The notes below the pieces were generated by a model that saw only the letters and a list, made by a program, of their open reading frames with translations, searched no databases and was not told the DNA's origin. Positions 1 through 64,000 of a stretch of 64,000 bases of DNA are shown in pieces. How positions within the stretch are numbered: position 1 is the stretch's first letter; each line of letters starts with the position of its first letter. This stretch comes from Verrucomicrobiota bacterium. Lineage in GTDB: Bacteria; Verrucomicrobiota; Verrucomicrobiia; Limisphaerales; UBA8199. The position numbers and the translations under genes were made by a program. Location: positions 4,171-68,170 of the forward strand of contig PSRM01000108.1 of assembly GCA_003176045.1 (NCBI GenBank), given 5' to 3'.

Positions 1-570
1 TTTGAGCGACGTGACGCCGAGGATGATGACTAGGTAGCCGCTGACGTTGCTGGCGCGCATGTGAAAGCGCGTGTGAATGACCAAAGCGTACTCCAGTTCG
101 CTACCCTCGACCGTGATCGAACGGAGGACTTTGTCTACTTTGTCCACCTGGAGATAGGGAACGGTAAAGGTAACCTGCACCTTCAGGAGGTTGCCAAAAG
201 CGCCCAGGCACGCGTTCAAAAGAATGTTTCCCACCTCGGTAATGACTTCCCGGGCGGCCCCATCCAGCTTTTCCTGCCGCTGCTCCCGATCCGTCAGAAG
301 GCTGTTGAGGAGCAAGGCGGCCTCACGATCTAGAAGCAAAACCGCATTTCCGTTGATCGGCCCGGAAAAGATCTGGTTTACGCTGGCGACCTCGTCCTGG
401 ATCACTTGCAGCAGCCGCGTCTTGATTTCTCCAATACCGTGAATGGCCACCTCCGGCACCTCGAGGGAAATGCGGTGGCCGGTAAGGTCGGACAACGCCG
501 CCGCGGCGCGAGCATACCCGATGTTGATGAGTTCGGTCAGCGCGTCCTGCTGGGTGGCTGTCAATTCCAT
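1..570 (-). CDS. cheC: CheC-like chemotaxis phosphatase (C-terminus runs off the left edge)
   Basis: Own translation of the minus strand from ATG 570..568: MELTATQQDALTELINIGYARAAAALSDL...REVITEVGNILLNACLGAF. It has two CheC-type x3-E-x2-N motifs (DALTELIN, EVITEVGN). The frame is open to position 1. Last gene of the che operon. Confidence 0.6.
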   Translation of the reverse strand, partial: MELTATQQDALTELINIGYARAAAALSDLTGHRISLEVPEVAIHGIGEIKTRLLQVIQDEVASVNQIFSGPINGNAVLLLDREAALLLNSLLTDREQRQEKLDGAAREVITEVGNILLNACLGAFGNLLKVQVTFTVPYLQVDKVDKVLRSITVEGSELEYALVIHTRFHMRASNVSGYLVIILGVTSLK

Positions 571-938
571 ACGGTTCCTCCGGCTAAGACGACGGAAAGC
601 ACTTCGGCAAGCTGTTCTTTAGTGACCGGCTTGTTGAGCAAGGCGACGGCTCCCGCTTCCCTGACTTGTTCACGCGTGGTTCGCTGAATATCTGCCGTCG
701 CCACGATGACGGGTAAATCGGGGTTCAGCTCCTTGAACTTCCGTAATACCTCCACACCATACATCCCGTGCATTAACAAATCCAGCACGATAACATCATG
801 ATGGTTCAGGACATAACGCTCCAGCGCCTGCGCGCCGTCCGAGACCTCCTCGACCTCATGGCCCAATTCTTCGAGGATTTTCCGGATCAAACGCCGCGCC
901 AAACCCGAGTCATCCACTATTAAGATTTTGGATTTCAT
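561..938 (-). CDS. cheY: CheY-like single-domain response regulator
   Basis: ORF 561..1085 trimmed to the internal ATG at 938 (MKSKILIVDDSGLARRL...). Receiver domain with DD pair, VLDLLM Asp, and NKP Lys. ATGA start/stop overlap with cheB. Confidence 0.85.
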   Translation of the reverse strand: MKSKILIVDDSGLARRLIRKILEELGHEVEEVSDGAQALERYVLNHHDVIVLDLLMHGMYGVEVLRKFKELNPDLPVIVATADIQRTTREQVREAGAVALLNKPVTKEQLAEVLSVVLAGGTVWN

Positions 939-1966
939 AATCGTTTGCTGATTTCGGCGGCCATGGAAGCCAAAGGCACCGCCGCGTCGCTTAATCCAGC
1001 CTCTGCCACCGAGCGAGGCATCCCGTAGATTACGCAACTCTGTTCGTCCTGCGTCAAGACCGTTCCGCCCTGGGCCTTGATCCACGCTGCCCCCTGCTTA
1101 CCGTCGTCGCCCATCCCGGTCATCACCACTCCGAGGACCCGTTGGTGGAACGTTTCCGCCGCCGATTGGAAGAGGACATCCACCGAAGGGCGGTGCGGTT
1201 TGTCCATGGGTTGGACAGACAAATGAACGACGACCTGGCCCTGGGAATTTTTTTTGAAAGACAGGTGGCGTCCGGCTGGAGCGAGCAAAGCTTCGCCCGG
1301 CTGAACGAGGCATCCTTCGTGCGCCTCTTTGACGGACAACCTGGAAATCTCAGCCAGTTTTTCTGCGAACGGCGCCGTGTAACCCAGGGGCATGTGCAAC
1401 ACTATGACGAAAGGCACGGGAAAGTCAGCCGCAAATTGCGGAATCAGGTAACGCAATGCCTGTGGGCCGCCGGTCGAAATCCCCAGCACCACAATGTCCA
1501 CGTGCACGGCTGGGCGCGAAGGTTGGGCGAAGGAAACCGCCGGGACAGGCAACACAATGGGCGGAGAGGCCACCGCAGCCACTCCTTGTACTTTCTCGAT
1601 CAGGGCTTCACGCATCGCCAGCAGATCGTCGTTGGCCAGCGCGGTCGGCTTTTGGATAAAGTCCACCGCGCCTGATTCCAGCGCCTCGATGACCCGCACG
1701 GCGTCCTTCGGGGATGCGGTCAGGATGAGGATTGGGACCGGTTTGCGCATCATCTGTTTTCGCACGAAACCCACTCCGTCCAGATCCGGCATGAAGAGGT
1801 CGCAGGTCACCACGTCGGGTTGGAGTTGCTCGACCATTTGCAGGGCCTCTTCGCCGTTTCTCGCGGCGCCAACCACGTCAATCTTGGGACTGCGGCTCAG
1901 CATGTCGCGAACAGCCTTTCTGACAAACGCCGAATCATCTACAATCACTGTTCTAATCAATGGCAT
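935..1966 (-). CDS. cheB: Protein-glutamate methylesterase CheB (receiver + methylesterase)
   Basis: N-terminal receiver (VIVDDSAFVRK, DLFMPDLDG) plus methylesterase core (GISTGGPQAL, GMGDDG, VIYGMP). Confidence 0.9.
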   Translation of the reverse strand: MPLIRTVIVDDSAFVRKAVRDMLSRSPKIDVVGAARNGEEALQMVEQLQPDVVTCDLFMPDLDGVGFVRKQMMRKPVPILILTASPKDAVRVIEALESGAVDFIQKPTALANDDLLAMREALIEKVQGVAAVASPPIVLPVPAVSFAQPSRPAVHVDIVVLGISTGGPQALRYLIPQFAADFPVPFVIVLHMPLGYTAPFAEKLAEISRLSVKEAHEGCLVQPGEALLAPAGRHLSFKKNSQGQVVVHLSVQPMDKPHRPSVDVLFQSAAETFHQRVLGVVMTGMGDDGKQGAAWIKAQGGTVLTQDEQSCVIYGMPRSVAEAGLSDAAVPLASMAAEISKRL

Positions 1967-1971
1967 TTCCT

Positions 1972-2805
1972 TTAGAGCCGCACGTAAGCCAGCGCCTCGC
2001 CGACTTGCTTCAGTTCGAAGTCGGTCGTTACTCGCAACAGGGATTCCGAAGCGCCCACAAACAGGTGGCCGCCGGGAGGCATCTTCGCCGCCATCATGGC
2101 GACGGTTTGCTGAATGGCGTGACGCGAAAAATAAATGAAAACGTTCCGGCAGAATATCACCTGCACGCGGGCCAGCGGCGCGATTTCTCCCCGCTCGAAT
2201 AAATTTGCGCGGGTGAAAGACACCCGGGTTTTAATCGTGTCCGACAGCTTCCACCCTTCCTGGTCCGGGGTAAAGTATTTTTGGCGCAGGCCCGCAGACA
2301 ATGCGCGGAACGCTCTCTCACGGAAAACACCACGCTGCGCTTTTTCCAGCGCCGCAAGGCTGGCGTCGCTGCCGTGGATTTCGATCGGGTGGATGCCCAG
2401 GCCCGCTTCGGCCAGGGCGATGGCCACGGTATACGGTTCCTCACCCGTCGCGCAGGCTGCCGACCAGATTCGAAACGGCAGGGAATTCTTTGCAAACCAC
2501 TCGGGAACGAGGACATCCACCAGCGCATTGATCTGGGCCATCTCCCTCCAAAAGTAGGTCTCCTGCACCGAGAGCGCATCCCACGCCCGATCCCACTCAG
2601 CGTGGTTGTTATCCTTCAGTGCGTAGTAATAATCCAGAAAGGAGTTGAAGCCACGGTCTTGCGCCGCCGGTTGCAGTTTCTCGACCAAAAAATCCATCCG
2701 GCTATCTTCAAAAAACAGCCCGGTGCGATCGTGGATCAGATCACGCAGTAACTGCGCAACTCCTTCCGGGATCCTGACCGGCCTGGCAGCTACCTCATGC
2801 GCCAT
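1972..2805 (-). CDS. cheR: MCP methyltransferase CheR
   Basis: YFWRE, IWSAACATGEEPYTVAI (SAM-binding) and IFCRNVFIYF motifs. Sits in the che operon. Confidence 0.9.
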   Translation of the reverse strand: MAHEVAARPVRIPEGVAQLLRDLIHDRTGLFFEDSRMDFLVEKLQPAAQDRGFNSFLDYYYALKDNNHAEWDRAWDALSVQETYFWREMAQINALVDVLVPEWFAKNSLPFRIWSAACATGEEPYTVAIALAEAGLGIHPIEIHGSDASLAALEKAQRGVFRERAFRALSAGLRQKYFTPDQEGWKLSDTIKTRVSFTRANLFERGEIAPLARVQVIFCRNVFIYFSRHAIQQTVAMMAAKMPPGGHLFVGASESLLRVTTDFELKQVGEALAYVRL

Positions 2806-2816
2806 AACGCGAAAGC

Positions 2817-4892
2817 TCAGGGCCGTCCGCCGTTTTCATCGGGTGAGCGGCGCCCGTTTCGCCGTTTGACCGGGAGCACCGCCCGGCGCTTTTCGCCAAG
2901 GATGGTCTCAATGTTTTCGGCGGCTTCGCCATTTTCACGGGCGACGTCACGGACTTCCTGAAGGCGCTCCAGGACGACGGTTGCCGATTGTGAGTACTGT
3001 AGATTAGCGGTAGCAATTGATTTTATTTGTTTTGTGATATTGGCGGAACCGGCGGTGACCTGCGTGAAGCTCAGGGCCTGTTCTTTCATGGCGCGGCTGG
3101 CCTGGCGCGTCTGCTCGTCGAACTCGCTGACTGCGGCTGTGATTTCTTTGGCCGCGGTTGCCTGCTCGTTCATGGCTTTGGTCAGTCCGGCGAACCGTGT
3201 GATGAGCTGGTCGGTTTCGCGGGCAACTTGTTCGATGGCGGTGGATTGTTCGGTCAGGGCGCGCACGGTCGAGGCCGAGCCCTTGCGCATGCCCTCGATC
3301 GCCTGAATAACTTGCCCGGCCCCGGTGGTTTGTTCGATCATGGCTTTTCGGATTTGCCCGGCGACGTCAGTGGTTGTCTGGGCAGCCTTAATAATTTCGC
3401 GGGCTGCTTTTGCCTGTTCGGCGTTGGCCTGGGAAACTTCGCGGGCGCTTTTTCGCATTTGCACCGAGGCCTGCACAATCTGCGCGGCGCCCTTGGCCTG
3501 TTCGGCAGTGCTGGCAGCTATTTCGCGAGACCGGTTTGTCGCCATCTGAATTGACTCGCTCACTTTCCTGACGGCCGACATTTGCTCATCCGAGGCGCGG
3601 CTGATCCGCGAAACCAGCGACGAGCTTTCGCCGATGCCGCTCAGGATCGTTTTCAGTCCGGCCAGTCCAGACTCGGAAAGCCGGTTGCTTTCGTCGGCAA
3701 CTCGAGCCCCGGAATTGGCCGCCTCGGTGGCCTCGCGCGTGGCGTCTTCCAACCCCCGGACGATGTCCGCTATTTCGGCGGTGGCCTTGGCGCAACGATC
3801 TGCCAGGTTTCGAATCTCTTCGGCGACCACCGCAAAACCACGCCCGGCTTCGCCTGCCCGCGCCGCCTCGATAGACGCATTCAGGGAGAGCAGATTGGTC
3901 CGTTCGGCGATCACTTCAATCGTGCCGACGATTCCTGAAATATCACGGGTCCGTTTGTTCAATTCACGCATGACGGACGTGGATTGGGTCATCGCGCCGG
4001 AAACCTTGGCGATTCCTTCAATGGATTTTTGAATGGATTGGCCGCCTTCCTCCGCCTGCCGGGAAACGCGTTGAGCGATTTCCTCAGTCTCCTTGACCAG
4101 CGCGTTTACCGAGCGGCTCGATTGCTCCATCTGCGCGGTGTTCGTCGCTGCATCGGCGGCCGCCTGCTTAATCGCCTCGCTGCTGGCCGAGACGGTCTGG
4201 ATCGAACGCGCCATCTCTTCGATCGAGGTCGCAGTTTCTTCAACCGAAGTCGCCAGGCCCTCGCTCATGCCACGGACCTCCTCGATGGACGCTGCCATTT
4301 CGTTGATGGAAGAGGACGTCTCTTCTGCTGCAGCCGCCAGGTCCTCGGAGTTGCGAGTCACGCTTTTAATGGACTGTCCCATTTCCTCAATCGCCGCGGC
4401 ATTCTCGGTAATGCTCACCGCCAAATCTTCATTGTCCCGCTTGACGGACTTTACGGATGCTGTCACCTCTTGCATCGAGGAGCGAATCTGCTGGCCGGAG
4501 GTCGCCATTTCTTCGGCGCTGCCGGCGACGGTTTGAATGGATGTCGAAAGCTGCTTTACCGATGCGGTGGTTTGGTTGGCGCTGCTCGCCACCTGGGCAA
4601 GGTTGGCCGTCACTTGTTCCACCGAAGCGGCGATTTCGTTGGTGGCCGAAACCGTTTTCTCGTTGGAACCTGCAAGGGATGCCGCTTGGGAAGCCGTCTC
4701 CTTCAGAGAGCGAGCCACTTCATTGGTTTCACTCAGTATCGAATCGAGACTCGCGTTTTCATTCTCAAGCCCGGCAGACACCCGCCTCACAACCTGCAGA
4801 ATGTCCGCGGAGGTTGTGGATTGCCGTCCGGTGTGCGCGCCTAACGGTCCATTTTTTATTCTCCGTTCCGTGGTGGAAGTATTTTTTGCCAT
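2817..4892 (-). CDS. Soluble (no TM) methyl-accepting chemotaxis protein, 691 aa
   Basis: Canonical MCP hairpin tip [36 protein letters not shown] at aa ~331-366 (nt ~3795-3902). No hydrophobic segment. Long Ala/Ser/Glu/Gln heptad-like arms on both sides of the tip. Confidence 0.9.
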
Positions 4893-4907
4893 AAAATCTA
4901 AATGTGT

Positions 4908-5429
4908 TCAGTGTGTTGATACCGTGGTCGCCGATGTTTGCCCGGGCTGAGAGGGATCGCTGCGTTCCGACCCGATGGATTGGGCTTCCGCCGGCACTTG
5001 AACGTCATCTACATTCAGCACCGCATCAAGGTCCAGGATGAGCACTAATCGCTCTCCAACCTTGGTGACTGCTTTCAGGTATCTTCCGTTTATGCCGGTC
5101 AGGGTCTCTTCAATGGGGTGGATGCTGTCCACGGGCAGATTCTGAAATTCGCGGGCGCTGTCCACGATGAGCCCGACTGTTCGATCATGCGCTATCACAA
5201 AGACGATCCGCGTTCGAACGGTTTTTTCCTGGCGCGGAAGGCCGAAGCGGATCCGAAGATTCAAAGCAGGAATCACCTGGCCGCGCGAAAACACTACGCC
5301 ATCTATCGCCGGATTGGCGTTAGGCACGAGCGTTACATGCTCGAACATCTCGATATGCTGGACATTTTGGCTGGGTATGCCGTAGATGCTGCCGCCCAAT
5401 TCAAACAGCACATAGGATTCTTTACTCAT
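4908..5429 (-). CDS. cheW: CheW coupling protein
   Basis: CheW-like domain (YVLFELGGSIYGIPSQNVQHI ... LVLILDLDAVL), located between cheA and the MCP gene. Confidence 0.85.
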   Translation of the reverse strand: MSKESYVLFELGGSIYGIPSQNVQHIEMFEHVTLVPNANPAIDGVVFSRGQVIPALNLRIRFGLPRQEKTVRTRIVFVIAHDRTVGLIVDSAREFQNLPVDSIHPIEETLTGINGRYLKAVTKVGERLVLILDLDAVLNVDDVQVPAEAQSIGSERSDPSQPGQTSATTVSTH

Positions 5430-5436
5430 GATTGTT

Positions 5437-7449
5437 TCACGTTGCGTATTGATGCATTTGGCTGCTTGAAATATCGGGTTCAGCCGGTCTCACGCTGCCG
5501 GACGTCAATGATGCACCGTCCAGTATCAGCACCGGCTTGCCGTCCCCGAGTTCAGTCGCTCCGCTGATTCCCGGCACCTGAATCAAGGGATCGCGCAGAG
5601 CGTTGACCACCACTTCTCTTTGGCCGAGGACTTTCTCCGCCAGCAAACCGACGCTCCCCCGGTCTGAAGTAATCACCAGCAGGCACATTTTGGATCGCGG
5701 TGTCCCTGGAAGGTTGAACAATTTCGCCATTCGGACCACCGGCAAAACACCCTGCCGGTACGGGATCACCTCAATGCCGTTGGCGATTTGAAGCTGGTCT
5801 TCCGACGCCAGCAGTATCTCCCGGACGAAGCTTTGCGGAATGGCGCATTTTTGCCCGGCGGCTTCCACCAGCAGCGTTTCCGCGATTGCCAGAGTCAACG
5901 GAAGTCGAATGGTAAATTGCGTGCCGCGACCCTCCTCGGTATCCAGCGTCAGATTGCCGCCGAGTTCGCGCACGATTGCATTGACGACCGTCATTCCCAT
6001 CCCGCGTCCCGCCGCCCGATCCGCATCCTCCCGCGTGGAAAATCCGGGTGCGCAAAGGATCTGTAAAATAGAATGATTGTCCACCGCCTGCGGCAACTCT
6101 ACACCCAGCGTTTTGGCCCGTTGGAGGATCGCATGGGGATTGATCCCTCTCCCATCGTCCTGGACGCGAATGATAACTGAATCACCGATAGTCGAAGCAC
6201 TCAACTTGATTGTGGCTTCCTGCGGCTTGGAAGCCGCGGCCCGCTCTTCCGGAGACTCGACGCCGTGACTGAACGCATTTCTAACCAGATGCAGCAGCGG
6301 GTCCTTGAGCCGTTCGATCAGATATTTATCAACCGCTGTATCCTGGCCGGCCAGTTCGAGCCTGGCCTTTTTCTGGGTCTGTCTGGCCAGATCGCGCACC
6401 ACGAACGGCATGCGGGCGAATATCTCGGCAACGGTCACCAGGCGCACGCGCATGATCGCCTCCCGCAGCTCCCGCAACGACCGCGCCATGCCGCCGCTGG
6501 CTTCCTGGATTCCCCGGAGGTCAACCCGGGCCGCGGCTCCATTCAGTCGCGCCAGTTGGGCCTCCAGGCGTGAACGGTGAATCACCATCTCGCCCGTGAT
6601 GCGCATCAAATCATCCAGCCGCTTCAAATCCACCCGCACGATATGGGAAGGGGCCAGGAAGGGACTATGTTCGGCTTCCGCGCTCTCCGCAGTCTCTGCC
6701 TGGATGGCCGGCGACTGGCTGGCTTCGAGTTCCGCCGGTTTGATGGCCACGCCTTTGGCTTCCCAGCCGGCCAGATCATTGGGAGCATCCCGGGCCGCGA
6801 TCAGGAACTCGAATTTCAGGTCGCCTTTCCCTTGAACTTGCGGCGTGGCCTTTAAAATCTCTCCCGTGTTCGAGAGTTGCTCGCGAACCGAAGTGACTGT
6901 GATGCCCGAAGCGTTGAGTTCCCGGGCAGGTGTGAACGTGTATTGCCACAATTGCAAGCCCCGAGCTCTTGCCTCTTCAACGCGCGTCAGCAAGTCCGTG
7001 TCGGACGGACCGCTTCGGGGTGACGGGCCAGTGAGGGAAGAGTGTTCGCATTGCGCCGTTATATCTGCCAGCAGCGACTCGTAGCCCGGTAAGGGGCTGC
7101 CTGAACGAAATGCGGCTACCACTTGCTCGAGTTTTTGAATCGCAGCCATCAGCACTTCCAGGCCCTTCGCGCTTAGTTGGGCCTTTCCTTCCCGCATCAG
7201 CCTGAGGAAATCCTCCGTCCTGTGCGCCACCGCTTCCGCCGGCGCAAGCCCCACGATGGCTGAAATGCCTTTAAATGAATGAAATTCCAGAAACAGCCCT
7301 TCAACGACCTTCGCATCGGGCTGGGCCTTTCCTACCGAAGCCTCCAGTTGCAATAACCCTTGCCGAATTCCCACCAGATGCTCGTCCGCTTCCGCGAGGA
7401 AATCATCCCGCATCTGCGCATTCAACACTGCTGCCGGCCCGCCGTTCAA
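5437..7449 (-). CDS. cheA: Chemotaxis histidine kinase CheA
   Basis: Hpt (HSFKGISAIVG), HATPase boxes (HLVRNAFSHGVE, DDGRGI, GRGMGMTVV) and a C-terminal CheW-like domain. Confidence 0.9.
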   Translation of the reverse strand: MNGGPAAVLNAQMRDDFLAEADEHLVGIRQGLLQLEASVGKAQPDAKVVEGLFLEFHSFKGISAIVGLAPAEAVAHRTEDFLRLMREGKAQLSAKGLEVLMAAIQKLEQVVAAFRSGSPLPGYESLLADITAQCEHSSLTGPSPRSGPSDTDLLTRVEEARARGLQLWQYTFTPARELNASGITVTSVREQLSNTGEILKATPQVQGKGDLKFEFLIAARDAPNDLAGWEAKGVAIKPAELEASQSPAIQAETAESAEAEHSPFLAPSHIVRVDLKRLDDLMRITGEMVIHRSRLEAQLARLNGAAARVDLRGIQEASGGMARSLRELREAIMRVRLVTVAEIFARMPFVVRDLARQTQKKARLELAGQDTAVDKYLIERLKDPLLHLVRNAFSHGVESPEERAAASKPQEATIKLSASTIGDSVIIRVQDDGRGINPHAILQRAKTLGVELPQAVDNHSILQILCAPGFSTREDADRAAGRGMGMTVVNAIVRELGGNLTLDTEEGRGTQFTIRLPLTLAIAETLLVEAAGQKCAIPQSFVREILLASEDQLQIANGIEVIPYRQGVLPVVRMAKLFNLPGTPRSKMCLLVITSDRGSVGLLAEKVLGQREVVVNALRDPLIQVPGISGATELGDGKPVLILDGASLTSGSVRPAEPDISSSQMHQYAT

Positions 7450-7856
7450 CCGGCCACTCCCGTCTGGGGGGGGCAGACATGCTCAAGAATCCGATGCAAA
7501 TCGCTAACCCGGATGGGTTTGACCAAATAATCCACCGCTCCCAATTGGGCTGCCCGCGCTTTATCGTCATCATGGTCCGATCCGCTTAGAACGATCACCT
7601 GGATTGGAATCGCGAACGTTTGGGTTCGCATCCAATCCAAAACCTCGAATCCGTTCAGGACCGGCATCTTCAGGTCCAGGAAAATCGTTTGCGGAAGCTC
7701 CCCCGTTTCCGACGCATTCCGCAGAAATTCAACCGCCTCGACGCCATTCCCGACGTGCTGCAATGAACAACTCACCTCCGACTTTTCAAGCTCACGCTCG
7801 AAAAAGAAAGCGTCGTCGTCTGAATCTTCCACCAACAGTATAAGAGGCGTCTTCAT
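7446..7856 (-). CDS. Receiver-only response regulator (first gene of che operon)
   Basis: LILLVEDSDDDAFFF, FLDLKMP phospho-Asp, LVKP Lys. 4-nt overlap with the cheA start. Confidence 0.85.
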   Translation of the reverse strand: MKTPLILLVEDSDDDAFFFERELEKSEVSCSLQHVGNGVEAVEFLRNASETGELPQTIFLDLKMPVLNGFEVLDWMRTQTFAIPIQVIVLSGSDHDDDKARAAQLGAVDYLVKPIRVSDLHRILEHVCPPQTGVAG

Positions 7857-8043
7857 TTAGCGTATCCGTTTATTCCCCCTGCGAACCTGCGCGTAGAATG
7901 TTACCAACGCAAGCAATACCTCGGGGATTTTTCACAGAGTCATTGCCGCTGGGAATCTCAGATTATTTTTAGCAAAACACTGCATCCATTTCATGGTAGG
8001 TGTTTCCCCCATACGTCACACTGGAGATCAATTACTCTGGTGC

Positions 8044-11000
8044 CTATCTAGCCACGCGGGCTTCCTCGAGTTCGATTTCGGCCCAGGAGGGAGCGCGCCA
8101 GAGGTGGAGCTGCCCTGCCTCGTTGATCGAGCCCAACAAGCTTTCATCGGAAGCAAAGGCGGTGTTGTGAAAGAGGCCGCCATTGCCGGGCAGGGCAAGC
8201 AATTCGCGACGGGTTTCGACATCCCAAATTTTTATCGCTTCTTTGGTGCCGTTGCCCACCGCAAGTCGCGTGCTGTCAGGAGAAAAGGCTAATGAGAAAG
8301 CTGTCAGCGATCGAAACACCCGCGGTTGGATTTGAGCCGAACCGTCATTGAAATCCTGCCTGTCCCACATCCAGATGCCGCCGCCGCTGGCGATTTGGGC
8401 AGTGAAGCGCCCTGTGGTGGGCGCTTGCGCAAAGAACCTGCCATCCGGTGAAAGCGCCTCGAGCAACCCGCCTGGCGGGTCCGTTCTGAATTGTGGCGGC
8501 AGCCTTGGCAACCCGGAAACCAGCCAGCCTGGCTTTGAGCGCGGGGGTTCGCCCAGGCCAAGCTCCGCTGCGGTCTTGCCGCGAAGATCCGTTTTCTGCC
8601 GGAAGTCCGGACCATCCCATTGGGCGAGATGGCCTGCGCGATCGGCGCACACAACCGATTTGTTGTCCGCAGTAAACCGCCACGCGGCGACCAGGTCGGG
8701 CAAGGTAACGCGGTTCTGTTGCGCCAGTTGGCGGCGTGTGTCCCACACCAGGACTTCGCCGTCCTTGCTCCCGCTCACGAACGTCTTGCCATCCGGCGAC
8801 GCCGCCAGCCGCCAAACTTCGTGCTTGTGGCCGGATAAAATCCGCGGCGCCGGCGTGTTCATCAGGTCGCTGAGATTCCAGACGCGGATGGTTTCGTCGC
8901 AACTCGCCGAAACCAGGGATTTGCCGTCGGGCAAAAAATCAAGTGAAGTGACAATCGCGGTGTGTCCCTGCAGCCGCCCGACTTGCCGGCCCGAGCTGAC
9001 GTCCCAAAGAAAAATGGCTCCGTCTCCGAGCCCGCCGCCCGAGGCGAGGATCCGGTCATCGGTCGAGAAGGCCAGCCCCCACACCGCTTGATCCGGCGAT
9101 TTGGTTCGCCATCGCTCCGCTCCGGTGTCGAGGTCAATGACGCAGAGTTGACTGCCTTTGGCCCGATAAGCCGCGAGATTCGAATGGCGGCTGATGGCGA
9201 AGCCGTGGGGCAGGAAAACGCCTCCGACATCAGGTGTTGGATGCGAGGCGATCAAGTGCCGGTCAGACACCCGCCACAGCTTAATCTGATCCTCCGGGTC
9301 CTCGCTCAGGACGATCAACGTCTGGCCATCTCGTGAAAAGGTCAGCGCCCCGCACCGTGCGGCCAGTAGCAGCTCATCCGGCAGCCGTTGTCTTGTACGG
9401 CCATCCCAAAACCCAATTCTGTAGTCGCTGCCACCGCCTTCCATCGCAAAGGCCAGCAATGGCTCGCGCGGCGAGAAAGCTGCTATGGTTCTGCCGCGGC
9501 CTGCGGACAGCAGCGCGATTTGCTTGCTGGTCGCAAGGTCCATCACGGAGACGATTCCACCCTCTTGTTCGCCGACGGCCACCCATTGGCCATCGTGCGA
9601 AATCAAGATCGAGAAAACCGAGTTTGATCTTTGGCATAGCGTGTTTTGCGCCTCGCTCCGGCAGAGACTCCACAAATAGCGCCACTCCCACCCGCGCAAA
9701 TCCGCTTCCCCAGCCCCAGGCCTGTGCCGGTTCAGAATCTCTCGCGCGCTGCCCAGCTTGCGGGTTTCAATAGCGTTCTGGACCAGGCGCATGTCGGAGG
9801 CGTAGGCGGTTCGCCGCGCCGCCAGTTTCTCCTTTTCGGCTTGCGCGCGGGCCTGCTCGGCCACATTGCGCAAGCGGCGCTGCTCCTTTTCCGCCCGGCT
9901 TGCCCGAATCGCCTGCCAGGTGCTCGCGGCCAGGCCGGCCACCAACACGAACAGCACGACGCTGGCAGCCGTGAACGCAACCTTGTTTCGAAGCACCAGC
10001 TTTTGAAGCCGGTATAGTCCGCCCGGCGGCCGGGCCACGACCGGCTCGTTCTCCAAATGCCGCTGGATATCCACTGCCAATGCGTTGGCTGTCTGGTAGC
10101 GCCGATCGCGGTCCTTCTCCAAACACTTCATCGCCACCCAATCCAGATCGCCTTTGACCAGGTGAATCAGTTTCGGAGCATCTAGCCGGCGCGCTCGCGC
10201 AACGGTCTTGAGGTCTATCTGGCTCAGTGTTTGTAGTCTGGTTGAAGGGCGGGCAGGTTCCTCCTCGCGCACCACGCGGCGAATTTCGTCCAGTCCCGCT
10301 TCAAGCAACCGTTTGGCATCAAACGGCGTCCTGCCGGTGAGCAGTTCGTAGAGAACAACCCCCAGACTGTAAATATCGGTGCGCGTGTCAATATCCACGC
10401 CGCTCATCTGCGCCTGCTCCGGACTCATATAAGCCGGTGTGCCGATGAATTGCTCGAAGGCGGTGAAAACCGTCTTATTAGTCAGCCGCTGGCCCCCCGT
10501 AGCCTTCGCGATGCCGAAATCAATCACCTTGGGAACGTGCCGGCCATCCACCGTGGTAACGAGTATGTTCGAGGGCTTGAGGTCGCGATGAATGATTCCT
10601 TTTTGGTGCGCATGCTGAACGGCGGAACAGACCTGCGCGAACAATTCCAGCCGTTCGCGCGGCGAAAGCTCTTGCTCATCACAGAACTCGGTGATTCTTT
10701 TCCCTCGCACTAACTCCATGATAAAGTAAGGCCGGCCACTGTCTGTGGCGCCTGCTTCCAGGACCCGGGCAATGTTCGGATGGTCCATCATGGCCAGCGC
10801 CTGGCGTTCGGCTTCAAAACGGGCCACGACTTGCCTGGTGTCCATGCCCAGCTTGATGACCTTCAAAGCCACCTTCCGGCGCACCGGTTCCTCCTGCTCG
10901 GCCATATAGACCACTCCACAGCCTCCTTCACCGATCTGCTGCAGGAGCTTGTAGCGGCCAATACGGTCGCCCGCTTTTTCGGTTGGAGCAGATGCTGCCT

Positions 11001-11217
11001 TGTCAGGGGCGGAAAGGGCTTGCTGTGGCTTCTCGGGATCGCCGCCAAGAAAGCCGCCGGCTTCGTCGTGGGCGCGCAGAAGCTTCTCGATCCGTTGTCT
11101 CAGAACGCTATCGTTGCCGCACGCTTCATCCAGAAAACGGTCGCGTTCGGCCCCGAGCGGACGCTCTAAAGCGTCCTTAAAGATTAGCGGCACAGATTTT
11201 TTCCCAGCCTCACTCAT
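8044..11217 (-). CDS. Membrane Ser/Thr protein kinase with C-terminal WD40 beta-propeller
   Basis: Hanks kinase motifs (GEGGCGVVY, VALK, HRDLKPSNIL, DFGIAK, GTPAYMSPE). One TM segment (VAFTAASVVLFVLVAGLAASTW), then a coiled coil, then WD40-type repeats (LASGG..DGAIFLWDV, SASCDETIRVWNL, SGSKDGEVLVWD). Confidence 0.9.
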   Translation of the reverse strand: MSEAGKKSVPLIFKDALERPLGAERDRFLDEACGNDSVLRQRIEKLLRAHDEAGGFLGGDPEKPQQALSAPDKAASAPTEKAGDRIGRYKLLQQIGEGGCGVVYMAEQEEPVRRKVALKVIKLGMDTRQVVARFEAERQALAMMDHPNIARVLEAGATDSGRPYFIMELVRGKRITEFCDEQELSPRERLELFAQVCSAVQHAHQKGIIHRDLKPSNILVTTVDGRHVPKVIDFGIAKATGGQRLTNKTVFTAFEQFIGTPAYMSPEQAQMSGVDIDTRTDIYSLGVVLYELLTGRTPFDAKRLLEAGLDEIRRVVREEEPARPSTRLQTLSQIDLKTVARARRLDAPKLIHLVKGDLDWVAMKCLEKDRDRRYQTANALAVDIQRHLENEPVVARPPGGLYRLQKLVLRNKVAFTAASVVLFVLVAGLAASTWQAIRASRAEKEQRRLRNVAEQARAQAEKEKLAARRTAYASDMRLVQNAIETRKLGSAREILNRHRPGAGEADLRGWEWRYLWSLCRSEAQNTLCQRSNSVFSILISHDGQWVAVGEQEGGIVSVMDLATSKQIALLSAGRGRTIAAFSPREPLLAFAMEGGGSDYRIGFWDGRTRQRLPDELLLAARCGALTFSRDGQTLIVLSEDPEDQIKLWRVSDRHLIASHPTPDVGGVFLPHGFAISRHSNLAAYRAKGSQLCVIDLDTGAERWRTKSPDQAVWGLAFSTDDRILASGGGLGDGAIFLWDVSSGRQVGRLQGHTAIVTSLDFLPDGKSLVSASCDETIRVWNLSDLMNTPAPRILSGHKHEVWRLAASPDGKTFVSGSKDGEVLVWDTRRQLAQQNRVTLPDLVAAWRFTADNKSVVCADRAGHLAQWDGPDFRQKTDLRGKTAAELGLGEPPRSKPGWLVSGLPRLPPQFRTDPPGGLLEALSPDGRFFAQAPTTGRFTAQIASGGGIWMWDRQDFNDGSAQIQPRVFRSLTAFSLAFSPDSTRLAVGNGTKEAIKIWDVETRRELLALPGNGGLFHNTAFASDESLLGSINEAGQLHLWRAPSWAEIELEEARVAR

Positions 11218-11253
11218 TGACTTGCCTGTATTAGATAGAGCGCCATAGCAACT

Positions 11254-11342
11254 GCGCCGGGTCAGGGGACCCGGCCTACAAACACCTGTAGGCCGCGTGC
11301 CCTCACGCGGCGATACTTATGGCCGCGTGCCCTCACGCGGCG
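11254..11342. repeat. Palindromic dispersed repeat (tgtaggccg[cg]gtgccctcac[gc]cggcg family) plus an extra half copy
   Basis: Left arm gcgccgggtcaggggacccggcctaca and right arm tgtaggccgcgtgccctcacgcggcg. The half unit ggccgcgtgccctcacgcggcg recurs at 11321..11342. A related perfect palindrome lies at 29922..29993. Confidence 0.8.
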
Positions 11343-11461
11343 GGACTATGACGTTCTATATAGTTCAAGGCGAAAATCCCTGGAAAAAGGGGACAGCCAA
11401 AATGATCATGCGTGCAGCATGACGCGACTTGCGGCGACATTCGCGCCAGATCCGCCGGTCG

Positions 11462-12154
11462 TCAGGAGAGAGGCTCGGACCGAATTTCATCGTAGAGCCA
11501 GGCTCGCGCAAAAGACCAGTCCCGCTTCGCCGTCCGCTCAGTCACGCCCAGAATTCTGCCGGCATCTTCAAGGCTGAGCCCGACAAAAAATCGCAGCTTT
11601 ACCAGTTGCGCAGCCCGTTCATCTTCCCTGGCGAGTTTGTCCAGCGCTTCATTGACGGCGATTAAGGTGTCATTGTTGGCAGCGCTGGCGACCTCCAACT
11701 CATCCAGGTCAATCCGCTCGCGTTCGCCACCTCGTTTCTGGGAGGCCTTGCGCCGGGCGCGCTCGATCAAAATACGGCGCATCGCATCGGCAGCAGCGGC
11801 AAAGAAATGCGCGCGGTTGGCGAAGGGCATTTCTGCGTCACTCCCGGCCAAGCGCAGCCAGGCCTCGTGTACGAGCGCTGTGGGCTGCAAAGTGTGGTCC
11901 GCCCGTTCGTTGGCCATCCGTGCCGCCGCCAGTTTGCGCAATTCGTCGTAAACCAGCGGCAGCAATTCCTCCGCGGCCTTTGCGGCGCCCGCTTGAGCGG
12001 CTTCCAGAATGCGTGTGACATCGCTCAAACCCCCACAATATTTCGCCGGCGGCGGCGCTTCAATACCTAACTCCCAGCAAGTCATCAAGCACGGCTCTCC
12101 ACCCCCTTCGATTATCATTTTGCCACACATCATTTTGCCTGCTCTTACGCACAC
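11462..12154 (-). CDS. ECF-type sigma-70 factor of the kinase-associated class (start uncertain; ATG 12085 plausible)
   Basis: DVTRILEAAQAG...LLPLVYDELRKLAAARMANERADHTLQPTALVHEAWLRL (region 2) and LVKLRFFVGLSLEDAGRILGVTERTAKRDW (region 4). Lies directly upstream of the Ser/Thr kinase gene. Confidence 0.85.
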   Translation of the reverse strand: MCVRAGKMMCGKMIIEGGGEPCLMTCWELGIEAPPPAKYCGGLSDVTRILEAAQAGAAKAAEELLPLVYDELRKLAAARMANERADHTLQPTALVHEAWLRLAGSDAEMPFANRAHFFAAAADAMRRILIERARRKASQKRGGERERIDLDELEVASAANNDTLIAVNEALDKLAREDERAAQLVKLRFFVGLSLEDAGRILGVTERTAKRDWSFARAWLYDEIRSEPLS

Positions 12155-12381
12155 TGCATACCCACCGTAAATCCCCCGATACCAAACCGCAACTCCGCCG
12201 CAAATTCACCGAAATTTTATCGCCCATTTGCAGCCAATAGCGGTCAGTAACGCCTATTAACGCCAAAAAAACTCATTAAAACTTTTTGCCTTGTCATTTC
12301 CTCGACTTACTGACTCGAAAAACATTGACTTTTCTGCCGCGGTCTGTCACGATCTGCGCATCCTGACTAGGTAATCCAGGC

Positions 12382-15300
12382 ATGTTGTTTCAAACTCCTT
12401 TGATTCTCCCGCAGAAACGCGGGACCATACGGCTAAGCCGTGCCACGTTTCACGCTTCACGCATCACGTTTCACGTTTCACGTTTCACCGTTCTCCTCTG
12501 CCTCGCTCTGCTGGTCTGCGCACGCCCAGCCTGTTCGGTGGGCATCTGGGTATCGGTGACCCGCGCGGCTCCTTCGAGCATTGACACCATGCTGCTGATG
12601 GGCGATGGCACCGTCATCGGCGCCAACGGAGGAACGGGATGGTATAAACTCACGCCGGATAGCCTGGGCAGCTACGTCAACGGGACGTGGACGACGGTGG
12701 CGCCGATGAATGATTCGCGCCTTTATTATTCGTCCCAGGTGATGACGGACGGCCGCATGTTTATTGCCGGCGGCGAATACGGCACCGGACTGTGCTCGGG
12801 TGAAGTCTATGACCCGGTGCTCAATCTTTGGGTGTTTTGTCCGGCGTCAGGCCAGCGGTTCTCCGACTCGATCTCGGCCATGGTGCCGAACGGCAACGTG
12901 CTGGTCTCGCCCGTCGGCCCTTCCAGCGGCGGCGGCACCATTTTTTACAATCCGACCTCCAATCTTTGGATAACTGGGCCAAAGCTCTTTCGCGGTGGTT
13001 ATCAGGATGAAGCCAGTTGGGTGAAGCTGCCGGATTCGAGCATCCTGACCGTGGACCCGTTCGGCCAGAACACGGAGCGCTATATTCCGTCCCTGAACCA
13101 ATGGGTCAACGACGCCACCGTGCCCGTGGCACTCTACAACAACCTTGGGGAGCTGGGCCCGGCGTTCCTGTTGCCCAACGGCAAGGTGATCTACATCGGC
13201 GGCACCACCAATACCGCCATTTATACGCCTAGCGGCACCACCAGCCCCGGCAGTTGGGTGGCAGGCCCGGTGATCCCTGGCGGGTTCGGCGCCACGGACG
13301 CCCCCGGAGCGATGATGGTCAACGGCAAGGTGTTGGCCTGCGTGGGCAGCGCTTCAACCTACAACGCTCCCGCTTACTTTTATGAATACGACTCTGTCGC
13401 CAACGCGTTTACTGCCACCGGTTGCCCCGGCAATAACGTCGCCGGCTCAAGTTACAACACCAGCCCGTATGTCCTGCGGATGCTGGCCCTGCCGGATGGC
13501 ACGGTGCTGACGGCGGTTTCGAGTTCGCAGTTGTATGTCTATGTGCCCGATGGCTCGCCGCTGGCCCAAGGCCAGCCGGTCATCAACAGCGTCACCGCCA
13601 ATTACTATCGGTCTTACCACATGACTGGCACGGGCCTGAACGGGATCTCCGAAGGCGCGGCGTATGGGGACGATGCGCAGATGGACAGCAACTATCCGTT
13701 GATCCGGATGACCAACAACACCAGCGGCCTGGTTTATTACGCGCGTTCCTATAACTGGAGCAGCACTTCAGTTATGACCAGCAATACCGTCGTCTCGACT
13801 GACTTCATCCTTCCGGCCTCGCTTCCGACCGGCAGCTACTCGCTGGTCGTGTCTGTCAATGGCAACGCTTCCGCGCCTTATTCATTGTCGTTCACCGCCG
13901 ACCCGCTGACGCTCTCCTCGCAAACAGGGTATAACTCCTCCGGCCCAACCAATGGACCGTTCCTCACCTCGGCCAAGGCCTTTACACTCAACAACACCAG
14001 CGGCAGCCCGTTGAACTGGGCGGCTGGCACGACAGGTTCCTGGCTGGCGCTGAGCCTGGCCGGCGGCACGATTGCCGGTGGAGGTAATGCCAGCGTAACC
14101 GTGAGCAATGCCATCGCGGCCCTGGCCCTGGGCCCCGGCAATTATCCGGGCACCGTTTGGTTCACCAATCTCACCAGCGGCGCCATCCAGTCGGTCCCGT
14201 TTTATTTGCAGGTTTTCCAGAATATCAAGAACCCCGGTTTTGAGACGGGCAGTTCGGGTTACTGGACCTTGAGCGGCACCCCAGGCAATACCTTCGTGGA
14301 TGATCGGACCGATAACAGCGTTTACGTACACTCAGGTTCTTATGCGGCATTCCTGGGGCAGAACACCTCCGGCAACACCTCTTTTGGCTACCTGTCTCAA
14401 ACCGTGCCCACCGGGCCAGGCCTGCAGTACACGCTCTCCTTCTGGCTCAATCATCCGTCGATTGACAGCACTCCGGCCGAGTTCCAGGTGTTTTGGAATG
14501 GGAGCATGATCTTCGACCAGACCTATGCCACCTCCTTCGCTTTCACCAACGTTCACCTGAACGTCACTGCAACAGCCTCTTCGACTTCACTCCAGTTCGG
14601 GTTCCGCAGCAATACAAATTATTTCGGGTTGGACGACGTCGCGCTGACCTCGCTGGCGGTTGGCCCGTCCATCACCGTTCAACCGGCTAACACCGCCGCT
14701 GACCTTGGCCTGAGCGCCAGCTTCTCCGTCACCGCCGGCGGCACCTCGCCCCTGAGCTACCAATGGCGCTTAAACAGCAACTCCATCCCGGGCGCCACTT
14801 CCAATGTCTTTACCCTCAGTAATGTCCAGGCCACCAATGCCGGCTCGTATTCGGTCCTTGTCACCAATCTTTACGGCAGCATCCTCAGCTCCAACGCCCT
14901 GCTCACCGTGCTTGACCCGTTCATCACCAATCAGCCGCAAGGCCAATTCGTGGCTGCCGGCGGCACCGCCACCTTCACCGTCGGCGCCGGAGGCACTTTC
15001 CCGCTGAGTTATCAATGGAAAGAAAACGGCCTCAACCTCACCGACGGTGGGCGCATCAGCGGCTCTCAGACGGCCACGCTCACTATTTCCAATATGCAGT
15101 CTTCAGATGTGGCCAACTACTCGGTGCTGGTGAGCAATACGAATGGTTCGGTCCTCAGTGCCGGCGCGTCGTTGATTGGACCGTTTCCGCCCACGATTGT
15201 GGGCCAACCGGCCAGCCAAACCGTGTTGGCCGGCTCTCTGGTCCCGTTTAGCGTCAGCGCCGCCGGCCCGGCTCCACTGACTTACCAATGGCAGGAACAA

Positions 15301-17241
15301 GGCACAAACATCAGCGATGGCGCCAAATTCAGCGGCACAACCACCGCGAACTTGCTGGTCTCGAAGGTGCAGGCGGCCGATATGGCCAATTACTCGGTTA
15401 TCGTGGGCAATGCTTACGGTTCGATCGGCAGCAGCAATGCGTTCCTCTCGCTGTTCCCGCTGGTCTGCTGGGGGCTCGATTCGGTCGGCCAGGCCGATAT
15501 TCCGCCGGGCCTAAGCAATATCACGGCTATCGCCTGCGGCGGCTCTCATGAATTGGTGCTCCACACCGATGGCACCATGGCTGCCTGGGGCGCCGGCACG
15601 AACAATACTGGCATCAATCCAAATTACGGCCAGGCAATGATTCCGCCTGGTTTGACGAATGTGACCGCGATTGCGGGCGGCGGTTTTCATACCCTGGCAG
15701 CGAAGAGTGATGGGACGGTTGTGGCCTGGGGGCTCGATACTTCCGGCCAAACCAATGTGCCCGCCGGCCTCTCCAACGTGATCGCCGTTGCCGCCGGCAG
15801 TTCCTTCAGCCTCGCGCTCAAGAGCGACGGCACAGTTACCGGATGGGGCCTCAACAATTTCGGCCAGGCCGCTCCGCCTGCCGGCCTGACCAATGCGGTG
15901 GCCATCGCCGCCGGCACGGCCTTCAGCCTCGCCCTGGCATCCGACCACACAGTCGTCGGTTGGGGCAGGAACAACGTGGGCCAAACGAGTGTGCCGCCTG
16001 ACCTGACCAACGCCGTGGCCGTTGCCGCCGGCAGTTCATTTGGCATGGCACTGCGCGCCGACGGCACCGTTACCGCCTGGGGCGCAAATGACTCGGGGCA
16101 GACGAATATGCCGCCTGACCTGACCAATGTCGCCGCCATCGCCTGCGGGAGCAGCCATGCCATCGTTTTAAAGCGGGACGGTTCGTTGATCGCCTGGGGT
16201 TCGAACATTGCCGGCCAGACGAACATTCCGATGGGGTTAAGCACTGTGATTGCGCTCGCCGCCGGTGGTTCGGATAACCTGGTGCTCGAAGGTGTTGCCG
16301 CGACGGCGCCGGGCATCAGCGCGCAGCCGCAAGGCGTTACCGTGGATTGCGGCACAAACGCTGCGTTTCTGGTCAGCGCGACCGGCACCCCGCCGCTCGC
16401 CTATCAATGGCTCAAGAACGGCGTCTCCATCCTCGGCGCCACTACCAATAATTACTCGGTCGTTCCGGCCAATTGCCAGTCGGCGGACTCCTACACCGTC
16501 ATCATCACCAACGTCACAGGTTCTATCACGAGCAGTGTAGCCACTTTAAGCGTGGTGGACACCATCGCTCCAACGATCCTCTGCCCCAGCAATTTGGTTC
16601 TGAACACGACCACTGGCCAGTGTTCGGCCATTGCAAACTACAGCGTCACCGCCACGGACAATTGTTCGATCGTCAGCCTGTTGGTGAACCCGCCCTCGGG
16701 GTCGTTCTTTCTGAAAGGAACGAACGTGGTGGTGTGTACGGCAACCGATTGCGGCGGCAACACCAACACCTGCTCGTTCACCGTGACGGTTTTGGACCAG
16801 GAAATGCCCGTAATTGCATGCCCGACCAATCAGACCCTGGCCTGCAACACTACCAACGGCGCGCAAGCGTTCTTTTCTCCGACCGCGACCGACAATTGCG
16901 ACGGCAGCGTCCCAGTTGTCTGCACTCCGCCTTCGGGCTCCTATTTCCTGGTGGGGACGAATCTGGTGACTTGCGTCGCCAACGACAGCAGCGGCAATAC
17001 AAACAACTGCACATTCACAGTTACGGTAGTTGAAAACCAGCCGTTGCTGAGCATTTCGATCAGCGGAACCAATTGCGTTCTGGTCTGGCCGCAGAGTTGC
17101 GCCAATTACCAACCGCAGCAAACGCCCAGTTTTGACCAACCCTGGTCGCCTGTGGCCGGAACTCCCTCGCCAATTGGCACAAATTTCACCATCACCGTCC
17201 CGCTCACCAACAGCGCATTTTTCAGGCTTCGGCAGAATTGA
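12382..17241 (+). CDS. Giant secreted mosaic protein (Kelch-like, CBM-like, Ig-like x4-5, RCC1 repeats x7, HYR x2, C-terminal FFRL tail)
   Basis: Signal core VLLCLALLVCARPACS. Ig-like repeats (SPLSYQWRLN..AGSYSVLVTN). RCC1 repeats (ALKSDGTVTGWG.N.FGQ). HYR-like units (DTIAPTILCPSN...ATDNCS). Ends ...SAFFRLRQN. Confidence 0.85.
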   Translation: MLFQTPLILPQKRGTIRLSRATFHASRITFHVSRFTVLLCLALLVCARPACSVGIWVSVTRAAPSSIDTMLLMGDGTVIGANGGTGWYKLTPDSLGSYVNGTWTTVAPMNDSRLYYSSQVMTDGRMFIAGGEYGTGLCSGEVYDPVLNLWVFCPASGQRFSDSISAMVPNGNVLVSPVGPSSGGGTIFYNPTSNLWITGPKLFRGGYQDEASWVKLPDSSILTVDPFGQNTERYIPSLNQWVNDATVPVALYNNLGELGPAFLLPNGKVIYIGGTTNTAIYTPSGTTSPGSWVAGPVIPGGFGATDAPGAMMVNGKVLACVGSASTYNAPAYFYEYDSVANAFTATGCPGNNVAGSSYNTSPYVLRMLALPDGTVLTAVSSSQLYVYVPDGSPLAQGQPVINSVTANYYRSYHMTGTGLNGISEGAAYGDDAQMDSNYPLIRMTNNTSGLVYYARSYNWSSTSVMTSNTVVSTDFILPASLPTGSYSLVVSVNGNASAPYSLSFTADPLTLSSQTGYNSSGPTNGPFLTSAKAFTLNNTSGSPLNWAAGTTGSWLALSLAGGTIAGGGNASVTVSNAIAALALGPGNYPGTVWFTNLTSGAIQSVPFYLQVFQNIKNPGFETGSSGYWTLSGTPGNTFVDDRTDNSVYVHSGSYAAFLGQNTSGNTSFGYLSQTVPTGPGLQYTLSFWLNHPSIDSTPAEFQVFWNGSMIFDQTYATSFAFTNVHLNVTATASSTSLQFGFRSNTNYFGLDDVALTSLAVGPSITVQPANTAADLGLSASFSVTAGGTSPLSYQWRLNSNSIPGATSNVFTLSNVQATNAGSYSVLVTNLYGSILSSNALLTVLDPFITNQPQGQFVAAGGTATFTVGAGGTFPLSYQWKENGLNLTDGGRISGSQTATLTISNMQSSDVANYSVLVSNTNGSVLSAGASLIGPFPPTIVGQPASQTVLAGSLVPFSVSAAGPAPLTYQWQEQGTNISDGAKFSGTTTANLLVSKVQAADMANYSVIVGNAYGSIGSSNAFLSLFPLVCWGLDSVGQADIPPGLSNITAIACGGSHELVLHTDGTMAAWGAGTNNTGINPNYGQAMIPPGLTNVTAIAGGGFHTLAAKSDGTVVAWGLDTSGQTNVPAGLSNVIAVAAGSSFSLALKSDGTVTGWGLNNFGQAAPPAGLTNAVAIAAGTAFSLALASDHTVVGWGRNNVGQTSVPPDLTNAVAVAAGSSFGMALRADGTVTAWGANDSGQTNMPPDLTNVAAIACGSSHAIVLKRDGSLIAWGSNIAGQTNIPMGLSTVIALAAGGSDNLVLEGVAATAPGISAQPQGVTVDCGTNAAFLVSATGTPPLAYQWLKNGVSILGATTNNYSVVPANCQSADSYTVIITNVTGSITSSVATLSVVDTIAPTILCPSNLVLNTTTGQCSAIANYSVTATDNCSIVSLLVNPPSGSFFLKGTNVVVCTATDCGGNTNTCSFTVTVLDQEMPVIACPTNQTLACNTTNGAQAFFSPTATDNCDGSVPVVCTPPSGSYFLVGTNLVTCVANDSSGNTNNCTFTVTVVENQPLLSISISGTNCVLVWPQSCANYQPQQTPSFDQPWSPVAGTPSPIGTNFTITVPLTNSAFFRLRQN
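12444..12488 (+). repeat. 7-nt tandem array (cacgttt) x6.4 inside the leader-coding region
   Basis: Units cacgttt cacgctt cacgcat cacgttt cacgttt cacgttt cac, translated as [14 protein letters not shown]. Confidence 0.9.
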
Positions 17242-17257
17242 CGGAGAGGGTGCGGGA

Positions 17258-17370
17258 AGTAGCGCAGGCTTCCAGCCTGCTGTATCGCCGATTTCCAGCC
17301 GGCTGGGCTCGATAATTTTCGACGCGCGTCGAGTTAGAGAGCGGTTCGCAGATTGGAAATCTGCGCTACG
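17258..17370. repeat. Dispersed hairpin-rich repeat (gcaggcttccagcctgctgtatcgccgatttcc / gattggaaatctgcgctac family)
   Basis: The same sequence words recur in inverted orientation at 17985..18106. Confidence 0.8.
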
Positions 17371-17424
17371 ATCGCAGCTCGACACCAAGAGTGCCTTCTT
17401 CCGTCTGCGGCGGAATTAACGCTT

Positions 17425-17889
17425 TTAGTAGCGGCGGCGCCTTATCAGTCCGCGGTATGCTGAAGCCGCGATCAACCCAAAAACCAGGTGCGTGAATACC
17501 ACCGGCACTTCATTTTGCCGCAAATCGGGCAAGCAAAGCGAAACCACTAGAAGATTCAATACGTAGAGCAGCAGTCCCGTCAGCGCGCCGGCGAAGATGG
17601 CTCGCGGCTGCCGCAGGTTCACGACCACTCGCGAGATAAGAAGTCCATATAAGACCGAAACCGCAAGATGAATGACCCAGGCGAGGAACAACGGGATACC
17701 GGCAGTCGCGGGAATGGCGCGGCCCATGATGACAGGCGAAAACGAGCTGAGCGAAGCCCATGGCGTGCCGCGCGGTACCAGGAGCAATATCGCCCCTGCC
17801 GCCAAGCCAGCTGCGAAAGCCGGCCCCCATTGCAGACGTCCCGGGAACGCGGGCTCCAAAGGATGTGGTGCTTGATAACCTCGGATCAT
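17425..17889 (-). CDS. Small integral membrane protein (about 4 TM)
   Basis: ORF 17425..18168 trimmed to ATG 17889 (MIRGYQAPH...), because the upstream part only translates the dispersed repeat. Several hydrophobic helices. Confidence 0.55.
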   Translation of the reverse strand: MIRGYQAPHPLEPAFPGRLQWGPAFAAGLAAGAILLLVPRGTPWASLSSFSPVIMGRAIPATAGIPLFLAWVIHLAVSVLYGLLISRVVVNLRQPRAIFAGALTGLLLYVLNLLVVSLCLPDLRQNEVPVVFTHLVFGLIAASAYRGLIRRRRY

Positions 17890-17984
17890 ATTAATAAAAC
17901 TTACTTCGGAATTTGGCAGTGCGCAACTGGAGGGACCCGAATTCCATTTCGGCGCACGTTTCAGATTTTTAACTTGGCCTTGGA

Positions 17985-18106
17985 CGTAGCGCAGATTTCT
18001 AATCTGCTGTATCGCAGTGCTTCCAGCCTGCGAACTGCACGCACTGTTTAATCGGACGATCTGCCGATTGGAAATCGGCGATACAGCAGGTTGGAAACCT
18101 GCGCTA
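17985..18106. repeat. Dispersed hairpin-rich repeat, second copy of the 17258 family
   Basis: gtagcgcagatttctaatctgctgtatcgc ... ctgccgattggaaatcggcgatacagcaggttggaaacctgcgctac. Confidence 0.8.
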
Positions 18107-18164
18107 CTTTTCCCGTTGTCGAGCCCCACTGCGCCGAAATGGAGTTCGGCGCTCCGCTCCCAAC

Positions 18165-19298
18165 TCACACCTCAAAAAACTTTTCTACCCGAGTGAGATT
18201 TCGAGGGCTGCCTTTGGTTATAAGCGCCATGTCCTCGAGGCGAACGCCTCCCAGGCCAGGATAATACAGGCCCGGCTCGACGGTTATGACCTGGCCGGTC
18301 TTAAGCTTGCCGGTCGAAGTCTGTCCGGCACGGGGTGGTTCATGGATTTCGAGACCGACCCCATGGCCGGTTCCATGAAAGAAGCCTTGCATCCGGCCGC
18401 CTGATCGGCCCGTTTTGTAGCCTTGCTGCTCGAAGAAATCCTGAACGGCTTTATGGACCTCCGCGGTCCGGACGCCGGGTCGCATTTTGTGAAACGCGAT
18501 TGCCTGTCCGCGAAGGACGGTATCGTAAAGTCGTTTCGCGGCGTCGGACGCGTGTCCGCGAACGACCGCGCGCGTGAGGTCGCCGAAATAGCCCGTTTCT
18601 TGCGCACGGGGGAAGATGTCGAGGATGATGGGCTCGTGAGCCCGGAGCGGACCATGACCCGGCTCATGGGGATCGCAGGCCTGGTTGCCCCCTGCCACGA
18701 TGGTGTGGGAAGCGACACCGCCGAGTTGGAGGATGGCGGTATCAATGATCGCGCGCAGTCGTTCCGAGGTCAGAGGAGCACCGCGATAGAGCAATTGTCT
18801 GTTTTTGCCGATGCGGGTAGCACGCAGAGCGCGAATGGCCTCGCTTAGTCCGGTCTCGGCCATGCGCAACGCTGCCGTGATCTTTCTGACTTCCTCCGGC
18901 GACTTAATCTCGCGTTCCGGAAAGAACATGCCACGGCTGGGCTGGACACGAATACGGCGGCGCTGCAAAGCCACTGCAAGTCCGTGCGGAAAGTCCTGCG
19001 GCACGACTACCCGCCGGATCCGGCGCTGGCGCAAAAAGGCCGCCATGATGTCAGCAACTTCTGGCCGTTTGATGCCTGAATCGCGAAGTTTGCGCTGGAA
19101 GCCGCTGAGCGAGAGGACGCGACAATGGCTGGCCTGGCGCTTCGCCCGGTCAATTTCCAGATCGCTCATTATGAGATAACCGCGGCCCGCCAGACGGCAA
19201 TACACGAAGGCATCGGGAACAAACATGCTGGTGGCGTAGAGCATGTTTGCATCGTGGTCGCTGGCGGCGAAAATTAGGAGGTTATCGGAACGTTTCAT
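18165..19298 (-). CDS. M24-family Xaa-Pro aminopeptidase
   Basis: ORF trimmed to ATG 19298 (MKRSDNLLIF...). Metal-binding motifs DIFPR, HGTGHGVGLEIHEPP and VEPGLY..GGVRLED. Confidence 0.85.
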   Translation of the reverse strand: MKRSDNLLIFAASDHDANMLYATSMFVPDAFVYCRLAGRGYLIMSDLEIDRAKRQASHCRVLSLSGFQRKLRDSGIKRPEVADIMAAFLRQRRIRRVVVPQDFPHGLAVALQRRRIRVQPSRGMFFPEREIKSPEEVRKITAALRMAETGLSEAIRALRATRIGKNRQLLYRGAPLTSERLRAIIDTAILQLGGVASHTIVAGGNQACDPHEPGHGPLRAHEPIILDIFPRAQETGYFGDLTRAVVRGHASDAAKRLYDTVLRGQAIAFHKMRPGVRTAEVHKAVQDFFEQQGYKTGRSGGRMQGFFHGTGHGVGLEIHEPPRAGQTSTGKLKTGQVITVEPGLYYPGLGGVRLEDMALITKGSPRNLTRVEKFFEV

Positions 19299-19299
19299 A

Positions 19300-19923
19300 T
19301 TACACTCCAAACAGCCTGTCCCCCGCATCACCCAGACCCGGCAAGATGTAGCCCTTGCTATTGAGCTTTTTGTCCACTGCCGCCGTGAAGATGGGCAGGG
19401 AAGGATAGTGCTGTCGAACGAGGCGGATGCCCTCTGGCGCGGCCACCAGATTGACCAGGCGCACTCGTTTGACGTCCAACTCCGTGAGCAAATCCATCGC
19501 CGCAACGGCGCTGCCGCCGGTAGCCAACATGGGGTCAATGAGGATTACCTCGAACCGGCTTAATTCGGGCGGCAGGCTCTTGTGATAAAAGGTGGCGCGC
19601 AGCGTAGTTTCTTCGCGTTTGAGGCCGATGAAGCCAACGCGAGCATGAGGGATGAGTTGGAGAATTGAGTCCAGCATGCCCAAACCGGCGCGGAGCACAG
19701 GCACAAGGACCACTTCGCGCTCGAGTTCAAAGCCGTTGGCCGGTGCGAGCGGTGTGCTGACTCGACGCGGGCGGACGGCAAACGAGCGCGTGGCCTCGTA
19801 AAGCATGAGCGCCGCCACTTCGCTGAGGACGCGGCGGAACTCCTGCGGCCCAGTGCGTTTGTCGCGCAGCCGAGTGAGGTTGTGCTGAACCAGGGGATGC
19901 TTGATTATGGTGATGCCTTTCAT
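19300..19923 (-). CDS. upp: Uracil phosphoribosyltransferase
   Basis: IKHPLVQHNLTRLRDKRT, PRPP loop ILIDPMLATGGSA, and C-terminal GYILPGLGDAGDRLFG. Confidence 0.92.
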   Translation of the reverse strand: MKGITIIKHPLVQHNLTRLRDKRTGPQEFRRVLSEVAALMLYEATRSFAVRPRRVSTPLAPANGFELEREVVLVPVLRAGLGMLDSILQLIPHARVGFIGLKREETTLRATFYHKSLPPELSRFEVILIDPMLATGGSAVAAMDLLTELDVKRVRLVNLVAAPEGIRLVRQHYPSLPIFTAAVDKKLNSKGYILPGLGDAGDRLFGV

Positions 19924-19930
19924 CTGAAAT

Positions 19931-20011
19931 CGTCATCGTCCTCGTCCTCGTCCTCGTCCTCGATTCTCCCGCCTATTCGAGGACGAGAACGAGGACGAGG
20001 ACGAGGACGAG
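19931..20011. repeat. Inverted pair of 6-nt tandem arrays (cgtcct)n / (aggacg)n forming a long hairpin
   Basis: Left arm 19931..19962, loop attctcccgcctatt, right arm 19978..20011. It fills the sppA-upp spacer. Confidence 0.9.
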
Positions 20012-20017
20012 TAGGAA

Positions 20018-21202
20018 TTACTGCACGAACAGAGGGCAAAGGAAATAGGGCTGGCCGGCTTTCAGCTTTGGCACGTCCAGGCCCACATCAATCTTCAGGG
20101 TTTTCGCGTCTGCTTTGCCGGAAAGTTTCAAAAGATCTGCCAGGCCGTAGCGCTCCTGGTATTCGACGAGTCTTGGTTTTTCCGTGGCTGGAATGCCCGC
20201 GATGGTTTTTGCCCGCTCGACGGCTTTTTCGAGACCGCCCAACTCGTCCACAAATCCCAGGTCGTGCGCTTCGGTCCCCGAGAGCACACGGCCGTCAGCA
20301 TAATCTGTCCAGTTCGAATTCAGGGCGACGCCTTCGGTCTTGTTTTTGTCGTGTGCGCGATCGCGTCCTTTTTGGACGACATCTTTGAATTTGCCGTAGG
20401 TTTGATCAATGAGCTTTTGGACCATGTCCTTCTCTTCCTGGGTGATGGAATCGGGCTCGCGCGCACCGCTGAGCATGTCCTTATATTTGCCGCTCTTGAA
20501 AGTTTGCGGCAGCAAGCCCACCTTGTCGGCCAGGGTGCGATAATTCCACGTTCTCATTATGACCCCGATGCTGCCGGTGATGGTCATATCATTGGCCACA
20601 ATCCAGCGGCATGGCGCCGACACATAGTATCCGCCCGAGGCAGCCAGATTGCCCATCGAGGCAATGACGGCCTTGCCCGTGCGATCTTGAAATTTGGCGA
20701 TGGCATCATTGATCTCGTCGGACGCCAGCACTTCGCCGCCAGGGGAATCCACTTTCAGGATCACGGCCTTCACTCGGGAATCTTCCTCGGCGCGTTTTAG
20801 TTGGGCCCGGATAACCTCGACCATGCTGTATCCTCCGGTGTCACGAAGTTCGCCCATGATGATGCCTTCGACTTTGACGACGGCAATTTTGTCGCTGCCC
20901 TCGTTGTCCTCGACAATCATCTCTTGAAGCTTGGGTCCGGCAGTGTGCGAATAAGCGCTGGTGCTACCTCTAAGGAAAATACGCGCGATCGTTCCGATAT
21001 TCAGGAACATGCTCATAACCAGCAGCACCAGCAAAATGATGGCAAACACCATCCAGCCTCGGCCCTTGCGGGGCGCAGGCGAGGCCACTGGCGCCACAAT
21101 CACTGGAGGTGGTGGTAAGGCGGGTGGAGGCGGCGGTGCAGGCGGTGGCGGCGCGGATGAGGGTGGCGCATTGTCTTCCATAATTGGGGCACCATAGCTC
21201 AA
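20018..21202 (-). CDS. sppA: Signal peptide peptidase SppA (36K type)
   Basis: Pro-rich N-terminus, one TM, then IAVVKVEGIIMG and ASMGNLAASGGYYVSAPC (catalytic Ser region). Confidence 0.85.
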   Translation of the reverse strand: MSYGAPIMEDNAPPSSAPPPPAPPPPPALPPPPVIVAPVASPAPRKGRGWMVFAIILLVLLVMSMFLNIGTIARIFLRGSTSAYSHTAGPKLQEMIVEDNEGSDKIAVVKVEGIIMGELRDTGGYSMVEVIRAQLKRAEEDSRVKAVILKVDSPGGEVLASDEINDAIAKFQDRTGKAVIASMGNLAASGGYYVSAPCRWIVANDMTITGSIGVIMRTWNYRTLADKVGLLPQTFKSGKYKDMLSGAREPDSITQEEKDMVQKLIDQTYGKFKDVVQKGRDRAHDKNKTEGVALNSNWTDYADGRVLSGTEAHDLGFVDELGGLEKAVERAKTIAGIPATEKPRLVEYQERYGLADLLKLSGKADAKTLKIDVGLDVPKLKAGQPYFLCPLFVQ

Positions 21203-21237
21203 AGGGGCAGCAGGGGCAAGCGGCGTACCTCCCTAAC

Positions 21238-21424
21238 TTAATCGCAAACCTAATCGCAAACTTAGTCGACTTATTTAAGTCCAAAGTCCAAAGTCCAATG
21301 TCCAAAGTCCAAAGTCCTTCGCCAAGCTCGCAACCGGGCCATTACCAGAGCACTTTGTCTTTCACTTTGTCTTTCACTTTGTCCTCCGAGTCTCAAATTA
21401 GTCGAGCATTGAGCATTGAGCATT
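21238..21424. repeat. Cluster of four tandem arrays (12-, 7-, 12- and 7-nt units)
   Basis: (taatcgcaaac)x2 at 21238-21264; (aagtcca)x6 at 21277-21318; (cactttgtcttt)x2.8 at 21351-21384; (gagcatt)x3 at 21404-21424. Confidence 0.9.
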
Positions 21425-21457
21425 TGCTATCATTTACGAACTCCCCGCAATCCGCAC

Positions 21458-22213
21458 TTACTTAAGCAGCGGCTCGACCGAGCGCCAGATGGATGCGTGC
21501 ATCTGTTGCACGTCGGCGCTGGCGTCAATTACTTTGACTCGTTCAGGCTCCGCGGCGGCGATGGCTTCATAGCCGTGAGCCACTCGAGCAAAGAACTCCC
21601 GGTCGGCTTCTTCAATGCGGTCGCGGATGAACGGCAGGGTGGCCTGGCGAGTGCGCAGGCGCTCCTGGCTCAGTTCGTGCGGGACGCGGAAAAAGAATGT
21701 GAGCGCCGGGCGCGTGTCGCCGACGGCAACATCCACGATCGTCTTGACCATGGCCAGATCCAACTGGCGACCATACCCTTGATAAGCCGTTGTGGAGTCA
21801 TAATAGCGATCGCACAGGACGATGTCTCCGCGGGCCAGGGCGGGGCGGATCAGTTCGCGGACCAATTGGGCGCGGCTGGCGTTCATCAGGAGCAGCTCCG
21901 TCTCTGCCTGCATGGCGGCGTTGTCTTTGCTGTGTTTGAGTGTGTGCCGGATTTCCTCGCCGATCAATGTTCCCCCCGGCTCGCGCGTGGTGGTCACGCC
22001 GCGGCCTAGCGAGCGCAAGCGTTCGGCCAGCAACGACACCTGGGTGGATTTGCCGCTGCCTTCACCGCCTTCGAAGGTGATTAACAAGCCGGAGCGCAAG
22101 GGTTTAGGGTTCAGGGCGAAAAGAAGACGAACTTTGAACCTTGAACTTTGAACCTCGAACCTTGAACGGGAAAACTGCGCTTCGCGCGACTCGGCTCCGA
22201 GCGTGAGATTCAA
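21458..22213 (-). CDS. tmk: Thymidylate kinase (real start probably near 22099, TTG)
   Basis: LITFEGGEGSGKSTQ P-loop and DRYYDST. The first ~40 codons of the ORF-track model only translate the (ggttcaa) arrays. Confidence 0.88.
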   Translation of the reverse strand: MNLTLGAESREAQFSRSRFEVQSSRFKVRLLFALNPKPLRSGLLITFEGGEGSGKSTQVSLLAERLRSLGRGVTTTREPGGTLIGEEIRHTLKHSKDNAAMQAETELLLMNASRAQLVRELIRPALARGDIVLCDRYYDSTTAYQGYGRQLDLAMVKTIVDVAVGDTRPALTFFFRVPHELSQERLRTRQATLPFIRDRIEEADREFFARVAHGYEAIAAAEPERVKVIDASADVQQMHASIWRSVEPLLK

Positions 22214-22245
22214 AGTTCAAGGTTCGAGGTTCAAGGTTCAAGGTT
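22129..22245. repeat. Inverted pair of 7-nt arrays (ttgaacc)n / (ggttcaa)n
   Basis: Arms at 22129..22167 and 22209..22245 are complementary with about one mismatch over ~28 nt. The loop is ~41 nt. Confidence 0.9.
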
Positions 22246-22253
22246 TGTCTTTT

Positions 22254-23708
22254 TTATCCTCGTTTCAGCCGCGGGCCTTTGGGGGTGTCCTCGATCAGCC
22301 ATCCTTTTGATTTTAGTTCGTCGCGGATGGCATCGCTGCGTTTGAAATCTTTGGCCTTTCGTGCTGCCTGACGCGCCTCGAGCAAAGCATTTATTTCCGC
22401 AGGCGCCTCGGCCTCCGGCGGCTTGGCAATTCCAAGGACCGAATTGACTTGCTCCCAGGTGTCGAGCGCGGCAGCGGCTTCTGGGGGACTCATGGACCCC
22501 TGGGCGAGTTTGATGTTGGTTTCCTTTACCCATTCGAATACGACTCCCCAAGCGCCGGAGACATTCAGGTCGTTGTCGAGTGCTTCGGTGAAATCCTTTA
22601 GTAACGGGGCGGGGACGGCTTCGTCCCCGGCTTTTCTGTTTCCGCCAGGAGAAACCGGGGACGAGGCCGTCCCCGCCCCTTCACGCAATCTGGCTAAACA
22701 CTCATCCAACCGCGCTAGAGCGGCCTTTGCAGACTCCAGGCCTCCAAGGGTAAAGTTAAACGTCTCGCGGTAATGAGCGGTGAGGAGCAGATAGCGGATC
22801 TCACGTCCTGAAAAGCCTTTGGCCAGCAGGTCGCGGAGGGTGAAAAAGTTGCCGAGCGATTTGCTCATTTTTCTGCCTTCGACCAGGAGGTGCGCGCCAT
22901 GCACCCAAAATTTCACGAAAGGCCTGCCGGCGCCCTGCAGGCCAGCGCCTTCGCTTTGGGCAATTTCATCCTCGTGATGCGGGAACATCAGGTCCTCACC
23001 CCCGAGATGGAGGTCAAAGCTGGGGCCGAGCAGTTTCATGCTCATGGCGCTGCACTCGATGTGCCATCCGGGTCTGCCCTCACCCCACGGACTGGGCCAA
23101 AAGACTGCGCCATCCTCGGGCACACGCGCTTTCCAGAGAGCGAAATCGGCCACGGCCTCCTTCTCATACTCATCGCTGGCAACGCGCTCAGTGGCGCGCA
23201 TTTCATCAAAGTTAAGCTTCACAAGCTGGCCGTAGTGCCCGCCGGCCTCCCGGTACTTTGCGATGCTGAAATAGACCGAGCCATCGGGCACGCGGTAGGC
23301 CAGCCCGTTTTTCATCAGCTTCTCGATCAGCGAGATAATGTCCGGGATGTACTGGGTGGCGCGGGGCAGGTGATGAGGCCTCAGAAAGTTAAGAGCTTCC
23401 ATGTCTTCGAAGAACGCCTGTTCAAACTTGCCCGTGAATTCGGCCAGGGAGGTCTTCGTCTCAGCCATGCGTTTGATGATCTTATCGTCCACGTCCGTGA
23501 TATTCATCACGTGCTGGACCTTGAACCCTTTAAATTCGAGGACTCGCCGGACAAGATCGCCAAAGATGAATGTGCGCCAATTGCCGATATGCGCGAAGTC
23601 ATAGACGGTGGGCCCGCAACAGTACATGCCCACCTTGCCGACAGACGAATCGAGCGGCTCGAACTCCTGGATCGAGCGTGTCAGCGTGTTAAATAGTTTC
23701 AGAGCCAT
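22254..23708 (-). CDS. cysS: Cysteine--tRNA ligase
   Basis: CGPTVYDFAHIGNWRT (HIGH region), KMSKSLGN, full-length class I architecture. Confidence 0.93.
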   Translation of the reverse strand: MALKLFNTLTRSIQEFEPLDSSVGKVGMYCCGPTVYDFAHIGNWRTFIFGDLVRRVLEFKGFKVQHVMNITDVDDKIIKRMAETKTSLAEFTGKFEQAFFEDMEALNFLRPHHLPRATQYIPDIISLIEKLMKNGLAYRVPDGSVYFSIAKYREAGGHYGQLVKLNFDEMRATERVASDEYEKEAVADFALWKARVPEDGAVFWPSPWGEGRPGWHIECSAMSMKLLGPSFDLHLGGEDLMFPHHEDEIAQSEGAGLQGAGRPFVKFWVHGAHLLVEGRKMSKSLGNFFTLRDLLAKGFSGREIRYLLLTAHYRETFNFTLGGLESAKAALARLDECLARLREGAGTASSPVSPGGNRKAGDEAVPAPLLKDFTEALDNDLNVSGAWGVVFEWVKETNIKLAQGSMSPPEAAAALDTWEQVNSVLGIAKPPEAEAPAEINALLEARQAARKAKDFKRSDAIRDELKSKGWLIEDTPKGPRLKRG

Positions 23709-23780
23709 ATCAGAACGGCGTGCAGGGTAAAAAGAACCGCACGGAACGCAATCGCGCAGTTTTTCTCGTTCCTTTTCCCT

Positions 23781-23862
23781 GGCAGAATCTCATTAACACC
23801 TGGCTTCAGCCAGGTGTAGCTCGGTGTGGAAACCTGCATAAACTGTTTTCAACAGTTTATGC
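23781..23862. repeat. Dispersed double-hairpin repeat (cacctggcttcagccaggtg + gcataaactgttttcaacagtttatgc)
   Basis: A reverse-complement copy lies at 27248..27327. Confidence 0.85.
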
Positions 23863-24196
23863 TCCGCTGCCGTAATTGGCTTATTGCCAGTTCCTTGAGC
23901 GGAAGTACTCCTGCCGCCGAGGCGGGAGATCATCCATGGAGGTCGGGCAATCCTTGAGCACCTCCAGCCAGTCAGTCCTTTGGATTGCTGCATTAGACTT
24001 CGCTGGGAAGCGGCCGCGAGACTGAGAACGCTTATCGCGAACTGTGGCCTTGAGCCGCTGCTTGCTACGTTCACTGTTATTCCGTTTTCTCACAAATTCG
24101 AATTTACTAAAAATTGAGCCACGATCCAGACAGGATTGAAGTCCCGGCCGCCGGCGCGGAGGGGACGAGGGTGGACAACGCGCTGCGCCCAAGCCT

Positions 24197-24256
24197 GGAG
24201 CGCCCAACTCTGTTGGGCGCGAATCCGTCCCTCGCCCAACAGAGTTGGGCGCTCCA
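24197..24256. repeat. Perfect palindromic repeat (ggagcgcccaactctgttgggcg arms)
   Basis: 23-nt arms separated by cgaatccgtccct. A related copy lies at 48351..48437. Confidence 0.85.
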
Positions 24257-24261
24257 TGAAT

Positions 24262-25554
24262 TCAGGGCAGCAACAGTATTTCCGGCCGCAATCTTCCGAC
24301 GAACTGGTGTGGCAGGGCCGGGTCAATGGAGCCGGGGACGAAAGCCTCGGGGGCGACGTGGCCGTCGCAGAAAAGGACGGTGGCTTTTTGGATATGGCGG
24401 AAGTGGGCGTTGGGCGGCTTGATGGTGTTGTCCACGTAATAGAATTCTTCGATCATTGGGTTGGTCGGAGAGGCCGGGGGCTGGAAGGTGTTAATTTGAG
24501 CGGCGTCGGCGAAAAGAGTGATTTGAGAAGTCCGTGTGACCCTCGCGATTTTAATAGCGAGACCATTATTGGTGCCGGAGAGGTAGAGGTTGTAACCGTA
24601 ACCGTAGGAGGCGCCGGTGGCCTTTAGCTTGAATTGCGGCGAGACGTAATCAAAGGAGGGACATAGCTCAACGCCGCGGCCCTTCAAGTATTGGTACAGC
24701 GCTCCAGCAGTGGCATCGAATTGGCGCTGGCCCTCGGCGCCGTCCGAGAGCCAGCCGAACCAGTAGAGCCGTCCTTTGTTTGTCGGCCAGCCGCCGTAGA
24801 GAAAACAGGCGCCGCTGTTGTCTTCCCAATAGAGATTTGCTGCCAGCCCGAGTTGATGGAGGTTGCTGGTGCATTTGATGCGTTGCGCGCGCAGTTTGGA
24901 GCGTGAAAGCGCGGGCAGCAGGAGGGCGGCGAGAACGCCGATGATGGCGATGACGACGAGGAGTTCGATTAACGTGAAAGCGTTGAAATGTTGAAACGTT
25001 AAAACGTTAAAACGTGAAACGTGAAACGTGAAACGTGAAACGTGAAACGTGGTGGGAGTTGCGGATACTGGATACTGGATACTGGATACTGGCTGCTGGA
25101 TGATGTGCCGCTCGAGGCTGCAGCTTTCTGCGAACCGCCGAATCCTTTCTCCACTACCGCAGGCATTTTCGGAATCCGGTTCGGCATAGTCCCGCAGGGA
25201 CGACAGAAAATAGCCCAGCGTTTCAACGCTGGGTTTGTTTCGCGATGTGGGATAAGTCCCGTCAGGGACGGCAGAAAAAAGGCTATTTCTGTCGTCCCTG
25301 CTGGACTCGGCGCCATTGCGACCTCGGTCCCAGCGTTCAAACGCTGGGCTATTTTCTTTCATCCCTACGGGATTCATAAAGTAGGATTTTCGCGGATTTG
25401 CGCAATGCGCGGATATTCGCGCCGAAATGGAATTCGGCGCTCCGAGCTTCCGCCCCTCGCCCTTCGCCCGCGCCCTCGTTTGCCGGTTGAACTTCATCAG
25501 GTCACTACTGGCGGTCCGCACGGATCCTGTAAAGGGCATTTCCTGGTGGCGCAT
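24262..25554 (-). CDS. Prepilin-type N-terminal methylation domain protein of the H-X9-DG (DUF1559-like) class; start codon unresolved
   Basis: [30 protein letters not shown] (codons at ~24900-24984) and C-terminal [17 protein letters not shown]. Everything upstream of ~24985 in the ORF translates tandem and dispersed repeats. Confidence 0.75.
24971..25092. repeat. Two adjacent 7-nt arrays: (acgtgaa) ~11 units (5.5 perfect, 25012-25050) and (gatactg)x4 (25064-25092)
   Basis: Read directly. Same unit family as 12444..12488, in the opposite orientation. Confidence 0.9.
25186..25375. repeat. Dispersed repeat family B (cccagcgtt[tc]aaacgctggg hairpins, gtcccgtcagggacg)
   Basis: Related copies lie at 32870..32970 and 55015..55195. 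Confidence 0.8.
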
Positions 25555-26485
25555 TGGTATCGGACAAAATCATCGAGCCCGTGATTCCCGGCGCCGCCGG
25601 CAAAATCGGCGTCCAGGAACGCAAATCCGCCGTGCGCTCGAGCGTGTAAAGCCAGTTGGTTTGCGCGGTGAATTGCGCGTGCCAGACGGTGTTGCTAAGG
25701 CTGCCGCTCATGTTTTGCACCGGCAAGTCGGTGACGAGTACATTATCAATCGTGCCTTTGGCCAGGATCGAGTCGCCGTAAGTGTCTCCGGCCGCCGAGT
25801 AGCTGCTCACGGCAAAGGTATCGAGTCTGAAATCCGCAGTTGGATTCGCGAAGGCCAACGGCATCGAGGTGTAACGCTGCCCGTTGGTGAGCACGTTGGA
25901 GTGGATATTCGTTTCGCCCGCATAATGGAGCAGTTGCACGCGGTAGGTCACGCCGAGGTTCATGGGCAGGTTGTCGTAAATAAAAAAGAAGCCGTTGCTG
26001 GCATCGGTGAGAGTCGCGGCAATGTTCGGTGTGCCTGCGCCGTCATCCGGAAAATAATCGAATTCAAGCAAGTCGGGACTGTTGCCCAGTGCGCGGGAGA
26101 AATTCGTGCTGGTCGCATCGGCCAAATTGAGAAGGCCGACGCTCACCTCATATACCCCAGTCCATTGAATGTCGCTCAACTGGATATCGAATTGGACCAG
26201 AAAGGCATCGTTGGTGGTGAGCGTCGCTGGGAGAGGATGATAGAAGTAGCTATTGGATTGAGAAGAATCCCAGGTGGCGCGGAGATTCTGGTTGGTGGAG
26301 TCCCATTGGAACAGGTTTGTGTTGCCGAAAGCTTTCCAGCCGCGCGTAGCCGGGTCTGAAGAGAAGTCGTCCTGGAATGTGGCGGCCACGGAAGACAGAG
26401 CGAACAAGAAGGTGGGGATTGCCAATTGCCAATTTCCAATTGCCAATTCCGCCAAGTTCGCGGGTTTTCGATTGAATTGTTGCAT
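25505..26485 (-). CDS. Exported protein with a C-terminal YRIR-tail module
   Basis: [38 protein letters not shown] signal peptide. C-terminus [18 protein letters not shown]...[12 protein letters not shown] resembles the tails of the two giant proteins. Confidence 0.7.
26419..26450. repeat. 7-nt tandem array (ttgccaa) x4.5 inside the leader-coding region of 25505..26485
   Basis: ttgccaa ttgccaa tttccaa ttgccaa ttcc, translated on the minus strand as [11 protein letters not shown]. Confidence 0.9.
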
Positions 26486-26568
26486 GACTGATCTTTCAAT
26501 TTTTGCACCGAATGTTTTCGGGGCAGGGTTTACGATTGAGAGACCAGAGACGGGGGGCGGAAGGGGTA

Positions 26569-26717
26569 AAAACGTTAAAAGGTTAAAAGGTTAAAACGTT
26601 GGAAATTGCTCGGCGCAGGCTTTTGGCCGCCTTTGTCTTTCACTTTGTCTTTCACTTTGTCTTTCAGGGTCGTAACTGAATTCGACAAAGTGAAAGACAA
26701 AGTGAAAGACAAAGTGG
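26569..26717. repeat. (ggttaaa)-type array plus an inverted pair of 12-nt arrays (cactttgtcttt)n / (aaagacaaagtg)n
   Basis: Array at 26569-26600. Arms at 26631-26667 and 26684-26717 with a ~16-nt loop. Confidence 0.9.
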
Positions 26718-27123
26718 CGCTGACCGCCACTTTAGCCTGGCCCAACAAAAAACCCTCATCCCCCGGCAAAACGGAGAATGAAGGCATTCAAGCGAATCCC
26801 AGCGCGCACTCGCGCGAGGGGCTGGCCTCATCCTTCTCTTTGACGGAGAAGTCGGTCGCGCTCGGAAGAGCGGACCGTGACGAGCACAACCAGACCGGTA
26901 TCCTGACTTGGGGCTTCGCCTCACTCCCGCCTTCCCGCTCCGTTTCTTCCATGAAGCGACGCAGCAGTGGCAGTGGGAGTTTGTAGCCCGTTACAGTGGC
27001 GCAACCGTCCTCGATTCTCACGAGGTTCCCTGACGCCTGGCTATGGTAAGAGATGGACCAAACGATCCATCGCTGTCAAAGAACGAGTGGAATCTACGAC
27101 GAAGCCAAGAACGAGACAACTGA

Positions 27124-27201
27124 AAAATCCGAAATCCGAAATCCGAAACCCGAAATCCGATGCTGACAGAAAGATTGCAGGATATAAAAATTTTTCTGTC
27201 A
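27124..27201. repeat. (aaatccg)x5 array followed by a ctgacagaaa...tttctgtcag hairpin
   Basis: Array at 27124-27160, hairpin at 27164-27201. The same hairpin word occurs at 33146..33196. Confidence 0.85.
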
Positions 27202-27247
27202 GTCTCGCCTTTTTGCTTTGCGCATAATGGTCAGTGGTGGCGGGAAA

Positions 27248-27327
27248 TCATAAACTGTTGAAACAGTTTATGCGGGTTTCAGGGGCGACTTCACCTGGCT
27301 GAAGCCAGGTGTTAATGAGATTCCGCC
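27248..27327. repeat. Dispersed double-hairpin repeat, inverted copy of 23781..23862
   Basis: cataaactgttgaaacagtttatgc ... cacctggctgaagccaggtgttaatgagattc. Confidence 0.85.
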
Positions 27328-27374
27328 AGGCCCGACCGATTACCTTTGCGTCTTGGCGTTAAAACTGGCTCACC

Positions 27375-29546
27375 CTAACCGCCCGATTTCTCCTTCGCGG
27401 TTTCAATCGGGAGAGAGATGCGGACGAGGCCGGACTGGCCGGGCTGGGGTGGGACGACTTCGAGTTTGCCGTGGTGGGTTTCGATGATTTTGCGGCTGAC
27501 AGCCAGACCCAGGCCAAGGCCGACGTTTCGGGTGGTGAAGAATGGCGTGCCAGCTTTTTGGGCGGCCTCAGGAGAAAAGCCGCTGCCGTTGTCCTGCACT
27601 TCGACCTGGAGTCCGGGCTGACCGTTACCGTTGGATTGGGCCTGCAGGCGCACACCGACTTTGGGGTCGGCCGGATTGGCCTGGAGGGCGTTGAGCATGA
27701 CCTCGGCAAGGGCGTGCTTGATGGCAGCGCGGTCGCCCGTGACGGCGACCGGCTTGAGACCGGCTTCGTACTTAAGCTGCGCTTTGGCGGCATGATCTTT
27801 GGCGGTTTGGTTAGCGTATTTGCGCGCTTCCTGATAGGCCTCTTCGAGGACGGGCGCCAGGGGAAAAGGTTCCTGCGAAAGAACAGTGTCGCGGGCGAGG
27901 TAACGCATCTGATTGACCAGGCGCGTGACGCGCTCAACGCCGTGGGCCATGGCCCCAAGCCATGCCCGAGACTCGGTATCCTTAGATTTTTCGGCCAATA
28001 ATTGCTGATGAATGCCGACCGGCACCATGGCGTTGCCAAGCTCGTGCGCCAGCCGTTCGGCGGTGGTCTTGACCAGGCGCAAATTGGCGGCCTCGATTTC
28101 CAGGGACTGCAATTGGCGGCTTTGAGTAACGTCCTCGGCCATCATCAGGACCGAGGCAGGCAATCCGGCGGAGGGCCGCTGGAAGGGCACGATGCTTACG
28201 TTGTAAATCGAGCCCGGAGCAGTTTCGGGCTCATACTTCGTCGAGATGCCGGCGCCGGTTTTTAGGACCTGATAGATCTTTGCGCCGAGGGCCTGGGGCA
28301 GATCGCTGAATTGCAGTTCGGCGCCACGGCTGTGGGAAGAGCCGAAATAGCGACGGGCCATTTTGTTGGCGTGCAGGATGTCCAACTCGCGGCTGACCAC
28401 GACGCAAGCGCTGCTGAGTTCGCGCAGGATGCCCGCCAGCATTTCGTGGTTGGAGGAGAGCTGGTCGTGCAGCCAGATATTCTTGATTGCAAGGCCCAAC
28501 TGTTCCAGCAGGTGGAAAATCAGCTCCAGCTCGGGATTAACCAGCGGTTCACCGGTGATTCGCGCGTCGAAAACGGCCACACCCAGGACGGTTTCGCGGT
28601 CCAGGATGGGAACAGCCACCTGTGCGCCTAATAGCTCGAATTCCTTTTGCGCTTCAGGATCGTTGCGGGCCTCGTCGCTGTGCCGCCGTAAAATCCGGCC
28701 CAGGCGCAATAATTGCGCGCCGATGCCGGCGTCAAAGGAAAGCTCGAAATGCTGGAGCAACCCGGCGGCCATGCCGACGGCGCTGGCGGCGCGAAGGCGA
28801 CGGCTTTCGGCCGCGGCAGTGGCGCCTCCGAAGGAGGTGGGCGCATGGCGCAGGAAGATGGCCGCGCGATTGATGCTGAGAAGTTGGCGGAGGAGGAGAA
28901 GGAATTGCTTGAGCATCCCTTCGGCGTTCAGGGAGTGGGTCAGGATGCCTGAAAAGTCGCGAAGGACGGTGAGGGTTTGAGGGGTCACACCAGCGCCAAA
29001 GGCGAGGGTCGAGGGTCGAGGGTCGAGGGTCGAGTGGCGGGGGAAGAAGGCGGAGGAGGCGAGGAACTCTGTTGAAGTGGGTGTGATGGCCGGTGGGCTC
29101 GTGCTGGACGCTTGGCACGGGCTGGACGCTTGGCCCGAGCCGGGCAGGCCTTCACGCGCGCGGCTCTGATCGGAGAGCCTTTCGAGCAGGGCGGTGAGCA
29201 CTTTTCCGCGCACGGGCTTGGATAAGACATGAGACACCCCCCGCAAATAGGCCTCTTCCTCCCATTCCCAGGGTTTTTGGGCGGTATAGAGGATGAGGGG
29301 GCAGCGGGGCGCGCGTTGGCGCAGTTTCTCCACCAGCCAGATGCCCTGCACGGTGGTGACTTCGACATCGAGGATGCAGACCTCGGCCAGGGCGTTGACC
29401 AGGAAGGGTTCGGCGTCCTCCAGGCGGGAGCGATGGATCACCCGATAGCGCTCCGGGTCCAGGTTCGCGCGGACTGTTTCAGCGAAATCCGGATGCTCGG
29501 CCAGCACCAATAACGTTTTCATCGCACTCTTACTGCTGTTGGGCAC
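27375..29546 (-). CDS. Sensor histidine kinase with N-terminal receiver-like domain, GAF and PAS regions
   Basis: REC-like N-terminus (KTLLVLAEHPD, ILDVEV, LSKP), H-box ERLAHELGNAMVP, ATPase boxes MLNALQA, QDNGSGF and GLGLGLAVSRKI. Confidence 0.85.
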   Translation of the reverse strand: MPNSSKSAMKTLLVLAEHPDFAETVRANLDPERYRVIHRSRLEDAEPFLVNALAEVCILDVEVTTVQGIWLVEKLRQRAPRCPLILYTAQKPWEWEEEAYLRGVSHVLSKPVRGKVLTALLERLSDQSRAREGLPGSGQASSPCQASSTSPPAITPTSTEFLASSAFFPRHSTLDPRPSTLAFGAGVTPQTLTVLRDFSGILTHSLNAEGMLKQFLLLLRQLLSINRAAIFLRHAPTSFGGATAAAESRRLRAASAVGMAAGLLQHFELSFDAGIGAQLLRLGRILRRHSDEARNDPEAQKEFELLGAQVAVPILDRETVLGVAVFDARITGEPLVNPELELIFHLLEQLGLAIKNIWLHDQLSSNHEMLAGILRELSSACVVVSRELDILHANKMARRYFGSSHSRGAELQFSDLPQALGAKIYQVLKTGAGISTKYEPETAPGSIYNVSIVPFQRPSAGLPASVLMMAEDVTQSRQLQSLEIEAANLRLVKTTAERLAHELGNAMVPVGIHQQLLAEKSKDTESRAWLGAMAHGVERVTRLVNQMRYLARDTVLSQEPFPLAPVLEEAYQEARKYANQTAKDHAAKAQLKYEAGLKPVAVTGDRAAIKHALAEVMLNALQANPADPKVGVRLQAQSNGNGQPGLQVEVQDNGSGFSPEAAQKAGTPFFTTRNVGLGLGLAVSRKIIETHHGKLEVVPPQPGQSGLVRISLPIETAKEKSGG
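29004..29034. repeat. 7-nt perfect tandem array (gagggtc) x4.4 inside the kinase ORF
   Basis: Read directly. Translated as STLDPRPSTL in the REC-GAF linker. Confidence 0.9.
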
Positions 29547-29733
29547 AACAAGCCGTTCCCGACCGCCGCCGTCACGGTAAGATGAACCACAAAACTGATA
29601 ATCGAGTCAAACTTAATAACTGACCTTTTTTATCATTTTTCAGGGGTTCCGAACATCATGGGACACCCGAAAGCCCCTTGGGGGCACTTACCGAACACGG
29701 ACCAAGGGAAAACCCGGGGAGAAAACGAAAGGA

Positions 29734-29768
29734 GTTAAATAGGTTAAATAGGTTAAATGGTTAAATAA
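29734..29768. repeat. 9-nt array (gttaaatag) x~4
   Basis: gttaaataggttaaataggttaaatggttaaata. The reverse complement occurs at 43781..43807. Confidence 0.85.
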
Positions 29769-29921
29769 GGGACGCCCGTAAGGCGGGCGAAGCCGTCGAA
29801 ATTGGCAATTTCGAGTCCTTTCAGCGGGTTTTCTCAGGGAAGGAGATTGCTCGTTGCGCCGAGAACGCGGCGCGCAGCGCCGGGGGCGTATGTACCTTCC
29901 CTGCGTGGAGCACATGCCCAA

Positions 29922-29993
29922 AGCGCCGGGTGAGGGCACCCGGCCTACATGTCCAGAGCGTTGTGCGTGTAGGCCGGGTGCCCTCACCCGGCG
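29922..29993. repeat. Perfect 27-nt-arm palindrome (gcgccgggtgagggcacccggcctaca / tgtaggccgggtgccctcacccggcgc)
   Basis: Arms at 29922-29948 and 29967-29993 with an 18-nt loop. Same family as 11254..11342. Confidence 0.9.
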
Positions 29994-30123
29994 CGCGCGC
30001 GGAGGGAAATGTCCAAGTTAACGGTACATTTAGGATGCGCCCCAACGCCGGTCCGTTTGCCCCGCCCCTCGCCCCTGCTTTTTCTGTCCCGAATCTGCTT
30101 TGGTGGGAATAGTATTTAGTGAG

Positions 30124-31716
30124 ATGAATGATTGGTCGGACATGCGGCTGCTTCAGGAGTACGCGGAAAGGGGCGTGGAGGAGGCGTTCACGATCCTGGT
30201 GGGCCGGCATCTTGGGATGGTCTATCACGCGGCCCTGCGCCAGGCGCGTCAGAACGCACTGGCCGAAGATGTTGTCCAGACGGTCTTCACACTGCTGGCT
30301 CGAAAGGCAGGGCGCATTTCGAGCCGGGCGCTGCTTTCGGGCTGGCTTTACAATACGACGCGGTTTGTCGCGATGCGGGCCCTGCGCGATGAAGTGCGCC
30401 GCCAACGCCGGGAAAACGAGGCCCCTCCCATGAATGTTCTTTGCGAACCTACACAAACATCCGATGAAACCGAACAGGTCGGGCCGCTGGTGGACGAAGC
30501 ATTGGCCGGGTTATCGAATCGCGACCGGCAAATCGTGCTTGCCCGTTATTTCGATGAGAAATCCTTTCCAGAGATTGCTCTGGCAACGGGTGCCGGCGAG
30601 GAGGCCACGAAAAAACGGCTGCAACGGGCCTTGGAAAAGATGCGTGGGAACTTGCGGGCGCGCGGCGTGGTGATCGGGATTGGCGCGCTGGGAACAGCTA
30701 TGGCGCGTCTCAATGCGCAAGCGTTGCCCGCAGGGCTTTCGGCTGGCGCGGTGAGCAGCATGGCACTAAAGACCGCCTCCGGCGCGATCGCGTTCTCGGC
30801 GCTGACTCGCGGGACAATTGAGATTGTGAGGTGGACAAAGATCAAAACTGCAAGCGCGGCTGCGGTGGCTGTTATCGGAGGCCTCGGCGCCTTCACATGG
30901 CACGAGCAGCATCGAGCCGAGGCGGTCACGGCCGCCGCGCAAGCCAAGGAGGATTCTGCGGATTCTGGTTCGATGGCTGCACTCCAAGCTACAGCCGACA
31001 AATTGAAGGCCGAAAACGACCGGCTGTCCGTTGCTTTGAAGGAAGCCAGCGCCAAAAGGTCCGAGTTACTGGCCGCAAACCAGGCATCGGCGCAAGCTGC
31101 GCGTGAGTTCAACGTGGTGGCTGCAAAGAACCCCGGCTCAACAAATGGCGCTCTAACCGTGCGCGATGCTTTCGCAAGCATCGGCAAACTCATGAGATTG
31201 ACGGCGTTGAACGCGACAAATCCATCCCCCGGAGCCGCTCGACTGCTCCGTGAGGCTGCCGAGAAAGAGAGCCTGCGACTGGTGCAGGTTGCCGCTAACA
31301 TGCTGACTTCCGGGAACGGCGAGATGTTTGATACTTATAGACCTTCCTCGCCAGAAGAGGCAGCGGACCTGGAAACGGCCATGATCAATGGCATTCTGCA
31401 GATGTCACCGAAACAGCTTGCGCAGGTGAAGGAGGCGCTAACAACTTATGAACGGGAGGCCAAGCGTGAAGATGCCGATCACAAAATGGCGCTGGGAGAC
31501 CCAGAGGACCTGAAGGCAGCTCTAAATCAAATCCAGAATCTGCTTTCTGTGGAACAAATCGCCGTGGTGAACCAGACACTGGATGATTCGACAATGACCA
31601 TCACGAACAATACAACGGGAGAGGCGAGCAGCCCTTCGCTAAGGGATCGGTATCCGAATGTGCGGGTTGAGAATATAGGCAAGCCAGGGACAAAGAATGA
31701 GGGGAAGGCGCAGTGA
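30124..31716 (+). CDS. ECF sigma factor fused to a membrane-spanning, coiled-coil C-terminal extension
   Basis: ATG 30124 (MNDWSDMRLLQEYAERG). Region 2 (DVVQTVFTLLARKA, WLYNTTRFVAMRALR), region 4 (LSNRDRQIVLARYFDEKSFPEIALATGAGEEATKKRLQRAL), then the hydrophobic segment ASAAAVAVIGGLGAFTW and ~280 aa of coiled-coil/helical sequence. Confidence 0.8.
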   Translation: MNDWSDMRLLQEYAERGVEEAFTILVGRHLGMVYHAALRQARQNALAEDVVQTVFTLLARKAGRISSRALLSGWLYNTTRFVAMRALRDEVRRQRRENEAPPMNVLCEPTQTSDETEQVGPLVDEALAGLSNRDRQIVLARYFDEKSFPEIALATGAGEEATKKRLQRALEKMRGNLRARGVVIGIGALGTAMARLNAQALPAGLSAGAVSSMALKTASGAIAFSALTRGTIEIVRWTKIKTASAAAVAVIGGLGAFTWHEQHRAEAVTAAAQAKEDSADSGSMAALQATADKLKAENDRLSVALKEASAKRSELLAANQASAQAAREFNVVAAKNPGSTNGALTVRDAFASIGKLMRLTALNATNPSPGAARLLREAAEKESLRLVQVAANMLTSGNGEMFDTYRPSSPEEAADLETAMINGILQMSPKQLAQVKEALTTYEREAKREDADHKMALGDPEDLKAALNQIQNLLSVEQIAVVNQTLDDSTMTITNNTTGEASSPSLRDRYPNVRVENIGKPGTKNEGKAQ

Positions 31717-31737
31717 AAAAGAGTGAACGCTCGGGTG

Positions 31738-31777
31738 AGATTAAGATTAAGATTAAGAGAAAGATTAAGATTAAGAG
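31738..31777. repeat. 7-nt array (gattaag) x~5.5
   Basis: gagattaagattaagattaagagaaagattaagattaagag. Confidence 0.85.
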
Positions 31778-31821
31778 CAGTTTCATTCCATCGCTACACG
31801 ATGTGGCAGTGAGCAGCCACC

Positions 31822-32814
31822 ATGCGAAACCTTAAATTTGCTTGCTTACTCGCTTCGATGCTCGTGCTGGTTGGACTGGGCACGTGGTCGTTTTGGCATT
31901 CTGCCTGGGCTGCCGCTGCCCGCGCTAATCTGAATTCTCACTCTGCGGCGGGCAAAACCGATGCCGCCGCTGCTCTGCGCGACACCATTGCGCGGCTTCA
32001 GGGTGAAAATGCTCGGCTGGAGCAATCGCTGGCGGCGATCAATGCCGAAAACACACGATTGGAAAAAGAGAAAGGTCAGGCGAGCCATGCGATCCAGCTT
32101 TACAGGGAGCTGACGGCCCAATCACGAGCCCAGAGCCAGGACCCGACAAATTCTTACTCCACACCGCGCCATGTAGTGGTCGGCCTGGGCAAGCAGGCGC
32201 GGCTATTGGCTGAAGCGCAGGAGAAATGGGGTGATATAGACTCACCCGATCCCGAAAAACAGCCCGACGACGAAAAGCAGGCCATGGTACAAGCGATGAT
32301 GGTGCTGGTCTCGGAGCAGTTTCGCTTGCAGCGGGCGATAGAGGATCTCAAGGAGCACGGATGGCAAGCCGCCTTTGACGAGGCCACTTCTGAGGGGTTG
32401 GCCGATTTCGTGAGCTGTTATCTTTATGGCGCGTTGAACCTGCAAGCGGATCAGTTTTATCGAGCCAATGATTTGCTCCAACAATATTACAAGCAAGCGG
32501 AGCAAAAGGACCTTCTGTCGTCGGCCCCGGACGAGACGGAGTTCCCGGGCCCGAAATTCGATTTGCCGCTCCGGAGGGAAACTTACACTCCTGATCCCGT
32601 TCCTTCGGCTACGGTGTCGGAGCATGCGAGCGCGCTGAAGCAACTGAACGAAAGCGCTCGCGGGCAAATCGGGGAGCTGCTTTCGGGGGAACAAAAAGAG
32701 TTGTTCGACGGGTCGCAACAATTTAGGGATTTCAGATTGGTTGGAGGCACATTTCGTCCGCCGGGCATATCGGCGGGAGCCGTTGCGCATTTTGGGGCGA
32801 GGTCCGGCGAATAA
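31822..32814 (+). CDS. Membrane-anchored coiled-coil protein (resembles the C-terminal extension of the preceding sigma factor)
   Basis: N-terminal anchor LKFACLLASMLVLVGLGTWSFW. Coiled coil ARLQGENARLEQSLAAINAENTRLEKEKGQ. Confidence 0.6.
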   Translation: MRNLKFACLLASMLVLVGLGTWSFWHSAWAAAARANLNSHSAAGKTDAAAALRDTIARLQGENARLEQSLAAINAENTRLEKEKGQASHAIQLYRELTAQSRAQSQDPTNSYSTPRHVVVGLGKQARLLAEAQEKWGDIDSPDPEKQPDDEKQAMVQAMMVLVSEQFRLQRAIEDLKEHGWQAAFDEATSEGLADFVSCYLYGALNLQADQFYRANDLLQQYYKQAEQKDLLSSAPDETEFPGPKFDLPLRRETYTPDPVPSATVSEHASALKQLNESARGQIGELLSGEQKELFDGSQQFRDFRLVGGTFRPPGISAGAVAHFGARSGE

Positions 32815-32869
32815 AACCAGGTGAGGAGATTGGGAGGCCCCAGATTCGGAATCAAACCCGCAGGCAGAA

Positions 32870-33067
32870 TCGTTTTTTCTTTCGTCCCTTCGGGACTTAT
32901 GCCGTTCGACCGCTCTTACCCCAGCGTTGAAATTGAAACGCTGGGCTATTGTCTATAGTCCATACGAAGCTGTGAAATAATGGTAGCAGCCGAGGTAACG
33001 AGGCTCTGATCTTTTTGTAACCAGCTCGTGTGCAAGGATTTCAGAGCCTCGTTACCTCGGCTGCTAC
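32870..33067. repeat. Family B repeat followed by hairpin element C (27-nt arms gtagcagccgaggtaacgaggctctga)
   Basis: Arms at 32983-33009 and 33041-33067. An identical-arm copy lies at 55469..55553 with an inverted loop. Confidence 0.85.
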
Positions 33068-33145
33068 GAGGTTTTTGGATTTTTTCACACCATCTACGGG
33101 ACTGGGCCACGGGCGCTGCGTTGTTTTGGTGGTAGGTTGAAAAGA

Positions 33146-33293
33146 GCTGACAGAAAAATTTGAGACAGAAATATTTCTGCTTAATTTTCTGTCAGGTTTT
33201 CCCTCCGGTTGAAATGCTTCGGCGAGACAAGTCGGCGCGACGAGCGAAGTGGAGGACGAAGTGGAGGACAAAGTGAAAGACAAAGTGGAGAAG
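33146..33293. repeat. ctgacagaaa hairpin plus a 12-nt array (gaagtggaggac / aaagtgaaagac) abutting the stop of the giant gene
   Basis: Hairpin at 33146-33196; four 12-nt units at 33246-33293. Confidence 0.85.
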
Positions 33294-33295
33294 GA

Positions 33296-36200
33296 TTAGG
33301 AGCTTTTGAGGCGGAAGAAGAGGGTTGGACCGTTCGTAACGGAATAAATTTTAAAGCCGGCGTTGGTGGTGATGCCGTTGGAGATGATTTGCCAGGCGAC
33401 GGGAGGGGCGAGGTTGGTGGCGCGTTGGAGGACGTAGCTGGGCGCCCAGGTTGGCCAGGAGAGGGTTAGGACCGGGGGCGCAAGGTTGTAACTCAAGGCC
33501 ACGTGGTTGGTGTCCTGCACGGCAGTCAGGCAGGGCGAGAATTCGGACGTGTTGTTAGTGAGATCGCTGGCGGTGGCGGTGAGGACGACGCCGGATGGCA
33601 GAGGGGATGGATAGTTGAATGAAAAAGGAGCGTAGCCCGAAGGATCGGTTGTCACCGTGAGCGAGGTCAGGAAACCGCGGCCCTGGCCGAAGCCGAGAGG
33701 TGAGCAAGCTGAGTTAGAGAACAACTCGATATAAAAAGTCGTGTTGCTGATGCTGTTGAGAGCGCCTGAGATCAAAGTGGCAGCGCCGGTATTGTAGGCG
33801 GATTGGAGAATGGGAAAATTTTGAAGATTGTTCGGGCCGGTGTCGAAGTCCCCGGGATCATTCGTGACGATTCCGTTATTGAGAGCAATGCCAAGATTGG
33901 TATTGCCATAAATGGAATTGTGAAACAGGCCGTTGTTCACGCCTGAAAGGACGTCGATGCCATTGTTGCCGTTGCAGCAGATGATGTTGGCTGCGCCTGG
34001 AACGAGGCCGCCTACGATGTTGCCATCGCCCTCGATCTGAACGCCGTCGTTGAAATTTCCGAGCGGTGTAACCCCGTCTGCCGCAAGCCCAACGTAGTTC
34101 CCCTGCATGATATTGCCGACTTCGAGGAGTATCCCGCCGGCGCCGGAAAAGACGTTTCGGCTGGCGGCATCGGTGCCTCCGATCAGATTCCCCCATTGGG
34201 CAGTGACCGATCCGAGGCCCAGGGCATTGGTGCCGGTAATGTCCGTGCCGATGAGGTTGCCCACGAACCGATTACTCATAGTCAGGTAGAACGGCTCGGC
34301 AATTAGATTGCTTTGGATAAGGCAAAAGCCTCCGGCCAATTGAGTTCCGTCTGGAGAGCCAAAAGCGCGCTTGCCCGTTATGTCCGTGCCAAAGAAGTTG
34401 CCTTGAATGGTGTCGTAGCTGGTTTCGTCGGGGGCCCAGAACTCATGAGGGTAATTGCCGGCAATCACATTGCGGGCGCCCGGTGTGCTGCCGCCGATAA
34501 GGTTGTAATCGCAGGCACCCATCACGATGCCGCCAACAGCGTCAATAAACGCGCCGTTAGGCAATTTATTCGTGCCGGTGTAATCGAGGCCGATGTAATT
34601 GCCCTGGATGGTGTTTCCTCCTCCGCCATAGATTTGGAGGCCGATGTTGTTATTGTCGGAAATGATGTTGCGGACGGCGGCGGTGGTCCCGCCGATGCGA
34701 TTGCTGGGGCAATAATAGAGGGAAAGGCCGTAGGCCTGGTTGCTGAAATTGTTGGTGCCGGAATAATTAGGCCCGATGTAATTCGCCTCGAAAACATTTC
34801 CGCCAACTCCGATGGATGAGTATTGGTAGCTTGAATAAATCCCGTATTGGAAATCATGAATGGCGAAGCCACGGATTGTATTGCTACGGGAGTAAAGGCG
34901 AAAGCCGACGGTTGCGCCGAGGGATTGATAATCAATTAGAGGCCTGCCCGCGTAGCCCGGTTGGCTGGTGGCATCAATGGTTAGGCCAGAATCCATGATA
35001 GCCGGCACCGAGGTGGAGGGTTGGATGAACTGCACACCGCTGCCGATGGAAAACCGGATCGTGTCTGGCCCGGGATGGTTGTTGGCTGCAAAAACGGCTT
35101 CACGCAGGCTGGTATGGCCTGGCGTGGCTGCGCCGGTATCCAGGTCATCGCTCGTATTGACGACAAGGACGTTTGTCAGCACGTCGCCGACCTTAAGACG
35201 AGGCGAGAACTCGGAGGTGTTGTTCTGGTTGTCGGTAGCGGTGGCGCTGACATACTGGCCATTGGTGATGGACGCGGGCAACACGGCGGCGAAACTGGCG
35301 AAGCCGTTCGTATCGGTCGTGATATTCGTCGAGCCGAGGAATCTTTGGCCCTGACCAAATCCGCTGGGGTCCAGCCAATCGTTGGCGAAGAATTCGATGC
35401 GGTGAATAGCGTTGCTGATGCCATTGAGCCGGCCCTGAATAATTGCCTGCCCGTTCGAAGAAAGTGCGGAGGAGAGGAACGGGAAATTGCCAAGGGCGTT
35501 CCGGGAATTAACCATGTCACCCTGGATCCCCATGAGAATGTTGGAGTAAATGGAATTGCCCAAAACGGCGTTGCCGCAGCATTGATAAAGTGGATCATCC
35601 ACGCCACCCCCCAGGAAGGTGTAAGTGGCGGAGCCATTGAACGCGATGATATTGCCGGCGCCTGGAACCGTGCCGCCGATGGTGGTGTGGCCCACGGGGA
35701 TGTTGCCATTGTAGCCGCTGGTGAATCTGACTCCGAAACCGTCGTTGCCGAGCGCGCTTCTGCCGTCGGCAGCCACACCAATGAAATTGCCCTGGATGGT
35801 GTTGCCTGCGCCGACTATTGAGATTGCGTCGCCGGAATTATAAACGCCAGTACCGGGGGCGATCACGTAGTGGTTGCCTGAAATGACATTGCGCTGAGCC
35901 GGGGCGGTGCCGCCAACCAGGTTGTTGGAGGAACCGTTGATGAAGATGCCTTGCCAAAAATTGCCACGGCCAACCATGCCAGTGGGATCGGTGCCGATGA
36001 AGTTTCCCTGGACCGTGTTTCCACCAAAGCCACGCAGCTCTAGTCCGCCGATTACCGTTCCACCACCAAAATTGACTGAGTTGGTTCCGAAGCGGTTGAT
36101 CACCAGGCCTTGGATGGTGCTGTTGCCCGCCGCGAGTACCAAACCGCTGGCATTTGGCACTTGCGAGCCGTTTAATTCGACAAGGAGAACCGCGTTGTCT

Positions 36201-39200
36201 GCGGCCGTGGAGGTGTTGGCTGAGGCGCCGGGCTGGCTATAGCCATCAATGAGGGCGGGCACAACCAGCGGCGGAAGTGGCGATAGCGGAGTGATGGTTT
36301 GCACGCCTGCGCCCGGGATGTTAAAGCTGATGATGTTCCCTGCGGAAATGTAGCTGTTGCAATCGAGAATGGCCTGGCGCAATGAGCCGGAGCCGCTATC
36401 GGCCGTATTGATGACTGTAAAGGTGCGGCCAGCGGCGCTGCTGGTGGCCGTGATGAGCGCGGAGAACTCAGATGTGTTTCCGGCCGGATCGGTCGCGGTC
36501 GCGACAATGTAAGGCCCGGGCAATTGGGGCCAACCTACGGCGGCGGTGAAGCTGGCATTACCGGTGCCATCGGTAGTGATGTTGGTTGTGCCCAGCCAGA
36601 ACTGGCCCTGTCCGTAACCGGAAGGTTCCTGGACGCTGTTGGCATAGAAATCGAGGATGTAATTTTTGTTGGGCATGCTGTTGAGCGTGCCTGATATGAA
36701 AGTCCCGCCGGGCGAATTACTGGCGAGGGTTAAGACCGGATAGTTTTGCTGCCCATTGGCGCCAAGGTCGGAGTCTCCAGGATCGTTGTAGCTCTGGTTT
36801 GCGTAACCGCCCTGACCGAGGGCGATCCCGAATTGCTTATTAGCGAAAATGGCGTTAGCCCGAATGACATTGTTAGAAGCGAAATCAGAACGAACGAACA
36901 CTCCGGGTCCGTTGTTGTAGCTGATGGTATTCGCCATGGTGGCACTGGAGCCGCCGATTTGGTTGCCGACTGCGAAGGCGTCCAGGAGGATGCCGCCCAG
37001 TTGATTGGTCAGGCCGATGACGCCTGTGGCATCCAGGCCCACGTGATTGCGCTGAATCATCGTACCTGAGGCGTTATAGACGGCGATGCCATAGCGGCCA
37101 TTGCCGCCGATAACGTTGCCTGCGCCCATGCGGGTGCCGCCAACGATGTTGGAGATGGCAGTACTGGCCCAAAAAGCGACGCCGTTGCTACCGTTGCCGA
37201 CGGTGCCGGTTCCCGTGAGCGTTGTGCCAATGAGATTACCGACAATGGAATTGCTGGGGGTGTAGATTTCGATTCCATCGGCGGTGTTTGCCGAAATGAT
37301 ATTGGCCGCGCCCGCCGCGTTGCCACCGATCGTGTTGCGTCCGGCAAAGTTGATCGTCACACCGGCGGCCCCATTACCGACGGCGGCACCGTTGACGCCC
37401 AGACCAATGACATTGCCCTGGACAAGATTGTTGGTGGCGGCGAGGGCGTTGAACCATATTCCGCGGTTGTTGTTGCCCGAGATGAAGTTCCCCTGGCCAA
37501 CAGTTGTTCCGCCGATGAGGTTTCCGCCCGAAAGGACAGAAATTCCGCCACCATTCGCCAGACGGGAAGTGCCGGCGGCGTTTAGGCCGATATAGCAGCC
37601 CTGCACCGTGTTAGTTCCTTTGGTTTTGAGCACCAGGCCATTGCCGCCAAAACGGTTGATGACCAGGGCGCGCACGACGGAGGAGCCGCCGGCCAGGGTC
37701 AGCCCGTCGGTCGCGCCTCCGGCGTTGGCGCCGTTCAGTTCGATTTTGGGCGTGCCCGAATAGCCCGGTTGGGATGTGCCATCAATGGTGACGGCGTTGG
37801 TAACCGTGGGCAAGGCGCTGGCCGGTGTCATCGTCAGGCTGGAATTCGTGATGTTGAAATTAATCAGCGCCAGGCCATGCGTCGCGTTGACGTTCAACAA
37901 CGCTTGTCGCAGCGAACCGGCGCCGCTGTCGTTGGTATTGATGACTGTGAAGGTCGCTGGCGAATCGGTATCCGCAATGGTCAAAGTTGACCGAGAGACC
38001 GCTCCCAGATGCGCCCCCGCGGTCGGATTGCTCAGTTGCAACTGAACGGTGAGCGGGCCGGTGGCAACATTATCGTGCAGAATCGGAACGCTAAAAGTTT
38101 GGGAGGTATCTGTGGGCCCGAAGTTTAGGGTGCCTGAAGTGGTAGTGTAATTGGTGCCGGGCACGGCAGATCCGCCCGGAACTGTGGCGTAGGAGACCGA
38201 TACGTTGGTCGCAAGCTCGGCGACTTTAGTGACTGTGATAACGGCCACTGTGCCGGTCTCGCCTATGGTGTAGTGGGGCGCGCTGAACTGCAAGACACCC
38301 CAGCCTTTGCCGAGGGCGCTAAAGGCGGCCAACTCAGTCGGCGAAAGATCGTTGGTCTCTTGAGGGGGAAGGGCGGCAGCGGCCTGGGGATTATCCAGGA
38401 AGTATAAGCGCAGACGGGGCCAATCCTGTGAGCTGACCAGGACATTAGTTAATGAGCCGTTTGTCCCTGAGAGGAAATCAATATCTCTGGCCACACTAAA
38501 TTCCGAATCGCTGCCATTGCCATTCCAATCAATAGAGCCAAATTCGGGCACGATCAGGTTGGTTCCCGCTACAGCGACACCGTTGGTCATCCACGGGCCG
38601 GCGCGAACGAGGATGTTCTCGTGGCCGAGCGGCCCGCCAACGCCCACGTTTTCATCCAGGTTTGCCTCGTTCAGGGTCTGGAAATCATCGCGCGAAAAAT
38701 CCAATGCCCAATTGGTCCAACTGACAGTAGTTCCAGGATAGGCCCACTGATAATTCATGACGCTGTGGTAATTGGGCTTGTAGTTGAGGCTGTCAATCCC
38801 GCCATGCCCCAAGCCCAGATTATGCACCAATTCGTGCATAAAGGCGGCCGTCGGGCCGTCTGAGTCGGATGAAGTTGTATCAGCACCCACTGCCACATAG
38901 AAGTCATTGCCTCCTAATTCGCCTTGTCCGCCAGCCGCGGGGTTTGTATCGGCGAAAAGGCAGTAGTGATATACCAGGCGCCTGGCTGCGAGAATATTAG
39001 CGGCATTGGTGGGGTTGTTTCGTTGCGCCGATGTGCCGAAGAAATTGGTTTTGATCACCTGGAATAAGGTCCAGGCATTGGTGCTGCCCCATGGCGCAAA
39101 GGGCACATTGGTTTCGTCCAATTCCATATGCAGCGAAATACCGGGGTCGGTTTCGGGATTATTGACCGGGGCTGTAAAAAAGCCGTCCGTGTAGTCCGGG

Positions 39201-41776
39201 GCGCGACCGATGGCTACATCAAACAGATGATTCATGTCCGGGGTCCGGCCGGCCATGGTATCAATTTCGACATAAATATCCTTCCCATACGGATCGGCGC
39301 CTGTCAGCGTGAGGTCTATCACACCGTCTTCGTTCACATCAATGCCTCGGGTTTCCCAGGCATCGGGAATGCCGTCGCCGTCGGTGTCAACGGGAGAGAA
39401 TTCGGAGGTGTTGAGCCACAGCAGGTCTGTAGCGGTGGCGGCGAAGAACAAATCATTGGGCAAAAACATGTTCGTAAAGACGACCACCCCGTTGGCATCG
39501 GTCACAACATTGGTCCAGTACATGAAGGTTTCGCCTTCGCCGAACCCTGAAGGGTCGGGAGCGGAATTGCGATAGACCTCGATGCGAAAAGTCCGGCTGC
39601 GCGCGCTGGTCAGCGTCCATGTGATTTCATGTGTGCCGTCCGGATGAAAGTAGGTCCGGGTAACCACCGGATAATTCTGGCGCGCATTGGGGCCGTTTGT
39701 GAGATTTCCGAACTGAGGCAGGTCAAAGGAATCGTTGCCCAGGTCAATGCCGCGACCGGCGTTAGCGTAGATGTTATTGCCGAGGACAGGATTGTTGGTT
39801 CCAGACTCGATCACAACGCCATGGCCCTTGAAAAGCAAGTTTGAGCCGTTATAGGCGATAAAGTTTTTGTCCGCGCTTTCCAGACCCCCGATCCAATTGC
39901 CGCTGCTGCCGTGGACGAACACGCCGCTGGCGCCGTTGCCGGTTTGAGATACGCCGATGAAATTGCCCTGCACGAGATTATTGCGCGACCCGCTGCCGAA
40001 TGGCCCGGTTGTGATGAGGACGCCGTTGCTGATGTTGCCGGAAATGATGTTGCCCGCGCCGCTGGAATTGCCCCCGATGGTATTATTTGTCGAATCCAGC
40101 AGCGCCACGCCGTTCCATGCATTGGGCACGCGCGTTTGCCCAAGGCCGTTCATGCCGATGCTGTTGCCCAAGATTTGATTCCCAGAAGCGCCCGGGCCGA
40201 TCTCGATGCCGTTCCGCCCATTGCCGCCGATCACATTGGCTGCGGAAGCACCAGCCGGGTTGCCGGTGGCAAGCCCGCCGATGATGTTGTTGGAACTGGC
40301 TTGAGCCGTTACGGGATTGGTGCTCAGCAGGATGCCATCTTTGCTGTTGGCCAGCAGCAACTGGCCCGTCACATCGGTCCCGATCATATTGCCCTGCACG
40401 GTATTGCCCATGGAACCATCAATTTCGATCCCATTGCCGCCATTGCCGGAAATGACGTTGGCCGATCCGGAGCGGGCGCCGCCGATGGTGGTGTAAGGAG
40501 CGGGACCGCCGATGGTGTTATAGGGGCTGTCCACGATGTGAATCCCGTTGTTGCTATTGGCCAGAAAGGATGTCCCGAGCAGGCCGGTCCCGATAAAATT
40601 GGCCTGGATGACATTGCTTTTGGAAAGGCTGCTCCATACGCCAACGCCATCTGCGCCGCTGGCGGAAATGACATTGCCGGCGTCGGGCGCGCCAATGGTG
40701 ATCTGGGTGGCATTGGAGATGAGAATGCCCGATCCGAGATTGATCCACCCGAAGGTGCCGTCGCGGTTCAAACCGATGTAATTGCCCAGGATTTGGTTGC
40801 GTACGGGCCCCAAGGTGCCGCCCCAAACATAGACCCCGTGGCGGCCGTTGCTGGAGACGAAGTTGCGAGAAGCGGGGTCCGTGCCCCCAAGAACGCTGTC
40901 GGTGGCGTAAACGGTTGTGCCCTGCAAGGCGTTGAACTCCACTCCGTCCTGCTGGTTGCCCAGACCGTGCAGGCCGGTGGCGTCGAGGCCGATGTAATTG
41001 CCCTGAACCTGGTTAGAGGCGCCGCCCAGGAGCCACACTCCGGCAGCATTGGCGCTAATCACGTTGCGCGTCGAACTGGTTAATCCGCCGATGAGGTTGG
41101 AGGAACACATTACGACTGTGATACCTGCGCTGCCGTTGCCTGCCGCGTTCGTCCCGGTGGAATCGGTACCGATCCAGCAACCCTGGACCTGGTCGTTGCC
41201 ATTGGTTTCCAAAACGATGCCCGCGAAAGCGAAGCGGTTGATGATTAGTCCCCGGATGGCGCTATTGCCGGCGCGCAACTCGAATCCGTTGCAACTCCCG
41301 GCCGAACTGCCGTTGATCTCGACTACCGGACTGCCCGCGTAACCGGACTGAGAGGTGCCGTCAATCAGCACCGGGCGAGTGAGGAACGGCAGCAAGCTGG
41401 CTGGGGTGATCGTGTGGACGCCATGGCCGGAAAGGCTGAACTGAATGACCGTGACGGAGTTCGAGCTGGCATTGGCATCCAGCATCGCCTGGCGCAGTGA
41501 ACCGCCGCCGGAATCCTTGGTGTTGCTCACCGTGTTGGTGCCAACGGTGGCCGGAGCGGAATTGATGGCGCAGATGAAGCTGACTAATACACAGAAGACC
41601 AGCAGGGGACACGACGAAGTTTTCACAGCACTTGCACTCAATCTGGAAGCTGCGCGAATGGTAACAATGGCGAGTGATTGTGTCAATGCGCCACCTGGGA
41701 GCGCGGGCATCTTGCCCGCGAGTCGGGCGAGGGGGAATTTATGATTTATGATTTGGGAATGGACCGCCGCTCGCAC
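33296..41776 (-). CDS. Giant (2826 aa) secreted protein: four tandem beta-helix modules with an embedded metzincin-like protease domain and a Calx-beta domain
   Basis: Four N-cap motifs (GGGSLRQAML, GAGSLRQALL, GSGSLRQAIL, HTSLREAVF), each followed by many PbH1-like N.I.GN...GI repeats and a cap ending NTSEFSP. HELVHNLGLGH plus HSVMNY at nt 38804-38836. DTDGDGIPDAWE. Calx-beta-like VSVSYATVPGGSAVPGTNYTTTSGTLNFGP. Tail LFFRLKSS. Confidence 0.85.
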   Translation of the reverse strand: MRAAVHSQIINHKFPLARLAGKMPALPGGALTQSLAIVTIRAASRLSASAVKTSSCPLLVFCVLVSFICAINSAPATVGTNTVSNTKDSGGGSLRQAMLDANASSNSVTVIQFSLSGHGVHTITPASLLPFLTRPVLIDGTSQSGYAGSPVVEINGSSAGSCNGFELRAGNSAIRGLIINRFAFAGIVLETNGNDQVQGCWIGTDSTGTNAAGNGSAGITVVMCSSNLIGGLTSSTRNVISANAAGVWLLGGASNQVQGNYIGLDATGLHGLGNQQDGVEFNALQGTTVYATDSVLGGTDPASRNFVSSNGRHGVYVWGGTLGPVRNQILGNYIGLNRDGTFGWINLGSGILISNATQITIGAPDAGNVISASGADGVGVWSSLSKSNVIQANFIGTGLLGTSFLANSNNGIHIVDSPYNTIGGPAPYTTIGGARSGSANVISGNGGNGIEIDGSMGNTVQGNMIGTDVTGQLLLANSKDGILLSTNPVTAQASSNNIIGGLATGNPAGASAANVIGGNGRNGIEIGPGASGNQILGNSIGMNGLGQTRVPNAWNGVALLDSTNNTIGGNSSGAGNIISGNISNGVLITTGPFGSGSRNNLVQGNFIGVSQTGNGASGVFVHGSSGNWIGGLESADKNFIAYNGSNLLFKGHGVVIESGTNNPVLGNNIYANAGRGIDLGNDSFDLPQFGNLTNGPNARQNYPVVTRTYFHPDGTHEITWTLTSARSRTFRIEVYRNSAPDPSGFGEGETFMYWTNVVTDANGVVVFTNMFLPNDLFFAATATDLLWLNTSEFSPVDTDGDGIPDAWETRGIDVNEDGVIDLTLTGADPYGKDIYVEIDTMAGRTPDMNHLFDVAIGRAPDYTDGFFTAPVNNPETDPGISLHMELDETNVPFAPWGSTNAWTLFQVIKTNFFGTSAQRNNPTNAANILAARRLVYHYCLFADTNPAAGGQGELGGNDFYVAVGADTTSSDSDGPTAAFMHELVHNLGLGHGGIDSLNYKPNYHSVMNYQWAYPGTTVSWTNWALDFSRDDFQTLNEANLDENVGVGGPLGHENILVRAGPWMTNGVAVAGTNLIVPEFGSIDWNGNGSDSEFSVARDIDFLSGTNGSLTNVLVSSQDWPRLRLYFLDNPQAAAALPPQETNDLSPTELAAFSALGKGWGVLQFSAPHYTIGETGTVAVITVTKVAELATNVSVSYATVPGGSAVPGTNYTTTSGTLNFGPTDTSQTFSVPILHDNVATGPLTVQLQLSNPTAGAHLGAVSRSTLTIADTDSPATFTVINTNDSGAGSLRQALLNVNATHGLALINFNITNSSLTMTPASALPTVTNAVTIDGTSQPGYSGTPKIELNGANAGGATDGLTLAGGSSVVRALVINRFGGNGLVLKTKGTNTVQGCYIGLNAAGTSRLANGGGISVLSGGNLIGGTTVGQGNFISGNNNRGIWFNALAATNNLVQGNVIGLGVNGAAVGNGAAGVTINFAGRNTIGGNAAGAANIISANTADGIEIYTPSNSIVGNLIGTTLTGTGTVGNGSNGVAFWASTAISNIVGGTRMGAGNVIGGNGRYGIAVYNASGTMIQRNHVGLDATGVIGLTNQLGGILLDAFAVGNQIGGSSATMANTISYNNGPGVFVRSDFASNNVIRANAIFANKQFGIALGQGGYANQSYNDPGDSDLGANGQQNYPVLTLASNSPGGTFISGTLNSMPNKNYILDFYANSVQEPSGYGQGQFWLGTTNITTDGTGNASFTAAVGWPQLPGPYIVATATDPAGNTSEFSALITATSSAAGRTFTVINTADSGSGSLRQAILDCNSYISAGNIISFNIPGAGVQTITPLSPLPPLVVPALIDGYSQPGASANTSTAADNAVLLVELNGSQVPNASGLVLAAGNSTIQGLVINRFGTNSVNFGGGTVIGGLELRGFGGNTVQGNFIGTDPTGMVGRGNFWQGIFINGSSNNLVGGTAPAQRNVISGNHYVIAPGTGVYNSGDAISIVGAGNTIQGNFIGVAADGRSALGNDGFGVRFTSGYNGNIPVGHTTIGGTVPGAGNIIAFNGSATYTFLGGGVDDPLYQCCGNAVLGNSIYSNILMGIQGDMVNSRNALGNFPFLSSALSSNGQAIIQGRLNGISNAIHRIEFFANDWLDPSGFGQGQRFLGSTNITTDTNGFASFAAVLPASITNGQYVSATATDNQNNTSEFSPRLKVGDVLTNVLVVNTSDDLDTGAATPGHTSLREAVFAANNHPGPDTIRFSIGSGVQFIQPSTSVPAIMDSGLTIDATSQPGYAGRPLIDYQSLGATVGFRLYSRSNTIRGFAIHDFQYGIYSSYQYSSIGVGGNVFEANYIGPNYSGTNNFSNQAYGLSLYYCPSNRIGGTTAAVRNIISDNNNIGLQIYGGGGNTIQGNYIGLDYTGTNKLPNGAFIDAVGGIVMGACDYNLIGGSTPGARNVIAGNYPHEFWAPDETSYDTIQGNFFGTDITGKRAFGSPDGTQLAGGFCLIQSNLIAEPFYLTMSNRFVGNLIGTDITGTNALGLGSVTAQWGNLIGGTDAASRNVFSGAGGILLEVGNIMQGNYVGLAADGVTPLGNFNDGVQIEGDGNIVGGLVPGAANIICCNGNNGIDVLSGVNNGLFHNSIYGNTNLGIALNNGIVTNDPGDFDTGPNNLQNFPILQSAYNTGAATLISGALNSISNTTFYIELFSNSACSPLGFGQGRGFLTSLTVTTDPSGYAPFSFNYPSPLPSGVVLTATASDLTNNTSEFSPCLTAVQDTNHVALSYNLAPPVLTLSWPTWAPSYVLQRATNLAPPVAWQIISNGITTNAGFKIYSVTNGPTLFFRLKSS

Positions 41777-41894
41777 GCAGGGCTTCGACCAGTCTTGGCA
41801 GCGCTCCCCGCCATCGAAACGCTGCTACGCGGCGAGTCGGCGCGGCGAGTAAAATGGAGGACGAAGTGATTGGCCAATGCGTCCATTATCCGTT

Positions 41895-42290
41895 TCAGTG
41901 CGATTCAAAGCCACCGGGTGAACCCCTCCCGCCTCTTTCCAGTGCCGCGACCAACTCCTTAAGATTCGAAAACACGAAGTCAGGTGTGACCGTCGCCCGT
42001 CGGGCCAGCCCTCTGCCGGCCAGCAGACTGGGCCGGTTGATCCAGGCCGTCCGGAACCCGAGCGCTTGGCCGGCACATGATCGTGATAGAGGCCGTGATC
42101 ACGTGATCGAACCGGATTTGCAGCCGCCGTTGCGTCCCCGCAAACAGCGCGTCATCCGTGTTCGATATGATCGCCAGCCTAAATCTCGTTGATAGCCGGC
42201 GCAGCGCCTCGATCGTGTCCGCAAAAGGTGGCGATCTGGGAAGCGAATCCGCGAGCAACCATGCTTCTGAGCCGGGACAAGGGTGAAATG
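41895..42290 (-). pseudogene. Degraded HAD-superfamily (haloacid dehalogenase-like) hydrolase remnant
   Basis: One frame gives PFADTIEALRRLSTRFRLAIISNTDDALFAGTQRRLQIRFDHVITA. A second frame gives AGQALGFRTAWINRPS...ATVTPDFVFSNLKELVAAL then a stop at 41895. The catalytic N-terminus and a middle segment are missing. Confidence 0.6.
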
Positions 42291-42301
42291 GCTGAGTTGC
42301 C

Positions 42302-42655
42302 CTAGCTCGATGCAATCTTGTAGGCCATGCTGACGCTGACGACAACCGAAATAATGCTGATGATCGGAAACTCTCCATACATGAGGTACAGCGTGCCCAC
42401 AACTGCCGGCGCAGCGATGCCGCCACAAATATAGCCAAGCGTTTCATCGCCGCCTTTGGCGAGTAGCTTGGCGAAAAAACCGGTCAAAATGCCGATTCCG
42501 ACACCCAATAATGGGAAGCGAAATCCGGCCAGCTTGTAAAAGGCGTACATCGCGCCAATGCCCGCCGCAGCACCCAGGATTGCGCCCACAACTCCTTTGC
42601 CCAGGTTCGAGCCGTCGCTGAACGCAGTTGTATTCGGATTTTCGATAATGTTCAT
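42302..42655 (-). CDS. Small Gly-rich membrane protein
   Basis: Three hydrophobic Gly/Ala-rich segments (GVVGAILGAAAGIGAMYAF, LLGVGIGILTGFFA, ICGGIAAPAVVGTLYL). Confidence 0.5.
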   Translation of the reverse strand: MNIIENPNTTAFSDGSNLGKGVVGAILGAAAGIGAMYAFYKLAGFRFPLLGVGIGILTGFFAKLLAKGGDETLGYICGGIAAPAVVGTLYLMYGEFPIISIISVVVSVSMAYKIASS

Positions 42656-42792
42656 AGGCTGTAAATCAGCAGGATGGGTGCCACGGGCGGCGCTTGGTAT
42701 ATTGACCCATAGACACAGGCGTTATAAGGGGCTTTATTAGCATTAGCTCGGGAGGTTATGTATTGGCCCGGGCAGCCGAAAGGAGAGATTAA

Positions 42793-43209
42793 ATGAGCAG
42801 ATTCATCACCGTTCTCATTCCCGTGATCTGGCTGGTCACCGCAGGCCAGACCCAAGCCCAGACCAACACCCCCGCGCCGTCTCGCAAGCATAATGCCGAG
42901 CCAACCGGCGCCGATGAGCGGTTAAACCGGCTTGCCGAAGAACTCAAATTGAGTGATGAACAAAAAGTCAAAGTCCAGGCCGCGTTTGAAGAAATGCGGG
43001 ACAAAATTCAAGGCGCTATCCTTGAGGCACGGACAAACGTCGAGTCGCGCTTGCGCAAGGCCTTGAGCCCTGAACAGTACGAAAAGCTCGAAAACCTGCT
43101 CGAACAGCGCCCGCGATCATCCAGCCGCCACCCTGAAGACGGCCAATCAGGGACTAATCAAAACAGTTCTGCCCCTCTGCTTGATCGGAGCGCCAATACG
43201 CATCTGTAG
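42793..43209 (+). CDS. Periplasmic Spy/CpxP-like (LTxxQ-type) protein
   Basis: Signal peptide MSRFITVLIPVIWLVTAGQTQAQ. Motifs LSDEQKVKVQAAFEEMRDKI and LSPEQYEKLENLLEQR. Confidence 0.55.
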   Translation: MSRFITVLIPVIWLVTAGQTQAQTNTPAPSRKHNAEPTGADERLNRLAEELKLSDEQKVKVQAAFEEMRDKIQGAILEARTNVESRLRKALSPEQYEKLENLLEQRPRSSSRHPEDGQSGTNQNSSAPLLDRSANTHL

Positions 43210-43245
43210 CCATCGGCGGGACTAACCGCGTTTGCGACCCGCCGG

Positions 43246-43665
43246 CTACTCCCCAATAATCTTCACCATGGCCCGCTTCCTTCTCCGGCCGTCGAACTCG
43301 CCGTAAAAAATCTGTTCCCAGGGTCCGAAATCGAGTTTGCCTTTGGTGATGGCCACCACCACCTCGCGGCCCATGATTTGGCGTTTGAGATGGGCGTCGG
43401 CGTTGTCCTCTCCCGTGCGGTTATGCTGATATTGTGAGGTTGGCGCGTGCGGCGCCAGCTTCTCCAGCCAGATTTCGTAATCGTGGTGCAGGCCGCTTTC
43501 GTCATCGTTTATGAAAACGGAGGCGGTGATGTGCATGGCGTTGACCAGGCATAAACCTTCCTGCACCCCGCTTTTACGGACTAATTCTTCAACCGTCCGC
43601 GTAATATTCACAAAACCCCGGCGAGCGGGCACTTCAAACCACAAATGTTCGGTCAGGCTTTTCAT
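43246..43665 (-). CDS. yjbQ: YjbQ/UPF0047 family protein (secondary thiamine-phosphate synthase-like)
   Basis: [45 protein letters not shown]...[37 protein letters not shown]. Confidence 0.85.
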
Positions 43666-43670
43666 GATTT

Positions 43671-43807
43671 AAAGTTCAAGGGTCCGAGTTCAAGGTTCAA
43701 AGTTCAAGGTTCAAAGTTTTCGGCCGCAAACTCTTCCATCTGCCCCATGTATCTCAATGTAACCATGTAACCATGTAACCTATTTAACCTATTTAGCTTA
43801 ATTAACC
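43671..43807. repeat. Arrays (gttcaag/a)n, (atgtaacc)x3 and (tatttaacc)x~3
   Basis: 43671-43717 is the same unit as the 22209 array. 43757-43807 is the reverse complement of the 29734 array family. Confidence 0.85.
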
Positions 43808-44031
43808 TCTTTCGCCGCTTCCGCCATGTTTCGCCGTATCCGCGCCAACTGGCATTGCGGCTGCTCAGAATAGCTCCGAAGTCCTTGAAGTACCCAGGCG
43901 CAGGCATTGCGCCCGGAGAACACAAGCTCAAGAACAGGCAACTGAAGCAACCCTGCCAAATTTTGAGACAGGGACAGAGAAGAAAATCGGCAGCCCCGAA
44001 GGCCTTCGTGGCAAACCAAATACGAAAGAAT

Positions 44032-45324
44032 ATGAATGCGAAACAAACGATGCGGTATTTTGTGCCATCTCAAACGGGTGCTGGGCGCTTGGCCCGGGCC
44101 GGGCAGGCCATCACGCGCGCGGCTCTGCTCCTGGCGCTGCTCTGTCCACTGGCCACGCAGGCCGTAGGCTACCGGCTCCCAAACCAGGATCCGGACGCCA
44201 TTGCGCGCGGGAACGCTTTCGTTGCCACTGCGGATAATCCTTCTGCCATCTATTACAACCCCGCAGGAATTACCCAGCTCGATGGCCAGCAAGCTCGCGC
44301 CGGCCTTTACCTCGTCTCAGGCGGTTACACCTATGACGCGCCCAATGGCAAGGAATACAAAGCCGACTCGGCCTATCAACCCGTGCCGCAACTGTATTAC
44401 GTTATCTCCCCGAAAGAGCTTCCCTTAAGCTTCGGGCTGGGCGTCTATGCTCCTTATGGCCTCTCGTTGGATTGGGGACGAAATACGTCGTTCAATACTA
44501 TCGCCGAGAAGGGCAAGCTCGAATACATCAGCATAAATCCGGTAGTGGCCTGGAAAGCGCTGCCGACGCTTTCGTTCGCGATCGGGCCCACGATCAACTA
44601 CTCGAAAGCGAAATTCGAACGAGCCATCGGCCTACTGCCCTCGCCCCCATTCCCGGCTGAAGGCGGCCATTTTTCCGTCGAAGGCGACGGCTGGGGCTAT
44701 GGCCTCAATGCAGGAGTGCGGTGGCAACCTTCCGAAACCCTGGCCTTCGGCATCAACTATCGTTTGGCAACCGATGTGGACTACGACGGCTCATCGAGCA
44801 CCACTCCCTCGCCTCCGTTGCCGGCATCGGTTTCAACGACCGCCTCAATCCATTTTCCGCAGTTCATCGTAGGCGGCATTTCCTACCGGCCTTCTGACAA
44901 TTGGAACCTGGAGTTCAACCTGGATTGGACCGACTGGGACAGCGTCAACAGCATCCCGATCAACCATACGGCATTCGGGAATACCGCCCTTGCCTTGAAC
45001 TACCATTCCAGCTTCATGTATGAGTTTGGCGCCACCCGCCAGCTCGGCAGAGGCTACTTCGCAAGCATCGGCTATTTCTACAGCGAGAATTCCAGTCCGG
45101 ACAAATATTTCAATCCGATCATTCCTGACACGGATCTGCACCTGGGCAGCCTCGGCGGAGGCTACCGAGGCACGCGTTGGGGTTGGTCTGCCGCCTGGCA
45201 CTTCGGCTACAACCCTGGCCGCACAGTGGAAGGAAGCCCGGTTTCCATGACCGGCCAAACCGCCGACGGCCGCTACCACGTCTTCAACAACGGCTTCAAC
45301 GTGGCCGTGACGCTGAAGTTCTGA
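44032..45324 (+). CDS. FadL/OmpP1/TodX-family outer-membrane hydrophobic-compound transporter
   Basis: ORF trimmed to ATG 44032. Signal peptide, then AVGYRLPNQDPDAIARGNAFVATADNPSAIYYNPAGITQL. Beta-barrel-like alternation, ending ...FNVAVTLKF. Confidence 0.85.
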   Translation: MNAKQTMRYFVPSQTGAGRLARAGQAITRAALLLALLCPLATQAVGYRLPNQDPDAIARGNAFVATADNPSAIYYNPAGITQLDGQQARAGLYLVSGGYTYDAPNGKEYKADSAYQPVPQLYYVISPKELPLSFGLGVYAPYGLSLDWGRNTSFNTIAEKGKLEYISINPVVAWKALPTLSFAIGPTINYSKAKFERAIGLLPSPPFPAEGGHFSVEGDGWGYGLNAGVRWQPSETLAFGINYRLATDVDYDGSSSTTPSPPLPASVSTTASIHFPQFIVGGISYRPSDNWNLEFNLDWTDWDSVNSIPINHTAFGNTALALNYHSSFMYEFGATRQLGRGYFASIGYFYSENSSPDKYFNPIIPDTDLHLGSLGGGYRGTRWGWSAAWHFGYNPGRTVEGSPVSMTGQTADGRYHVFNNGFNVAVTLKF

Positions 45325-45816
45325 ATGAGAGCAGTCAAAGGCGACATGAGCCTTCGACACCTGAAGCTGCGCTGCTGTGGACTCCTTCTCTTGACGGGAG
45401 TGGTGGTCATGACATCGTACGCATCTTGGAAAATGGGAGACCAGAATGTTTTAACTGTCGCCCATGGCGATCTTCAATATGTGAGCGACTGGGACGGCCT
45501 TGTCCACCATCTGCAACTCCTTGCTCCATTGCTGGTGCTTGCCATGTCTTTGTTCATGGCCAGAGGAAGCAGAATGGCTCATTGGTGCGCAGGTGTTCTT
45601 GGTGGCGTCTGCCTTTCGACAATCATCTTTCGCTATGCAGCGCGGCCCGGATCTGCATGGTATGACTGGTACAGCCTTCGGCCTTTCCTCTACGGATATT
45701 GGCTGGATTACCTCGTCGCAGCACAGTTTGTTACTGCGCTTTTCTTGCTTTTCGAAGTTCTCCGAGACCGGCGCAAGGGGGCGGAACAGATCACGGTTCC
45801 AGATCTTCCAGCCTGA
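45325..45816 (+). CDS. Hypothetical membrane protein (4 TM)
   Basis: The start abuts the FadL stop (TGAATG). Contains hydrophobic helices. Confidence 0.5.
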   Translation: MRAVKGDMSLRHLKLRCCGLLLLTGVVVMTSYASWKMGDQNVLTVAHGDLQYVSDWDGLVHHLQLLAPLLVLAMSLFMARGSRMAHWCAGVLGGVCLSTIIFRYAARPGSAWYDWYSLRPFLYGYWLDYLVAAQFVTALFLLFEVLRDRRKGAEQITVPDLPA

Positions 45817-45852
45817 TCCCCTTGCCTGCGCGAAGGCTGCGTCTAGCTATGC

Positions 45853-45934
45853 TCTGACCTCTGACTTCTGACCTCTTCCCCTTTGCGTCTTTGCTTCTTT
45901 GCGCCTTCGCGTTAAAGCTGTCCGCCTTTGCGTT
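45853..45934. repeat. Arrays (ctgacct)x3 and (ctttgcgt)x~4
   Basis: Read directly. The units recur at 47113..47192 (same orientation) and 48239..48268 (reverse complement). Confidence 0.85.
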
Positions 45935-45939
45935 AAGAC

Positions 45940-46950
45940 TTAAGCCGTCAGGTAAGCAGGCTCCTCCGAAATATCCATCTCGATTTCCTTCAACCAATTG
46001 GCCAGCCACGCCTTCGGAACCTTTGGACTGGTAGTCAGGTCAGGATGAGCCTGGATGGTAAGAGTCAGCCGGTTTTGGAAAGTCACACATCCGGCGCCCA
46101 CAAGCTGACAGCGCAGCACCGGCGGACTAAAGAACCAATCTCCAGTGCAATCCGGGTTATTGATCTTTTTCTCCGCGTCCCACTCTCCCAGGTTTGAGAA
46201 CCCGCCCAGATTCCATTGGGACATCGCCAAACCTTTGGTGATCAGGAATCGCCGCATCCCCTCGGTAATCATCGGGCCCGTGTGATACGCAAACCAGTTC
46301 GCCCAGTGCTCACCTCTGCCCAGGGCCGCGTAGATGTTCTTATGGATATTCTTTACGGTTTCGTAAGATTTCACCCTTACTCCCACGTAGCTGGAATGGT
46401 TGGCAATATCAGACCCGCGCGACACTTTGCCCCTGAGATTCACTGGAACCATCCACGGCACGACCGAAGACTGGTCCTGGAGGAAAGGGCGAATCGCTTT
46501 CGTGAGATGCTTGAGCAGAAATGAGTTTACCGTCACGCCACCCTTTCGGCACACGCGCCGGATCTGGACGGTGGTAGGCTCGCTAAACGCATGCCACGCC
46601 ACGGCGGGAGGTGGTTGCGGGCCAATGTCCGGCAGCGCCGGCCCGCGCTCCATCTCAAGCCATTTCAATGGCCGCCGGGGCTTCAGGTACTTGGGAAAAG
46701 CACGCACCGCGCATAAGGCGGAAGGGCCGGCCGGGTGCTTTAACTGCAAGAGCCGCCCTACCTCAGCCCCGCGCTCGCGAAGAATCTTTGCCAAACCGCC
46801 GATTCCATCAACCTCCGAATGAGGCAGAAAAGTCCATTCCGGCTCGCTACTACCCGGCCGCACACGGCCAAAGCGTATCCCGATAAATTCGCCGACAGCC
46901 TCGGCGGAGCTGAACCATGGGCGGATGGCATCTCTGGGTTCTTTTGGCAT
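45940..46950 (-). CDS. HxxxDG-motif acyltransferase (condensation / WS-DGAT-like superfamily)
   Basis: PHSEVDGIGG active-site-like motif near the N-terminus. About 336 aa and soluble. Neighbours are ADH, AlkB-like and FadL genes. Confidence 0.5.
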   Translation of the reverse strand: MPKEPRDAIRPWFSSAEAVGEFIGIRFGRVRPGSSEPEWTFLPHSEVDGIGGLAKILRERGAEVGRLLQLKHPAGPSALCAVRAFPKYLKPRRPLKWLEMERGPALPDIGPQPPPAVAWHAFSEPTTVQIRRVCRKGGVTVNSFLLKHLTKAIRPFLQDQSSVVPWMVPVNLRGKVSRGSDIANHSSYVGVRVKSYETVKNIHKNIYAALGRGEHWANWFAYHTGPMITEGMRRFLITKGLAMSQWNLGGFSNLGEWDAEKKINNPDCTGDWFFSPPVLRCQLVGAGCVTFQNRLTLTIQAHPDLTTSPKVPKAWLANWLKEIEMDISEEPAYLTA

Positions 46951-47112
46951 AGAATGGCAGATTTTTAACGATTTTAACTGAACTCGTCAATTAGGCTTTC
47001 TGCTTCAAACTGGCCGTTTATAGCTTTTTTGATGCCAGTTTTTGGACAGTTTAGGGGCGCGGACAGCCTTGTCCGCACATGCAGCCAAGGTAATGAGGCT
47101 TTGATGCTTTCC

Positions 47113-47192
47113 CTGACCTCCGACCTTTGTCTTCTGTCCTCTGACCTCTGACTTCCGACCTCTGACCTCCGACCTCTGACCTCTGACCTCTC
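47113..47192. repeat. 7-nt array (ctgacct/ccgacct) x11 abutting the ADH stop codon
   Basis: Eleven units read directly. It overlaps the TGA at 47191-47193 by 2 nt. Confidence 0.9.
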
Positions 47193-48207
47193 ACCCCATC
47201 GTGAGCACCACTCGGAATCGCGCTTTGCCGCTCATCATCCGGATATAGGCTTCACTGACGCGATCGAACGGATAGGTTTCGTTCATCGAACGCACGCCCG
47301 TAAGCACACTGAAGCCAAGGGTATCCTGCGAATCCACGGCGGTGCCCGAATACCAGCCCTTGATCGAGCGCTTGCCGGTAATCAGCACCAACGGCGACAC
47401 GGTCAGGTTGTCTGCGGCGCCGATTACCATCAATGTGCCGTTCGGCCCGAGGCCGCTCTGGACCGCGCTCATGGCCTGGCCGCTGGTTACGGTAGCCAGG
47501 ATCGCCTTTGCACCGCCCAGTTTCTGCAACTCCGCGGCGGGATCCTGCGTCTGGCTGTTGATATAGTGATGCGCTCCGAGTTTTTGAGCCAAGGGGCCTT
47601 TATCGTCTCCGCGCGCGATGCCCACTGTGCGAAATCCCATTTTGACAGCGTATTGCACCCCCAAATGTCCAAGTCCTCCAAGCCCGAGAACAGCGACCAG
47701 GTCGCCTGGCCGCGCCCCGCTGTTGCGCAGTGCGTTGTAAGTGGTGATCCCCGCGCACATTAACGGCGCTGCCTCGACCGGCGTCAACTCGTCGGGCACA
47801 AGCGCCACCGCGACGCTTGGAGCGACCATGTACTGGGCGTAACCGCCGTCGAAAGAAATGCCCGTGACCTGGAGTGCCACTTTGCAGGCAAAGAAATCCC
47901 CGGCCCGACAGTTGTCGCAATGCCCGCAATGGCCTCCGTGCCAACCCACGCCCACACGCTGGCCGACTTTCCATTGCGTAACACCAGGGCCAAGGGCATC
48001 GACCACCCCAACGACTTCATGGCCGGGCACGCGAGGGTATTGCAGGCCCGGCCAATGGCCTTCCTTGACGAGGGAATCGCTGTGGCAAATGCCGCAGGCC
48101 TGAACTTTGATTCGCACCTGGTCATTGCCAGGCTGAGGGATTTCACGTTCAACGATTTCGAAATTGCCGCCTGGGCGGCCCACTTGTGCAGCGCGCATTT
48201 TTGGCAT
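47191..48207 (-). CDS. Zinc-dependent alcohol dehydrogenase
   Basis: GICHSD, GHEVVGVV, structural-zinc Cys cluster GHCGHCDNCRAGDFFAC, NAD fold LGLGGLGHLGVQYA. Confidence 0.9.
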   Translation of the reverse strand: MPKMRAAQVGRPGGNFEIVEREIPQPGNDQVRIKVQACGICHSDSLVKEGHWPGLQYPRVPGHEVVGVVDALGPGVTQWKVGQRVGVGWHGGHCGHCDNCRAGDFFACKVALQVTGISFDGGYAQYMVAPSVAVALVPDELTPVEAAPLMCAGITTYNALRNSGARPGDLVAVLGLGGLGHLGVQYAVKMGFRTVGIARGDDKGPLAQKLGAHHYINSQTQDPAAELQKLGGAKAILATVTSGQAMSAVQSGLGPNGTLMVIGAADNLTVSPLVLITGKRSIKGWYSGTAVDSQDTLGFSVLTGVRSMNETYPFDRVSEAYIRMMSGKARFRVVLTMG

Positions 48208-48238
48208 AGAAACTCCGGATTAAGCTCATCTATTTTAA

Positions 48239-48268
48239 CGCAAAGACGCAAAGACGCAAAGGCGCAGG
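48239..48268. repeat. 8-nt array (acgcaaag) x3
   Basis: Reverse complement of the ctttgcgt units at 45881..45934. Confidence 0.85.
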
Positions 48269-48350
48269 GCTTCTGCAGCCGTAGTAATTTTTATAGGCTG
48301 GATGGGCTGGATCAGAGCTTCCCCACCGCCCGTTCAAGAAAGGCAAAAGA

Positions 48351-48437
48351 GGAGCGCACAACTCTGTTGTGCGTGGCTGTTGGCTGCGTTTTCCCTCAGG
48401 AGCCACGAACGACTCGCACAACAGAGTTGTGCGCTCC
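48351..48437. repeat. Inverted repeat ggagcgcacaactctgttgtgcg / cgcacaacagagttgtgcgctcc
   Basis: Same family as 24197..24256. Followed by the tctccccttccgaaggggagaggg hairpin (~48504-48530). Confidence 0.8.
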
Positions 48438-48681
48438 GGTCTTGAACGCACCCTGAGTCCCCCCAGGGTCGGCTCTGCCGAGAAAGACCCCTCACCCCGG
48501 CCCTCTCCCCTTCCGAAGGGGAGAGGGAGAATCGCCGGCCGGTTATCCTGCAAAGGCAAGTTTGGGGGTTCAATGCGCGGAAATGTCCGGGGAATTTTTA
48601 TGTCGGCTGATACAGGCATTTTCACTTTGGGGTCCATACCCCAATAGAACGATGGCCCCATTGCGCTAGGGTGAGGTTCTT

Positions 48682-49170
48682 ATGAAGACTAAAGTGAAAT
48701 ATATTCCGGAAAACTTCCACGCCGTTACGCCGTATCTCACCGTGAAAAACGCGGCCAAGGCCATTGAGTTCTACAAACGCGGGCTCGGCGCGCGCGAACG
48801 CGTCCGTATGCCGATGCCCGACGGCAAAATAGCGCACGCGGAATTGCAGATTGGAGACTCGATTATCATGCTGGGCGAAGAATGTCCCGAGCATGGAAGC
48901 GTCTCTCCGCAAACCCTCGAAGGATCGCCAGTGACGTTGTCCCTGTATGTAGAAAACGTAGATAACGCGTTCAACCAGGCCGTGGGTGCAGGCGCCTCAG
49001 TGAAGGAGCCCGTCGAGAACAAGTTCTGGGGAGATCGCGCCGGTTCGGTCACTGACCCGTTCGGGCACAGGTGGATGCTCATGACTCACGTCGAAGACGT
49101 GCCTCCCGATCAGATGAAGCAGCGAATGGCGGAGGCGTTCTCGATGGCCTCAGCAGACAACAGAAAATGA
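48682..49170 (+). CDS. VOC/glyoxalase-fold protein (PhnB-like)
   Basis: FHAVTPYLTVKNAAKAIEFYKRGLGA...IAHAELQIGDSIIMLGEE...KFWGDRAGSVTDPFGHRWMLMTHVED. Confidence 0.85.
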   Translation: MKTKVKYIPENFHAVTPYLTVKNAAKAIEFYKRGLGARERVRMPMPDGKIAHAELQIGDSIIMLGEECPEHGSVSPQTLEGSPVTLSLYVENVDNAFNQAVGAGASVKEPVENKFWGDRAGSVTDPFGHRWMLMTHVEDVPPDQMKQRMAEAFSMASADNRK

Positions 49171-49245
49171 AAGGGCGCTCAACCGGTAGTTAAACCGCGG
49201 GTGCAATTATTTCAGTCGGCCATTGATGGGCGGTCCCAGGAAAAG

Positions 49246-49365
49246 CGGTCCCGATTGGGATCGGGACCGCACTCCAAGACGCTGCCGCGATTTTCGTGCT
49301 TTCTCCAAAAAGCCGAAGGTTTTGGAGTGCGGCAGCCCTCTGCCGCTTTTGCTTCAAACGGCTTG
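49246..49365. repeat. Hairpin gcggtcccgat/atcgggaccgc followed by dispersed repeat family A (ggagtgcggcagc...ctgccgc)
   Basis: Lies between the convergent VOC and AlkB-like genes. A family A relative lies at 55300..55430. Confidence 0.7.
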
Positions 49366-49391
49366 TGCGACTGACAGATTTAATAGCACCC

Positions 49392-50633
49392 TTAAACCGC
49401 TTCTGTGGCCACGGGTATCAGGGCCTTCAACCTGGGATGAATGACCCTGCGCCACCAGGGCGGCAGGAAGACCACGGCAATGGCCCAGAAATAGCCGACG
49501 GGGAGTTTGGGAGCTTCCGGTTCGGTGGCCAGCAAGTAATAAGGCTTCACCGCCAGGTGATGGTAGGAGTGATGGCCCACCCGGAAGCTTACGTAGCTCG
49601 AGAAGAAATGATACGTATCCCATGAGTGTTCGGCCGCCGCTTTCTCGTATTCCCCATCTCTTTGCTGCCGCATCAGACCGTAGTGCTGGATGTAGTTGAC
49701 CGACTCGAGGACGATGTGGGAACCAAGGACCTGCGCCAGATAGAATAAAAGCCCCGCGATGCCAAAGAAAAAATAGAGACCGGCCAACATCGCAAGCTGA
49801 ACCATCGCGTAGAGGATCATCTTGTTGCGCAAAACGCGCAAACTACTGGCGCGGTCTGACCCGGTCAGATGCTTCGATTCGATTTCCCAGCATCGAATTG
49901 CGCTGCCGGGGATCGTGCGGAAAATGTACGAGTAAATGCTCTCATTGAGCCATGCTGTGTTTTCGTCGTGGTCGGTGCTCGTGTGAACGTGATGGCTGCG
50001 GACATGAATCAGCTTGTAGTGGGGATAACACAAGAAACAGGTAACGATCCGCTGCAACACCTGGTCAATTCTGGTTTTTCCGTGCAACAGCTCGTGCGCC
50101 GCGGCAAAGCCGATTCCACCCAGCAAGCTGCATGAGCCAATCAGCATGGCTGTTTCCACGGCTGTGAATCGTTCTATCGTCATTGCCAGGTACAGCACAA
50201 ATCCCATGTAAAGGAGCGCATAAAGACGGGGGTTCCAATTCAGCAAAGAAATCTCCGCCCGGGGGAGGTCGGCTTTCTCAAAATGCGCCGTGTCTTGCCA
50301 ACCGGTGATCAAATCCAGCAGCGGCACAACCACCTGCAGGAATACTGGTATTATCAACAGCCAATAGCCGCCGCGATGAATTCCCAGTGCAAACATTGGA
50401 AACAACAAAAGGGGAAACAGGCAAAAAGCCACATGCCAGAATTTGCCCAATCTGGCGGCGTGGTCCGCTGCGTTTGATCGCACAGGCTTGACCGCGACGT
50501 TTTGCTCCAGCGACAAGTTAATTTGGGTATTCATGGGAACTATATATGAAAACCAAAGCGGCCGGTCAACGGTAGAAGCGACAGACGATAATAAGCTGGG
50601 TAATGGCAAGACACGGCTGTCGGGCTTATCCAA
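49392..50633 (-). CDS. AlkB-like integral-membrane alkane-1-monooxygenase / fatty-acid-desaturase family protein
   Basis: His boxes AHELLHGK, HVRSHHVHTSTDHDENTA and VGHHSYHH, plus NYIQHYGL. Multiple TM helices. The start may instead be ATG 50534. Confidence 0.75.
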   Translation of the reverse strand: MDKPDSRVLPLPSLLSSVASTVDRPLWFSYIVPMNTQINLSLEQNVAVKPVRSNAADHAARLGKFWHVAFCLFPLLLFPMFALGIHRGGYWLLIIPVFLQVVVPLLDLITGWQDTAHFEKADLPRAEISLLNWNPRLYALLYMGFVLYLAMTIERFTAVETAMLIGSCSLLGGIGFAAAHELLHGKTRIDQVLQRIVTCFLCYPHYKLIHVRSHHVHTSTDHDENTAWLNESIYSYIFRTIPGSAIRCWEIESKHLTGSDRASSLRVLRNKMILYAMVQLAMLAGLYFFFGIAGLLFYLAQVLGSHIVLESVNYIQHYGLMRQQRDGEYEKAAAEHSWDTYHFFSSYVSFRVGHHSYHHLAVKPYYLLATEPEAPKLPVGYFWAIAVVFLPPWWRRVIHPRLKALIPVATEAV

Positions 50634-50664
50634 CCGCGGTTAATCACACCCGCCTGCCGCGTCA

Positions 50665-50800
50665 GCCGAATCCTGCTCTTTCTTTTTGTTGCATTGCGGT
50701 GCATCCTGTTGTTTTGCGCGGACCAGCCTGCCCCAGTCTTCGGCCGGGTAAGCGATGGCATCCGCGCTCCTTAGACAATGCCAGAGTTTCTTTCGATTGG
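50665..50800 (+). repeat. Left copy of a ~136-bp imperfect direct repeat bounding the island
   Basis: Hand alignment with 62923..63058 gives about 21 mismatches plus 2 single-nt indels (~83% identity). Similarity ends abruptly on both sides. Confidence 0.85.
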
Positions 50801-50864
50801 TTTATGAATCGGCAGCGAGGCAGCGCGAACACAACCTCCGAGCGAACACGACGCACTTCTTAGT

Positions 50865-51371
50865 ATGGGAGCTACAGGCTGGAATTATTTTGTGCCTTAC
50901 GAGGCAAACGTTGAAGCTGCTCTGCAGAAGCTGAGGGCGGACGTATTCAAAAGTGGCAAATACGGCCAGGCGCAGGCCTTGCCACCAGAGCTCTTGGCCA
51001 GCCTGCCACCGGACGCCAGGCAGGCCTGGGAGAACCTGCGCGAACTGGAGGCGCAGCGGCTTGGCGGGCCAGCGAGAAAATTCGGCACCATTGATGAGCT
51101 TTTGGAAGCGGCCGCGGAAGACGGGACCCACTCGATTCTGGACATTCAATGCACAGCCTCCGAGCCGGATTTCGGAGTCGCATGGCCGGCACCGGACGAG
51201 GTAGTGCGGCGAGTGTACGGAACTGAGCGCCCCAGCCGTGCCCAGATCGAAGCTCAGCAGGGAAACATTTCTGAAGCATTGGAATTGGAGAGATGGCAGG
51301 CAGTGTACGTGCTGGTGTATGATCAGGGAAAACCAGCCGAGATTTATTTTGAGGGAGTATCTGGTGACTAA
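50865..51371 (+). CDS. Hypothetical cytoplasmic protein (168 aa)
   Basis: MGATGWNYFVPYEANVEAAL...GTHSILDIQ...YFEGVSGD. No signal peptide. No family recognised. Confidence 0.55.
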   Translation: MGATGWNYFVPYEANVEAALQKLRADVFKSGKYGQAQALPPELLASLPPDARQAWENLRELEAQRLGGPARKFGTIDELLEAAAEDGTHSILDIQCTASEPDFGVAWPAPDEVVRRVYGTERPSRAQIEAQQGNISEALELERWQAVYVLVYDQGKPAEIYFEGVSGD

Positions 51372-52422
51372 GTCTCATAACACTTGCGGGGTGCTGTTCA
51401 CCTTCACTGCCCTTCTCTGCTTCTACCCGGCCTGCTTTTCTACCGACGCGCCAACCAGCGGCAGGACAACCAATCAGCTCGGCGAAAGGCTCATTTTGCT
51501 GAAATCTGGCGAATCGAATAAATCCGGGCTGGTTTCGTATGGTCTTTATTGTGTAGTGAGCGGCTCTCGCGCTGCCTCCAATGCTCCACCCGGAGGCGAT
51601 CTGGTGCTCGTAATGCGAAACAACGGAGCCAAGTGGATCGACCTGGACCATGTCACAGTCGAGGATTTCAGCCTGCTGGATGCACAGGGCAAGCAGATGA
51701 AGCTCTATTTGTGGAGTTCACCGCGTGGCATGGCCTACGGAGACTCTGACGTGTTTCACTTGATCGTGCATCACTCTACAGATTCCCCGCAGCCTTGGAT
51801 ATTGCGCTTCAAATCCAAGCCCAAAGCTTTTGTGCCAGTGGATCTTTCAATTACAGGCATTGAGCCTCGGAAGTCTGGGAGCACCGCCACACTTGATGCG
51901 GACAGTTTGGGCACGCTTCTGAATTCAGCTAAGCCATGGCCTGGCATGGGCACTAACTACCCACGGTCTAGCTGGAGCCAACTGGTCCGCGTCGCCGAGA
52001 TTATTCAACACAGTCCTCCTGCTGCAGTTGAGAAGGTGCTGCACGAGTATCAGTTTAAAGATGGTGACGAGGAAGTAGATCCGCGACGGTTGATGGAACA
52101 ACTCGATCGGGACAGCAAACTCTTCCTTCTTATGCGGATTATTTTTAATTTGCCTGAGGCAGCGCCCGAAAAAAAAGAAAATCGGTTTGTCTCTGATGGT
52201 TGGATGTCGCGATGGAATAAGTCAGGCCAAGGAACTGAGCCTAGGAACACAATTAACCTCGCTTGGCCGATCACCTGGCAAGCTGGAAACCCGAGACTCC
52301 TTACCGGTTCCAGCGGTTATCAGGGTCAACGCTACGACGCGGCCGCGGAGTATGCCTTCTACCAGCAGAGATTTAGTTTCCGTGATCTTTCTGAATTTAA
52401 GGAGGAAGCGAAAAGTAAGTGA
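51364..52422 (+). CDS. Hypothetical exported protein (start taken as GTG 51364)
   Basis: In-frame GTG overlaps the upstream stop by 8 nt and is followed by the signal-like segment TKSHNTCGVLFTFTALLCFYPACFS. Confidence 0.5.
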   Translation: MTKSHNTCGVLFTFTALLCFYPACFSTDAPTSGRTTNQLGERLILLKSGESNKSGLVSYGLYCVVSGSRAASNAPPGGDLVLVMRNNGAKWIDLDHVTVEDFSLLDAQGKQMKLYLWSSPRGMAYGDSDVFHLIVHHSTDSPQPWILRFKSKPKAFVPVDLSITGIEPRKSGSTATLDADSLGTLLNSAKPWPGMGTNYPRSSWSQLVRVAEIIQHSPPAAVEKVLHEYQFKDGDEEVDPRRLMEQLDRDSKLFLLMRIIFNLPEAAPEKKENRFVSDGWMSRWNKSGQGTEPRNTINLAWPITWQAGNPRLLTGSSGYQGQRYDAAAEYAFYQQRFSFRDLSEFKEEAKSK

Positions 52423-52507
52423 GCGCGAGAGGCCGAATATCGTTATTGCATTACGCCGCTCGCTTCAGCGGCTGTGGCTGAGCTTAGACCAAACTGACCT
52501 GCTCCTT

Positions 52508-53686
52508 ATGAAGACGGTTGTCTTTGCGTCAGTTTTCGCAGTTTTGGAGTCGTGCGCTCCTGCTGAGTCTGTTCACCAGTTGTTCGCAAAAGGCCCGGAC
52601 GCGGTCACATTGGAGTTCGTTCAAACGAACCTTGCTCCTGTGGACCAGCAGGATGACTACAAATGCACCACGCTCCATTACGCGGCACGATACGGAAGGA
52701 TTGAGACTGCGAAATGGCTCATTGCCCATGAAGCTGACGTGAATACCGTTTCATACAATCAGTTTACGCCGATGCACATGGTAAGCGACGCCAAGCTGGC
52801 GCAGCTTCTGATTAAGGCTGGCGCAGACCTTGGAAAGAAGGACGCCTGGGGCAAGACGCCCCTGCAGAACGCTGCCGAAGAGCGTCGCACCAATGTATGC
52901 GAGGCAATTCTCGCCTCAGGGTTTCCGATTGACCTGTCCTCTGCCTTGAGGCTCGAAAAGCGCGACTTGGCGAAGAAGATGATTAGAGACAACCCGAAAA
53001 TGGTGAAGATCGTCGAGGTGGGTTCCGATCTTTGGAACGACACCTCACCCTTGGGTGTCGCGGCAACGCAGGGCGATCAGGAGTTGGTTCGGTTGCTGCT
53101 GAAAGCAGGCGCTCCGGTGAATGCCGTGACAGATAGACCAACCACGGGGGGTATGACGGCTCTTTGCAACGCAGTTTGGGCAGGACATTACGAGGTCGCC
53201 AAGATCTTATGCGAGGCTGGGGCGGAATGCAACATGACCGGTGGAAAGTTTTATCCCCGGTTGCTGGATTATGCGCTGAGACACTCAGACAGGAAGACGG
53301 TGAGCTTATTGGTTAAATATGGAGCGACCCCAGGCATCAAAGGACGCCATGCCGGGGCAGAGTCACGAACCTGGGCCTTTAATTCTCCAATCGGGCGCAT
53401 CGGCGTCAACGAAACCGTCCACTGGACGGATGCCGCAGGTCAGGAGATTGGCTTGTGGGAAAGTGACCGAGAAGACAAGCCGACTGATAAGCGGCGCTGC
53501 CAAATAAAAGTCTTGCTCGGCGCTAGTAGGCCTTTCTCAATACCGCTGTCGCTTGCGGGCGTTGCGGGCGTTGCCGCCGCTGGGACAGCCCTGCTCTGCA
53601 TTGGACTCCTTATGAGTTTGCGCGTATTTCGGCACCGAACACAGAACCCGCGATCGCTCCGGCACCTTGCATCGCCTCCTGGCTGA
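52508..53686 (+). CDS. Ankyrin-repeat protein with N-terminal signal peptide and C-terminal TM anchor
   Basis: ATG 52508 (MKTVVFASVFAVLESCAPA). ANK repeats (TTLHYAARYGRIETAKWLIAHEADVN, FTPMHMV..AQLLIKAGADL, GKTPLQNAA, MTALCNAVWAGHYEVAKILCEAGAE). TM segment LAGVAGVAAAGTALLCIGLLMSL. Confidence 0.8.
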   Translation: MKTVVFASVFAVLESCAPAESVHQLFAKGPDAVTLEFVQTNLAPVDQQDDYKCTTLHYAARYGRIETAKWLIAHEADVNTVSYNQFTPMHMVSDAKLAQLLIKAGADLGKKDAWGKTPLQNAAEERRTNVCEAILASGFPIDLSSALRLEKRDLAKKMIRDNPKMVKIVEVGSDLWNDTSPLGVAATQGDQELVRLLLKAGAPVNAVTDRPTTGGMTALCNAVWAGHYEVAKILCEAGAECNMTGGKFYPRLLDYALRHSDRKTVSLLVKYGATPGIKGRHAGAESRTWAFNSPIGRIGVNETVHWTDAAGQEIGLWESDREDKPTDKRRCQIKVLLGASRPFSIPLSLAGVAGVAAAGTALLCIGLLMSLRVFRHRTQNPRSLRHLASPPG

Positions 53687-53702
53687 GGGCATCATTACCT
53701 TT

Positions 53703-54113
53703 ATGCGCCGCTCTGTTGTCATCCTGATCGCGTGGGCAATGGGTTGGTTGGTTTATATGATTGCGATGGTGATGACGGTATATGATGGAGTTCTCTCGCT
53801 CTTGTTTCAGCCAATTATGGCGGCCTTCTTCAGCGCGGCGTTTGTGGGAATTGCGCTCCTCATTGGACTAATTCTGCGTATCCCAGCAATTAGCAGGGCC
53901 TGGCGTTCGAGTCGCTTGATAGCCGTTGGGCTTGCCGCGCTGAGCGTTTTCCTAATGCTTTTTGGCTCCTCCATGGGTTTGACTCAAACTCTGACCGACT
54001 ACAGAACGGGCAGTCATTTCGTAAGCTTGCATTGGGCTGTTGCATTTGGGTCCTATTTCGTTCTGCTGTTCGCGATTGCAAACTTTCCGCTTCGGAAAGC
54101 AGGTGCCCCCTAA
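53703..54113 (+). CDS. Hypothetical 4-TM membrane protein
   Basis: MRRSVVILIAWAMGWLVYMIAMVM... followed by further helices. ATG 53667 is an alternative start. Confidence 0.5.
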   Translation: MRRSVVILIAWAMGWLVYMIAMVMTVYDGVLSLLFQPIMAAFFSAAFVGIALLIGLILRIPAISRAWRSSRLIAVGLAALSVFLMLFGSSMGLTQTLTDYRTGSHFVSLHWAVAFGSYFVLLFAIANFPLRKAGAP

Positions 54114-54304
54114 TGAAACCAAAGCCGGAGCCGGAACCGAGCAAACCGCCGCCGCGACCACCATGTGGTCCGAAGGTGGCCACTGGCTTTGGCGACGATG
54201 ACCCGGACCCGAGGAGCAAACTGAAGAAGGAGAGCGTTCGCATCAACTTGCCTCCGAAACCTTCCCCGGCAGTAACGATCAAGTTCCCGCCGACGAAGAC
54301 ATGA
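54113..54304 (+). CDS. Small Pro/Lys-rich protein (63 aa)
   Basis: TAATG stop/start overlap with the preceding gene. MKPKPEPEPSKPPPRPPCGPK...KKESVRINLPPKPSPAVTIKFPPTKT. Confidence 0.4.
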   Translation: MKPKPEPEPSKPPPRPPCGPKVATGFGDDDPDPRSKLKKESVRINLPPKPSPAVTIKFPPTKT

Positions 54305-54311
54305 TCTTGCT

Positions 54312-54887
54312 CTATATGCACTCCACGACACTTCGGTATGCGTAAGGAAAGAAGAGCAGTCCTGCCATGAAGAAGCTCAATGGTTCGTCGGGAAACAGCG
54401 AACCGGAATGGACTACGTCTGTAAAACACAGAAATGATGCAATGGTGAATCCAATTGTGACAACCACCCCAACTCCTCTGTTTTCCGTCAATGGACCGAC
54501 CGGCGAGCCTGTTACGGAAAACAGCCAACATGCGAAAAGGAACGTAGCCCCGGAAAAAACTACTCCCTGCGCGAACGTCAGTTCGAAAAAGTATGCGAGC
54601 AGGGCGCCGAGAAAAGCAGCCCCTGCCAAAAAGCTCGGGACAACCCAACTGAACTTCGAACGAGCCAACATTGCTCCAAAAATTCCAATCACGTAACCAA
54701 GCCATGTGCCCACTACAATCACGCCTGCAAAGATTAGCAGTGCATTGATGGGCTCATTCGTACCCTTGAGCTGCTCGGACACATTCTGAATACCGTCGCA
54801 GATAGGCGTTGCGAAAAGGACGAGCAGCATGACGCCGACCCCTGCGCCTATAGACGCGCCGATATAGCCTGGACGCTGTTGGATCAC
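54312..54887 (-). CDS. Hypothetical multi-pass membrane protein (only minus-strand gene of the island)
   Basis: Five to six hydrophobic helices, e.g. GASIGAGVGVMLLVLFATPI and ALLIFAGVIVVGTWLGYVIGIFGAML. Confidence 0.55.
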   Translation of the reverse strand: MIQQRPGYIGASIGAGVGVMLLVLFATPICDGIQNVSEQLKGTNEPINALLIFAGVIVVGTWLGYVIGIFGAMLARSKFSWVVPSFLAGAAFLGALLAYFFELTFAQGVVFSGATFLFACWLFSVTGSPVGPLTENRGVGVVVTIGFTIASFLCFTDVVHSGSLFPDEPLSFFMAGLLFFPYAYRSVVECI

Positions 54888-55014
54888 GGAAGTGGTTTAA
54901 GAGTTCAACAAAATCCGCAAATGATTCTGGTTCGTGTTCATAATGTATTTGGACAGGGTTTACGAAAGAACGTCACTCGAAGGCTGGGCAGTAACCCATC
55001 TTGCACGCATTTTC

Positions 55015-55553
55015 CAGCCCAGTAGGGCGACAGATAATAGCCCAGCGTTTCAACGCTGGGGACGACCTCGCCCGAAGTCAGGCAAGTCCCGTCAGGGACG
55101 ACATATCTCTGCCGTCCCTGACGGGACTTGTCGCACTCGAAGCCCCGTACCCACCGATGAATCGGTGGGCTATTCTCTGTCGCCCTGGCGGGCTAAATCG
55201 AAAATGCGTGTAAGGTGCAGAGTCCTCTGGCGCTTTGGGTCGTCTGGGGGGCAGGCAGGAACTTTCGGAACGGGAGGTGATGCGCACGGTTAAGGGCAAA
55301 AAGCCAAAGCGGCAGAGGACAGCCGCACTCCAAAAGCTTCGCCAGTGCGGGCGGCAACGAAAACGCGGAGCGTCTTGGAGTGCGCCAGTCCTCTTGACAT
55401 GTCGCCGCACTCCAAAGCGGCTTGCGTTCCGCCACGAATGAGAACGTGTGAAGAAATCCCAAACCAATGTAGCAGCCGAGGTAACGAGGCTCTGAAATCC
55501 TTGCGGACAAGCAGGTTAAAGAAAATTAGAGCCTCGTTACCTCGGCTGCTACA
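55015..55553. repeat. Cluster of three dispersed repeat families (B 55015-55195, A ~55300-55430, hairpin C 55469-55553)
   Basis: Words shared with 25186-25375 and 32870-32970 (B), 49270-49365 (A) and 32983-33067 (C). Confidence 0.8.
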
Positions 55554-55659
55554 ATTCTCTCACACCTTCTGACCCATTACCTCACCGACCAATTTGTGCG
55601 TGGAATGTCGCACTGGCTGTGTTACTCTTGGTTCCGGTTCAATTAAGGGCACCGCCAGT

Positions 55660-56238
55660 ATGCCTATGGAAACCACGATCGGACAAACGGTCCTCCGTCT
55701 CGTCACCGGCGATATTGCGGAGCAGGATACGGACGCGGTCGTCACGGCGGCTCATTGGCGGCTGAACAAAGGCGCCGGAACCGATGGTACTATTCATACC
55801 AAAGGTGGTCCTCAAATCTACGAGGAGTGCCGCCGCATTGGCTCCTGTCCAATCGGAGGCGCTGTGATAACGACTGGCGGAAACCTCAAGGCCCGGTTTG
55901 TCATCCATGCCGTGGGGCCGGTTTGGCGCGGCGGTGACGAAGAAGAACCCGAATTGCTCGCAAGCGCCTATCGAAGGAGCCTGGAGGTCGCGGTGGAAAA
56001 CAACTTGCGCAGCATTTCGATCCCGTCCATTTCAACGGGTGCGTTTGGCTATCCGTTGAAACTGGCCGCGCCGATTGCATTGCAGACCATAGTTGATTTC
56101 TTACGAACAGCTCACCACGGCCTAAGCGAAGTGAGGATGGTTCTCTATCAGCGGGAGGACGACAGGGCTTATCCGCTTTTCAAGGCGGCGTTGGAACAAA
56201 TACTGGCCGAGAAACCAAGTAACACGGATGAGAGTTGA
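55660..56238 (+). CDS. Macro domain protein (YmdB/MacroD-like ADP-ribose-binding/hydrolase fold)
   Basis: ATG 55660. LVTGDIAEQDTDAVVTAAHWRLNKGAGTDGTIH, VIHAVGPVWRGG and IPSISTGAFGYP align closely with the E. coli YmdB pattern as I recall it. Confidence 0.85.
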   Translation: MPMETTIGQTVLRLVTGDIAEQDTDAVVTAAHWRLNKGAGTDGTIHTKGGPQIYEECRRIGSCPIGGAVITTGGNLKARFVIHAVGPVWRGGDEEEPELLASAYRRSLEVAVENNLRSISIPSISTGAFGYPLKLAAPIALQTIVDFLRTAHHGLSEVRMVLYQREDDRAYPLFKAALEQILAEKPSNTDES

Positions 56239-56296
56239 GAGTTCAGCTTGCAAACGAGAACCAGTGGGTGGACGTGGCTCAGCTTCGGGTCGCTGG

Positions 56297-56728
56297 ATGC
56301 TCTGGTGCCTCACGTTGTTTCTGAGCTGGCTGGTTGTTGGCATCCCCGGTTGTGCTCGGCCTGGCGGACCTGGTGCTCGGCCACAGGAGTTTGCGGAGTG
56401 GGCTCAAAAGTTCAAAGACAAAGCAGGCCGCGATAGACGTGCAGAGGGTGAGAAGATTCAGAGTCTTCTGCCGCACTGTCCGAAGACTTGGGAGAAGGAC
56501 ATAGGCACAGGCATATTGATGGCCTTTGACTATACACAGCCGTCATACAAGCTTACCAAACCAGAATTGTTTCGCGTGTTGGGTCAGCCCGATGGTTCCT
56601 ACAACGACAGCGTTTACTTCCTGCTCGATCACGACACCAACAATATGCTTTGGGAGATCTCAGTTGATTTTCATGATGATTACGTGGTTAGCTCGATCAT
56701 CTTTGGGGTTCCTCAAAAGGACAGATGA
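56297..56728 (+). CDS. Putative lipoprotein
   Basis: ATG 56297. MLWCLTLFLSWLVVGIPGC lipobox. LTKPELFRVLGQPD resembles the SmpA/OmlA-like motif. Confidence 0.55.
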   Translation: MLWCLTLFLSWLVVGIPGCARPGGPGARPQEFAEWAQKFKDKAGRDRRAEGEKIQSLLPHCPKTWEKDIGTGILMAFDYTQPSYKLTKPELFRVLGQPDGSYNDSVYFLLDHDTNNMLWEISVDFHDDYVVSSIIFGVPQKDR

Positions 56729-56847
56729 TCTTACCATCCCGTCTGACACCGCGCTGGAGTCGACGGCCACTGCGCCATTAAATTCGGGTTGCGCCTTGAG
56801 ATTTGAGGGACCAAATTGCAAACGAGAGTTCTACCCGTAGGCGGCAA

Positions 56848-57303
56848 ATGCGCTCATTGCGATTCATACTGGTTGCAGTTGTGGTAATGGCTTTTATTCT
56901 CGGGCTTTGCTGGCTCCTGCCGATAATGTTTGAGTCTCACTACATTCGACTGCAGCACAAAAGCCCCAAATATTATTCGAATCTTGCCGCGGCATGCGAT
57001 TCTATTCTGGCCAAGCATCCCTCAGGCACAAACAAGGTGAGTTGGATTCCTGTCACGGACCCATCACTGCCGAAGGCTGTCAGAGACTTGCATCCTCTCA
57101 AACTTCAGGTTAATCCTCAGCGAGTCTGGATGCTTTTGGACAGCGACAGCCGTGCTGGAATCGGTTTGGAGTGGCAGCCCAAATGGGACGACACGAATGT
57201 CTGGAAGCTGGATATTCTTGGGGAGAGTCTGGAAACAGTACTCTATTCGGTCAGGCGGAGTACGCCTGGTAACACAGTGCTGGAGGCGACCGGAACAAAG
57301 TAG
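56848..57303 (+). CDS. Hypothetical N-terminally anchored protein
   Basis: ATG 56848. MRSLRFILVAVVVMAFILGLCWLL. Confidence 0.5.
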   Translation: MRSLRFILVAVVVMAFILGLCWLLPIMFESHYIRLQHKSPKYYSNLAAACDSILAKHPSGTNKVSWIPVTDPSLPKAVRDLHPLKLQVNPQRVWMLLDSDSRAGIGLEWQPKWDDTNVWKLDILGESLETVLYSVRRSTPGNTVLEATGTK

Positions 57304-57406
57304 AAACGACACCATGAAATGAACCCCTTATGCAGGAATACGGGGTGCGCTTTCTCTTCGATTTGGAGGCCGGTGGTGCCGCGTCGCTAACAATCGAGGT
57401 TCGACA

Positions 57407-57847
57407 ATGAAAACCGCCATCCTATCACTTTGTGCCTTCACGGTGCTGCAAGCATGCGCGCATGCTGGGATTGAGACCGATATGCCATCAACAAATCGGG
57501 TAATTCTGAAATCGGGAGATTGGAAGCCTTCCGAGACTGAAACGCAAAAGGCTCTTGCGGCCGTCGGAACCTTCCTCGTTGAGCCAAACTTAAAGCACCA
57601 GAACGAGATCGCGAAGATACTCGGGAATCTAAAGAATTACCGGGTCCAGTTCGTCGGCGTCACCAGGGGAGGGAGGAAGTTCATCTGGTGCAACTTCTTT
57701 CCCGCCCGAGGCAACGGTGAGGACGACTTTCCGTACTGGAAGCGCCAGAAGGTCGAAGTAATGGACGGTGGTTTCTGGTTCTGGCACATTGATTTTGATC
57801 CAAACACCGGGAAGTGCATGAATTTTGCCTCCAATGGTTACGCATAA
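57407..57847 (+). CDS. Hypothetical exported protein
   Basis: Signal peptide MKTAILSLCAFTVLQACAHA. Confidence 0.55.
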   Translation: MKTAILSLCAFTVLQACAHAGIETDMPSTNRVILKSGDWKPSETETQKALAAVGTFLVEPNLKHQNEIAKILGNLKNYRVQFVGVTRGGRKFIWCNFFPARGNGEDDFPYWKRQKVEVMDGGFWFWHIDFDPNTGKCMNFASNGYA

Positions 57848-57861
57848 CTTCTGAACGGCTT

Positions 57862-58179
57862 ATGAAATTCCCTGTTTCGCTCGCTTGCGCCCTTTCCGCG
57901 ATTCTTTTGGCCGGCTGTGCGGGACGCAAACAGTTTCACCACCAAGAGTCCCTCCGTCGTGATGCGAACTGGCCGAAAATCCGAGCCGCAGCCGAACTGG
58001 AGGTCGCGCGCCGTGAGGGAAACACCCGCTGGTCGCATGCCGCATACTTCGCCCCGCACGAGCACACGAACGAAGTTTGGTATGTTGTAGCCTCAGCCGC
58101 TTATCCAACATACGGCGACAGGATCGATATTCTCGCTGGAGACACCGGCGAGATCTTGTCCTACTCCCCCCCGCTATGA
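57862..58179 (+). CDS. Putative small lipoprotein
   Basis: ATG 57862. MKFPVSLACALSAILLAGC lipobox. Confidence 0.55.
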   Translation: MKFPVSLACALSAILLAGCAGRKQFHHQESLRRDANWPKIRAAAELEVARREGNTRWSHAAYFAPHEHTNEVWYVVASAAYPTYGDRIDILAGDTGEILSYSPPL

Positions 58180-58200
58180 TTCTCATCCTAGATAGAACAT

Positions 58201-58794
58201 ATGTTACGACTTGTTCTCAAGTTGTTAGTGATGTTCTCCCTGGCAGCTATCAACGTCGGATGCGCTAGTCATGATCCGGTTTTACGCATCGGCGGCCAAA
58301 TCTATAAGATTGACCCGCAGGAGACCAGGGCGAGTGATCCGGCCCTGCAGCTAACCAATCAAATCAAGGCGGAGCAGCCAAGACCAGGCCTTGCCCCAAA
58401 TTATACAAGGGCTGACTTGACCAACAATTCGGTCCCTATACTCACAGAAAGAGGTCCTGTTCTCGATGCCCCGTTGTTCAAGACCTACGACAAGAAGCTC
58501 GTTGATGCCATTCTGCTCCACTGGTACAATCTTCTGGACGAGGACCCAAGGAGTTGGCAAAGGCGGTCAGGCGAAGTGGTCGTTGAGTTCCGTCTGCACG
58601 CGAATGGAGAAGTGTCCGATCTCGGAGTTACTCACAACACTTCGGATGCACTTATTGACGAGGCTGAAAACGCAGCCCTTACTTGTCTGAAAGCCGTCCA
58701 AGAGTCCGCCCCTTTCGCGCCTTTACCGCCGGAAATGCGGGTGCTCGTCGGAAACGTCCGCAGGATCCAAATTACTTTTAAGTATGAGCCCTAA
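58201..58794 (+). CDS. Lipoprotein with TonB-C-terminal-like domain
   Basis: MLRLVLKLLVMFSLAAINVGC lipobox. C-terminus GEVVVEFRLHANGEVSDLGV..SDALIDEAENAALTCLKAVQESAPFAPLP. Confidence 0.6.
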   Translation: MLRLVLKLLVMFSLAAINVGCASHDPVLRIGGQIYKIDPQETRASDPALQLTNQIKAEQPRPGLAPNYTRADLTNNSVPILTERGPVLDAPLFKTYDKKLVDAILLHWYNLLDEDPRSWQRRSGEVVVEFRLHANGEVSDLGVTHNTSDALIDEAENAALTCLKAVQESAPFAPLPPEMRVLVGNVRRIQITFKYEP

Positions 58795-58795
58795 A

Positions 58796-59212
58796 ATGGT
58801 CGCTAACACGATGCCTCCGCCTCGGGTGCGAGCCAGCCGTTCTGCCTGTAGCGCGTTTGTTGCTCAACATACGGTTACTGTCCTTCTCGCGATTGCTTCA
58901 TGCGTTCGCGTGGGAGCGGAGGAGCGGAAATTCGTCGAGCAATTCAAAATAAGGGCCACGGTGCAGGATGTGACAAAATTGCGAGAATTCACGGGCTCGG
59001 TTATCCAAACGCACTTCGATCCGCGCTATGTTATCACTCTACGCATCGCTTCGGTCACACCTCCGCTGTTTAGTCTTACGAATGAGCTTCGCCATTCACA
59101 GCCCGGCGCTGCTATTCAGGGGAGAGACGCCGCAGGGAAAGACCTTGGATTTCGTAGTGTCGCGAGAGTCGCAGGCAGGAAGAGTACGTTTTTTCGGGTT
59201 GCAAGTAGATAG
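58796..59212 (+). CDS. Putative lipoprotein N-terminal part (possibly one frameshifted gene with 59082..59918)
   Basis: VTVLLAIASC lipobox. The sequence becomes Arg/Gly-rich and non-protein-like after ~59085, where a second frame opens. Confidence 0.35.
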   Translation: MVANTMPPPRVRASRSACSAFVAQHTVTVLLAIASCVRVGAEERKFVEQFKIRATVQDVTKLREFTGSVIQTHFDPRYVITLRIASVTPPLFSLTNELRHSQPGAAIQGRDAAGKDLGFRSVARVAGRKSTFFRVASR

Positions 59213-59918
59213 CCAGGACGTCCAGCCAGGCGGTGCAGCAAACGGGAGCCTTCCAGTTCGCAATGGGATGTTTCAAGACGCCGCGAAGCTCAGGCAAGAT
59301 TGGAAACTGCGCGTCATGCAGGCGATCCAAGATGCGAAAAAGGCAGGATTAATTTCACCCAAAGGCGGTTTTTATCACAAAGAGGTAGTGATTTTGGACG
59401 CCCTCCTTGATCAAGCACCGGCCAACGTGGCCGAGGATGAGTTCCGAAGAATCTGTGCAAACCCAGTGCGAGATAGGTGGGACTCAGAAGATGAGTTGGA
59501 CAAGAGTTACGACCACGTCCTTATGGTAGCTTTCTTCTATCGCAGTAGCGAACGCAAGGACCGACAGCGCCTCACAACGCTATTGTGTCATCACTGCCCT
59601 CAGTATCTCGGTTATGCCGCTTCTGAATTTTACCTTGTCTCCACGTGGCCGGAATCCATCGAGTGCTTCTTTGATTGCTACACTGCAGCGAAGTCGGCAG
59701 GAGTTCAGAAGAACGTAGTCTCGTGTCTTGGGCGTGCTTTCCCCGCTCTACGTGATCGTTTTCCGGCAGACCGCGAATTCGTGCAGGAAGCACGAAACTG
59801 GTATATGTCGAATCGGAGCAACCTCCAGATCAATTATAGGTATGTCCACGTAGCAGCACAGCCCCCACCAGAGCCAGGACTAGATGTGACGAACCTTTTC
59901 CTCTATAAGCCGAAATGA
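59082..59918 (+). CDS. Hypothetical protein (279 aa from ATG 59082)
   Basis: MSFAIHSPALLFRGETPQGKTLDFVV... is a long open frame with plausible composition. No family recognised. Confidence 0.5.
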   Translation: MSFAIHSPALLFRGETPQGKTLDFVVSRESQAGRVRFFGLQVDSQDVQPGGAANGSLPVRNGMFQDAAKLRQDWKLRVMQAIQDAKKAGLISPKGGFYHKEVVILDALLDQAPANVAEDEFRRICANPVRDRWDSEDELDKSYDHVLMVAFFYRSSERKDRQRLTTLLCHHCPQYLGYAASEFYLVSTWPESIECFFDCYTAAKSAGVQKNVVSCLGRAFPALRDRFPADREFVQEARNWYMSNRSNLQINYRYVHVAAQPPPEPGLDVTNLFLYKPK

Positions 59919-59933
59919 CTGTCATCATGGTGT

Positions 59934-60419
59934 ATGCGTATTACGGGTCCAAGTAACCCATTCCAGTCGCCGTTCAGGTTGAAAGTTTTGTTGGCTGTAG
60001 CCATATCCATGCTGCTTTTTCCAACCGCGGCCTTTGCCAAACGCGCTGCTCCCCATCCTGTTCCTCCTGTCATCTGGCACGGAATTGAGTACCGCGCTCC
60101 TCTGGATCACATGGGCCACGTTCAAGCTTTTGACCAGGCATCAGGCCGCCTGCTCTGGGACAGTACAGTTTACCACGTACTTATAGTTCCCTGGTGTGAG
60201 GAGGATGTTCAGTGGGTCTTTGTCTCATCCATGCAAATTCAGGATGGAAAGCTGTTGGTACGAAACGAAAAAGGGGAGAGTTTCGAGCTGGATCTGAAAA
60301 CCGGTCGGGTGGCAGGGCAAATTCCCTGGTTCGCTTTGGCGATCGGCGCTCTCGTGGCTGTGGTGGCTTTTATTGTTTGGATTCGCAAGGGGCAGCGAAT
60401 TGAAACTCCTTCGGCTTGA
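59934..60419 (+). CDS. Hypothetical exported protein with C-terminal TM anchor
   Basis: Signal LKVLLAVAISMLLFPTAAFA. TM segment IPWFALAIGALVAVVAFIVWI. Confidence 0.55.
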   Translation: MRITGPSNPFQSPFRLKVLLAVAISMLLFPTAAFAKRAAPHPVPPVIWHGIEYRAPLDHMGHVQAFDQASGRLLWDSTVYHVLIVPWCEEDVQWVFVSSMQIQDGKLLVRNEKGESFELDLKTGRVAGQIPWFALAIGALVAVVAFIVWIRKGQRIETPSA

Positions 60420-60526
60420 TTTGACTGATCCGGTTCCCGGAGCGTCTCATTCTTTATCGAATCTACCGAACGAACTGCCCGCCTCGGACGTATAACTATT
60501 GTGCGCGTGTTTTTTTGTGAGCGGGC

Positions 60527-61192
60527 ATGATGGGCAAGCTTAAAGAATCGCTCGCTGCGCTCTTTGCTGTTTCTGACGAGCAGGCGATGCGGCGGGTGCA
60601 GATGCACGACGACGAGCGGGCGTTTGCGCACCTGGTTAAAAAATGGCAAGGCCCGGTACGGCGCTTGTGCATTCGAATGTTGGGGGATGAACATCGGGGC
60701 GAAGATTTGGCCCAGGAGAGCTTTGCCCGCGTGTTTGCCCAGCGCAAGCATTACCGCCCGGATGGAAAGTTTGGGACCTGGCTTTGGCGGATTGCGTTGA
60801 ACCTCTGCTACGACGAGCTGCGTCGGCGGCAGCGGTGGAAGCAGGTGTCTTTGGACTCCACCGACAGCGAGACGCTCGGCCTGCTGGAAAGCTTCGCCGA
60901 GCCGCAGATCGCGCCGGACCAGGCCCTGGTGAACCAGGAGCGCGCGGAATTGGTGCGCCGCGCCCTTTTAAGTTTGCCGGAGATTTACCGGGCGGTGTTG
61001 GTGCTGCGGCACTATGAGAATTTGAAATTTCGCGAGATCGCCGCCGTGCTCGGTCTGCCCGAAGGCACCGTTAAGTCCAGGATGGCTGAGGCGCTGACGC
61101 AAATGAGCCAACTGCTCAAGCCAAAGGTGGCGGCGGAGCCGCCGGGGCCACAAAAGAATTCCAATCGAATGAAAGAGAGTCTGATCGTATGA
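60527..61192 (+). CDS. ECF sigma factor (RpoE-like)
   Basis: Region 2 (EDLAQESFARVFAQRKHY, FGTWLWRIALNLCYDELRRR) and region 4 (LPEIYRAVLVLRHYENLKFREIAAVLGLPEGTVKSRM). Confidence 0.88.
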   Translation: MMGKLKESLAALFAVSDEQAMRRVQMHDDERAFAHLVKKWQGPVRRLCIRMLGDEHRGEDLAQESFARVFAQRKHYRPDGKFGTWLWRIALNLCYDELRRRQRWKQVSLDSTDSETLGLLESFAEPQIAPDQALVNQERAELVRRALLSLPEIYRAVLVLRHYENLKFREIAAVLGLPEGTVKSRMAEALTQMSQLLKPKVAAEPPGPQKNSNRMKESLIV

Positions 61193-61827
61193 ATCATCCA
61201 ACCTCAGAGCAATTGATATCGTATTTTTACGATGAAGCCGGGCCCACAGAACGGGCCGAACTGAAAACGCACCTCCAAACATGCCAGCAGTGCGCCAGAA
61301 ACCTGAACGCCTGGCGCAGCGCCCGGACGGACTTGAACGCCTGGAAAATGATGCCTAAGCGCGCCGGCAGCGCCGCGCCGTTGCCGGTCCTGAGATGGGC
61401 GCTGGCCGGGGCCGCCATGTTGTTGTGCTTTGGCCTGGGAGGATTTGCTTTCTCATGGAACTCCCGAGCACTCCCCGCGGCCCTCCAGGCCCGATTGCGG
61501 ACGCAGATGCGCGCCGAAGCGCTGCAGGTCGCTCAAGCCGAGACGGAGCGGGCAAGGGACTCGATGGCCGCAGCCTGCGAGAAGCGCACGCGTGAGTTTG
61601 TGATGGCGTTCGCAAAGGAATCATACGCGCAGCAGCGAAAGGAAATCCGGGCTCTTTATGCGGCCCTGGACAAGATTGACTCGCAGAGGGCGGCCGATTA
61701 CGTGGCTCTGAAAAAGGAGCTCGACACGCTGGCCGTCAACGCAGATGCGGAATTGCGATCAGCCGAGAACGGCCTGATCGAACTGGCGACTTTTACCCAA
61801 ACCCCTGCTGTTTCACCGCAGGAATAA
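61189..61827 (+). CDS. Anti-sigma factor (zf-HC2 type, single TM)
   Basis: ATGA overlap with the sigma gene. HLQTCQQCARNLNAW motif. TM segment WALAGAAMLLCFGLGGFAF. Confidence 0.75.
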   Translation: MNHPTSEQLISYFYDEAGPTERAELKTHLQTCQQCARNLNAWRSARTDLNAWKMMPKRAGSAAPLPVLRWALAGAAMLLCFGLGGFAFSWNSRALPAALQARLRTQMRAEALQVAQAETERARDSMAAACEKRTREFVMAFAKESYAQQRKEIRALYAALDKIDSQRAADYVALKKELDTLAVNADAELRSAENGLIELATFTQTPAVSPQE

Positions 61828-61848
61828 ACAATCAATCCATTAACACTT

Positions 61849-62859
61849 ATGAAATCATTGTATTCGTCCATTTTAGCGGGCGCCCTGGTCGCGGCCTCGG
61901 CGCAGTATTCATCGCACGGTCAGGATTCCCCTTCCTCTGGGGCATTGCGATCAGAGCCTTTAGCAAATGAACCTTTGGCCCAACAGCAGAATAATGTCGA
62001 GAAGCTCATTGACGAACTCAAACAGTCAGACTCAAAGGACGCGCAACGCCTCCTGGGCTGGCTCGAGGTCCCGCGCCGCTCGCCATCGGAAGAAAGCGTC
62101 CTGGCCGTCCGCTTCGAATCGATTGATCCCCGTGAGGGCGCGAACCTGGAGGCCGACCTGGCGGTGATGTCGCGCCTGCTGCGCAATGTCCTGAAAGAGA
62201 AGTTTGGAAGCGCGCATAGCTACGGAAAGGTCCTGGGTGTTGACGTTGCCTATGTGCCCGGGGCGCAACCCATACGGACCATGTACCTGGAAGGTTATGG
62301 GGCCTTGTTCCTTTTGAACGTTGGTTTTCCACTTCACGCCGCGCCGGCCGAGCCCGCGGACGCAAAACAAAAACGGAAGACGGATTCCGCCTGGGAGCAG
62401 GCTACCCGGGACTACTATGGCGAACCTTCACCCGACAAACTTTCCAATACCTATGCGCAAGCTTATGACGAACAAAAGGTCAGTGCCCTGAAAGCCGCGT
62501 TGATCGAGGGGCTGAAGAGCGCCTCAAACATCCGCGGCTTAAACGCAAAGGATTCCGTCACCATCTGCGTCTCAGGCAGCGCAAGTATCAGCGCCGTTCC
62601 TGTGCCCCGTTTGCCCGGCCAGAATGCGTTCGAGCCCGGCGCCAGGCCCTCACAGAGCCCCGATGCGATCACGCAACGCAGTTTTCTGACCTTACGCGCG
62701 ACGAAGTCCGATATTGATGGCTTCGCGTCGGGCAAAATAAGTGCCGAGGAATTTTCCCGTACCGTCAAGCTCACGACCTACCTCGGGCCGGCTGGCCGAT
62801 GGTCCGCTCCCGGGGCTCCCTATACCACCATGGCCCCTGGGGCAACGATGGCCCCATGA
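61849..62859 (+). CDS. Hypothetical exported protein downstream of the sigma/anti-sigma pair
   Basis: Signal peptide MKSLYSSILAGALVAASAQ. No family recognised. Confidence 0.55.
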   Translation: MKSLYSSILAGALVAASAQYSSHGQDSPSSGALRSEPLANEPLAQQQNNVEKLIDELKQSDSKDAQRLLGWLEVPRRSPSEESVLAVRFESIDPREGANLEADLAVMSRLLRNVLKEKFGSAHSYGKVLGVDVAYVPGAQPIRTMYLEGYGALFLLNVGFPLHAAPAEPADAKQKRKTDSAWEQATRDYYGEPSPDKLSNTYAQAYDEQKVSALKAALIEGLKSASNIRGLNAKDSVTICVSGSASISAVPVPRLPGQNAFEPGARPSQSPDAITQRSFLTLRATKSDIDGFASGKISAEEFSRTVKLTTYLGPAGRWSAPGAPYTTMAPGATMAP

Positions 62860-62922
62860 GATTGCAGCGGAAATGATCCCATGAATTGTCGCAGCATAGC
62901 ATTGCCGGCGAACACCAAATCG

Positions 62923-63058
62923 GCCGAATCCTGTTCTTTCTTTTCGCTTCGTTCGCCTGCATCATGTTGGTTCGCGTGGACCAGCCAGCGCCCAGGCTTC
63001 GGCCCGGCAAGCGATGGCGTCCGCGCTCCTAGACGATGCCAGAATTTCTTTCGATTGG
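62923..63058 (+). repeat. Right copy of the ~136-bp direct repeat (contains promoter region, ATG and the first 8 codons of the GT2 gene)
   Basis: See 50665..50800. Confidence 0.85.
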
Positions 63059-64000
63059 GATCCCGACCCGGAACCGCGCAGGGTTTCTGCGCGAGACGCT
63101 CACGGCTTTCGAGCAACAGATTCGGCGCGATAAAATCGCACCGGAAATCGTCCGCATCCGGATCTCCGATAATTGTTCAACCGACCCCACCCCCGAGGTC
63201 GCGAAGGAGTTTGCGGCACGCCTGCCCAACCTGACCTACCTGCGTAATCCCGAAAACATCGGCGGGGACAGGAACTTCCTGCGCTGCATAAAGCTTGCGG
63301 AGGGCGAGTATTGCTGGGTCGTAGGCGATGACGACATCATCAATCCCCATGCCCTGGAGCACGTGCTCAACGCCTTACATACCGAAAAGCCGGGGCTGAT
63401 CATCGCTTTGGATACCAATTATCCCGCCAAACTGAAACGGCCAGCGCGCTTCGCAAGCTTTCGCGATCTAGCCGCCGAGTGCTCCCGGGTGAACCTGCAC
63501 CTATTGGCAGAGCACAGCCTTATCACCTCGAACATTTACCGCACCGAGGTTTTTGATACCGCGTTCTCCGAAGCTATGATGCACACCTTTTACGCGCACA
63601 TGTACGGCCTGGTTCATGGCCTGGCCAAACGCGGCGGTTCAGTTTATTTGCCCGATTCGCCGATCATCACCGTGCGCGAGCGCCGGGCTGCCGCCGTGGA
63701 CGGCGTGTGGCCCGACATCATCGAGAAAGCGTGGGTGGATTATTTAACGTGGATGAAGCGCGAACTGGACCTGCCGGAAATGCACCCCGAGCAGATTCTG
63801 GAGTATGCGCGGAGAGTGCTTTTGCGCAAAATCATGCGCAATCCCGCCAAATACATCTCCAACAACCTGCCGTTTTTGCTCCAAGCCAGTTCTTACAGAT
63901 GGTTCGCTCGCCGGGTTTGGTTTATGCTCCGTGGCATGCCGAACGGGAAAACGAACCCTGTTGGCGAGAGGTTTGGGGCCAGTCCAGGCGAAGAAAAGCG
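63036..64000 (+). CDS. Family 2 glycosyltransferase (3' end beyond the window)
   Basis: Own translation from ATG 63036: MPEFLSIGIPTRNRAGFLRETLTAFEQQ...ISDNCSTD...NIGGDRNFLRCIKLAEGEYCWVVGDDD. The frame is open to 64000. Confidence 0.8.
   Translation, partial: MPEFLSIGIPTRNRAGFLRETLTAFEQQIRRDKIAPEIVRIRISDNCSTDPTPEVAKEFAARLPNLTYLRNPENIGGDRNFLRCIKLAEGEYCWVVGDDDIINPHALEHVLNALHTEKPGLIIALDTNYPAKLKRPARFASFRDLAAECSRVNLHLLAEHSLITSNIYRTEVFDTAFSEAMMHTFYAHMYGLVHGLAKRGGSVYLPDSPIITVRERRAAAVDGVWPDIIEKAWVDYLTWMKRELDLPEMHPEQILEYARRVLLRKIMRNPAKYISNNLPFLLQASSYRWFARRVWFMLRGMPNGKTNPVGERFGASPGEEK

Follow-up and report, generated by a model that had tools for sequence, protein, structure and literature searches.

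A heptanucleotide array in the signal peptide region of a large Verrucomicrobiota surface protein is probably a tolerated insert and may be a frameshift hotspot

A gene for a 1619-aa surface protein of a soil-type member of the Verrucomicrobiota carries a CACGTTT-type heptanucleotide array between its start codon and the hydrophobic core of its signal peptide. We argue, at a probability of roughly 60%, that this array is a repeat typical of its lineage, which the n-region of the signal peptide tolerates as an insert of 15 codons. The array may be a frameshift hotspot, but it is not a demonstrated switch. It would belong to the class called long SSRs of 5-11 nt units, or STRR-like repeats. It would have arisen by tandem duplication or slippage within the 5' end of the gene. 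Translation would now read it as an insert that keeps the frame, placed where the n-region of a Sec-type signal peptide meets the h-region. Such an insert would be tolerated because n-regions are under almost no sequence constraint, and it is probably near-neutral. This tolerance would parallel that in related genomes, where conserved proteins have arrays in their surface loops and linkers. Rare slips of one unit in either direction within the perfect part of the array would give null alleles, or alleles rescued by the GTG at 12440. The window here means the whole 64-kb stretch of DNA that was analysed. The features discussed are listed in Table 1.

Table 1. Features around the array and further leader arrays in the window
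Feature	Position	Strand	Remarks
ECF sigma factor gene, divergent from the 1619-aa ORF	11462-12154	-	
ORF, 1619 aa, surface protein	12382..17241	+	Translation and domain matches
Start region and first part of the signal peptide n-region	12382..12443	+	Reads MLFQTPLILPQKRGTIRLSRA
GTG in the +1 frame, directly 5' of the array	12440..12442	+	Joins the frame of the gene if the array gains one unit or loses two
Heptanucleotide array, CACGTTT-type	12444..12488	+	45 nt, 15 codons, probably translated
Longest perfect period-7 run	12464..12488	+	25 nt, 3.6 units
Signal peptide hydrophobic core and c-region	12490..12537	+	Reads VLLCLALLVCARPACS, then VGIW
Second CACGTTT array	24971..25051	- (AACGTGA on +)	10.9 copies; within ORF 24262..25554
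ATTGCCA x4.4 array	26418..26448	-	Lies after ATG 26485 and ahead of the hydrophobic core of a secreted protein of 326 aa

Sequence and reading frame of the array

TRF gives the array a period of 7 and a score of 69, with 6.4 copies and 89% matches. From 5' to 3' it reads CACGTTT/CACGCTT/CACGCAT/CACGTTT x3/CAC. Three of the six units have diverged, which makes the 5' half degenerate, and this would be expected if frequent slippage is not homogenising the array. The perfect run at the 3' end is the sole part that is able to misalign without mismatches. The original prediction placed an array of this kind behind an ATG at 12382 and cautioned that only three consecutive units are perfect. Sequence, translation and TRF agree with it on the array and the ATG, and the caution was warranted.

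Three in-frame canonical starts lie upstream of the array: ATG 12382, TTG 12385 and TTG 12400. The ATG comes 18 nt after an in-frame stop (12364-12366), and from there through the array the leader is open and in frame throughout. No in-frame ATG, GTG or TTG occurs inside the array or before the end of the hydrophobic core. The first one 3' of the array is GTG 12538, which is 16 codons on and already past the core. The original argument that translation has to read through the array depends on this absence. It survives both a scan of the possible starts and a comparison with the signal peptides of 120 homologues. The array is probably translated, since it sits between the sole canonical starts and a core that matches those signal peptides. 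A non-canonical start, such as ATC 12463, is a conceivable alternative to the canonical ones.

The length of the unit matters because seven is not a multiple of three. Gain or loss of a unit was predicted to shift the frame of the whole gene, and it would. Computed from ATG 12382, a change of one or two units in either direction leads to a stop after 56-69 aa, while a change of three units keeps the frame. The prediction overlooked the GTG at 12440. It is in frame in one of the shifted phases, so a start codon is present in two of the three phases.

The signal peptide and the protein

The protein has a Kelch-like N-domain, a BACON-like domain, a CBM_4_9-like domain, four Ig domains, an RCC1 propeller and two HYR domains. 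By eye and by alignment to homologues, the putative signal peptide has an n-region with K12, R13, R17, R20, R27 and R34, the h-region VLLCLALLVCA and the c-region A-C-S|V. The array lengthens the n-region and adds two Arg and two His to it. When it is taken out, the leader would read MLFQTPLILPQKRGTIRLSRA-VLLCLALLVCARPACS, which looks like an ordinary signal peptide. The 120 homologues (63% identity or less) have a hydrophobic signal peptide exactly at the position of VLLCLALLVCARPACS, followed by the mature start GTW. What they have 5' of the signal peptide is variable and unconserved. None of the 120 has a leader with a 7-aa period, so the array is probably a recent insertion specific to the 1619-aa gene. 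A Tat signal was considered on account of 'SRFT' and was rejected, as the twin arginine is absent.

A different reading is that the array is functionally non-coding. It would be a 5'-UTR or cis-regulatory element, and either a non-canonical codon at the array or 3' of it is the true start, or the gene is decaying after the loss of its start. The array could then act in translation initiation, as an unstructured U-rich leader or as the site of a single-strand-binding regulator. We consider this reading unlikely, although it has points in its favor. None of the three frames is closed by a stop within the array, and an ORF could therefore run through it by chance. The confident genes in the window have no Shine-Dalgarno signal, so candidate starts cannot be ranked by it. 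A translational role has also been proposed for the TAACTGA repeats of Beggiatoaceae (PMC4679880). Against this reading is the lack of any ATG, GTG or TTG from the array to the end of the core, and a start at CTG 12508 or 12511 would make the core too short. The position of the ATG just past a stop, the open leader and the normal signal peptide that is left without the array all argue against it as well. Beyond the leader the ORF is intact and its domain matches are strong; the gene thus shows no visible decay.

A role in RNA structure was also considered. The fold of 12360-12520 is not significant (z = -1.9), which speaks against a non-coding function too. Around the array there is neither an inverted partner nor a larger dispersed repeat, and given these two results the structural role was dropped. 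No Rfam family matches the locus, and a promoter and terminator scan of 11900-12700 gave nothing useful.

Arrays in the window, in relatives and in metagenomes

In the window TRF gives 30 rows with a score of at least 50, whereas 30 dinucleotide shuffles average 0.17. For period 7 there are 11 rows against 0 in the shuffles. Shuffling rejects a chance origin of the array. Of the 27 strong arrays in the window, about 20 fall between genes.

Leader arrays occur in at least two further genes for secreted proteins within the 64 kb. The second CACGTTT array is translated in frame into the F-T-L codons of a prepilin methylation motif, and there is no canonical start between this array and the motif. 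The prepilin-type gene (24262-24983) has no credible start 5' of its arrays, which favors the non-coding reading. The nearest ATG is 127 codons off, inside an Acido-Lenti-1 motif. The ATTGCCA array matches the geometry of the array in the 1619-aa gene, but it has in-frame TTG codons inside it. The gene for the 326-aa protein lies downstream of a cobalamin riboswitch.

Related genomes were sampled as 80 Verrucomicrobiota loci (1.3 Mb) from a scan anchored on the neighbouring M24 peptidase (66% identity or less). None of these loci has a homologue of the 1619-aa protein, so synteny is not conserved. The dominant array periods in them are 7, 14, 12 and 21, and 7 is the commonest period there as it is in the window. 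In arrays of 7 and 14 nt these loci are as rich as the window. Array density has a median of 1.9 per 10 kb and a maximum of 8.5. Arrays derived from heptamers occur in frame inside ClpB, TsaD and MqnA. The insert in TsaD is 13-14 aa and is missing from 10 orthologues, and the one in MqnA varies from 0 to 15 aa. The linker of a PAP2-PMT_2 fusion has differing units at one site in 7 genomes. A CACGTTT array also lies directly upstream of the M24 peptidase start in relatives, and this is again a point for the non-coding reading.

Arrays of (CACGTTT)>=4 were found in at least 120 metagenome stretches, which hold 128 of them. A defined positional class could be given to 53. Thirty of the 128 end 15 codons or less upstream of a start codon, as the non-coding reading would have it; hemA-like genes (L102/L121) and a dnaJ-like gene (L180) are among these cases. 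Long ORFs contain another 21, and in 2-5 cases the array separates a start from a prepilin motif or from the first transmembrane segment. The genes that follow CACGTTT arrays in the metagenomes are for the most part ordinary ones. This class of heptamer array is abundant, genome-wide and lineage-wide. A literature search for heptanucleotide repeats in Verrucomicrobia found no paper.

Is the array a switch?

The original prediction proposed a contingency locus. Slipped-strand changes in unit number would shift the 4.8-kb ORF relative to ATG 12382, and the surface protein would be turned ON or OFF heritably and reversibly. Cells might benefit by evading phage or predators that recognise it. The geometry and the frameshift behind this proposal both hold. 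A frame-shifting repeat does lie inside the ORF 3' of the start, between the sole in-frame starts and the signal peptide core, and the product is a very large secreted Ig/HYR/Kelch protein. The nearby prepilin-type and secreted-protein genes have comparable leader arrays. In Haemophilus influenzae, phase variation through heptanucleotide tracts is likewise accepted or has been proposed (PMC2651432).

CACGTTT arrays can change by whole units between near-identical contigs. Two contigs with 5 mismatches in 2681 nt (L147 and L165, 99.8% identical) have arrays of 94 and 136 nt, a difference of six units. This is a point in favor of a switch, and it counts against our reading of a tolerated insert. 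So do the other leader arrays in the window and the geometry, which matches exactly what a slipped-strand switch acting on the translation of a surface protein would have.

Even so, we think a contingency locus is improbable. The array has only 3.6 perfect units and its other three have diverged, while the tracts in PMC2651432 mostly have 6-38 perfect units. The tract is thus not long or homogeneous enough for high-frequency slippage, although there is no sharp threshold for this. Short arrays are stable across about 4% nucleotide divergence: they are unchanged between pairs of genomes that are about 96% identical, e.g. GGAGCGT x5.1 in L049/L052. With the GTG at 12440, one of the two OFF phases would regain a start codon, so that switching between ON and OFF would be less than clean. 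Arrays of this class occur throughout the genome, mainly between genes or in 5'-UTRs, so they have no specific association with contingency functions, and no preferential link to surface or contingency genes was found. The class is also lineage-wide and in frame in essential genes of relatives. Since arrays are found across genomes and across the lineage, housekeeping genes included, the presence of one here is no evidence of a selected switch. Nothing indicates that this array was selected as one.

Alleles of this gene were also looked for. The 1619-aa protein and CysS have no exact-sequence match on record. In a protein search with the first 620 aa of the 1619-aa protein the best homologue has 63% identity, and no orthologue was close enough for a comparison of array length. 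A metagenome scan for the exact array flanks with a variable gap between them gave 0 matches. No length variant or OFF-phase allele was found in the collections searched, which contain no close relative.

One could go further and suggest that Limisphaerales-type Verrucomicrobiota generate heptanucleotide repeats with unusual activity, CACGTTT being the commonest unit, and that this seeds 5'-UTRs, leaders and loops. The leader arrays of secreted proteins may then act jointly as distributed slipped-strand switches for the surface repertoire. The window has three candidates: the genes for the 1619-aa protein, the prepilin-type protein and the 326-aa protein. We regard this as very doubtful. If it were true, contingency loci would exist in a phylum of free-living non-pathogens, from which no such loci are known. 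If the array of the 1619-aa gene by itself were a working switch, SSR phase variation would extend to environmental Verrucomicrobiota and to heptanucleotides read through a signal peptide.

The tolerated insert that we favor has consequences of its own. The heptamer arrays of this lineage are exceptionally dense and diverse, and they are read in frame wherever that is tolerated (leaders, membrane-protein loops, even ClpB and TsaD). As a consequence gene callers mis-place starts near them. In-frame arrays bear on the origin of protein length variation. These genomes are a rich system for studying how bacterial heptanucleotide repeats originate and what they do.

Comparison with known systems

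The opa genes of Neisseria have CTCTT pentamer repeats in the region coding for the signal peptide, and these cause translational phase variation. The array of the 1619-aa gene resembles them in that the repeat comes after the start and ahead of the hydrophobic part of a surface-protein leader and has a unit length not divisible by three, so that a change in units shifts the frame. However, opa tracts are long, perfect and demonstrably variable, and they belong to a host-adapted pathogen. Here there are only 3.6 perfect units, in an organism of a free-living environmental type. The heptamer class here is also not limited to genes for surface proteins.

Haemophilus influenzae has TGAAAGA x13-38 upstream of hmw1A and hmw2A, and AACAACC x1-13 near or in genes for TonB-dependent receptors (PMC2651432, PMC8262952). 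The unit is a heptanucleotide in both organisms, and one of the H. influenzae tracts is inside an ORF, where a change in length truncates the product. The H. influenzae tracts differ in being mostly longer and variable between strains, and those studied best exert their effect at the promoter instead of through the reading frame.

Our reading places the array among the long SSRs. As summarised in PMC4679880 and PMC4692102, Mrazek et al. (2007) described long SSRs with units of 5-11 nt, dominated by heptanucleotides, in large genomes of non-pathogens. The examples given in these two summaries are the STRR heptamers of cyanobacteria, GGGAATC in Xanthomonas and Nostoc, and TAACTGA in Beggiatoaceae. 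The arrays here are likewise led by heptamers among units of 5-11 nt and are in strong excess over chance. They are dispersed, common to relatives and chiefly intergenic, often just 5' of start codons. They are short (2-12 copies) with many per genome, frequently form hairpins as inverted pairs and are occasionally translated. There are differences too. The host is a Limisphaerales-like member of the Verrucomicrobiota, which is absent from the reports in the papers we found. The arrays use many different units, 58 canonical ones among 108 arrays, not one or a few. They are also found repeatedly in frame, both in conserved ORFs and in leader peptides such as that of the 1619-aa protein.

The array and its leader

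The original prediction described the array in the leader of the 1619-aa gene (here the target array) correctly in every particular: its units, the ATG at 12382 and the lack of an in-frame start from the array to the hydrophobic core. The units run CACGTTT, CACGCTT, CACGCAT, CACGTTT x3, CAC. Three of them are diverged and the longest perfect run is 25 nt (12464-12488). This is no chance feature: 30 dinucleotide shuffles gave a mean of 0.17 TRF rows (tandem-repeat records) with a score of at least 50 and no period-7 row, whereas the window has 30 and 11 of them. The protein has Pfam matches to a Kelch motif in its N-terminal domain, four Ig domains, an RCC1-type propeller and two HYR domains, and weak ones to BACON and CBM_4_9. 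It is predicted to be a large secreted or surface protein. Divergent from its gene are an ECF sigma factor gene (PF07638 type, 11462-12154, minus strand) and one for a 1057-aa Ser/Thr kinase with a WD40 propeller (8044-11217, minus strand), which could form a regulatory pair dedicated to it.

A search with the first 620 aa gave more than 3000 relatives, the best at 63% identity, several of them named Verrucomicrobiia or Limisphaerales kelch-repeat proteins. The 120 best were aligned; in about a dozen the called start falls inside the mature domain. Where the called N-terminus is complete, an extension that varies and is not conserved precedes a hydrophobic stretch with small residues at its end, and this is followed by a conserved mature start, (A/G)-G-T-W-T-x-L. 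The corresponding positions here read VLLCLALLVCARPACS, then VGIW. Since the core aligns with this stretch and mature start it is probably the signal peptide, and the protein would therefore need a start upstream of it. A stop at 12364 bounds the frame, in which the canonical starts are ATG 12382, TTG 12385 and TTG 12400. No ATG, GTG or TTG was found in frame inside the array, and the next is GTG 12538, past the core. Because every canonical start is upstream, the array is predicted from the sequence to be read through and translated. No Shine-Dalgarno signal was seen at confident genes of the window, so ribosome-binding sites cannot discriminate among the starts. Without its 45 nt the leader is conventional, so the array amounts to a clean insert of 15 codons that preserves the frame, placed where the n- and h-regions join. 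It contributes two Arg and two His residues.

Coordinates of arrays and associated features (window positions; L-numbers are fetched related loci or metagenome contigs)
Feature	Position	Strand	Details
1619-aa ORF	12382..17241	+	translation
Target array	12444-12488	+	TRF: period 7, 6.4 copies, 89% matches, score 69
CACGTTT-type array, 10.9 copies	24971-25051	- (opposite to target)	prepilin-type ORF 24262..25554
GGATACT x5.6	25063-25101		second array at 5' end of prepilin-type gene
Acido-Lenti-1 RNA motif (Rfam)	25188-25233; 25329-25374; 55016-55060; 55150-55194	-; +; -; +	
ATTGCCA x4.4	26418-26448	-	between ATG 26485 and hydrophobic core, 326-aa secreted protein
Cobalamin riboswitch	26876-27055	-	73 bits; 390 nt upstream of 326-aa gene
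12-mer CTTTGTCTTTCA	21351; 26631; 26684 (rc); 33247 (rc, degenerate)		recurrent unit
CTGACCT	45852; 47113		recurrent unit
GAAC(C/T)TT	22129; 22209 (rc); 43671		recurrent unit
Inverted array pair	22125-22250		hairpin -61 kcal/mol, z = -8.6; gap after cysS
Inverted array pair	19925-20015		hairpin -65.5 kcal/mol, z = -9.9; gap after S49 peptidase gene
Inverted pair of 12-mer arrays	26625-26720 (arrays 26631-26716)		hairpin -59.7 kcal/mol, z = -13.5
CGAGGGT x4.6, perfect	29003-29034	-	in frame (HSTLDPRPSTLA)
ClpB M-domain	L015 5584-5615; L063 6372-6400		in-frame array
TsaD	L049 9322-9363; L052 9307-9348		insert of 13-14 aa, missing in ten orthologues
MqnA, PMT-like TPR, PAP2-PMT_2 set	L022 19909-19939; L007 15311-15443; L016 14498-14581, 20499-20715		further in-frame arrays
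CACGTTT/CACGTCT array	L147 531-624, compared with L165		94 vs 136 nt; 5 mismatches in 2681 nt

Unit changes and mutability

Read from ATG 12382, a gain or loss of one or two units leads to termination after 56-69 aa, and a change of three keeps the frame. The proposed switch geometry holds to this extent, but it is leakier than assumed. GTG 12440 lies in the +1 frame, open into the array, and comes into frame after +1 or -2 units, so a start codon exists in two of the three phases.

Identical-sequence look-ups for the 1619-aa protein and the neighbouring CysS returned no record, a metagenome scan for the flanks of the array gave no match, and no homologue of the protein was found in the fetched related loci. 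Evidence on mutability comes from other contigs and genomes; it points both ways and is indirect for this locus. Contigs L147 and L165 differ by 42 nt (six units), in both the CACGTTT and CACGTCT blocks. L168 (7496-7538) and L184, which are 88% identical, differ by one unit. Two other pairs of nearly identical contigs, L097/L163 (61 nt) and L114/L124 (91 nt), have identical arrays, and a 162-nt array has the same length in both of the latter. Two short arrays comparable to the target, GGAGCGT x5.1 in L049/L052 and a 14-mer x2.6 in L023/L030, are unchanged between genomes about 96% identical. The three diverged units of the target array argue against frequent homogenising slippage.

Neisseria opa is a precedent for a selected contingency switch, and the geometry and surface-protein context would fit one. 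The heptanucleotide tracts of H. influenzae are a precedent as well (PMC2651432). However, this is a short, degenerate tract, and its repeat class shows no specificity for contingency genes. We consider a switch of this kind unlikely here.

Other arrays in the window

By TRF, the window contains dozens of short arrays, mostly of 7-nt units, others of 6, 8, 9, 12 and 14 nt. They cluster at 19.9-33.3 kb (19930-33290) and 43.6-48.3 kb (43671-48266) with many different units; roughly 20 of the 27 strongest lie between genes. The hairpins after cysS and the S49 peptidase gene lie in gaps between tandem minus-strand genes, and the very stable inverted-pair hairpins may be terminators or cruciform sites. 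CTTTGCGT (45881-45912) and ACGCAAAG (48238-48266) are mutual reverse complements 2.3 kb apart, flanking two minus-strand genes for a 337-aa protein and a zinc-type alcohol dehydrogenase-like protein. A 723-aa hybrid histidine kinase carries the CGAGGGT array within the linker that joins its receiver domain to its GAF/PAS/HATPase portion; a change of one unit would uncouple the two.

Two further genes have leader arrays. The CACGTTT-type array of the prepilin-type gene is read in frame and continues into the F-T-L codons (TTC ACG TTA) of the prepilin methylation (N_methyl) motif. Its last unit coincides with these codons, which suggests that the array grew from the gene's own sequence. In 11 other prepilin-type genes of related loci the start is 3-21 codons ahead of the motif. 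Here no canonical start occurs for 127 codons upstream, and the ATG at that distance falls within an Acido-Lenti-1 copy. The gene may be silenced or have an unusual start. The four Acido-Lenti-1 copies make up two pairs, each with its members inverted and spaced by about 100 nt; one pair falls within the spurious upstream extension of this ORF. The third leader array of the window (ATTGCCA) is inside the signal-peptide coding region of the 326-aa protein, which has no Pfam match. Between this gene and the riboswitch are the 12-mer inverted pair (26631-26716) and a GGTTAAAA array (26565-26600). It seems to us very doubtful that a free-living phylum has a distributed set of leader switches for its surface repertoire.

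Arrays in related loci and metagenomes

We retrieved 80 related loci (1.3 Mb, at most 66% protein identity) by anchoring on the neighbouring M24 peptidase gene. Nearly all are Verrucomicrobiota MAGs (Verrucomicrobiia, Limisphaerales, Pedosphaera). Their dominant periods are 7 (54 arrays), 14 (42), 12 (39) and 21 (18), at a median density of 1.9 arrays per 10 kb versus 4.5 in the window. With the window included, 108 period-7 arrays have 58 canonical units, the commonest being AAACGTG (the reverse complement of CACGTTT), partly because it recurs at one orthologous position immediately before the peptidase start. Many arrays, with units of 7, 14 and 16 nt, sit in frame within conserved proteins, among them ClpB, TsaD and TPR membrane proteins of PMT-like type. 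An MqnA loop with an array has 0 to 15 extra residues, and a PAP2-PMT_2 fusion linker has different units at one site in seven genomes. Essential genes of the lineage thus tolerate short non-triplet arrays. That an array is present in an ORF cannot by itself be read as a sign of switching. The frequency of such inserts is a mildly surprising by-product, worth following up.

An exact metagenome scan for four CACGTTT units gave at least 120 stretches. Among the matches listed, 128 arrays in an orientation open in all frames were classified. Thirty end within 15 codons upstream of a start codon, a 5'-UTR position (hemA-like and dnaJ-like genes are examples), and 21 are inside long ORFs, mostly in membrane-protein loops. 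Another 75 are unplaced (55 without a long ORF downstream, 20 ambiguous). A further 2-5 have the target geometry of start, array, and prepilin motif or first hydrophobic segment (contigs L137, L160, L152, L156, perhaps L116). Leader geometry is recurrent but a small minority. The typical 5'-UTR position of the unit elsewhere suggests that the target array could be non-coding and cis-regulatory, with a non-canonical start for the gene. This is at odds with the intact in-frame leader, and we think it improbable.

Interpretation

We argue, with a probability of roughly 0.6, that the target array is a heptanucleotide-dominated long SSR that happened to expand in the least constrained coding segment beside the 5'-UTR and is translated within the n-region. 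A literature search for such repeats in Verrucomicrobiota found no paper. The class itself is already known from environmental organisms with large genomes (Mrazek et al. 2007, via the summaries in PMC4679880 and PMC4692102). Members are STRR in cyanobacteria and TAACTGA in Beggiatoaceae, and the target array would add a case from Verrucomicrobiota.

Follow-up and report, generated by a model that had tools for sequence, protein, structure and literature searches.

A conserved gene for an exported protein carries, within the sequence for its signal peptide, a heptanucleotide array (26418-26448, minus strand). This array is probably one copy of a module roughly 32 nt long that is dispersed through the genome; in this reading it has been kept in frame within a cleavable leader. 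The window in which it lies is a stretch of 64,000 nucleotides from a Verrucomicrobiota (Limisphaerales) genome. In the model we favor, the module consists of four to five heptamer units, here of the AATTGCC family, and is one of around a thousand such modules in the genome, most of them at gene boundaries. The focal copy lengthens the signal-peptide sequence by about 10 codons, placed after the charged n-region and ahead of the hydrophobic core, and its survival would reflect a frame that is kept, the absence of a stop codon, a neutral to hydrophobic encoded peptide and a leader that is cleaved after export. It is plausible that arrays arise or land everywhere and persist only in tolerant places, namely spacers, leaders and linkers; the same filter of tolerance would then account for the two companion arrays in the window and for 123 in-frame arrays in other genes. 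We infer the neutrality of the focal array, the cleavage of its leader and the copying process that spreads the modules.

Tandem Repeats Finder (TRF) places the focal array at 26418-26448 with a period of 7, 4.4 copies, 91% matches and a score of 55. On the coding (minus) strand the units read AATTGGC, AATTGGA, AATTGGC and AATTGGC, followed by a partial AAT, with one mismatch. A search for (AATTGGC)x4 that allowed up to 3 mismatches gave this site as its sole match in the window (minus strand, 26421-26448, 1 mismatch), and none of 100 dinucleotide-preserving shuffles produced a match. The longest perfect run within the tract is 17 nt, or 2.4 units. In the open reading frame at 25505-26485 (minus strand) the array forms codons 11/12 to 23, between the ATG at 26485 and the hydrophobic core. 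The original prediction had placed an array between this ATG and the signal core, and both its coordinates and its translation are borne out by TRF and by translation of the frame.

Orthologues from four other genera can be aligned, in their start regions, with the roughly 60 nt on the 5' side of ATG 26485, and the DNA alignment contains a conserved element directly 5' of the ATG (CTGGTCTCTCAAT...TTGAAAGATCAGyC). As this upstream element and its stem-loop are kept in all four genera, ATG 26485 is the ancestral start, and the focal array is most probably translated. Between Met1 and the first invariant mature residue (F41) the protein has 41 aa, against a median of 27 (range 25-31) among 19 homologues; the leader exceeds theirs by 10-16 aa, which argues that the array is a translated insertion of around 10 codons. 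Relative to the closest homologue, P0008, the leader is longer by 10 aa (30 nt), roughly one 31-nt module. The C-terminal half of the leader is homologous between the two proteins (ALSSVAA/TFQDDFS here, AVSSLGA/TFQEDFS in P0008, the slash marking the putative cleavage site), and the surplus residues are those encoded by the array. A 31-nt module alone cannot insert in frame, so that either a 1-nt adjustment or the partial replacement of older sequence must be assumed.

Alignment with the 19 homologues delimits the signal-peptide coding region to 26381-26485 (minus strand; residues 1-35), comprising n-region, array-coded segment and h-region. Together with a hydrophobicity heuristic, the alignment identifies a charged n-region (R6, K7), an h-region and a VAA/TF site, and cleavage after VAA is likely, judging from the homologous SSLGA/TFQEDF of P0008. 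The AlphaFold model has pLDDT values of <50 for residues 1-33, followed by a confident beta-sandwich body, in keeping with a leader that can be detached.

Matches to (CACGTTT)x3, a repeat of the commonest unit, number 271 in this genome, 225 in the related genome G021, 35 in G003 and 23 in G024, and are absent from 32 of the 40 related genomes searched; a reversed control pattern is absent from all but one. Amplification of CACGTTT is thus patchy among the genera of the family. At the orthologous locus of G021 there is no tandem repeat, the leader has a normal length of 20-odd aa and the ATG of the partner gene overlaps the stop codon. G021 is itself rich in heptamer arrays. The module at 26418 is thus a lineage-specific gain. 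A scan of metagenome contigs with the exact flanks of the focal tract and a variable gap gave no match. The 90% cluster of the focal protein has a single member, and its nearest homologue is 60% identical.

The gene that carries the array (25505-26485, minus strand) encodes a conserved exported protein of 326 aa, in which the structural model shows a ConA-like beta-sandwich and a C-terminal beta-sandwich. A Pfam search with this protein gave no family match; Foldseek on the model returned lectins and PL-family lyases, consistent with a mature part of the ConA-like lectin/glucanase beta-sandwich type. It has a match in 36 of 41 related genomes from the same family or order and 1802 homologues at E<=1e-20, named as Verrucomicrobiota or Limisphaerales in their sources. 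Upstream, at 26876-27055 (minus strand), lies a cobalamin riboswitch aptamer (Rfam RF00174, 73 bits, E=7e-17), which is also present at 10 of 11 orthologous loci from other genera. The exported-protein gene is the first gene behind the riboswitch and is controlled by it. A terminator scan found a hairpin at 26752-26785 (minus strand) with a 14-pair stem followed by TTTTTG, which is probably the expression platform of the riboswitch. A second, conserved stem-loop, identified by cross-genus DNA alignment and RNA folding at 26488-26547 (minus strand), ends at the start codon (CUGGUCUCUCAAU ... AUUGAAAGAUCAG). The 166-nt stretch that contains it has an RNA fold z-score of -2.8 with predicted pairing to the start region, and the stem-loop may form the translational part of the expression platform.

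Further arrays detected by TRF occupy the 5' leader of this transcript at 26565-26716 (minus strand): one with an 8-nt unit (26565-26600) and two with a 12-nt unit (26631-26666 and 26684-26716) that form an inverted pair. With them the aptamer lies 391 nt from the ATG, compared with about 230-240 nt in three orthologues, and the start-codon stem-loop and the aptamer are separated here by some 150 nt of inserted 8-nt and 12-nt arrays. The exported-protein gene is always followed by a DUF1559 or prepilin-type partner, both in the window (24262-27055, minus strand) and at the orthologous loci L003-L012. This looks like an undescribed, B12-regulated pair of exported proteins, and our literature search found nothing on a gene pair controlled in this way. 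Two Acido-Lenti-1 RNA motifs (RF01687; 61 and 57 bits) occur in the operon between its two genes, at 25188-25233 (minus strand) and 25329-25374 (plus strand). They are in opposite orientation, and copies also occur near the orthologous locus L004.

The assembly, a metagenome-assembled genome of 86% completeness, comprises 7.74 Mb in 372 contigs at 57% GC; genes were called with our own hexamer caller (4534 genes, 77% coding), and the start and hydrophobic-leader calls likewise come from simple models of our own. Period 7 dominates its tandem repeats, with 3125 of the 9635 TRF rows and 2462 perfect tracts, compared with 469, 758 and 263 perfect tracts for periods 5, 6 and 8. Strong heptamer arrays, defined by at least 4 copies and a score of at least 50, number 946 and fall into 72 unit families, the top four of which supply 442. 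Of the 946, 564 (60%) fall between genes, in non-coding DNA that makes up 23% of the genome. Both the genome-wide excess of period 7 and the recurrence of few units at many, mainly intergenic loci are as in heptanucleotide repeats of the long-SSR/STRR type.

The lengths of these arrays are narrowly distributed. Across all heptamer families they peak at 28-35 nt with a mode of about 32 nt, and perfect heptamer tracts become far fewer above 33-34 nt, with 87 of 32 nt and 14 of 35 nt. Arrays of period 6 and period 12 show the same peak at 28-35 nt, and a length peak that is independent of unit size suggests a fixed-size module rather than open-ended slippage. The AATTGCC family, to which the focal array belongs, has 15 arrays of at least 3.5 copies, all of them 29-33 nt long. 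An ATTTCC variant unit recurs in seven of the 15 and mostly stands next to last, where the focal copy has it too; this shared derived variant argues that the arrays of the family are copies of a common template and not products of local slippage.

Only 136 of the 946 strong arrays are paired with an inverted array at most 300 nt away. In the list for 20-30 kb of the window, no inverted partner of its unit lies near the focal array, which in this respect lacks the inverted-repeat (hairpin) architecture of a REP/REPIN-like element. The S23p family (23S-rRNA intervening-sequence protein, PF05635) has 21 matches in the genome (for example C51:17497-17727 and C187:6242-6559). Inverted arrays of the same unit bracket only 5 of 20 checked S23p genes, and arrays of any kind flank 10.7% of small control genes; as evidence for an origin of the arrays from S23p cassettes this is suggestive, not decisive.

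What is non-random in the placement of the arrays is their strict polarity with respect to genes. There are 108 arrays that start within 10 nt after a called stop codon and 64 that end within 10 nt before a called start, the latter count possibly inflated by our own start calls. For the commonest unit, all 48 arrays at 5' gene ends have CACGTTT on the coding strand, and 34 of the 36 at 3' ends have AAACGTG there. AAACACC is similarly polar (1:42 and 8:0), as are most unit families, and in inverted pairs the A-rich arm nearly always comes first (37:0 and 22:1). The focal array obeys this polarity: lying at a 5' end, it has AATTGGC as its coding-strand unit, and at five other loci it is AATTGCC that comes after a stop codon. 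Such strict 5'/3' polarity suggests that the arrays are not purely passive. One candidate role, that of supplying Shine-Dalgarno sequences at a fixed spacing, was rejected: distances from array to start are broad, many of them 50-200 nt, and only a subset fall at 0-10 nt.

A more far-reaching reading of the heptamer arrays, which we put forward tentatively and consider rather unlikely, is that they are no debris of slippage but the product of an active process, specific to each unit family. It would deposit modules about 32 nt long next to gene ends, always oriented the same way relative to transcription, with one strand used at 5' ends and the complementary one at 3' ends. In Limisphaerales proteins these would be a steady supply of new peptide sequence, in the form of extended signal and prepilin leaders, N-terminal tags and inter-domain linkers. 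A minority of arrays, possibly including the focal one, would then act as rare switches of frame or length.

It is also conceivable, if doubtful, that the focal array has been co-opted, with the extra residues tuning the signal peptide through a longer h-region or signal-anchor, or with an RNA hairpin of the array, close behind the start codon, modulating translation of the riboswitch-controlled mRNA. The unit does contain the palindrome CAATTG, the array forms a hairpin in the predicted mRNA structure, the extended hydrophobic stretch amounts to 25 aa and, as described above, the array fits the genome-wide rule for 5' ends. Yet no homologue carries such an extension, the same module also occurs at plainly non-coding places, and arrays inside genes are indistinguishable from intergenic ones, neither length nor perfection differing between the two sets. 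Array length modulo 3 did not differ between them either (P=0.71), with TRF boundaries too fuzzy for this comparison.

Two further arrays in the window share the geometry of the focal one. At 12444-12488 (plus strand) TRF finds 6.4 copies of CACGTTT, which are translated between ATG 12382 and the h-region of a 1619-aa surface protein; the array comes after all in-frame starts (ATG 12382 and the TTG codons 2 and 7) and before the hydrophobic core. At 24971-25101 (minus strand) two heptamer arrays, TCACGTT x10.9 and AGTATCC x5.6 on the coding strand, directly precede the FTLIELL motif of the prepilin-like gene, and no in-frame ATG, GTG or TTG occurs between the arrays at 24971-25051 and this motif. 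Inspection of start codons at both sites thus agrees with the earlier proposal that they share the order start, array, core. The arrays at 12444 and 24971 both belong to the AAACGTG family, the commonest in the genome with 135 arrays. A heptamer array also lies in frame at 29003-29034, inside a sensor-kinase gene.

The prepilin-like partner (24978-25497, minus strand) has no start codon near FTLIELL, and ATG 25497, which is in frame with the motif, lies 7 nt after the stop codon of the upstream gene. The 173 codons from this ATG to FTLIELL are free of stops despite two Acido-Lenti-1 motifs and two heptamer arrays, and the Pfam N_methyl match covers residues 191-213 of the long frame. Leaders of prepilin-like orthologues have 15-28 aa. 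Because a random intergenic frame of 150 codons in this genome has a chance of about 4% of being open as well, translation of the giant leader is only suggested.

The three leader arrays of the window had led to the original prediction that non-triplet arrays occupy the leaders of exported-protein genes non-randomly. Within the window the rate is indeed high, with a leader array in 3 of about 12 genes with hydrophobic N-termini compared with about 3% genome-wide; two of the three share one repeat-dense operon. The layout itself recurs across the genome. Among arrays with a strongly hydrophobic segment no more than 22 aa downstream and coding sequence after it, the sole in-frame start lay upstream of the array in 30 cases and inside it in 11; in 35 a start followed the array and in 3 no start was found.

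A special link to exported proteins was not supported. We defined must-be-translated N-terminal arrays as those with no in-frame start in at least the 20 codons after the array, that stretch scoring as coding. A hydrophobic segment follows 9 of 19 such arrays against a background of 32% (P=0.15), and the addition of one Tat-like and one lipoprotein-like case by eye would bring this to 11 of 19, a modest enrichment at best. Other translated N-terminal arrays precede cytoplasmic enzymes, among them a synthetase-like protein with an HLGH motif and a GxxGxxG Rossmann enzyme. The leader position is therefore not clearly special to exported proteins. Array density is about 320 per Mb in intergenic sequence, 30-70 in the first 40 codons and about 50 deeper in genes; the first 40 codons are thus similar to deeper positions and several-fold poorer in arrays than the DNA between genes.

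Non-triplet repeats in a 5' coding region raise the question of phase variation, and the frames of in-gene arrays bear on it directly. Using a two-sided test, in which coding potential was scored in 240 nt on each side and on the same strand (by hexamer potential and stop codons only), we found 123 arrays that have coding sequence on both sides and are in frame and open, 1 that is out of frame and 2 with a stop. A frameshift of the off state would have counted as out of frame in this test. Leader arrays give a similar picture, with 41 usable and 3 possibly off. There is no sign of switching in the array class; only arrays that spare their genes have been kept by selection. Within genes, arrays are read on the strand that yields hydrophilic linker peptides, as for AAAGTCC (21:0 sense to antisense, read as SPKSKVQ). 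The roughly 123 in-gene arrays encode peptides with a period of seven residues, for example SPKSKVQ and ETPNTKHQ, and the strand is almost always the hydrophilic one.

We consider it unlikely that the focal array is a slipped-strand contingency switch, in which gain or loss of one 7-nt unit would shift the frame and turn the exported protein off or on, as in neuO or opa. As in a contingency locus, a non-triplet tandem repeat does lie inside the 5' coding region of an exported-protein gene, the geometry at 12444 and 24971 is alike, and neuO shows that a heptanucleotide repeat in such a position can switch (PMC13001214). The tract is, however, not long and uninterrupted, having only 4.4 units with one interruption and a longest perfect run of 17 nt, whereas neuO most commonly has 20 repeats (PMC13001214). 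Off alleles are not frequent in the class as tested within one genome (the 123:1 and 41:3 above), and array lengths are modal at about 32 nt instead of broadly spread. The focal array is, moreover, one of several copies of a dispersed module that have an internal variant in common, and its gene already has a dedicated regulator in the cobalamin riboswitch.

That the array is untranslated 5' UTR, with the true start at TTG 26425 in the last unit or at another downstream codon, is extremely improbable: most 5'-end arrays do sit upstream of a start and in-frame TTG codons are present at 26455, 26446 and 26425, but ATG 26485 and the 60 nt before it align with orthologous starts in four other genera, initiation at 26425 would leave a signal peptide of 15 aa without a charged n-region, and all 19 homologues start with M(K/R)-rich n-regions. 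We accordingly reject a downstream start on the conserved context of ATG 26485. Retention of a translated module in the leader remains the reading that we prefer.

The focal array belongs to the known heptanucleotide long SSRs of bacteria. Heptanucleotides are over-represented among such repeats (Mrazek et al. 2007), with cyanobacterial heptamers in Calothrix and Nostoc and GGGAATC arrays in Xanthomonas as described cases (PMC4692102). The arrays analyzed here resemble these in their 7-nt units, the strong heptamer excess, a mostly intergenic location with some inverted pairs, and the presence of few unit families at many unrelated loci with some overlap of open reading frames. They differ in that their units are not G-rich or quadruplex-forming, that a size of about 32 nt is favored, that polarity relative to 5' and 3' gene ends is strict and that more than 120 arrays in this genome are translated in frame. 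In the literature consulted on heptanucleotide repeats we found no description of the 32-nt size, the polarity, in-frame translation or this phylum, and a literature search for heptamer arrays in Verrucomicrobia found no paper describing them.

Among switching systems, neuO of the E. coli K1 prophage CUS-3 carries (AAGACTC)n in its 5' coding region, with 3-53 repeats of which 20 is the commonest number; 66% of sequenced genomes are phase-off and tracts are polymorphic within cultures (PMC13001214). The focal array shares with neuO a translated 5' heptanucleotide repeat and a frame that is kept only at certain repeat numbers, and is unlike its long, perfect tracts in being short and interrupted and in belonging to a class whose members are hardly ever found out of frame. 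The opa genes of Neisseria, a host-adapted pathogen, carry CTCTT pentamer repeats in the signal-peptide coding region, in long perfect tracts with high-frequency slippage. Here too the repeat is non-triplet and separates the start codon from the hydrophobic core of the signal peptide, whereas the focal tract is short and interrupted. A third likeness is to REP/REPIN and MITE-like repeats, which are likewise short modules of fixed size with hundreds of copies at gene boundaries, partly in inverted hairpin pairs; the present modules are instead internally tandem heptamer words and mostly unpaired (the 136 of 946 noted above). No dedicated transposase for the modules was identified in the genome.

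Taken together, the switch-like repeats in three exported-protein genes of the window are better explained by a genome-wide repeat load combined with selection for frame and tolerance, and they serve as a caution: in environmental genomes that are rich in repeats, geometry by itself is no sufficient ground for calling phase variation. The fixed size of about 32 nt, the polarity and the patchy spread of units among genera point to a generating mechanism behind the heptamer repeats long noted in bacteria. Repeat modules that enter cleavable leaders and linkers are absorbed there and in this way become protein sequence.

Follow-up and report, generated by a model that had tools for sequence, protein, structure and literature searches.

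A 139-nt direct repeat of a glycosyltransferase gene start brackets a mosaic 12-kb segment in a soil Verrucomicrobia genome, possibly as scar of an old recombination

The window analyzed here, a 64-kb stretch of DNA from soil Verrucomicrobia of a poorly sampled lineage, contains two copies of a direct repeat, each of 139 nt and with sharp edges, which enclose about 12.1 kb between an alkB-like gene and a gene for a GT2-family glycosyltransferase (Table 1). In the 140-column alignment of the copies there are 23 differences, including two 1-nt indels, which corresponds to 84% identity. The copies are nearly what an earlier note on this DNA had recognized by eye (136 nt with about 83% identity, 50665-50800 and 62923-63058). 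Conservation is uneven: along the repeat, segments in succession have identities of 92%, 63%, 84% and 93%, and the longest identical run comprises 14 nt (TTTCTTTCGATTGG) at the gene-internal edge. The 64-kb window holds no third copy, not even a partial one, and a search of JGI metagenome contigs returned 10 matches to a 21-mer, all of them unrelated EAMASAL coding sequences. Judged from the window and these contigs, the repeat seemingly does not belong to a dispersed family.

The alkB-like gene, whose start is confirmed by the identical (100%) NCBI MAG protein, is the left chromosomal neighbor and is transcribed away from the enclosed region. On the other side, the right copy indeed represents the 5' region of the GT2 gene, as had been noticed before, and covers the upstream sequence together with codons 1-8. 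The Pfam GT2 domain begins already at residue 6, and the stop codon follows 4 nt beyond the end of the window. The left copy, about 12 kb upstream of the live gene, carries a truncated version of the same gene start (ATG CCA GAG TTT CTT TCG ATT GGT TTA TGA), which lies 244 nt from the divergent alkB-like gene and 58 nt before g01, and which may be a relic or else an upstream ORF of 9 codons. The first 8 residues of this stub and of the live protein are identical (MPEFLSIG), with a single synonymous difference in 23 nt, after which the stub runs into its stop codon. GT2 orthologues share the N-terminal motif (E)FLSIG/ELLSI, so that the origin of the stub is a GT2 gene rather than some generic intergenic repeat. 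Paralogues of GT2 or of any enclosed gene are not present elsewhere in the window.

Table 1. Features of the alkB-GT2 region (positions in the 64-kb window)
Feature	Position	Strand	Description
alkB-like gene, C5B50_09360	49392..50534	-	fatty-acid desaturase/alkane hydroxylase family, 380 aa; Pfam FA_desaturase 5.6e-24
Left repeat copy	50662..50800	+	in the 330-bp alkB/g01 intergenic region
Truncated GT2 start	50778..50807	+	MPEFLSIGL*; read directly from the sequence, inside the left copy
g01	50865..51371	+	168 aa, cytoplasmic; widespread uncharacterized family
g02	51370..52422	+	~350 aa, N-terminal hydrophobic segment; start uncertain, ORF opens at 51238
g03	52187..53686	+	ankyrin-repeat protein; Pfam Ank_2 1.2e-29
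g04	53667..54113	+	148-aa polytopic membrane protein
g05	54312..54887	-	191-aa polytopic membrane protein
Spacer	54888..55665	.	non-coding, packed with dispersed repeats, between g05 and g06
g06	55666..56238	+	macro-domain protein (ADP-ribose binding/hydrolase family); Pfam Macro 1.3e-37; NCBIfam
g07-g14	56297..60419	+	seven small genes, all with low GC3
g07	within 56297..60419	+	lipoprotein
g08	within 56297..60419	+	small gene
g09	within 56297..60419	+	secreted
g10	within 56297..60419	+	lipoprotein
g11	within 56297..60419	+	TonB_C-like lipoprotein
g13	within 56297..60419	+	278 aa, cytoplasmic
g14	within 56297..60419	+	signal peptide and C-terminal TM; weak PQQ_2 match
g15	60527..61192	+	ECF sigma factor, GC3 0.74; Pfam Sigma70_r2 3.8e-17, Sigma70_r4_2 6.8e-16
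g16	61189..61827	+	putative anti-sigma factor; zf-HC2 21.7 bits (cut-off 22.2, marginal)
g17	61849..62859	+	336-aa secreted protein, native-like composition
Right repeat copy	62920..63058	+	116 nt upstream of GT2 and its first 23 coding bases
GT2 gene, C5B50_09445	63036..64000	+	GT2-family glycosyltransferase, 322 aa, ATG at 63036; Pfam Glycos_transf_2 9.9e-22

Between the copies we find about 16 genes, a number that is likewise implied by the NCBI locus tags C5B50_09360 to C5B50_09445, and g05 is the only one on the minus strand; the earlier count of about 17 ORFs, nearly all on the plus strand, was thus close. The abundance of signal peptides, lipoboxes and TM helices is real as well, since about 10 of the 16 products have an N-terminal hydrophobic segment, a lipobox or TM helices. 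Profile searches confirmed the ankyrin, macro-domain and ECF sigma assignments that had been made from the letters, whereas the anti-sigma partner of the proposed pair is indicated by sub-threshold zf-HC2 and NCBIfam matches and by its context. The ankyrin-repeat protein g03, which probably starts near 52508, has a signal-like segment inside its ORF and a TM helix at the C-terminus; g02 and g17 match no family. The genes form at least three transcription units, with g01-g04 on the plus strand, g05 on the minus strand, and g06-g17 on the plus strand after the 780-bp repeat-rich spacer. The three genes g15-g17 resemble known operons of an ECF sigma factor and a zf-HC2 anti-sigma factor with a downstream secreted protein: sigma-70 regions 2 and 4 are found in g15, and g16 combines a zinc-finger-like motif at the N-terminus with a single TM helix (residues 65-83), the g16 start and the g15 stop overlapping by 4 nt. 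The module is an ordinary one and takes up no more than 2.3 kb at the right end of the interval.

The enclosed DNA had been described as a lower-GC island with 42-57% GC inside and 65-67% in housekeeping stretches. A dip does exist, but these values overstate it, as we measured 54.9% inside versus 57.7% outside, and a profile of the window at 1-kb scale gave 0.52-0.59 between the repeats and 0.53-0.63 outside. Nevertheless, the 12.1-kb stretch is poorer in GC than all 155 equal-sized windows elsewhere (minimum 56.7%). The dip is limited to 50.9-60.4 kb: the block from 50865 to 60419 has 53.9% GC, compared to a minimum of 56.5% in equal-sized windows elsewhere, while the final 2.5 kb before the right repeat reach 58.8%. 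In agreement with this, the 13 genes of g01-g14 have a GC3 of 0.589 versus 0.663 outside (Mann-Whitney p=2e-5) and fit the codon usage of the rest of the window more poorly (p=1e-5), and g15-g17 are native-like with GC3 values of 0.67-0.74. The enclosed DNA is a mosaic and not one system, consisting of a 9.6-kb atypical block of lineage-specific genes for mostly exported or membrane proteins (g01-g14), which is interrupted by the genome's own dispersed repeats, and of the native-looking ECF sigma/anti-sigma/secreted-protein operon. Such repeats fill the spacer, in which an inverted Acido-Lenti-1 pair around a central hairpin (54998-55212) is followed by a repeat of 41 nt (55301-55341) and by a palindrome with a 26-bp stem (55463-55553), and they recur elsewhere in the window. 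An independent assembly breaks inside this spacer, at 55527.

No gene was found that could account for mobility. The absence of integrase, transposase and tRNA genes, noted before for the island, extends to the whole 64-kb window: Pfam and NCBIfam detected no integrase or transposase in any scanned ORF and no recombinase among ORFs of at least 100 aa on both strands, neither at 50.6-63.1 kb nor elsewhere in the window, and a recombinase pseudogene was not detectable. A transposon or insertion sequence was rejected, as there is no transposase and the ends are 139-nt direct and not inverted repeats.

How could a dead gene start have come to lie 12 kb upstream of the live gene? We tentatively regard the repeat as the scar of an old recombination at the 5' end of GT2 that encloses a mosaic, now immobile segment of about 12.1 kb, and we would put the probability of this reading at roughly 45%. 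Recombination would have set the segment between alkB and the GT2 body while regenerating an intact GT2 5' end; the left copy is the displaced and truncated start, which stayed beside alkB, and the right copy now serves the live gene. Integration may have occurred by a crossover within the GT2 5' region, either site-specific or of the Campbell-type homologous kind, and the incoming DNA may have brought its own homologous GT2 5' segment, as prophage e14 did for the icd 3' end. The 14-nt run TTTCTTTCGATTGG would be the best candidate for the crossover core, the recombinase could since have been lost or could have acted in trans, and the left copy may still act as promoter for g01-g04. DNA interposed at the 5' end of GT2, with that end being regenerated, would leave just such a dead GT2 start beside alkB, and together with the atypical GC3 and codon usage of the 13 genes this trace partly supports the insertion at this site that the earlier note had proposed. 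The low GC of the stretch and the seeming lack of a dispersed repeat family point in the same direction, as does the right junction, which is reproduced in an independent Logan assembly (L045) with 1 mismatch in 8474 nt. Against an integration scar it counts that the left junction, unlike the right one, finds no confirmation in a second assembly, that the longest identical run is too short for present-day RecA exchange, and that the right compositional boundary at about 60.45 kb lies 2.5 kb short of the right repeat at 62.92 kb and does not coincide with it. It also speaks against this reading that neither the island nor the whole 64 kb contains phage or conjugation genes and that no similarity to plasmids or phages was found. 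Moreover, as the region shares its dispersed repeats with further parts of the window, it must be either old or native.

If it is native, the repeat may have arisen by duplication in situ without any insertion. The 139-nt GT2 promoter and start would then have been copied 12 kb upstream, or the body of a former GT2 paralogue would have been deleted, and the low GC3 of g01-g14 would reflect weakly expressed, fast-evolving, lineage-specific genes for exported proteins and not a foreign origin. The missing mobility genes, the small composition shift (about 3-4 GC points) that is out of register with the repeat boundaries, and the dispersed repeats shared with the rest of the genome all fit this explanation. 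Local rearrangements appear to be common in the lineage, as the gene contexts of alkB and GT2 are variable in all relatives examined: among 39 alkB and 7 GT2 loci of relatives, none is syntenic with this locus on either side, and an empty site was seen in none of the relatives. In the collections searched, the closest relatives are an alkB with 71% amino acid identity and a GT2 with 83% (P0002 on a 1.8-kb contig, JGI 3300047160). We nevertheless consider a duplication in situ rather unlikely, since at least two events would be needed, a dispersed duplication and a deletion reaching exactly to codon 8, instead of one integration, since 13 consecutive genes share an atypical codon usage that starts within 65 nt of the left copy, and since the window offers no GT2 or island-gene paralogues. 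A different explanation takes the two copies for working promoter/leader modules, of which the left one includes a 9-codon upstream ORF. They would allow GT2 and the g01 operon to be controlled jointly, perhaps through the ECF sigma factor g15, and selection, not recency, would maintain the conserved blocks. This would explain the uneven conservation of the four segments. It also agrees with the position of the unit, whose end lies 64 nt ahead of g01 and which takes in the GT2 start, with the sigma/anti-sigma pair 1.1 kb upstream of the right copy, and with one compensatory pair in a terminal helix by which the start codon would be sequestered. However, neither copy has a predicted sigma-70-like promoter or terminator, folding energies are no better than those of shuffled sequences (z = -0.24 and -0.27), the lone covariation is not significant (261/500 shuffles), Rfam families gave no match, no ECF-type motif shared with the region upstream of g15 is recognizable by eye, and the window and the JGI metagenome contigs yielded no third copy. 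A shared regulatory cassette is thus improbable.

For the recombination scar, the closest known case is the icd/icdC arrangement around prophage e14, in which a gene end is duplicated and its truncated fragment lies at the far end (PMC13626634). In E. coli icd, the site of e14 and phage 21, the insert is likewise bracketed by an imperfect direct duplication of the host gene end, and the live gene runs into one copy whereas the other is truncated and non-functional at the far end (PMC13626634). At our locus, the left copy ends in the nine-residue stub and the right copy continues into the intact GT2 gene. The system differs from e14 in that a 5' end (promoter and 8 codons) and not a 3' end is duplicated, that integrase, excisionase and phage genes are absent, that the copies are more diverged (84%), and that part of the enclosed DNA is native in composition. 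The duplicated piece of e14-type elements is in the order of 150 nt, and the repeat described here is of similar size. Integrative elements of this type contain a tyrosine or serine recombinase gene, usually beside an att site, and none was detected here. Degenerate (“grounded”) islands and islets are similar in having flanking direct repeats, atypical composition, unknown accessory cargo and no functional mobility genes, but here no tRNA gene adjoins and no recombinase pseudogene can be detected. One might go further and imagine an integrase-free unit that carries a GT2 promoter with the first codons and uses this copy to enter and leave the chromosome, as a 5' “gene-start replacement” attachment site, with a recombinase supplied in trans and the 139-nt unit doubling as a portable promoter for the cargo. 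Such a site would be unusual, since replacement affects 3' ends or tRNA ends in the known cases, and among Verrucomicrobia no element of this kind would have been described before, but we hold this reading to be very improbable.

For the enclosed genes, an envelope or immunity-type function had been raised as a possibility. Nothing we found unites them in a single coherent system of either kind: there are at least three transcription units, and Pfam (even at E<=5), NCBIfam and PADLOC reveal no immunity or defense family among the island proteins beyond generic ankyrin-repeat matches of g03 to PADLOC models. The “island” should not be annotated as a functional system. A looser variant would be an orphan immunity array, in which small periplasmic proteins or lipoproteins together with the ankyrin and macro-domain genes form a stockpile against interbacterial toxins. 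A macro domain could reverse ADP-ribosylation, and some immunity proteins contain ankyrin repeats, so that these two genes would fit, as would the many small, unrelated same-strand genes with overlaps or short gaps, the predominance of exported products and the skewed GC. AID/rAID-1 clusters of Bacteroidales have a XerD-family recombinase, repetitive intergenic sequences and a skewed GC, and rAID-1 arrays comprise up to 31 genes (10.1101/471110). Our locus shares with them the array of many small genes and the skewed GC (53.9% in the atypical block), but it lacks immunity-gene homology, a XerD-family recombinase and integron-like intergenic repeats. The sole intergenic repeat among the island genes is a 31-nt pair before g07 and g08. 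As furthermore no toxin or secretion-system gene is nearby and g01, g06, g13 and g15 are cytoplasmic, we consider such an array very unlikely.

As the repeat brackets a mixed and immobile patch of mostly unknown exported-protein genes, it is best read as a real but fairly ordinary scar of an old rearrangement and not as a new system. If the recombination reading is right, the locus is another example of a flexible-genome segment that was stitched in while the interrupted gene was kept alive by a duplicated end, here the 5' end; it opens no new mechanism and resolves no open question. The repeat itself is genuine and can be used as a marker when reads are screened for variants that arose by excision or deletion. 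The family of g01, with the motifs MGASGWxYFVPYQ, GTHSILD and a C-terminal SGD, is large, structurally unmatched and unannotated and may merit a separate study; two of its members lie on short contigs, where none of the few neighboring ORFs is g02-like.

The DNA between the alkB-like gene and the glycosyltransferase gene GT2 is bounded by two direct copies of a 139-nt unit. Imperfect direct repeats with the right copy at the GT2 5' end had already been described in the earlier note, and MAFFT, the repeat finder and the position of the GT2 start codon all bear this out. The copies differ at 23 of 140 alignment columns, two of these differences being single-base indels (84% identity), and conservation is uneven, with 92%, 63%, 84% and 93% identity in four successive segments and the terminal 14 nt (TTTCTTTCGATTGG) as the longest identical run. 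GT2 opens with an ATG inside the right copy (MPEFLSIGIPTRNRAGFL...), its Pfam GT2 domain starting from residue 6, so that the right copy consists of 116 nt of upstream DNA and the initial 23 nt of the coding sequence. The left copy, at a distance of 128 nt from the alkB start codon and with its end 64 nt ahead of g01, the first enclosed gene, contains the matching ATG, followed by CCA GAG TTT CTT TCG ATT GGT TTA TGA, i.e. MPEFLSIGL*. As GT2 orthologues of 53-83% identity keep an N-terminal (E)FLSIG or ELLSI, the left copy derives from the start of a GT2 gene rather than from a generic intergenic repeat.

Coordinates of the repeat copies, neighbouring genes and other features of the window
Feature	Position	Strand
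Repeat, left copy	50662-50800	
ATG in left copy	50778	
Repeat, right copy	62920-63058	
alkB-like gene	49392-50534	-
GT2, start codon	63036	+
g01	50865-51371	
31-nt motif upstream of g07 / g08	56229-56259 / 56797-56827	
Palindromic composite element, two copies	25170-25395; 54998-55212	
Long palindrome	55463-55553	
Related copy of long palindrome	32966-33095	
41-nt inverted repeat pair	49314-49354 / 55301-55341	
Heptamer/octamer tandem runs	12439-12493, 25003-25063; 22120-22255	
Cobalamin riboswitch	26876-27055	-
2826-aa ORF	33296-41776	-
Spacer and secreted-protein gene past the window end (positions 8479-9427 of Logan contig L045)	64005-64953 (window-equivalent)	

What else could the repeat be? 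A structured RNA or leader was rejected, as folding is no better than that of shuffled sequences (z = -0.24 and -0.27 for the copies), the one compensatory pair is non-significant, and no Rfam family matched. Consensus scans detected neither promoter nor terminator in either copy, and for the promoter module at many loci that the earlier note had considered, sensitive blastn with either copy as query found no third copy within the window. A scan of JGI metagenomes with a conserved 21-mer gave no further copy of the unit either, its 10 matches all being unrelated coding sequence ('EAMASAL' motifs of aminotransferase and GT4 genes). That the repeat misled the assembly is unlikely, because the copies are just 84% identical and because the right junction (g17, repeat, GT2), and only this junction, was recovered independently (1 mismatch over 8474 nt in the Logan assembly); exact-protein look-ups with g01, g03 and alkB gave no second assembly of the left junction.

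In terms of composition, the interval has a GC content of 54.9% versus 57.7% elsewhere in the window, and as windows of equal size elsewhere all reach at least 56.7%, the dip itself is real, although the values first proposed (42-57% inside versus 65-67%) have to be corrected. The genes g01-g14 have a GC3 of 0.589 +/- 0.032 versus 0.663 +/- 0.044 in 32 other genes (p=2e-5, or p=1e-3 when only short genes serve as the reference) and fit the window's codon usage more poorly (p=1e-5), whereas codon fit is normal in g15, g16 and g17, which have GC3 values of 0.74, 0.70 and 0.67, respectively. The atypical block thus covers 50.9-60.4 kb. It begins at the left repeat and stops 2.5 kb short of the right repeat, and the compositional island proposed earlier therefore holds for g01-g14 but does not have its right edge at the repeat.

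Sixteen genes lie between the copies, with starts refined by the gene calls of the independent Logan assembly. The earlier note had counted ~17 ORFs, nearly all on the plus strand and most with signal peptides, lipoboxes or TM helices; about 10 products carry an N-terminal hydrophobic segment, a lipobox or TM helices, and Pfam/NCBIfam matches include the expected ankyrin (g03), macro (g06) and ECF sigma (g15) proteins, a TonB_C-like lipoprotein (g11) and a putative zf-HC2-type anti-sigma factor (g16), with a weak PQQ/BamB-like match for g14. For the genes g02, g04, g05, g07-g10, g13 and g17, nothing matched in NCBIfam, PADLOC, PDB sequences or, even at E<=5, Pfam; the PDB sequence searches with g02, g09, g13 and g17 were empty, and the single-sequence AlphaFold model of g09 (pLDDT 43) is not usable. 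As g05 is on the minus strand, with a non-coding spacer of 780 bp after it, there are at least three transcription units. Nothing points to the 16 genes being one system, be it of the envelope or immunity type suggested before. The spacer is full of dispersed repeats, which also occur at 25.2, 33.0 and 49.3 kb. In agreement with the earlier note, no integrase or transposase is present among the ORFs scanned in the window and no tRNA in the window, and the interval shows no DNA similarity to plasmid and phage collections. In case of g07 and g08, paralogy was rejected despite a common 31-nt motif (TGAGAGTTGAGAGTTCAGCTTGCAAACGAGA, 81% identical) some 70-90 nt upstream of these unrelated genes, in different reading frames; it could be a regulatory element common to both genes, or it may have arisen by chance.

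Among 39 alkB loci (contig scan of GTDB representatives), with alkB identities of at most 68%, or 73% where short partial matches are counted, none has any other gene in common with the window, and the contexts of three GT2 homologues (P0005, P0004, P0007) all differ. Of the GT2 orthologues of 65% identity, one comes after another GT2 gene, in a polysaccharide cluster adjoining YfhO (L040-44), and one adjoins a divergent 936-aa membrane protein (L056); an orthologue of 53% follows GH98 and bestrophin-like genes (L057); the DNA upstream of these orthologues does not align to the repeat. The sole close GT2 relative (P0002, 83%) is on a 1.8-kb contig. The empty site called for in the earlier note, with the alkB-like gene directly beside GT2, was not seen among these alkB and GT2 loci. 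Sugar-nucleotide genes that accompany the 65% orthologue are not found downstream of GT2 here, which makes GT2 a solitary gene in this genome. Past the window end, GT2 and a 253-bp AT-richer spacer are followed by a gene for a secreted protein of unknown function.

From this analysis, we tentatively prefer, with a probability of about 0.45, a reading in which integration or recombination took place at the 5' end of GT2 long ago, with a product that would now be fixed and immobile. A related arrangement is known from icd/icdC around the E. coli prophage e14, where the live gene enters one repeat copy and a truncated gene-end copy is on the far side (PMC13626634). In the present case, too, the enclosed DNA lies between the repeat copy of the live gene and a truncated version of that gene end, but the duplicated part is the 5' end and a recombinase is absent. 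The insertion or recombination proposed in the earlier note gains from the truncated GT2 start in the left copy and loses from the composition boundary short of the right repeat. A duplication that stayed local, with no insertion at all, accounts for the shared dispersed repeats and for a right end that looks native, yet it requires more events, and we regard it as somewhat unlikely. Still less probable is a co-regulatory cassette, and least of all an orphan-immunity array comparable to those of Bacteroidales (cf. 10.1101/471110); nothing speaks positively for either. On the preferred reading, the interval would be a degenerate islet with gene-end duplication, a kind already known.

The first enclosed gene, g01, encodes a protein of 168 aa without match in Pfam, NCBIfam or PADLOC. 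The family of this protein is large and uncharacterised, with 1055 representatives (50% clusters) at E<=1e-3 and 548 at 1e-10, and has the near-invariant motifs MGASGWxYFVPYQ, GTHSILD, FGTxxPT and a C-terminal GxSGD. Its AlphaFold model, computed with 45 homologues, has a pLDDT of 92.8; Foldseek found no match in the PDB, where the best E-value is 1.1, and nothing beyond a marginal one in BFVD (E=0.17). The protein is a candidate for a new domain family. In plasmid collections, the sole g01 matches are weak and on Streptomyces megaplasmids, and the family is not in IMG/VR.

As to the dispersed repeats, a palindromic composite of ~190 nt has outer arms that match Rfam Acido-Lenti-1 (RF01687) in inverted orientation and a central hairpin (GTCCCGTCAGGGACG...CGTCCCTGACGGGAC), and looks like a MITE- or REP-type element. 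Acido-Lenti-1 has been described for Acidobacteria and Lentisphaerae (PMC2864571); the matches here are in a Verrucomicrobia MAG, outside these groups. At a near-perfect long palindrome with a 26-bp stem (TGTAGCAGCCGAGGTAACGAGGCTCT...), of which a related copy lies 22 kb off, the independent short-read assembly breaks exactly, its contig L045 starting at 55527, an indication that the genome contains several copies of the element. The 41-nt inverted repeat pair (…GCGGCAGAGG.CAGCCGCACTCCAAAAGC…, 90% identity), with one member in the intergenic region downstream of alkB and the other in the island spacer, is another dispersed intergenic motif, and heptamer/octamer tandem runs (CACGTTT/GAAACGT, TTGAACC-type) make up inverted pairs whose members are in intergenic DNA far apart.

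The window is chromosomal DNA with core genes (che cluster, tmk, cysS, M24 and S49 peptidases, kinases) and also encodes giant RCC1/Ig and beta-helix-like repeat proteins. GT2 (C5B50_09445) and the alkB-like gene (C5B50_09360) are on the same 69-kb contig of the MAG, and among sequenced relatives, Prosthecobacter-like Verrucomicrobiaceae come closest, with alkB amino-acid identities of at most 68-71%. Minus-strand genes at 24.3-26.5 kb are preceded by the cobalamin riboswitch (73 bits), and one of these genes has a prepilin-type N-terminal methylation motif. The 2826-aa ORF contains many diverged internal repeats with units of ~50-70 nt at multiples of roughly 200 nt, and judged by this sequence pattern it probably encodes a beta-helix adhesin-like protein.
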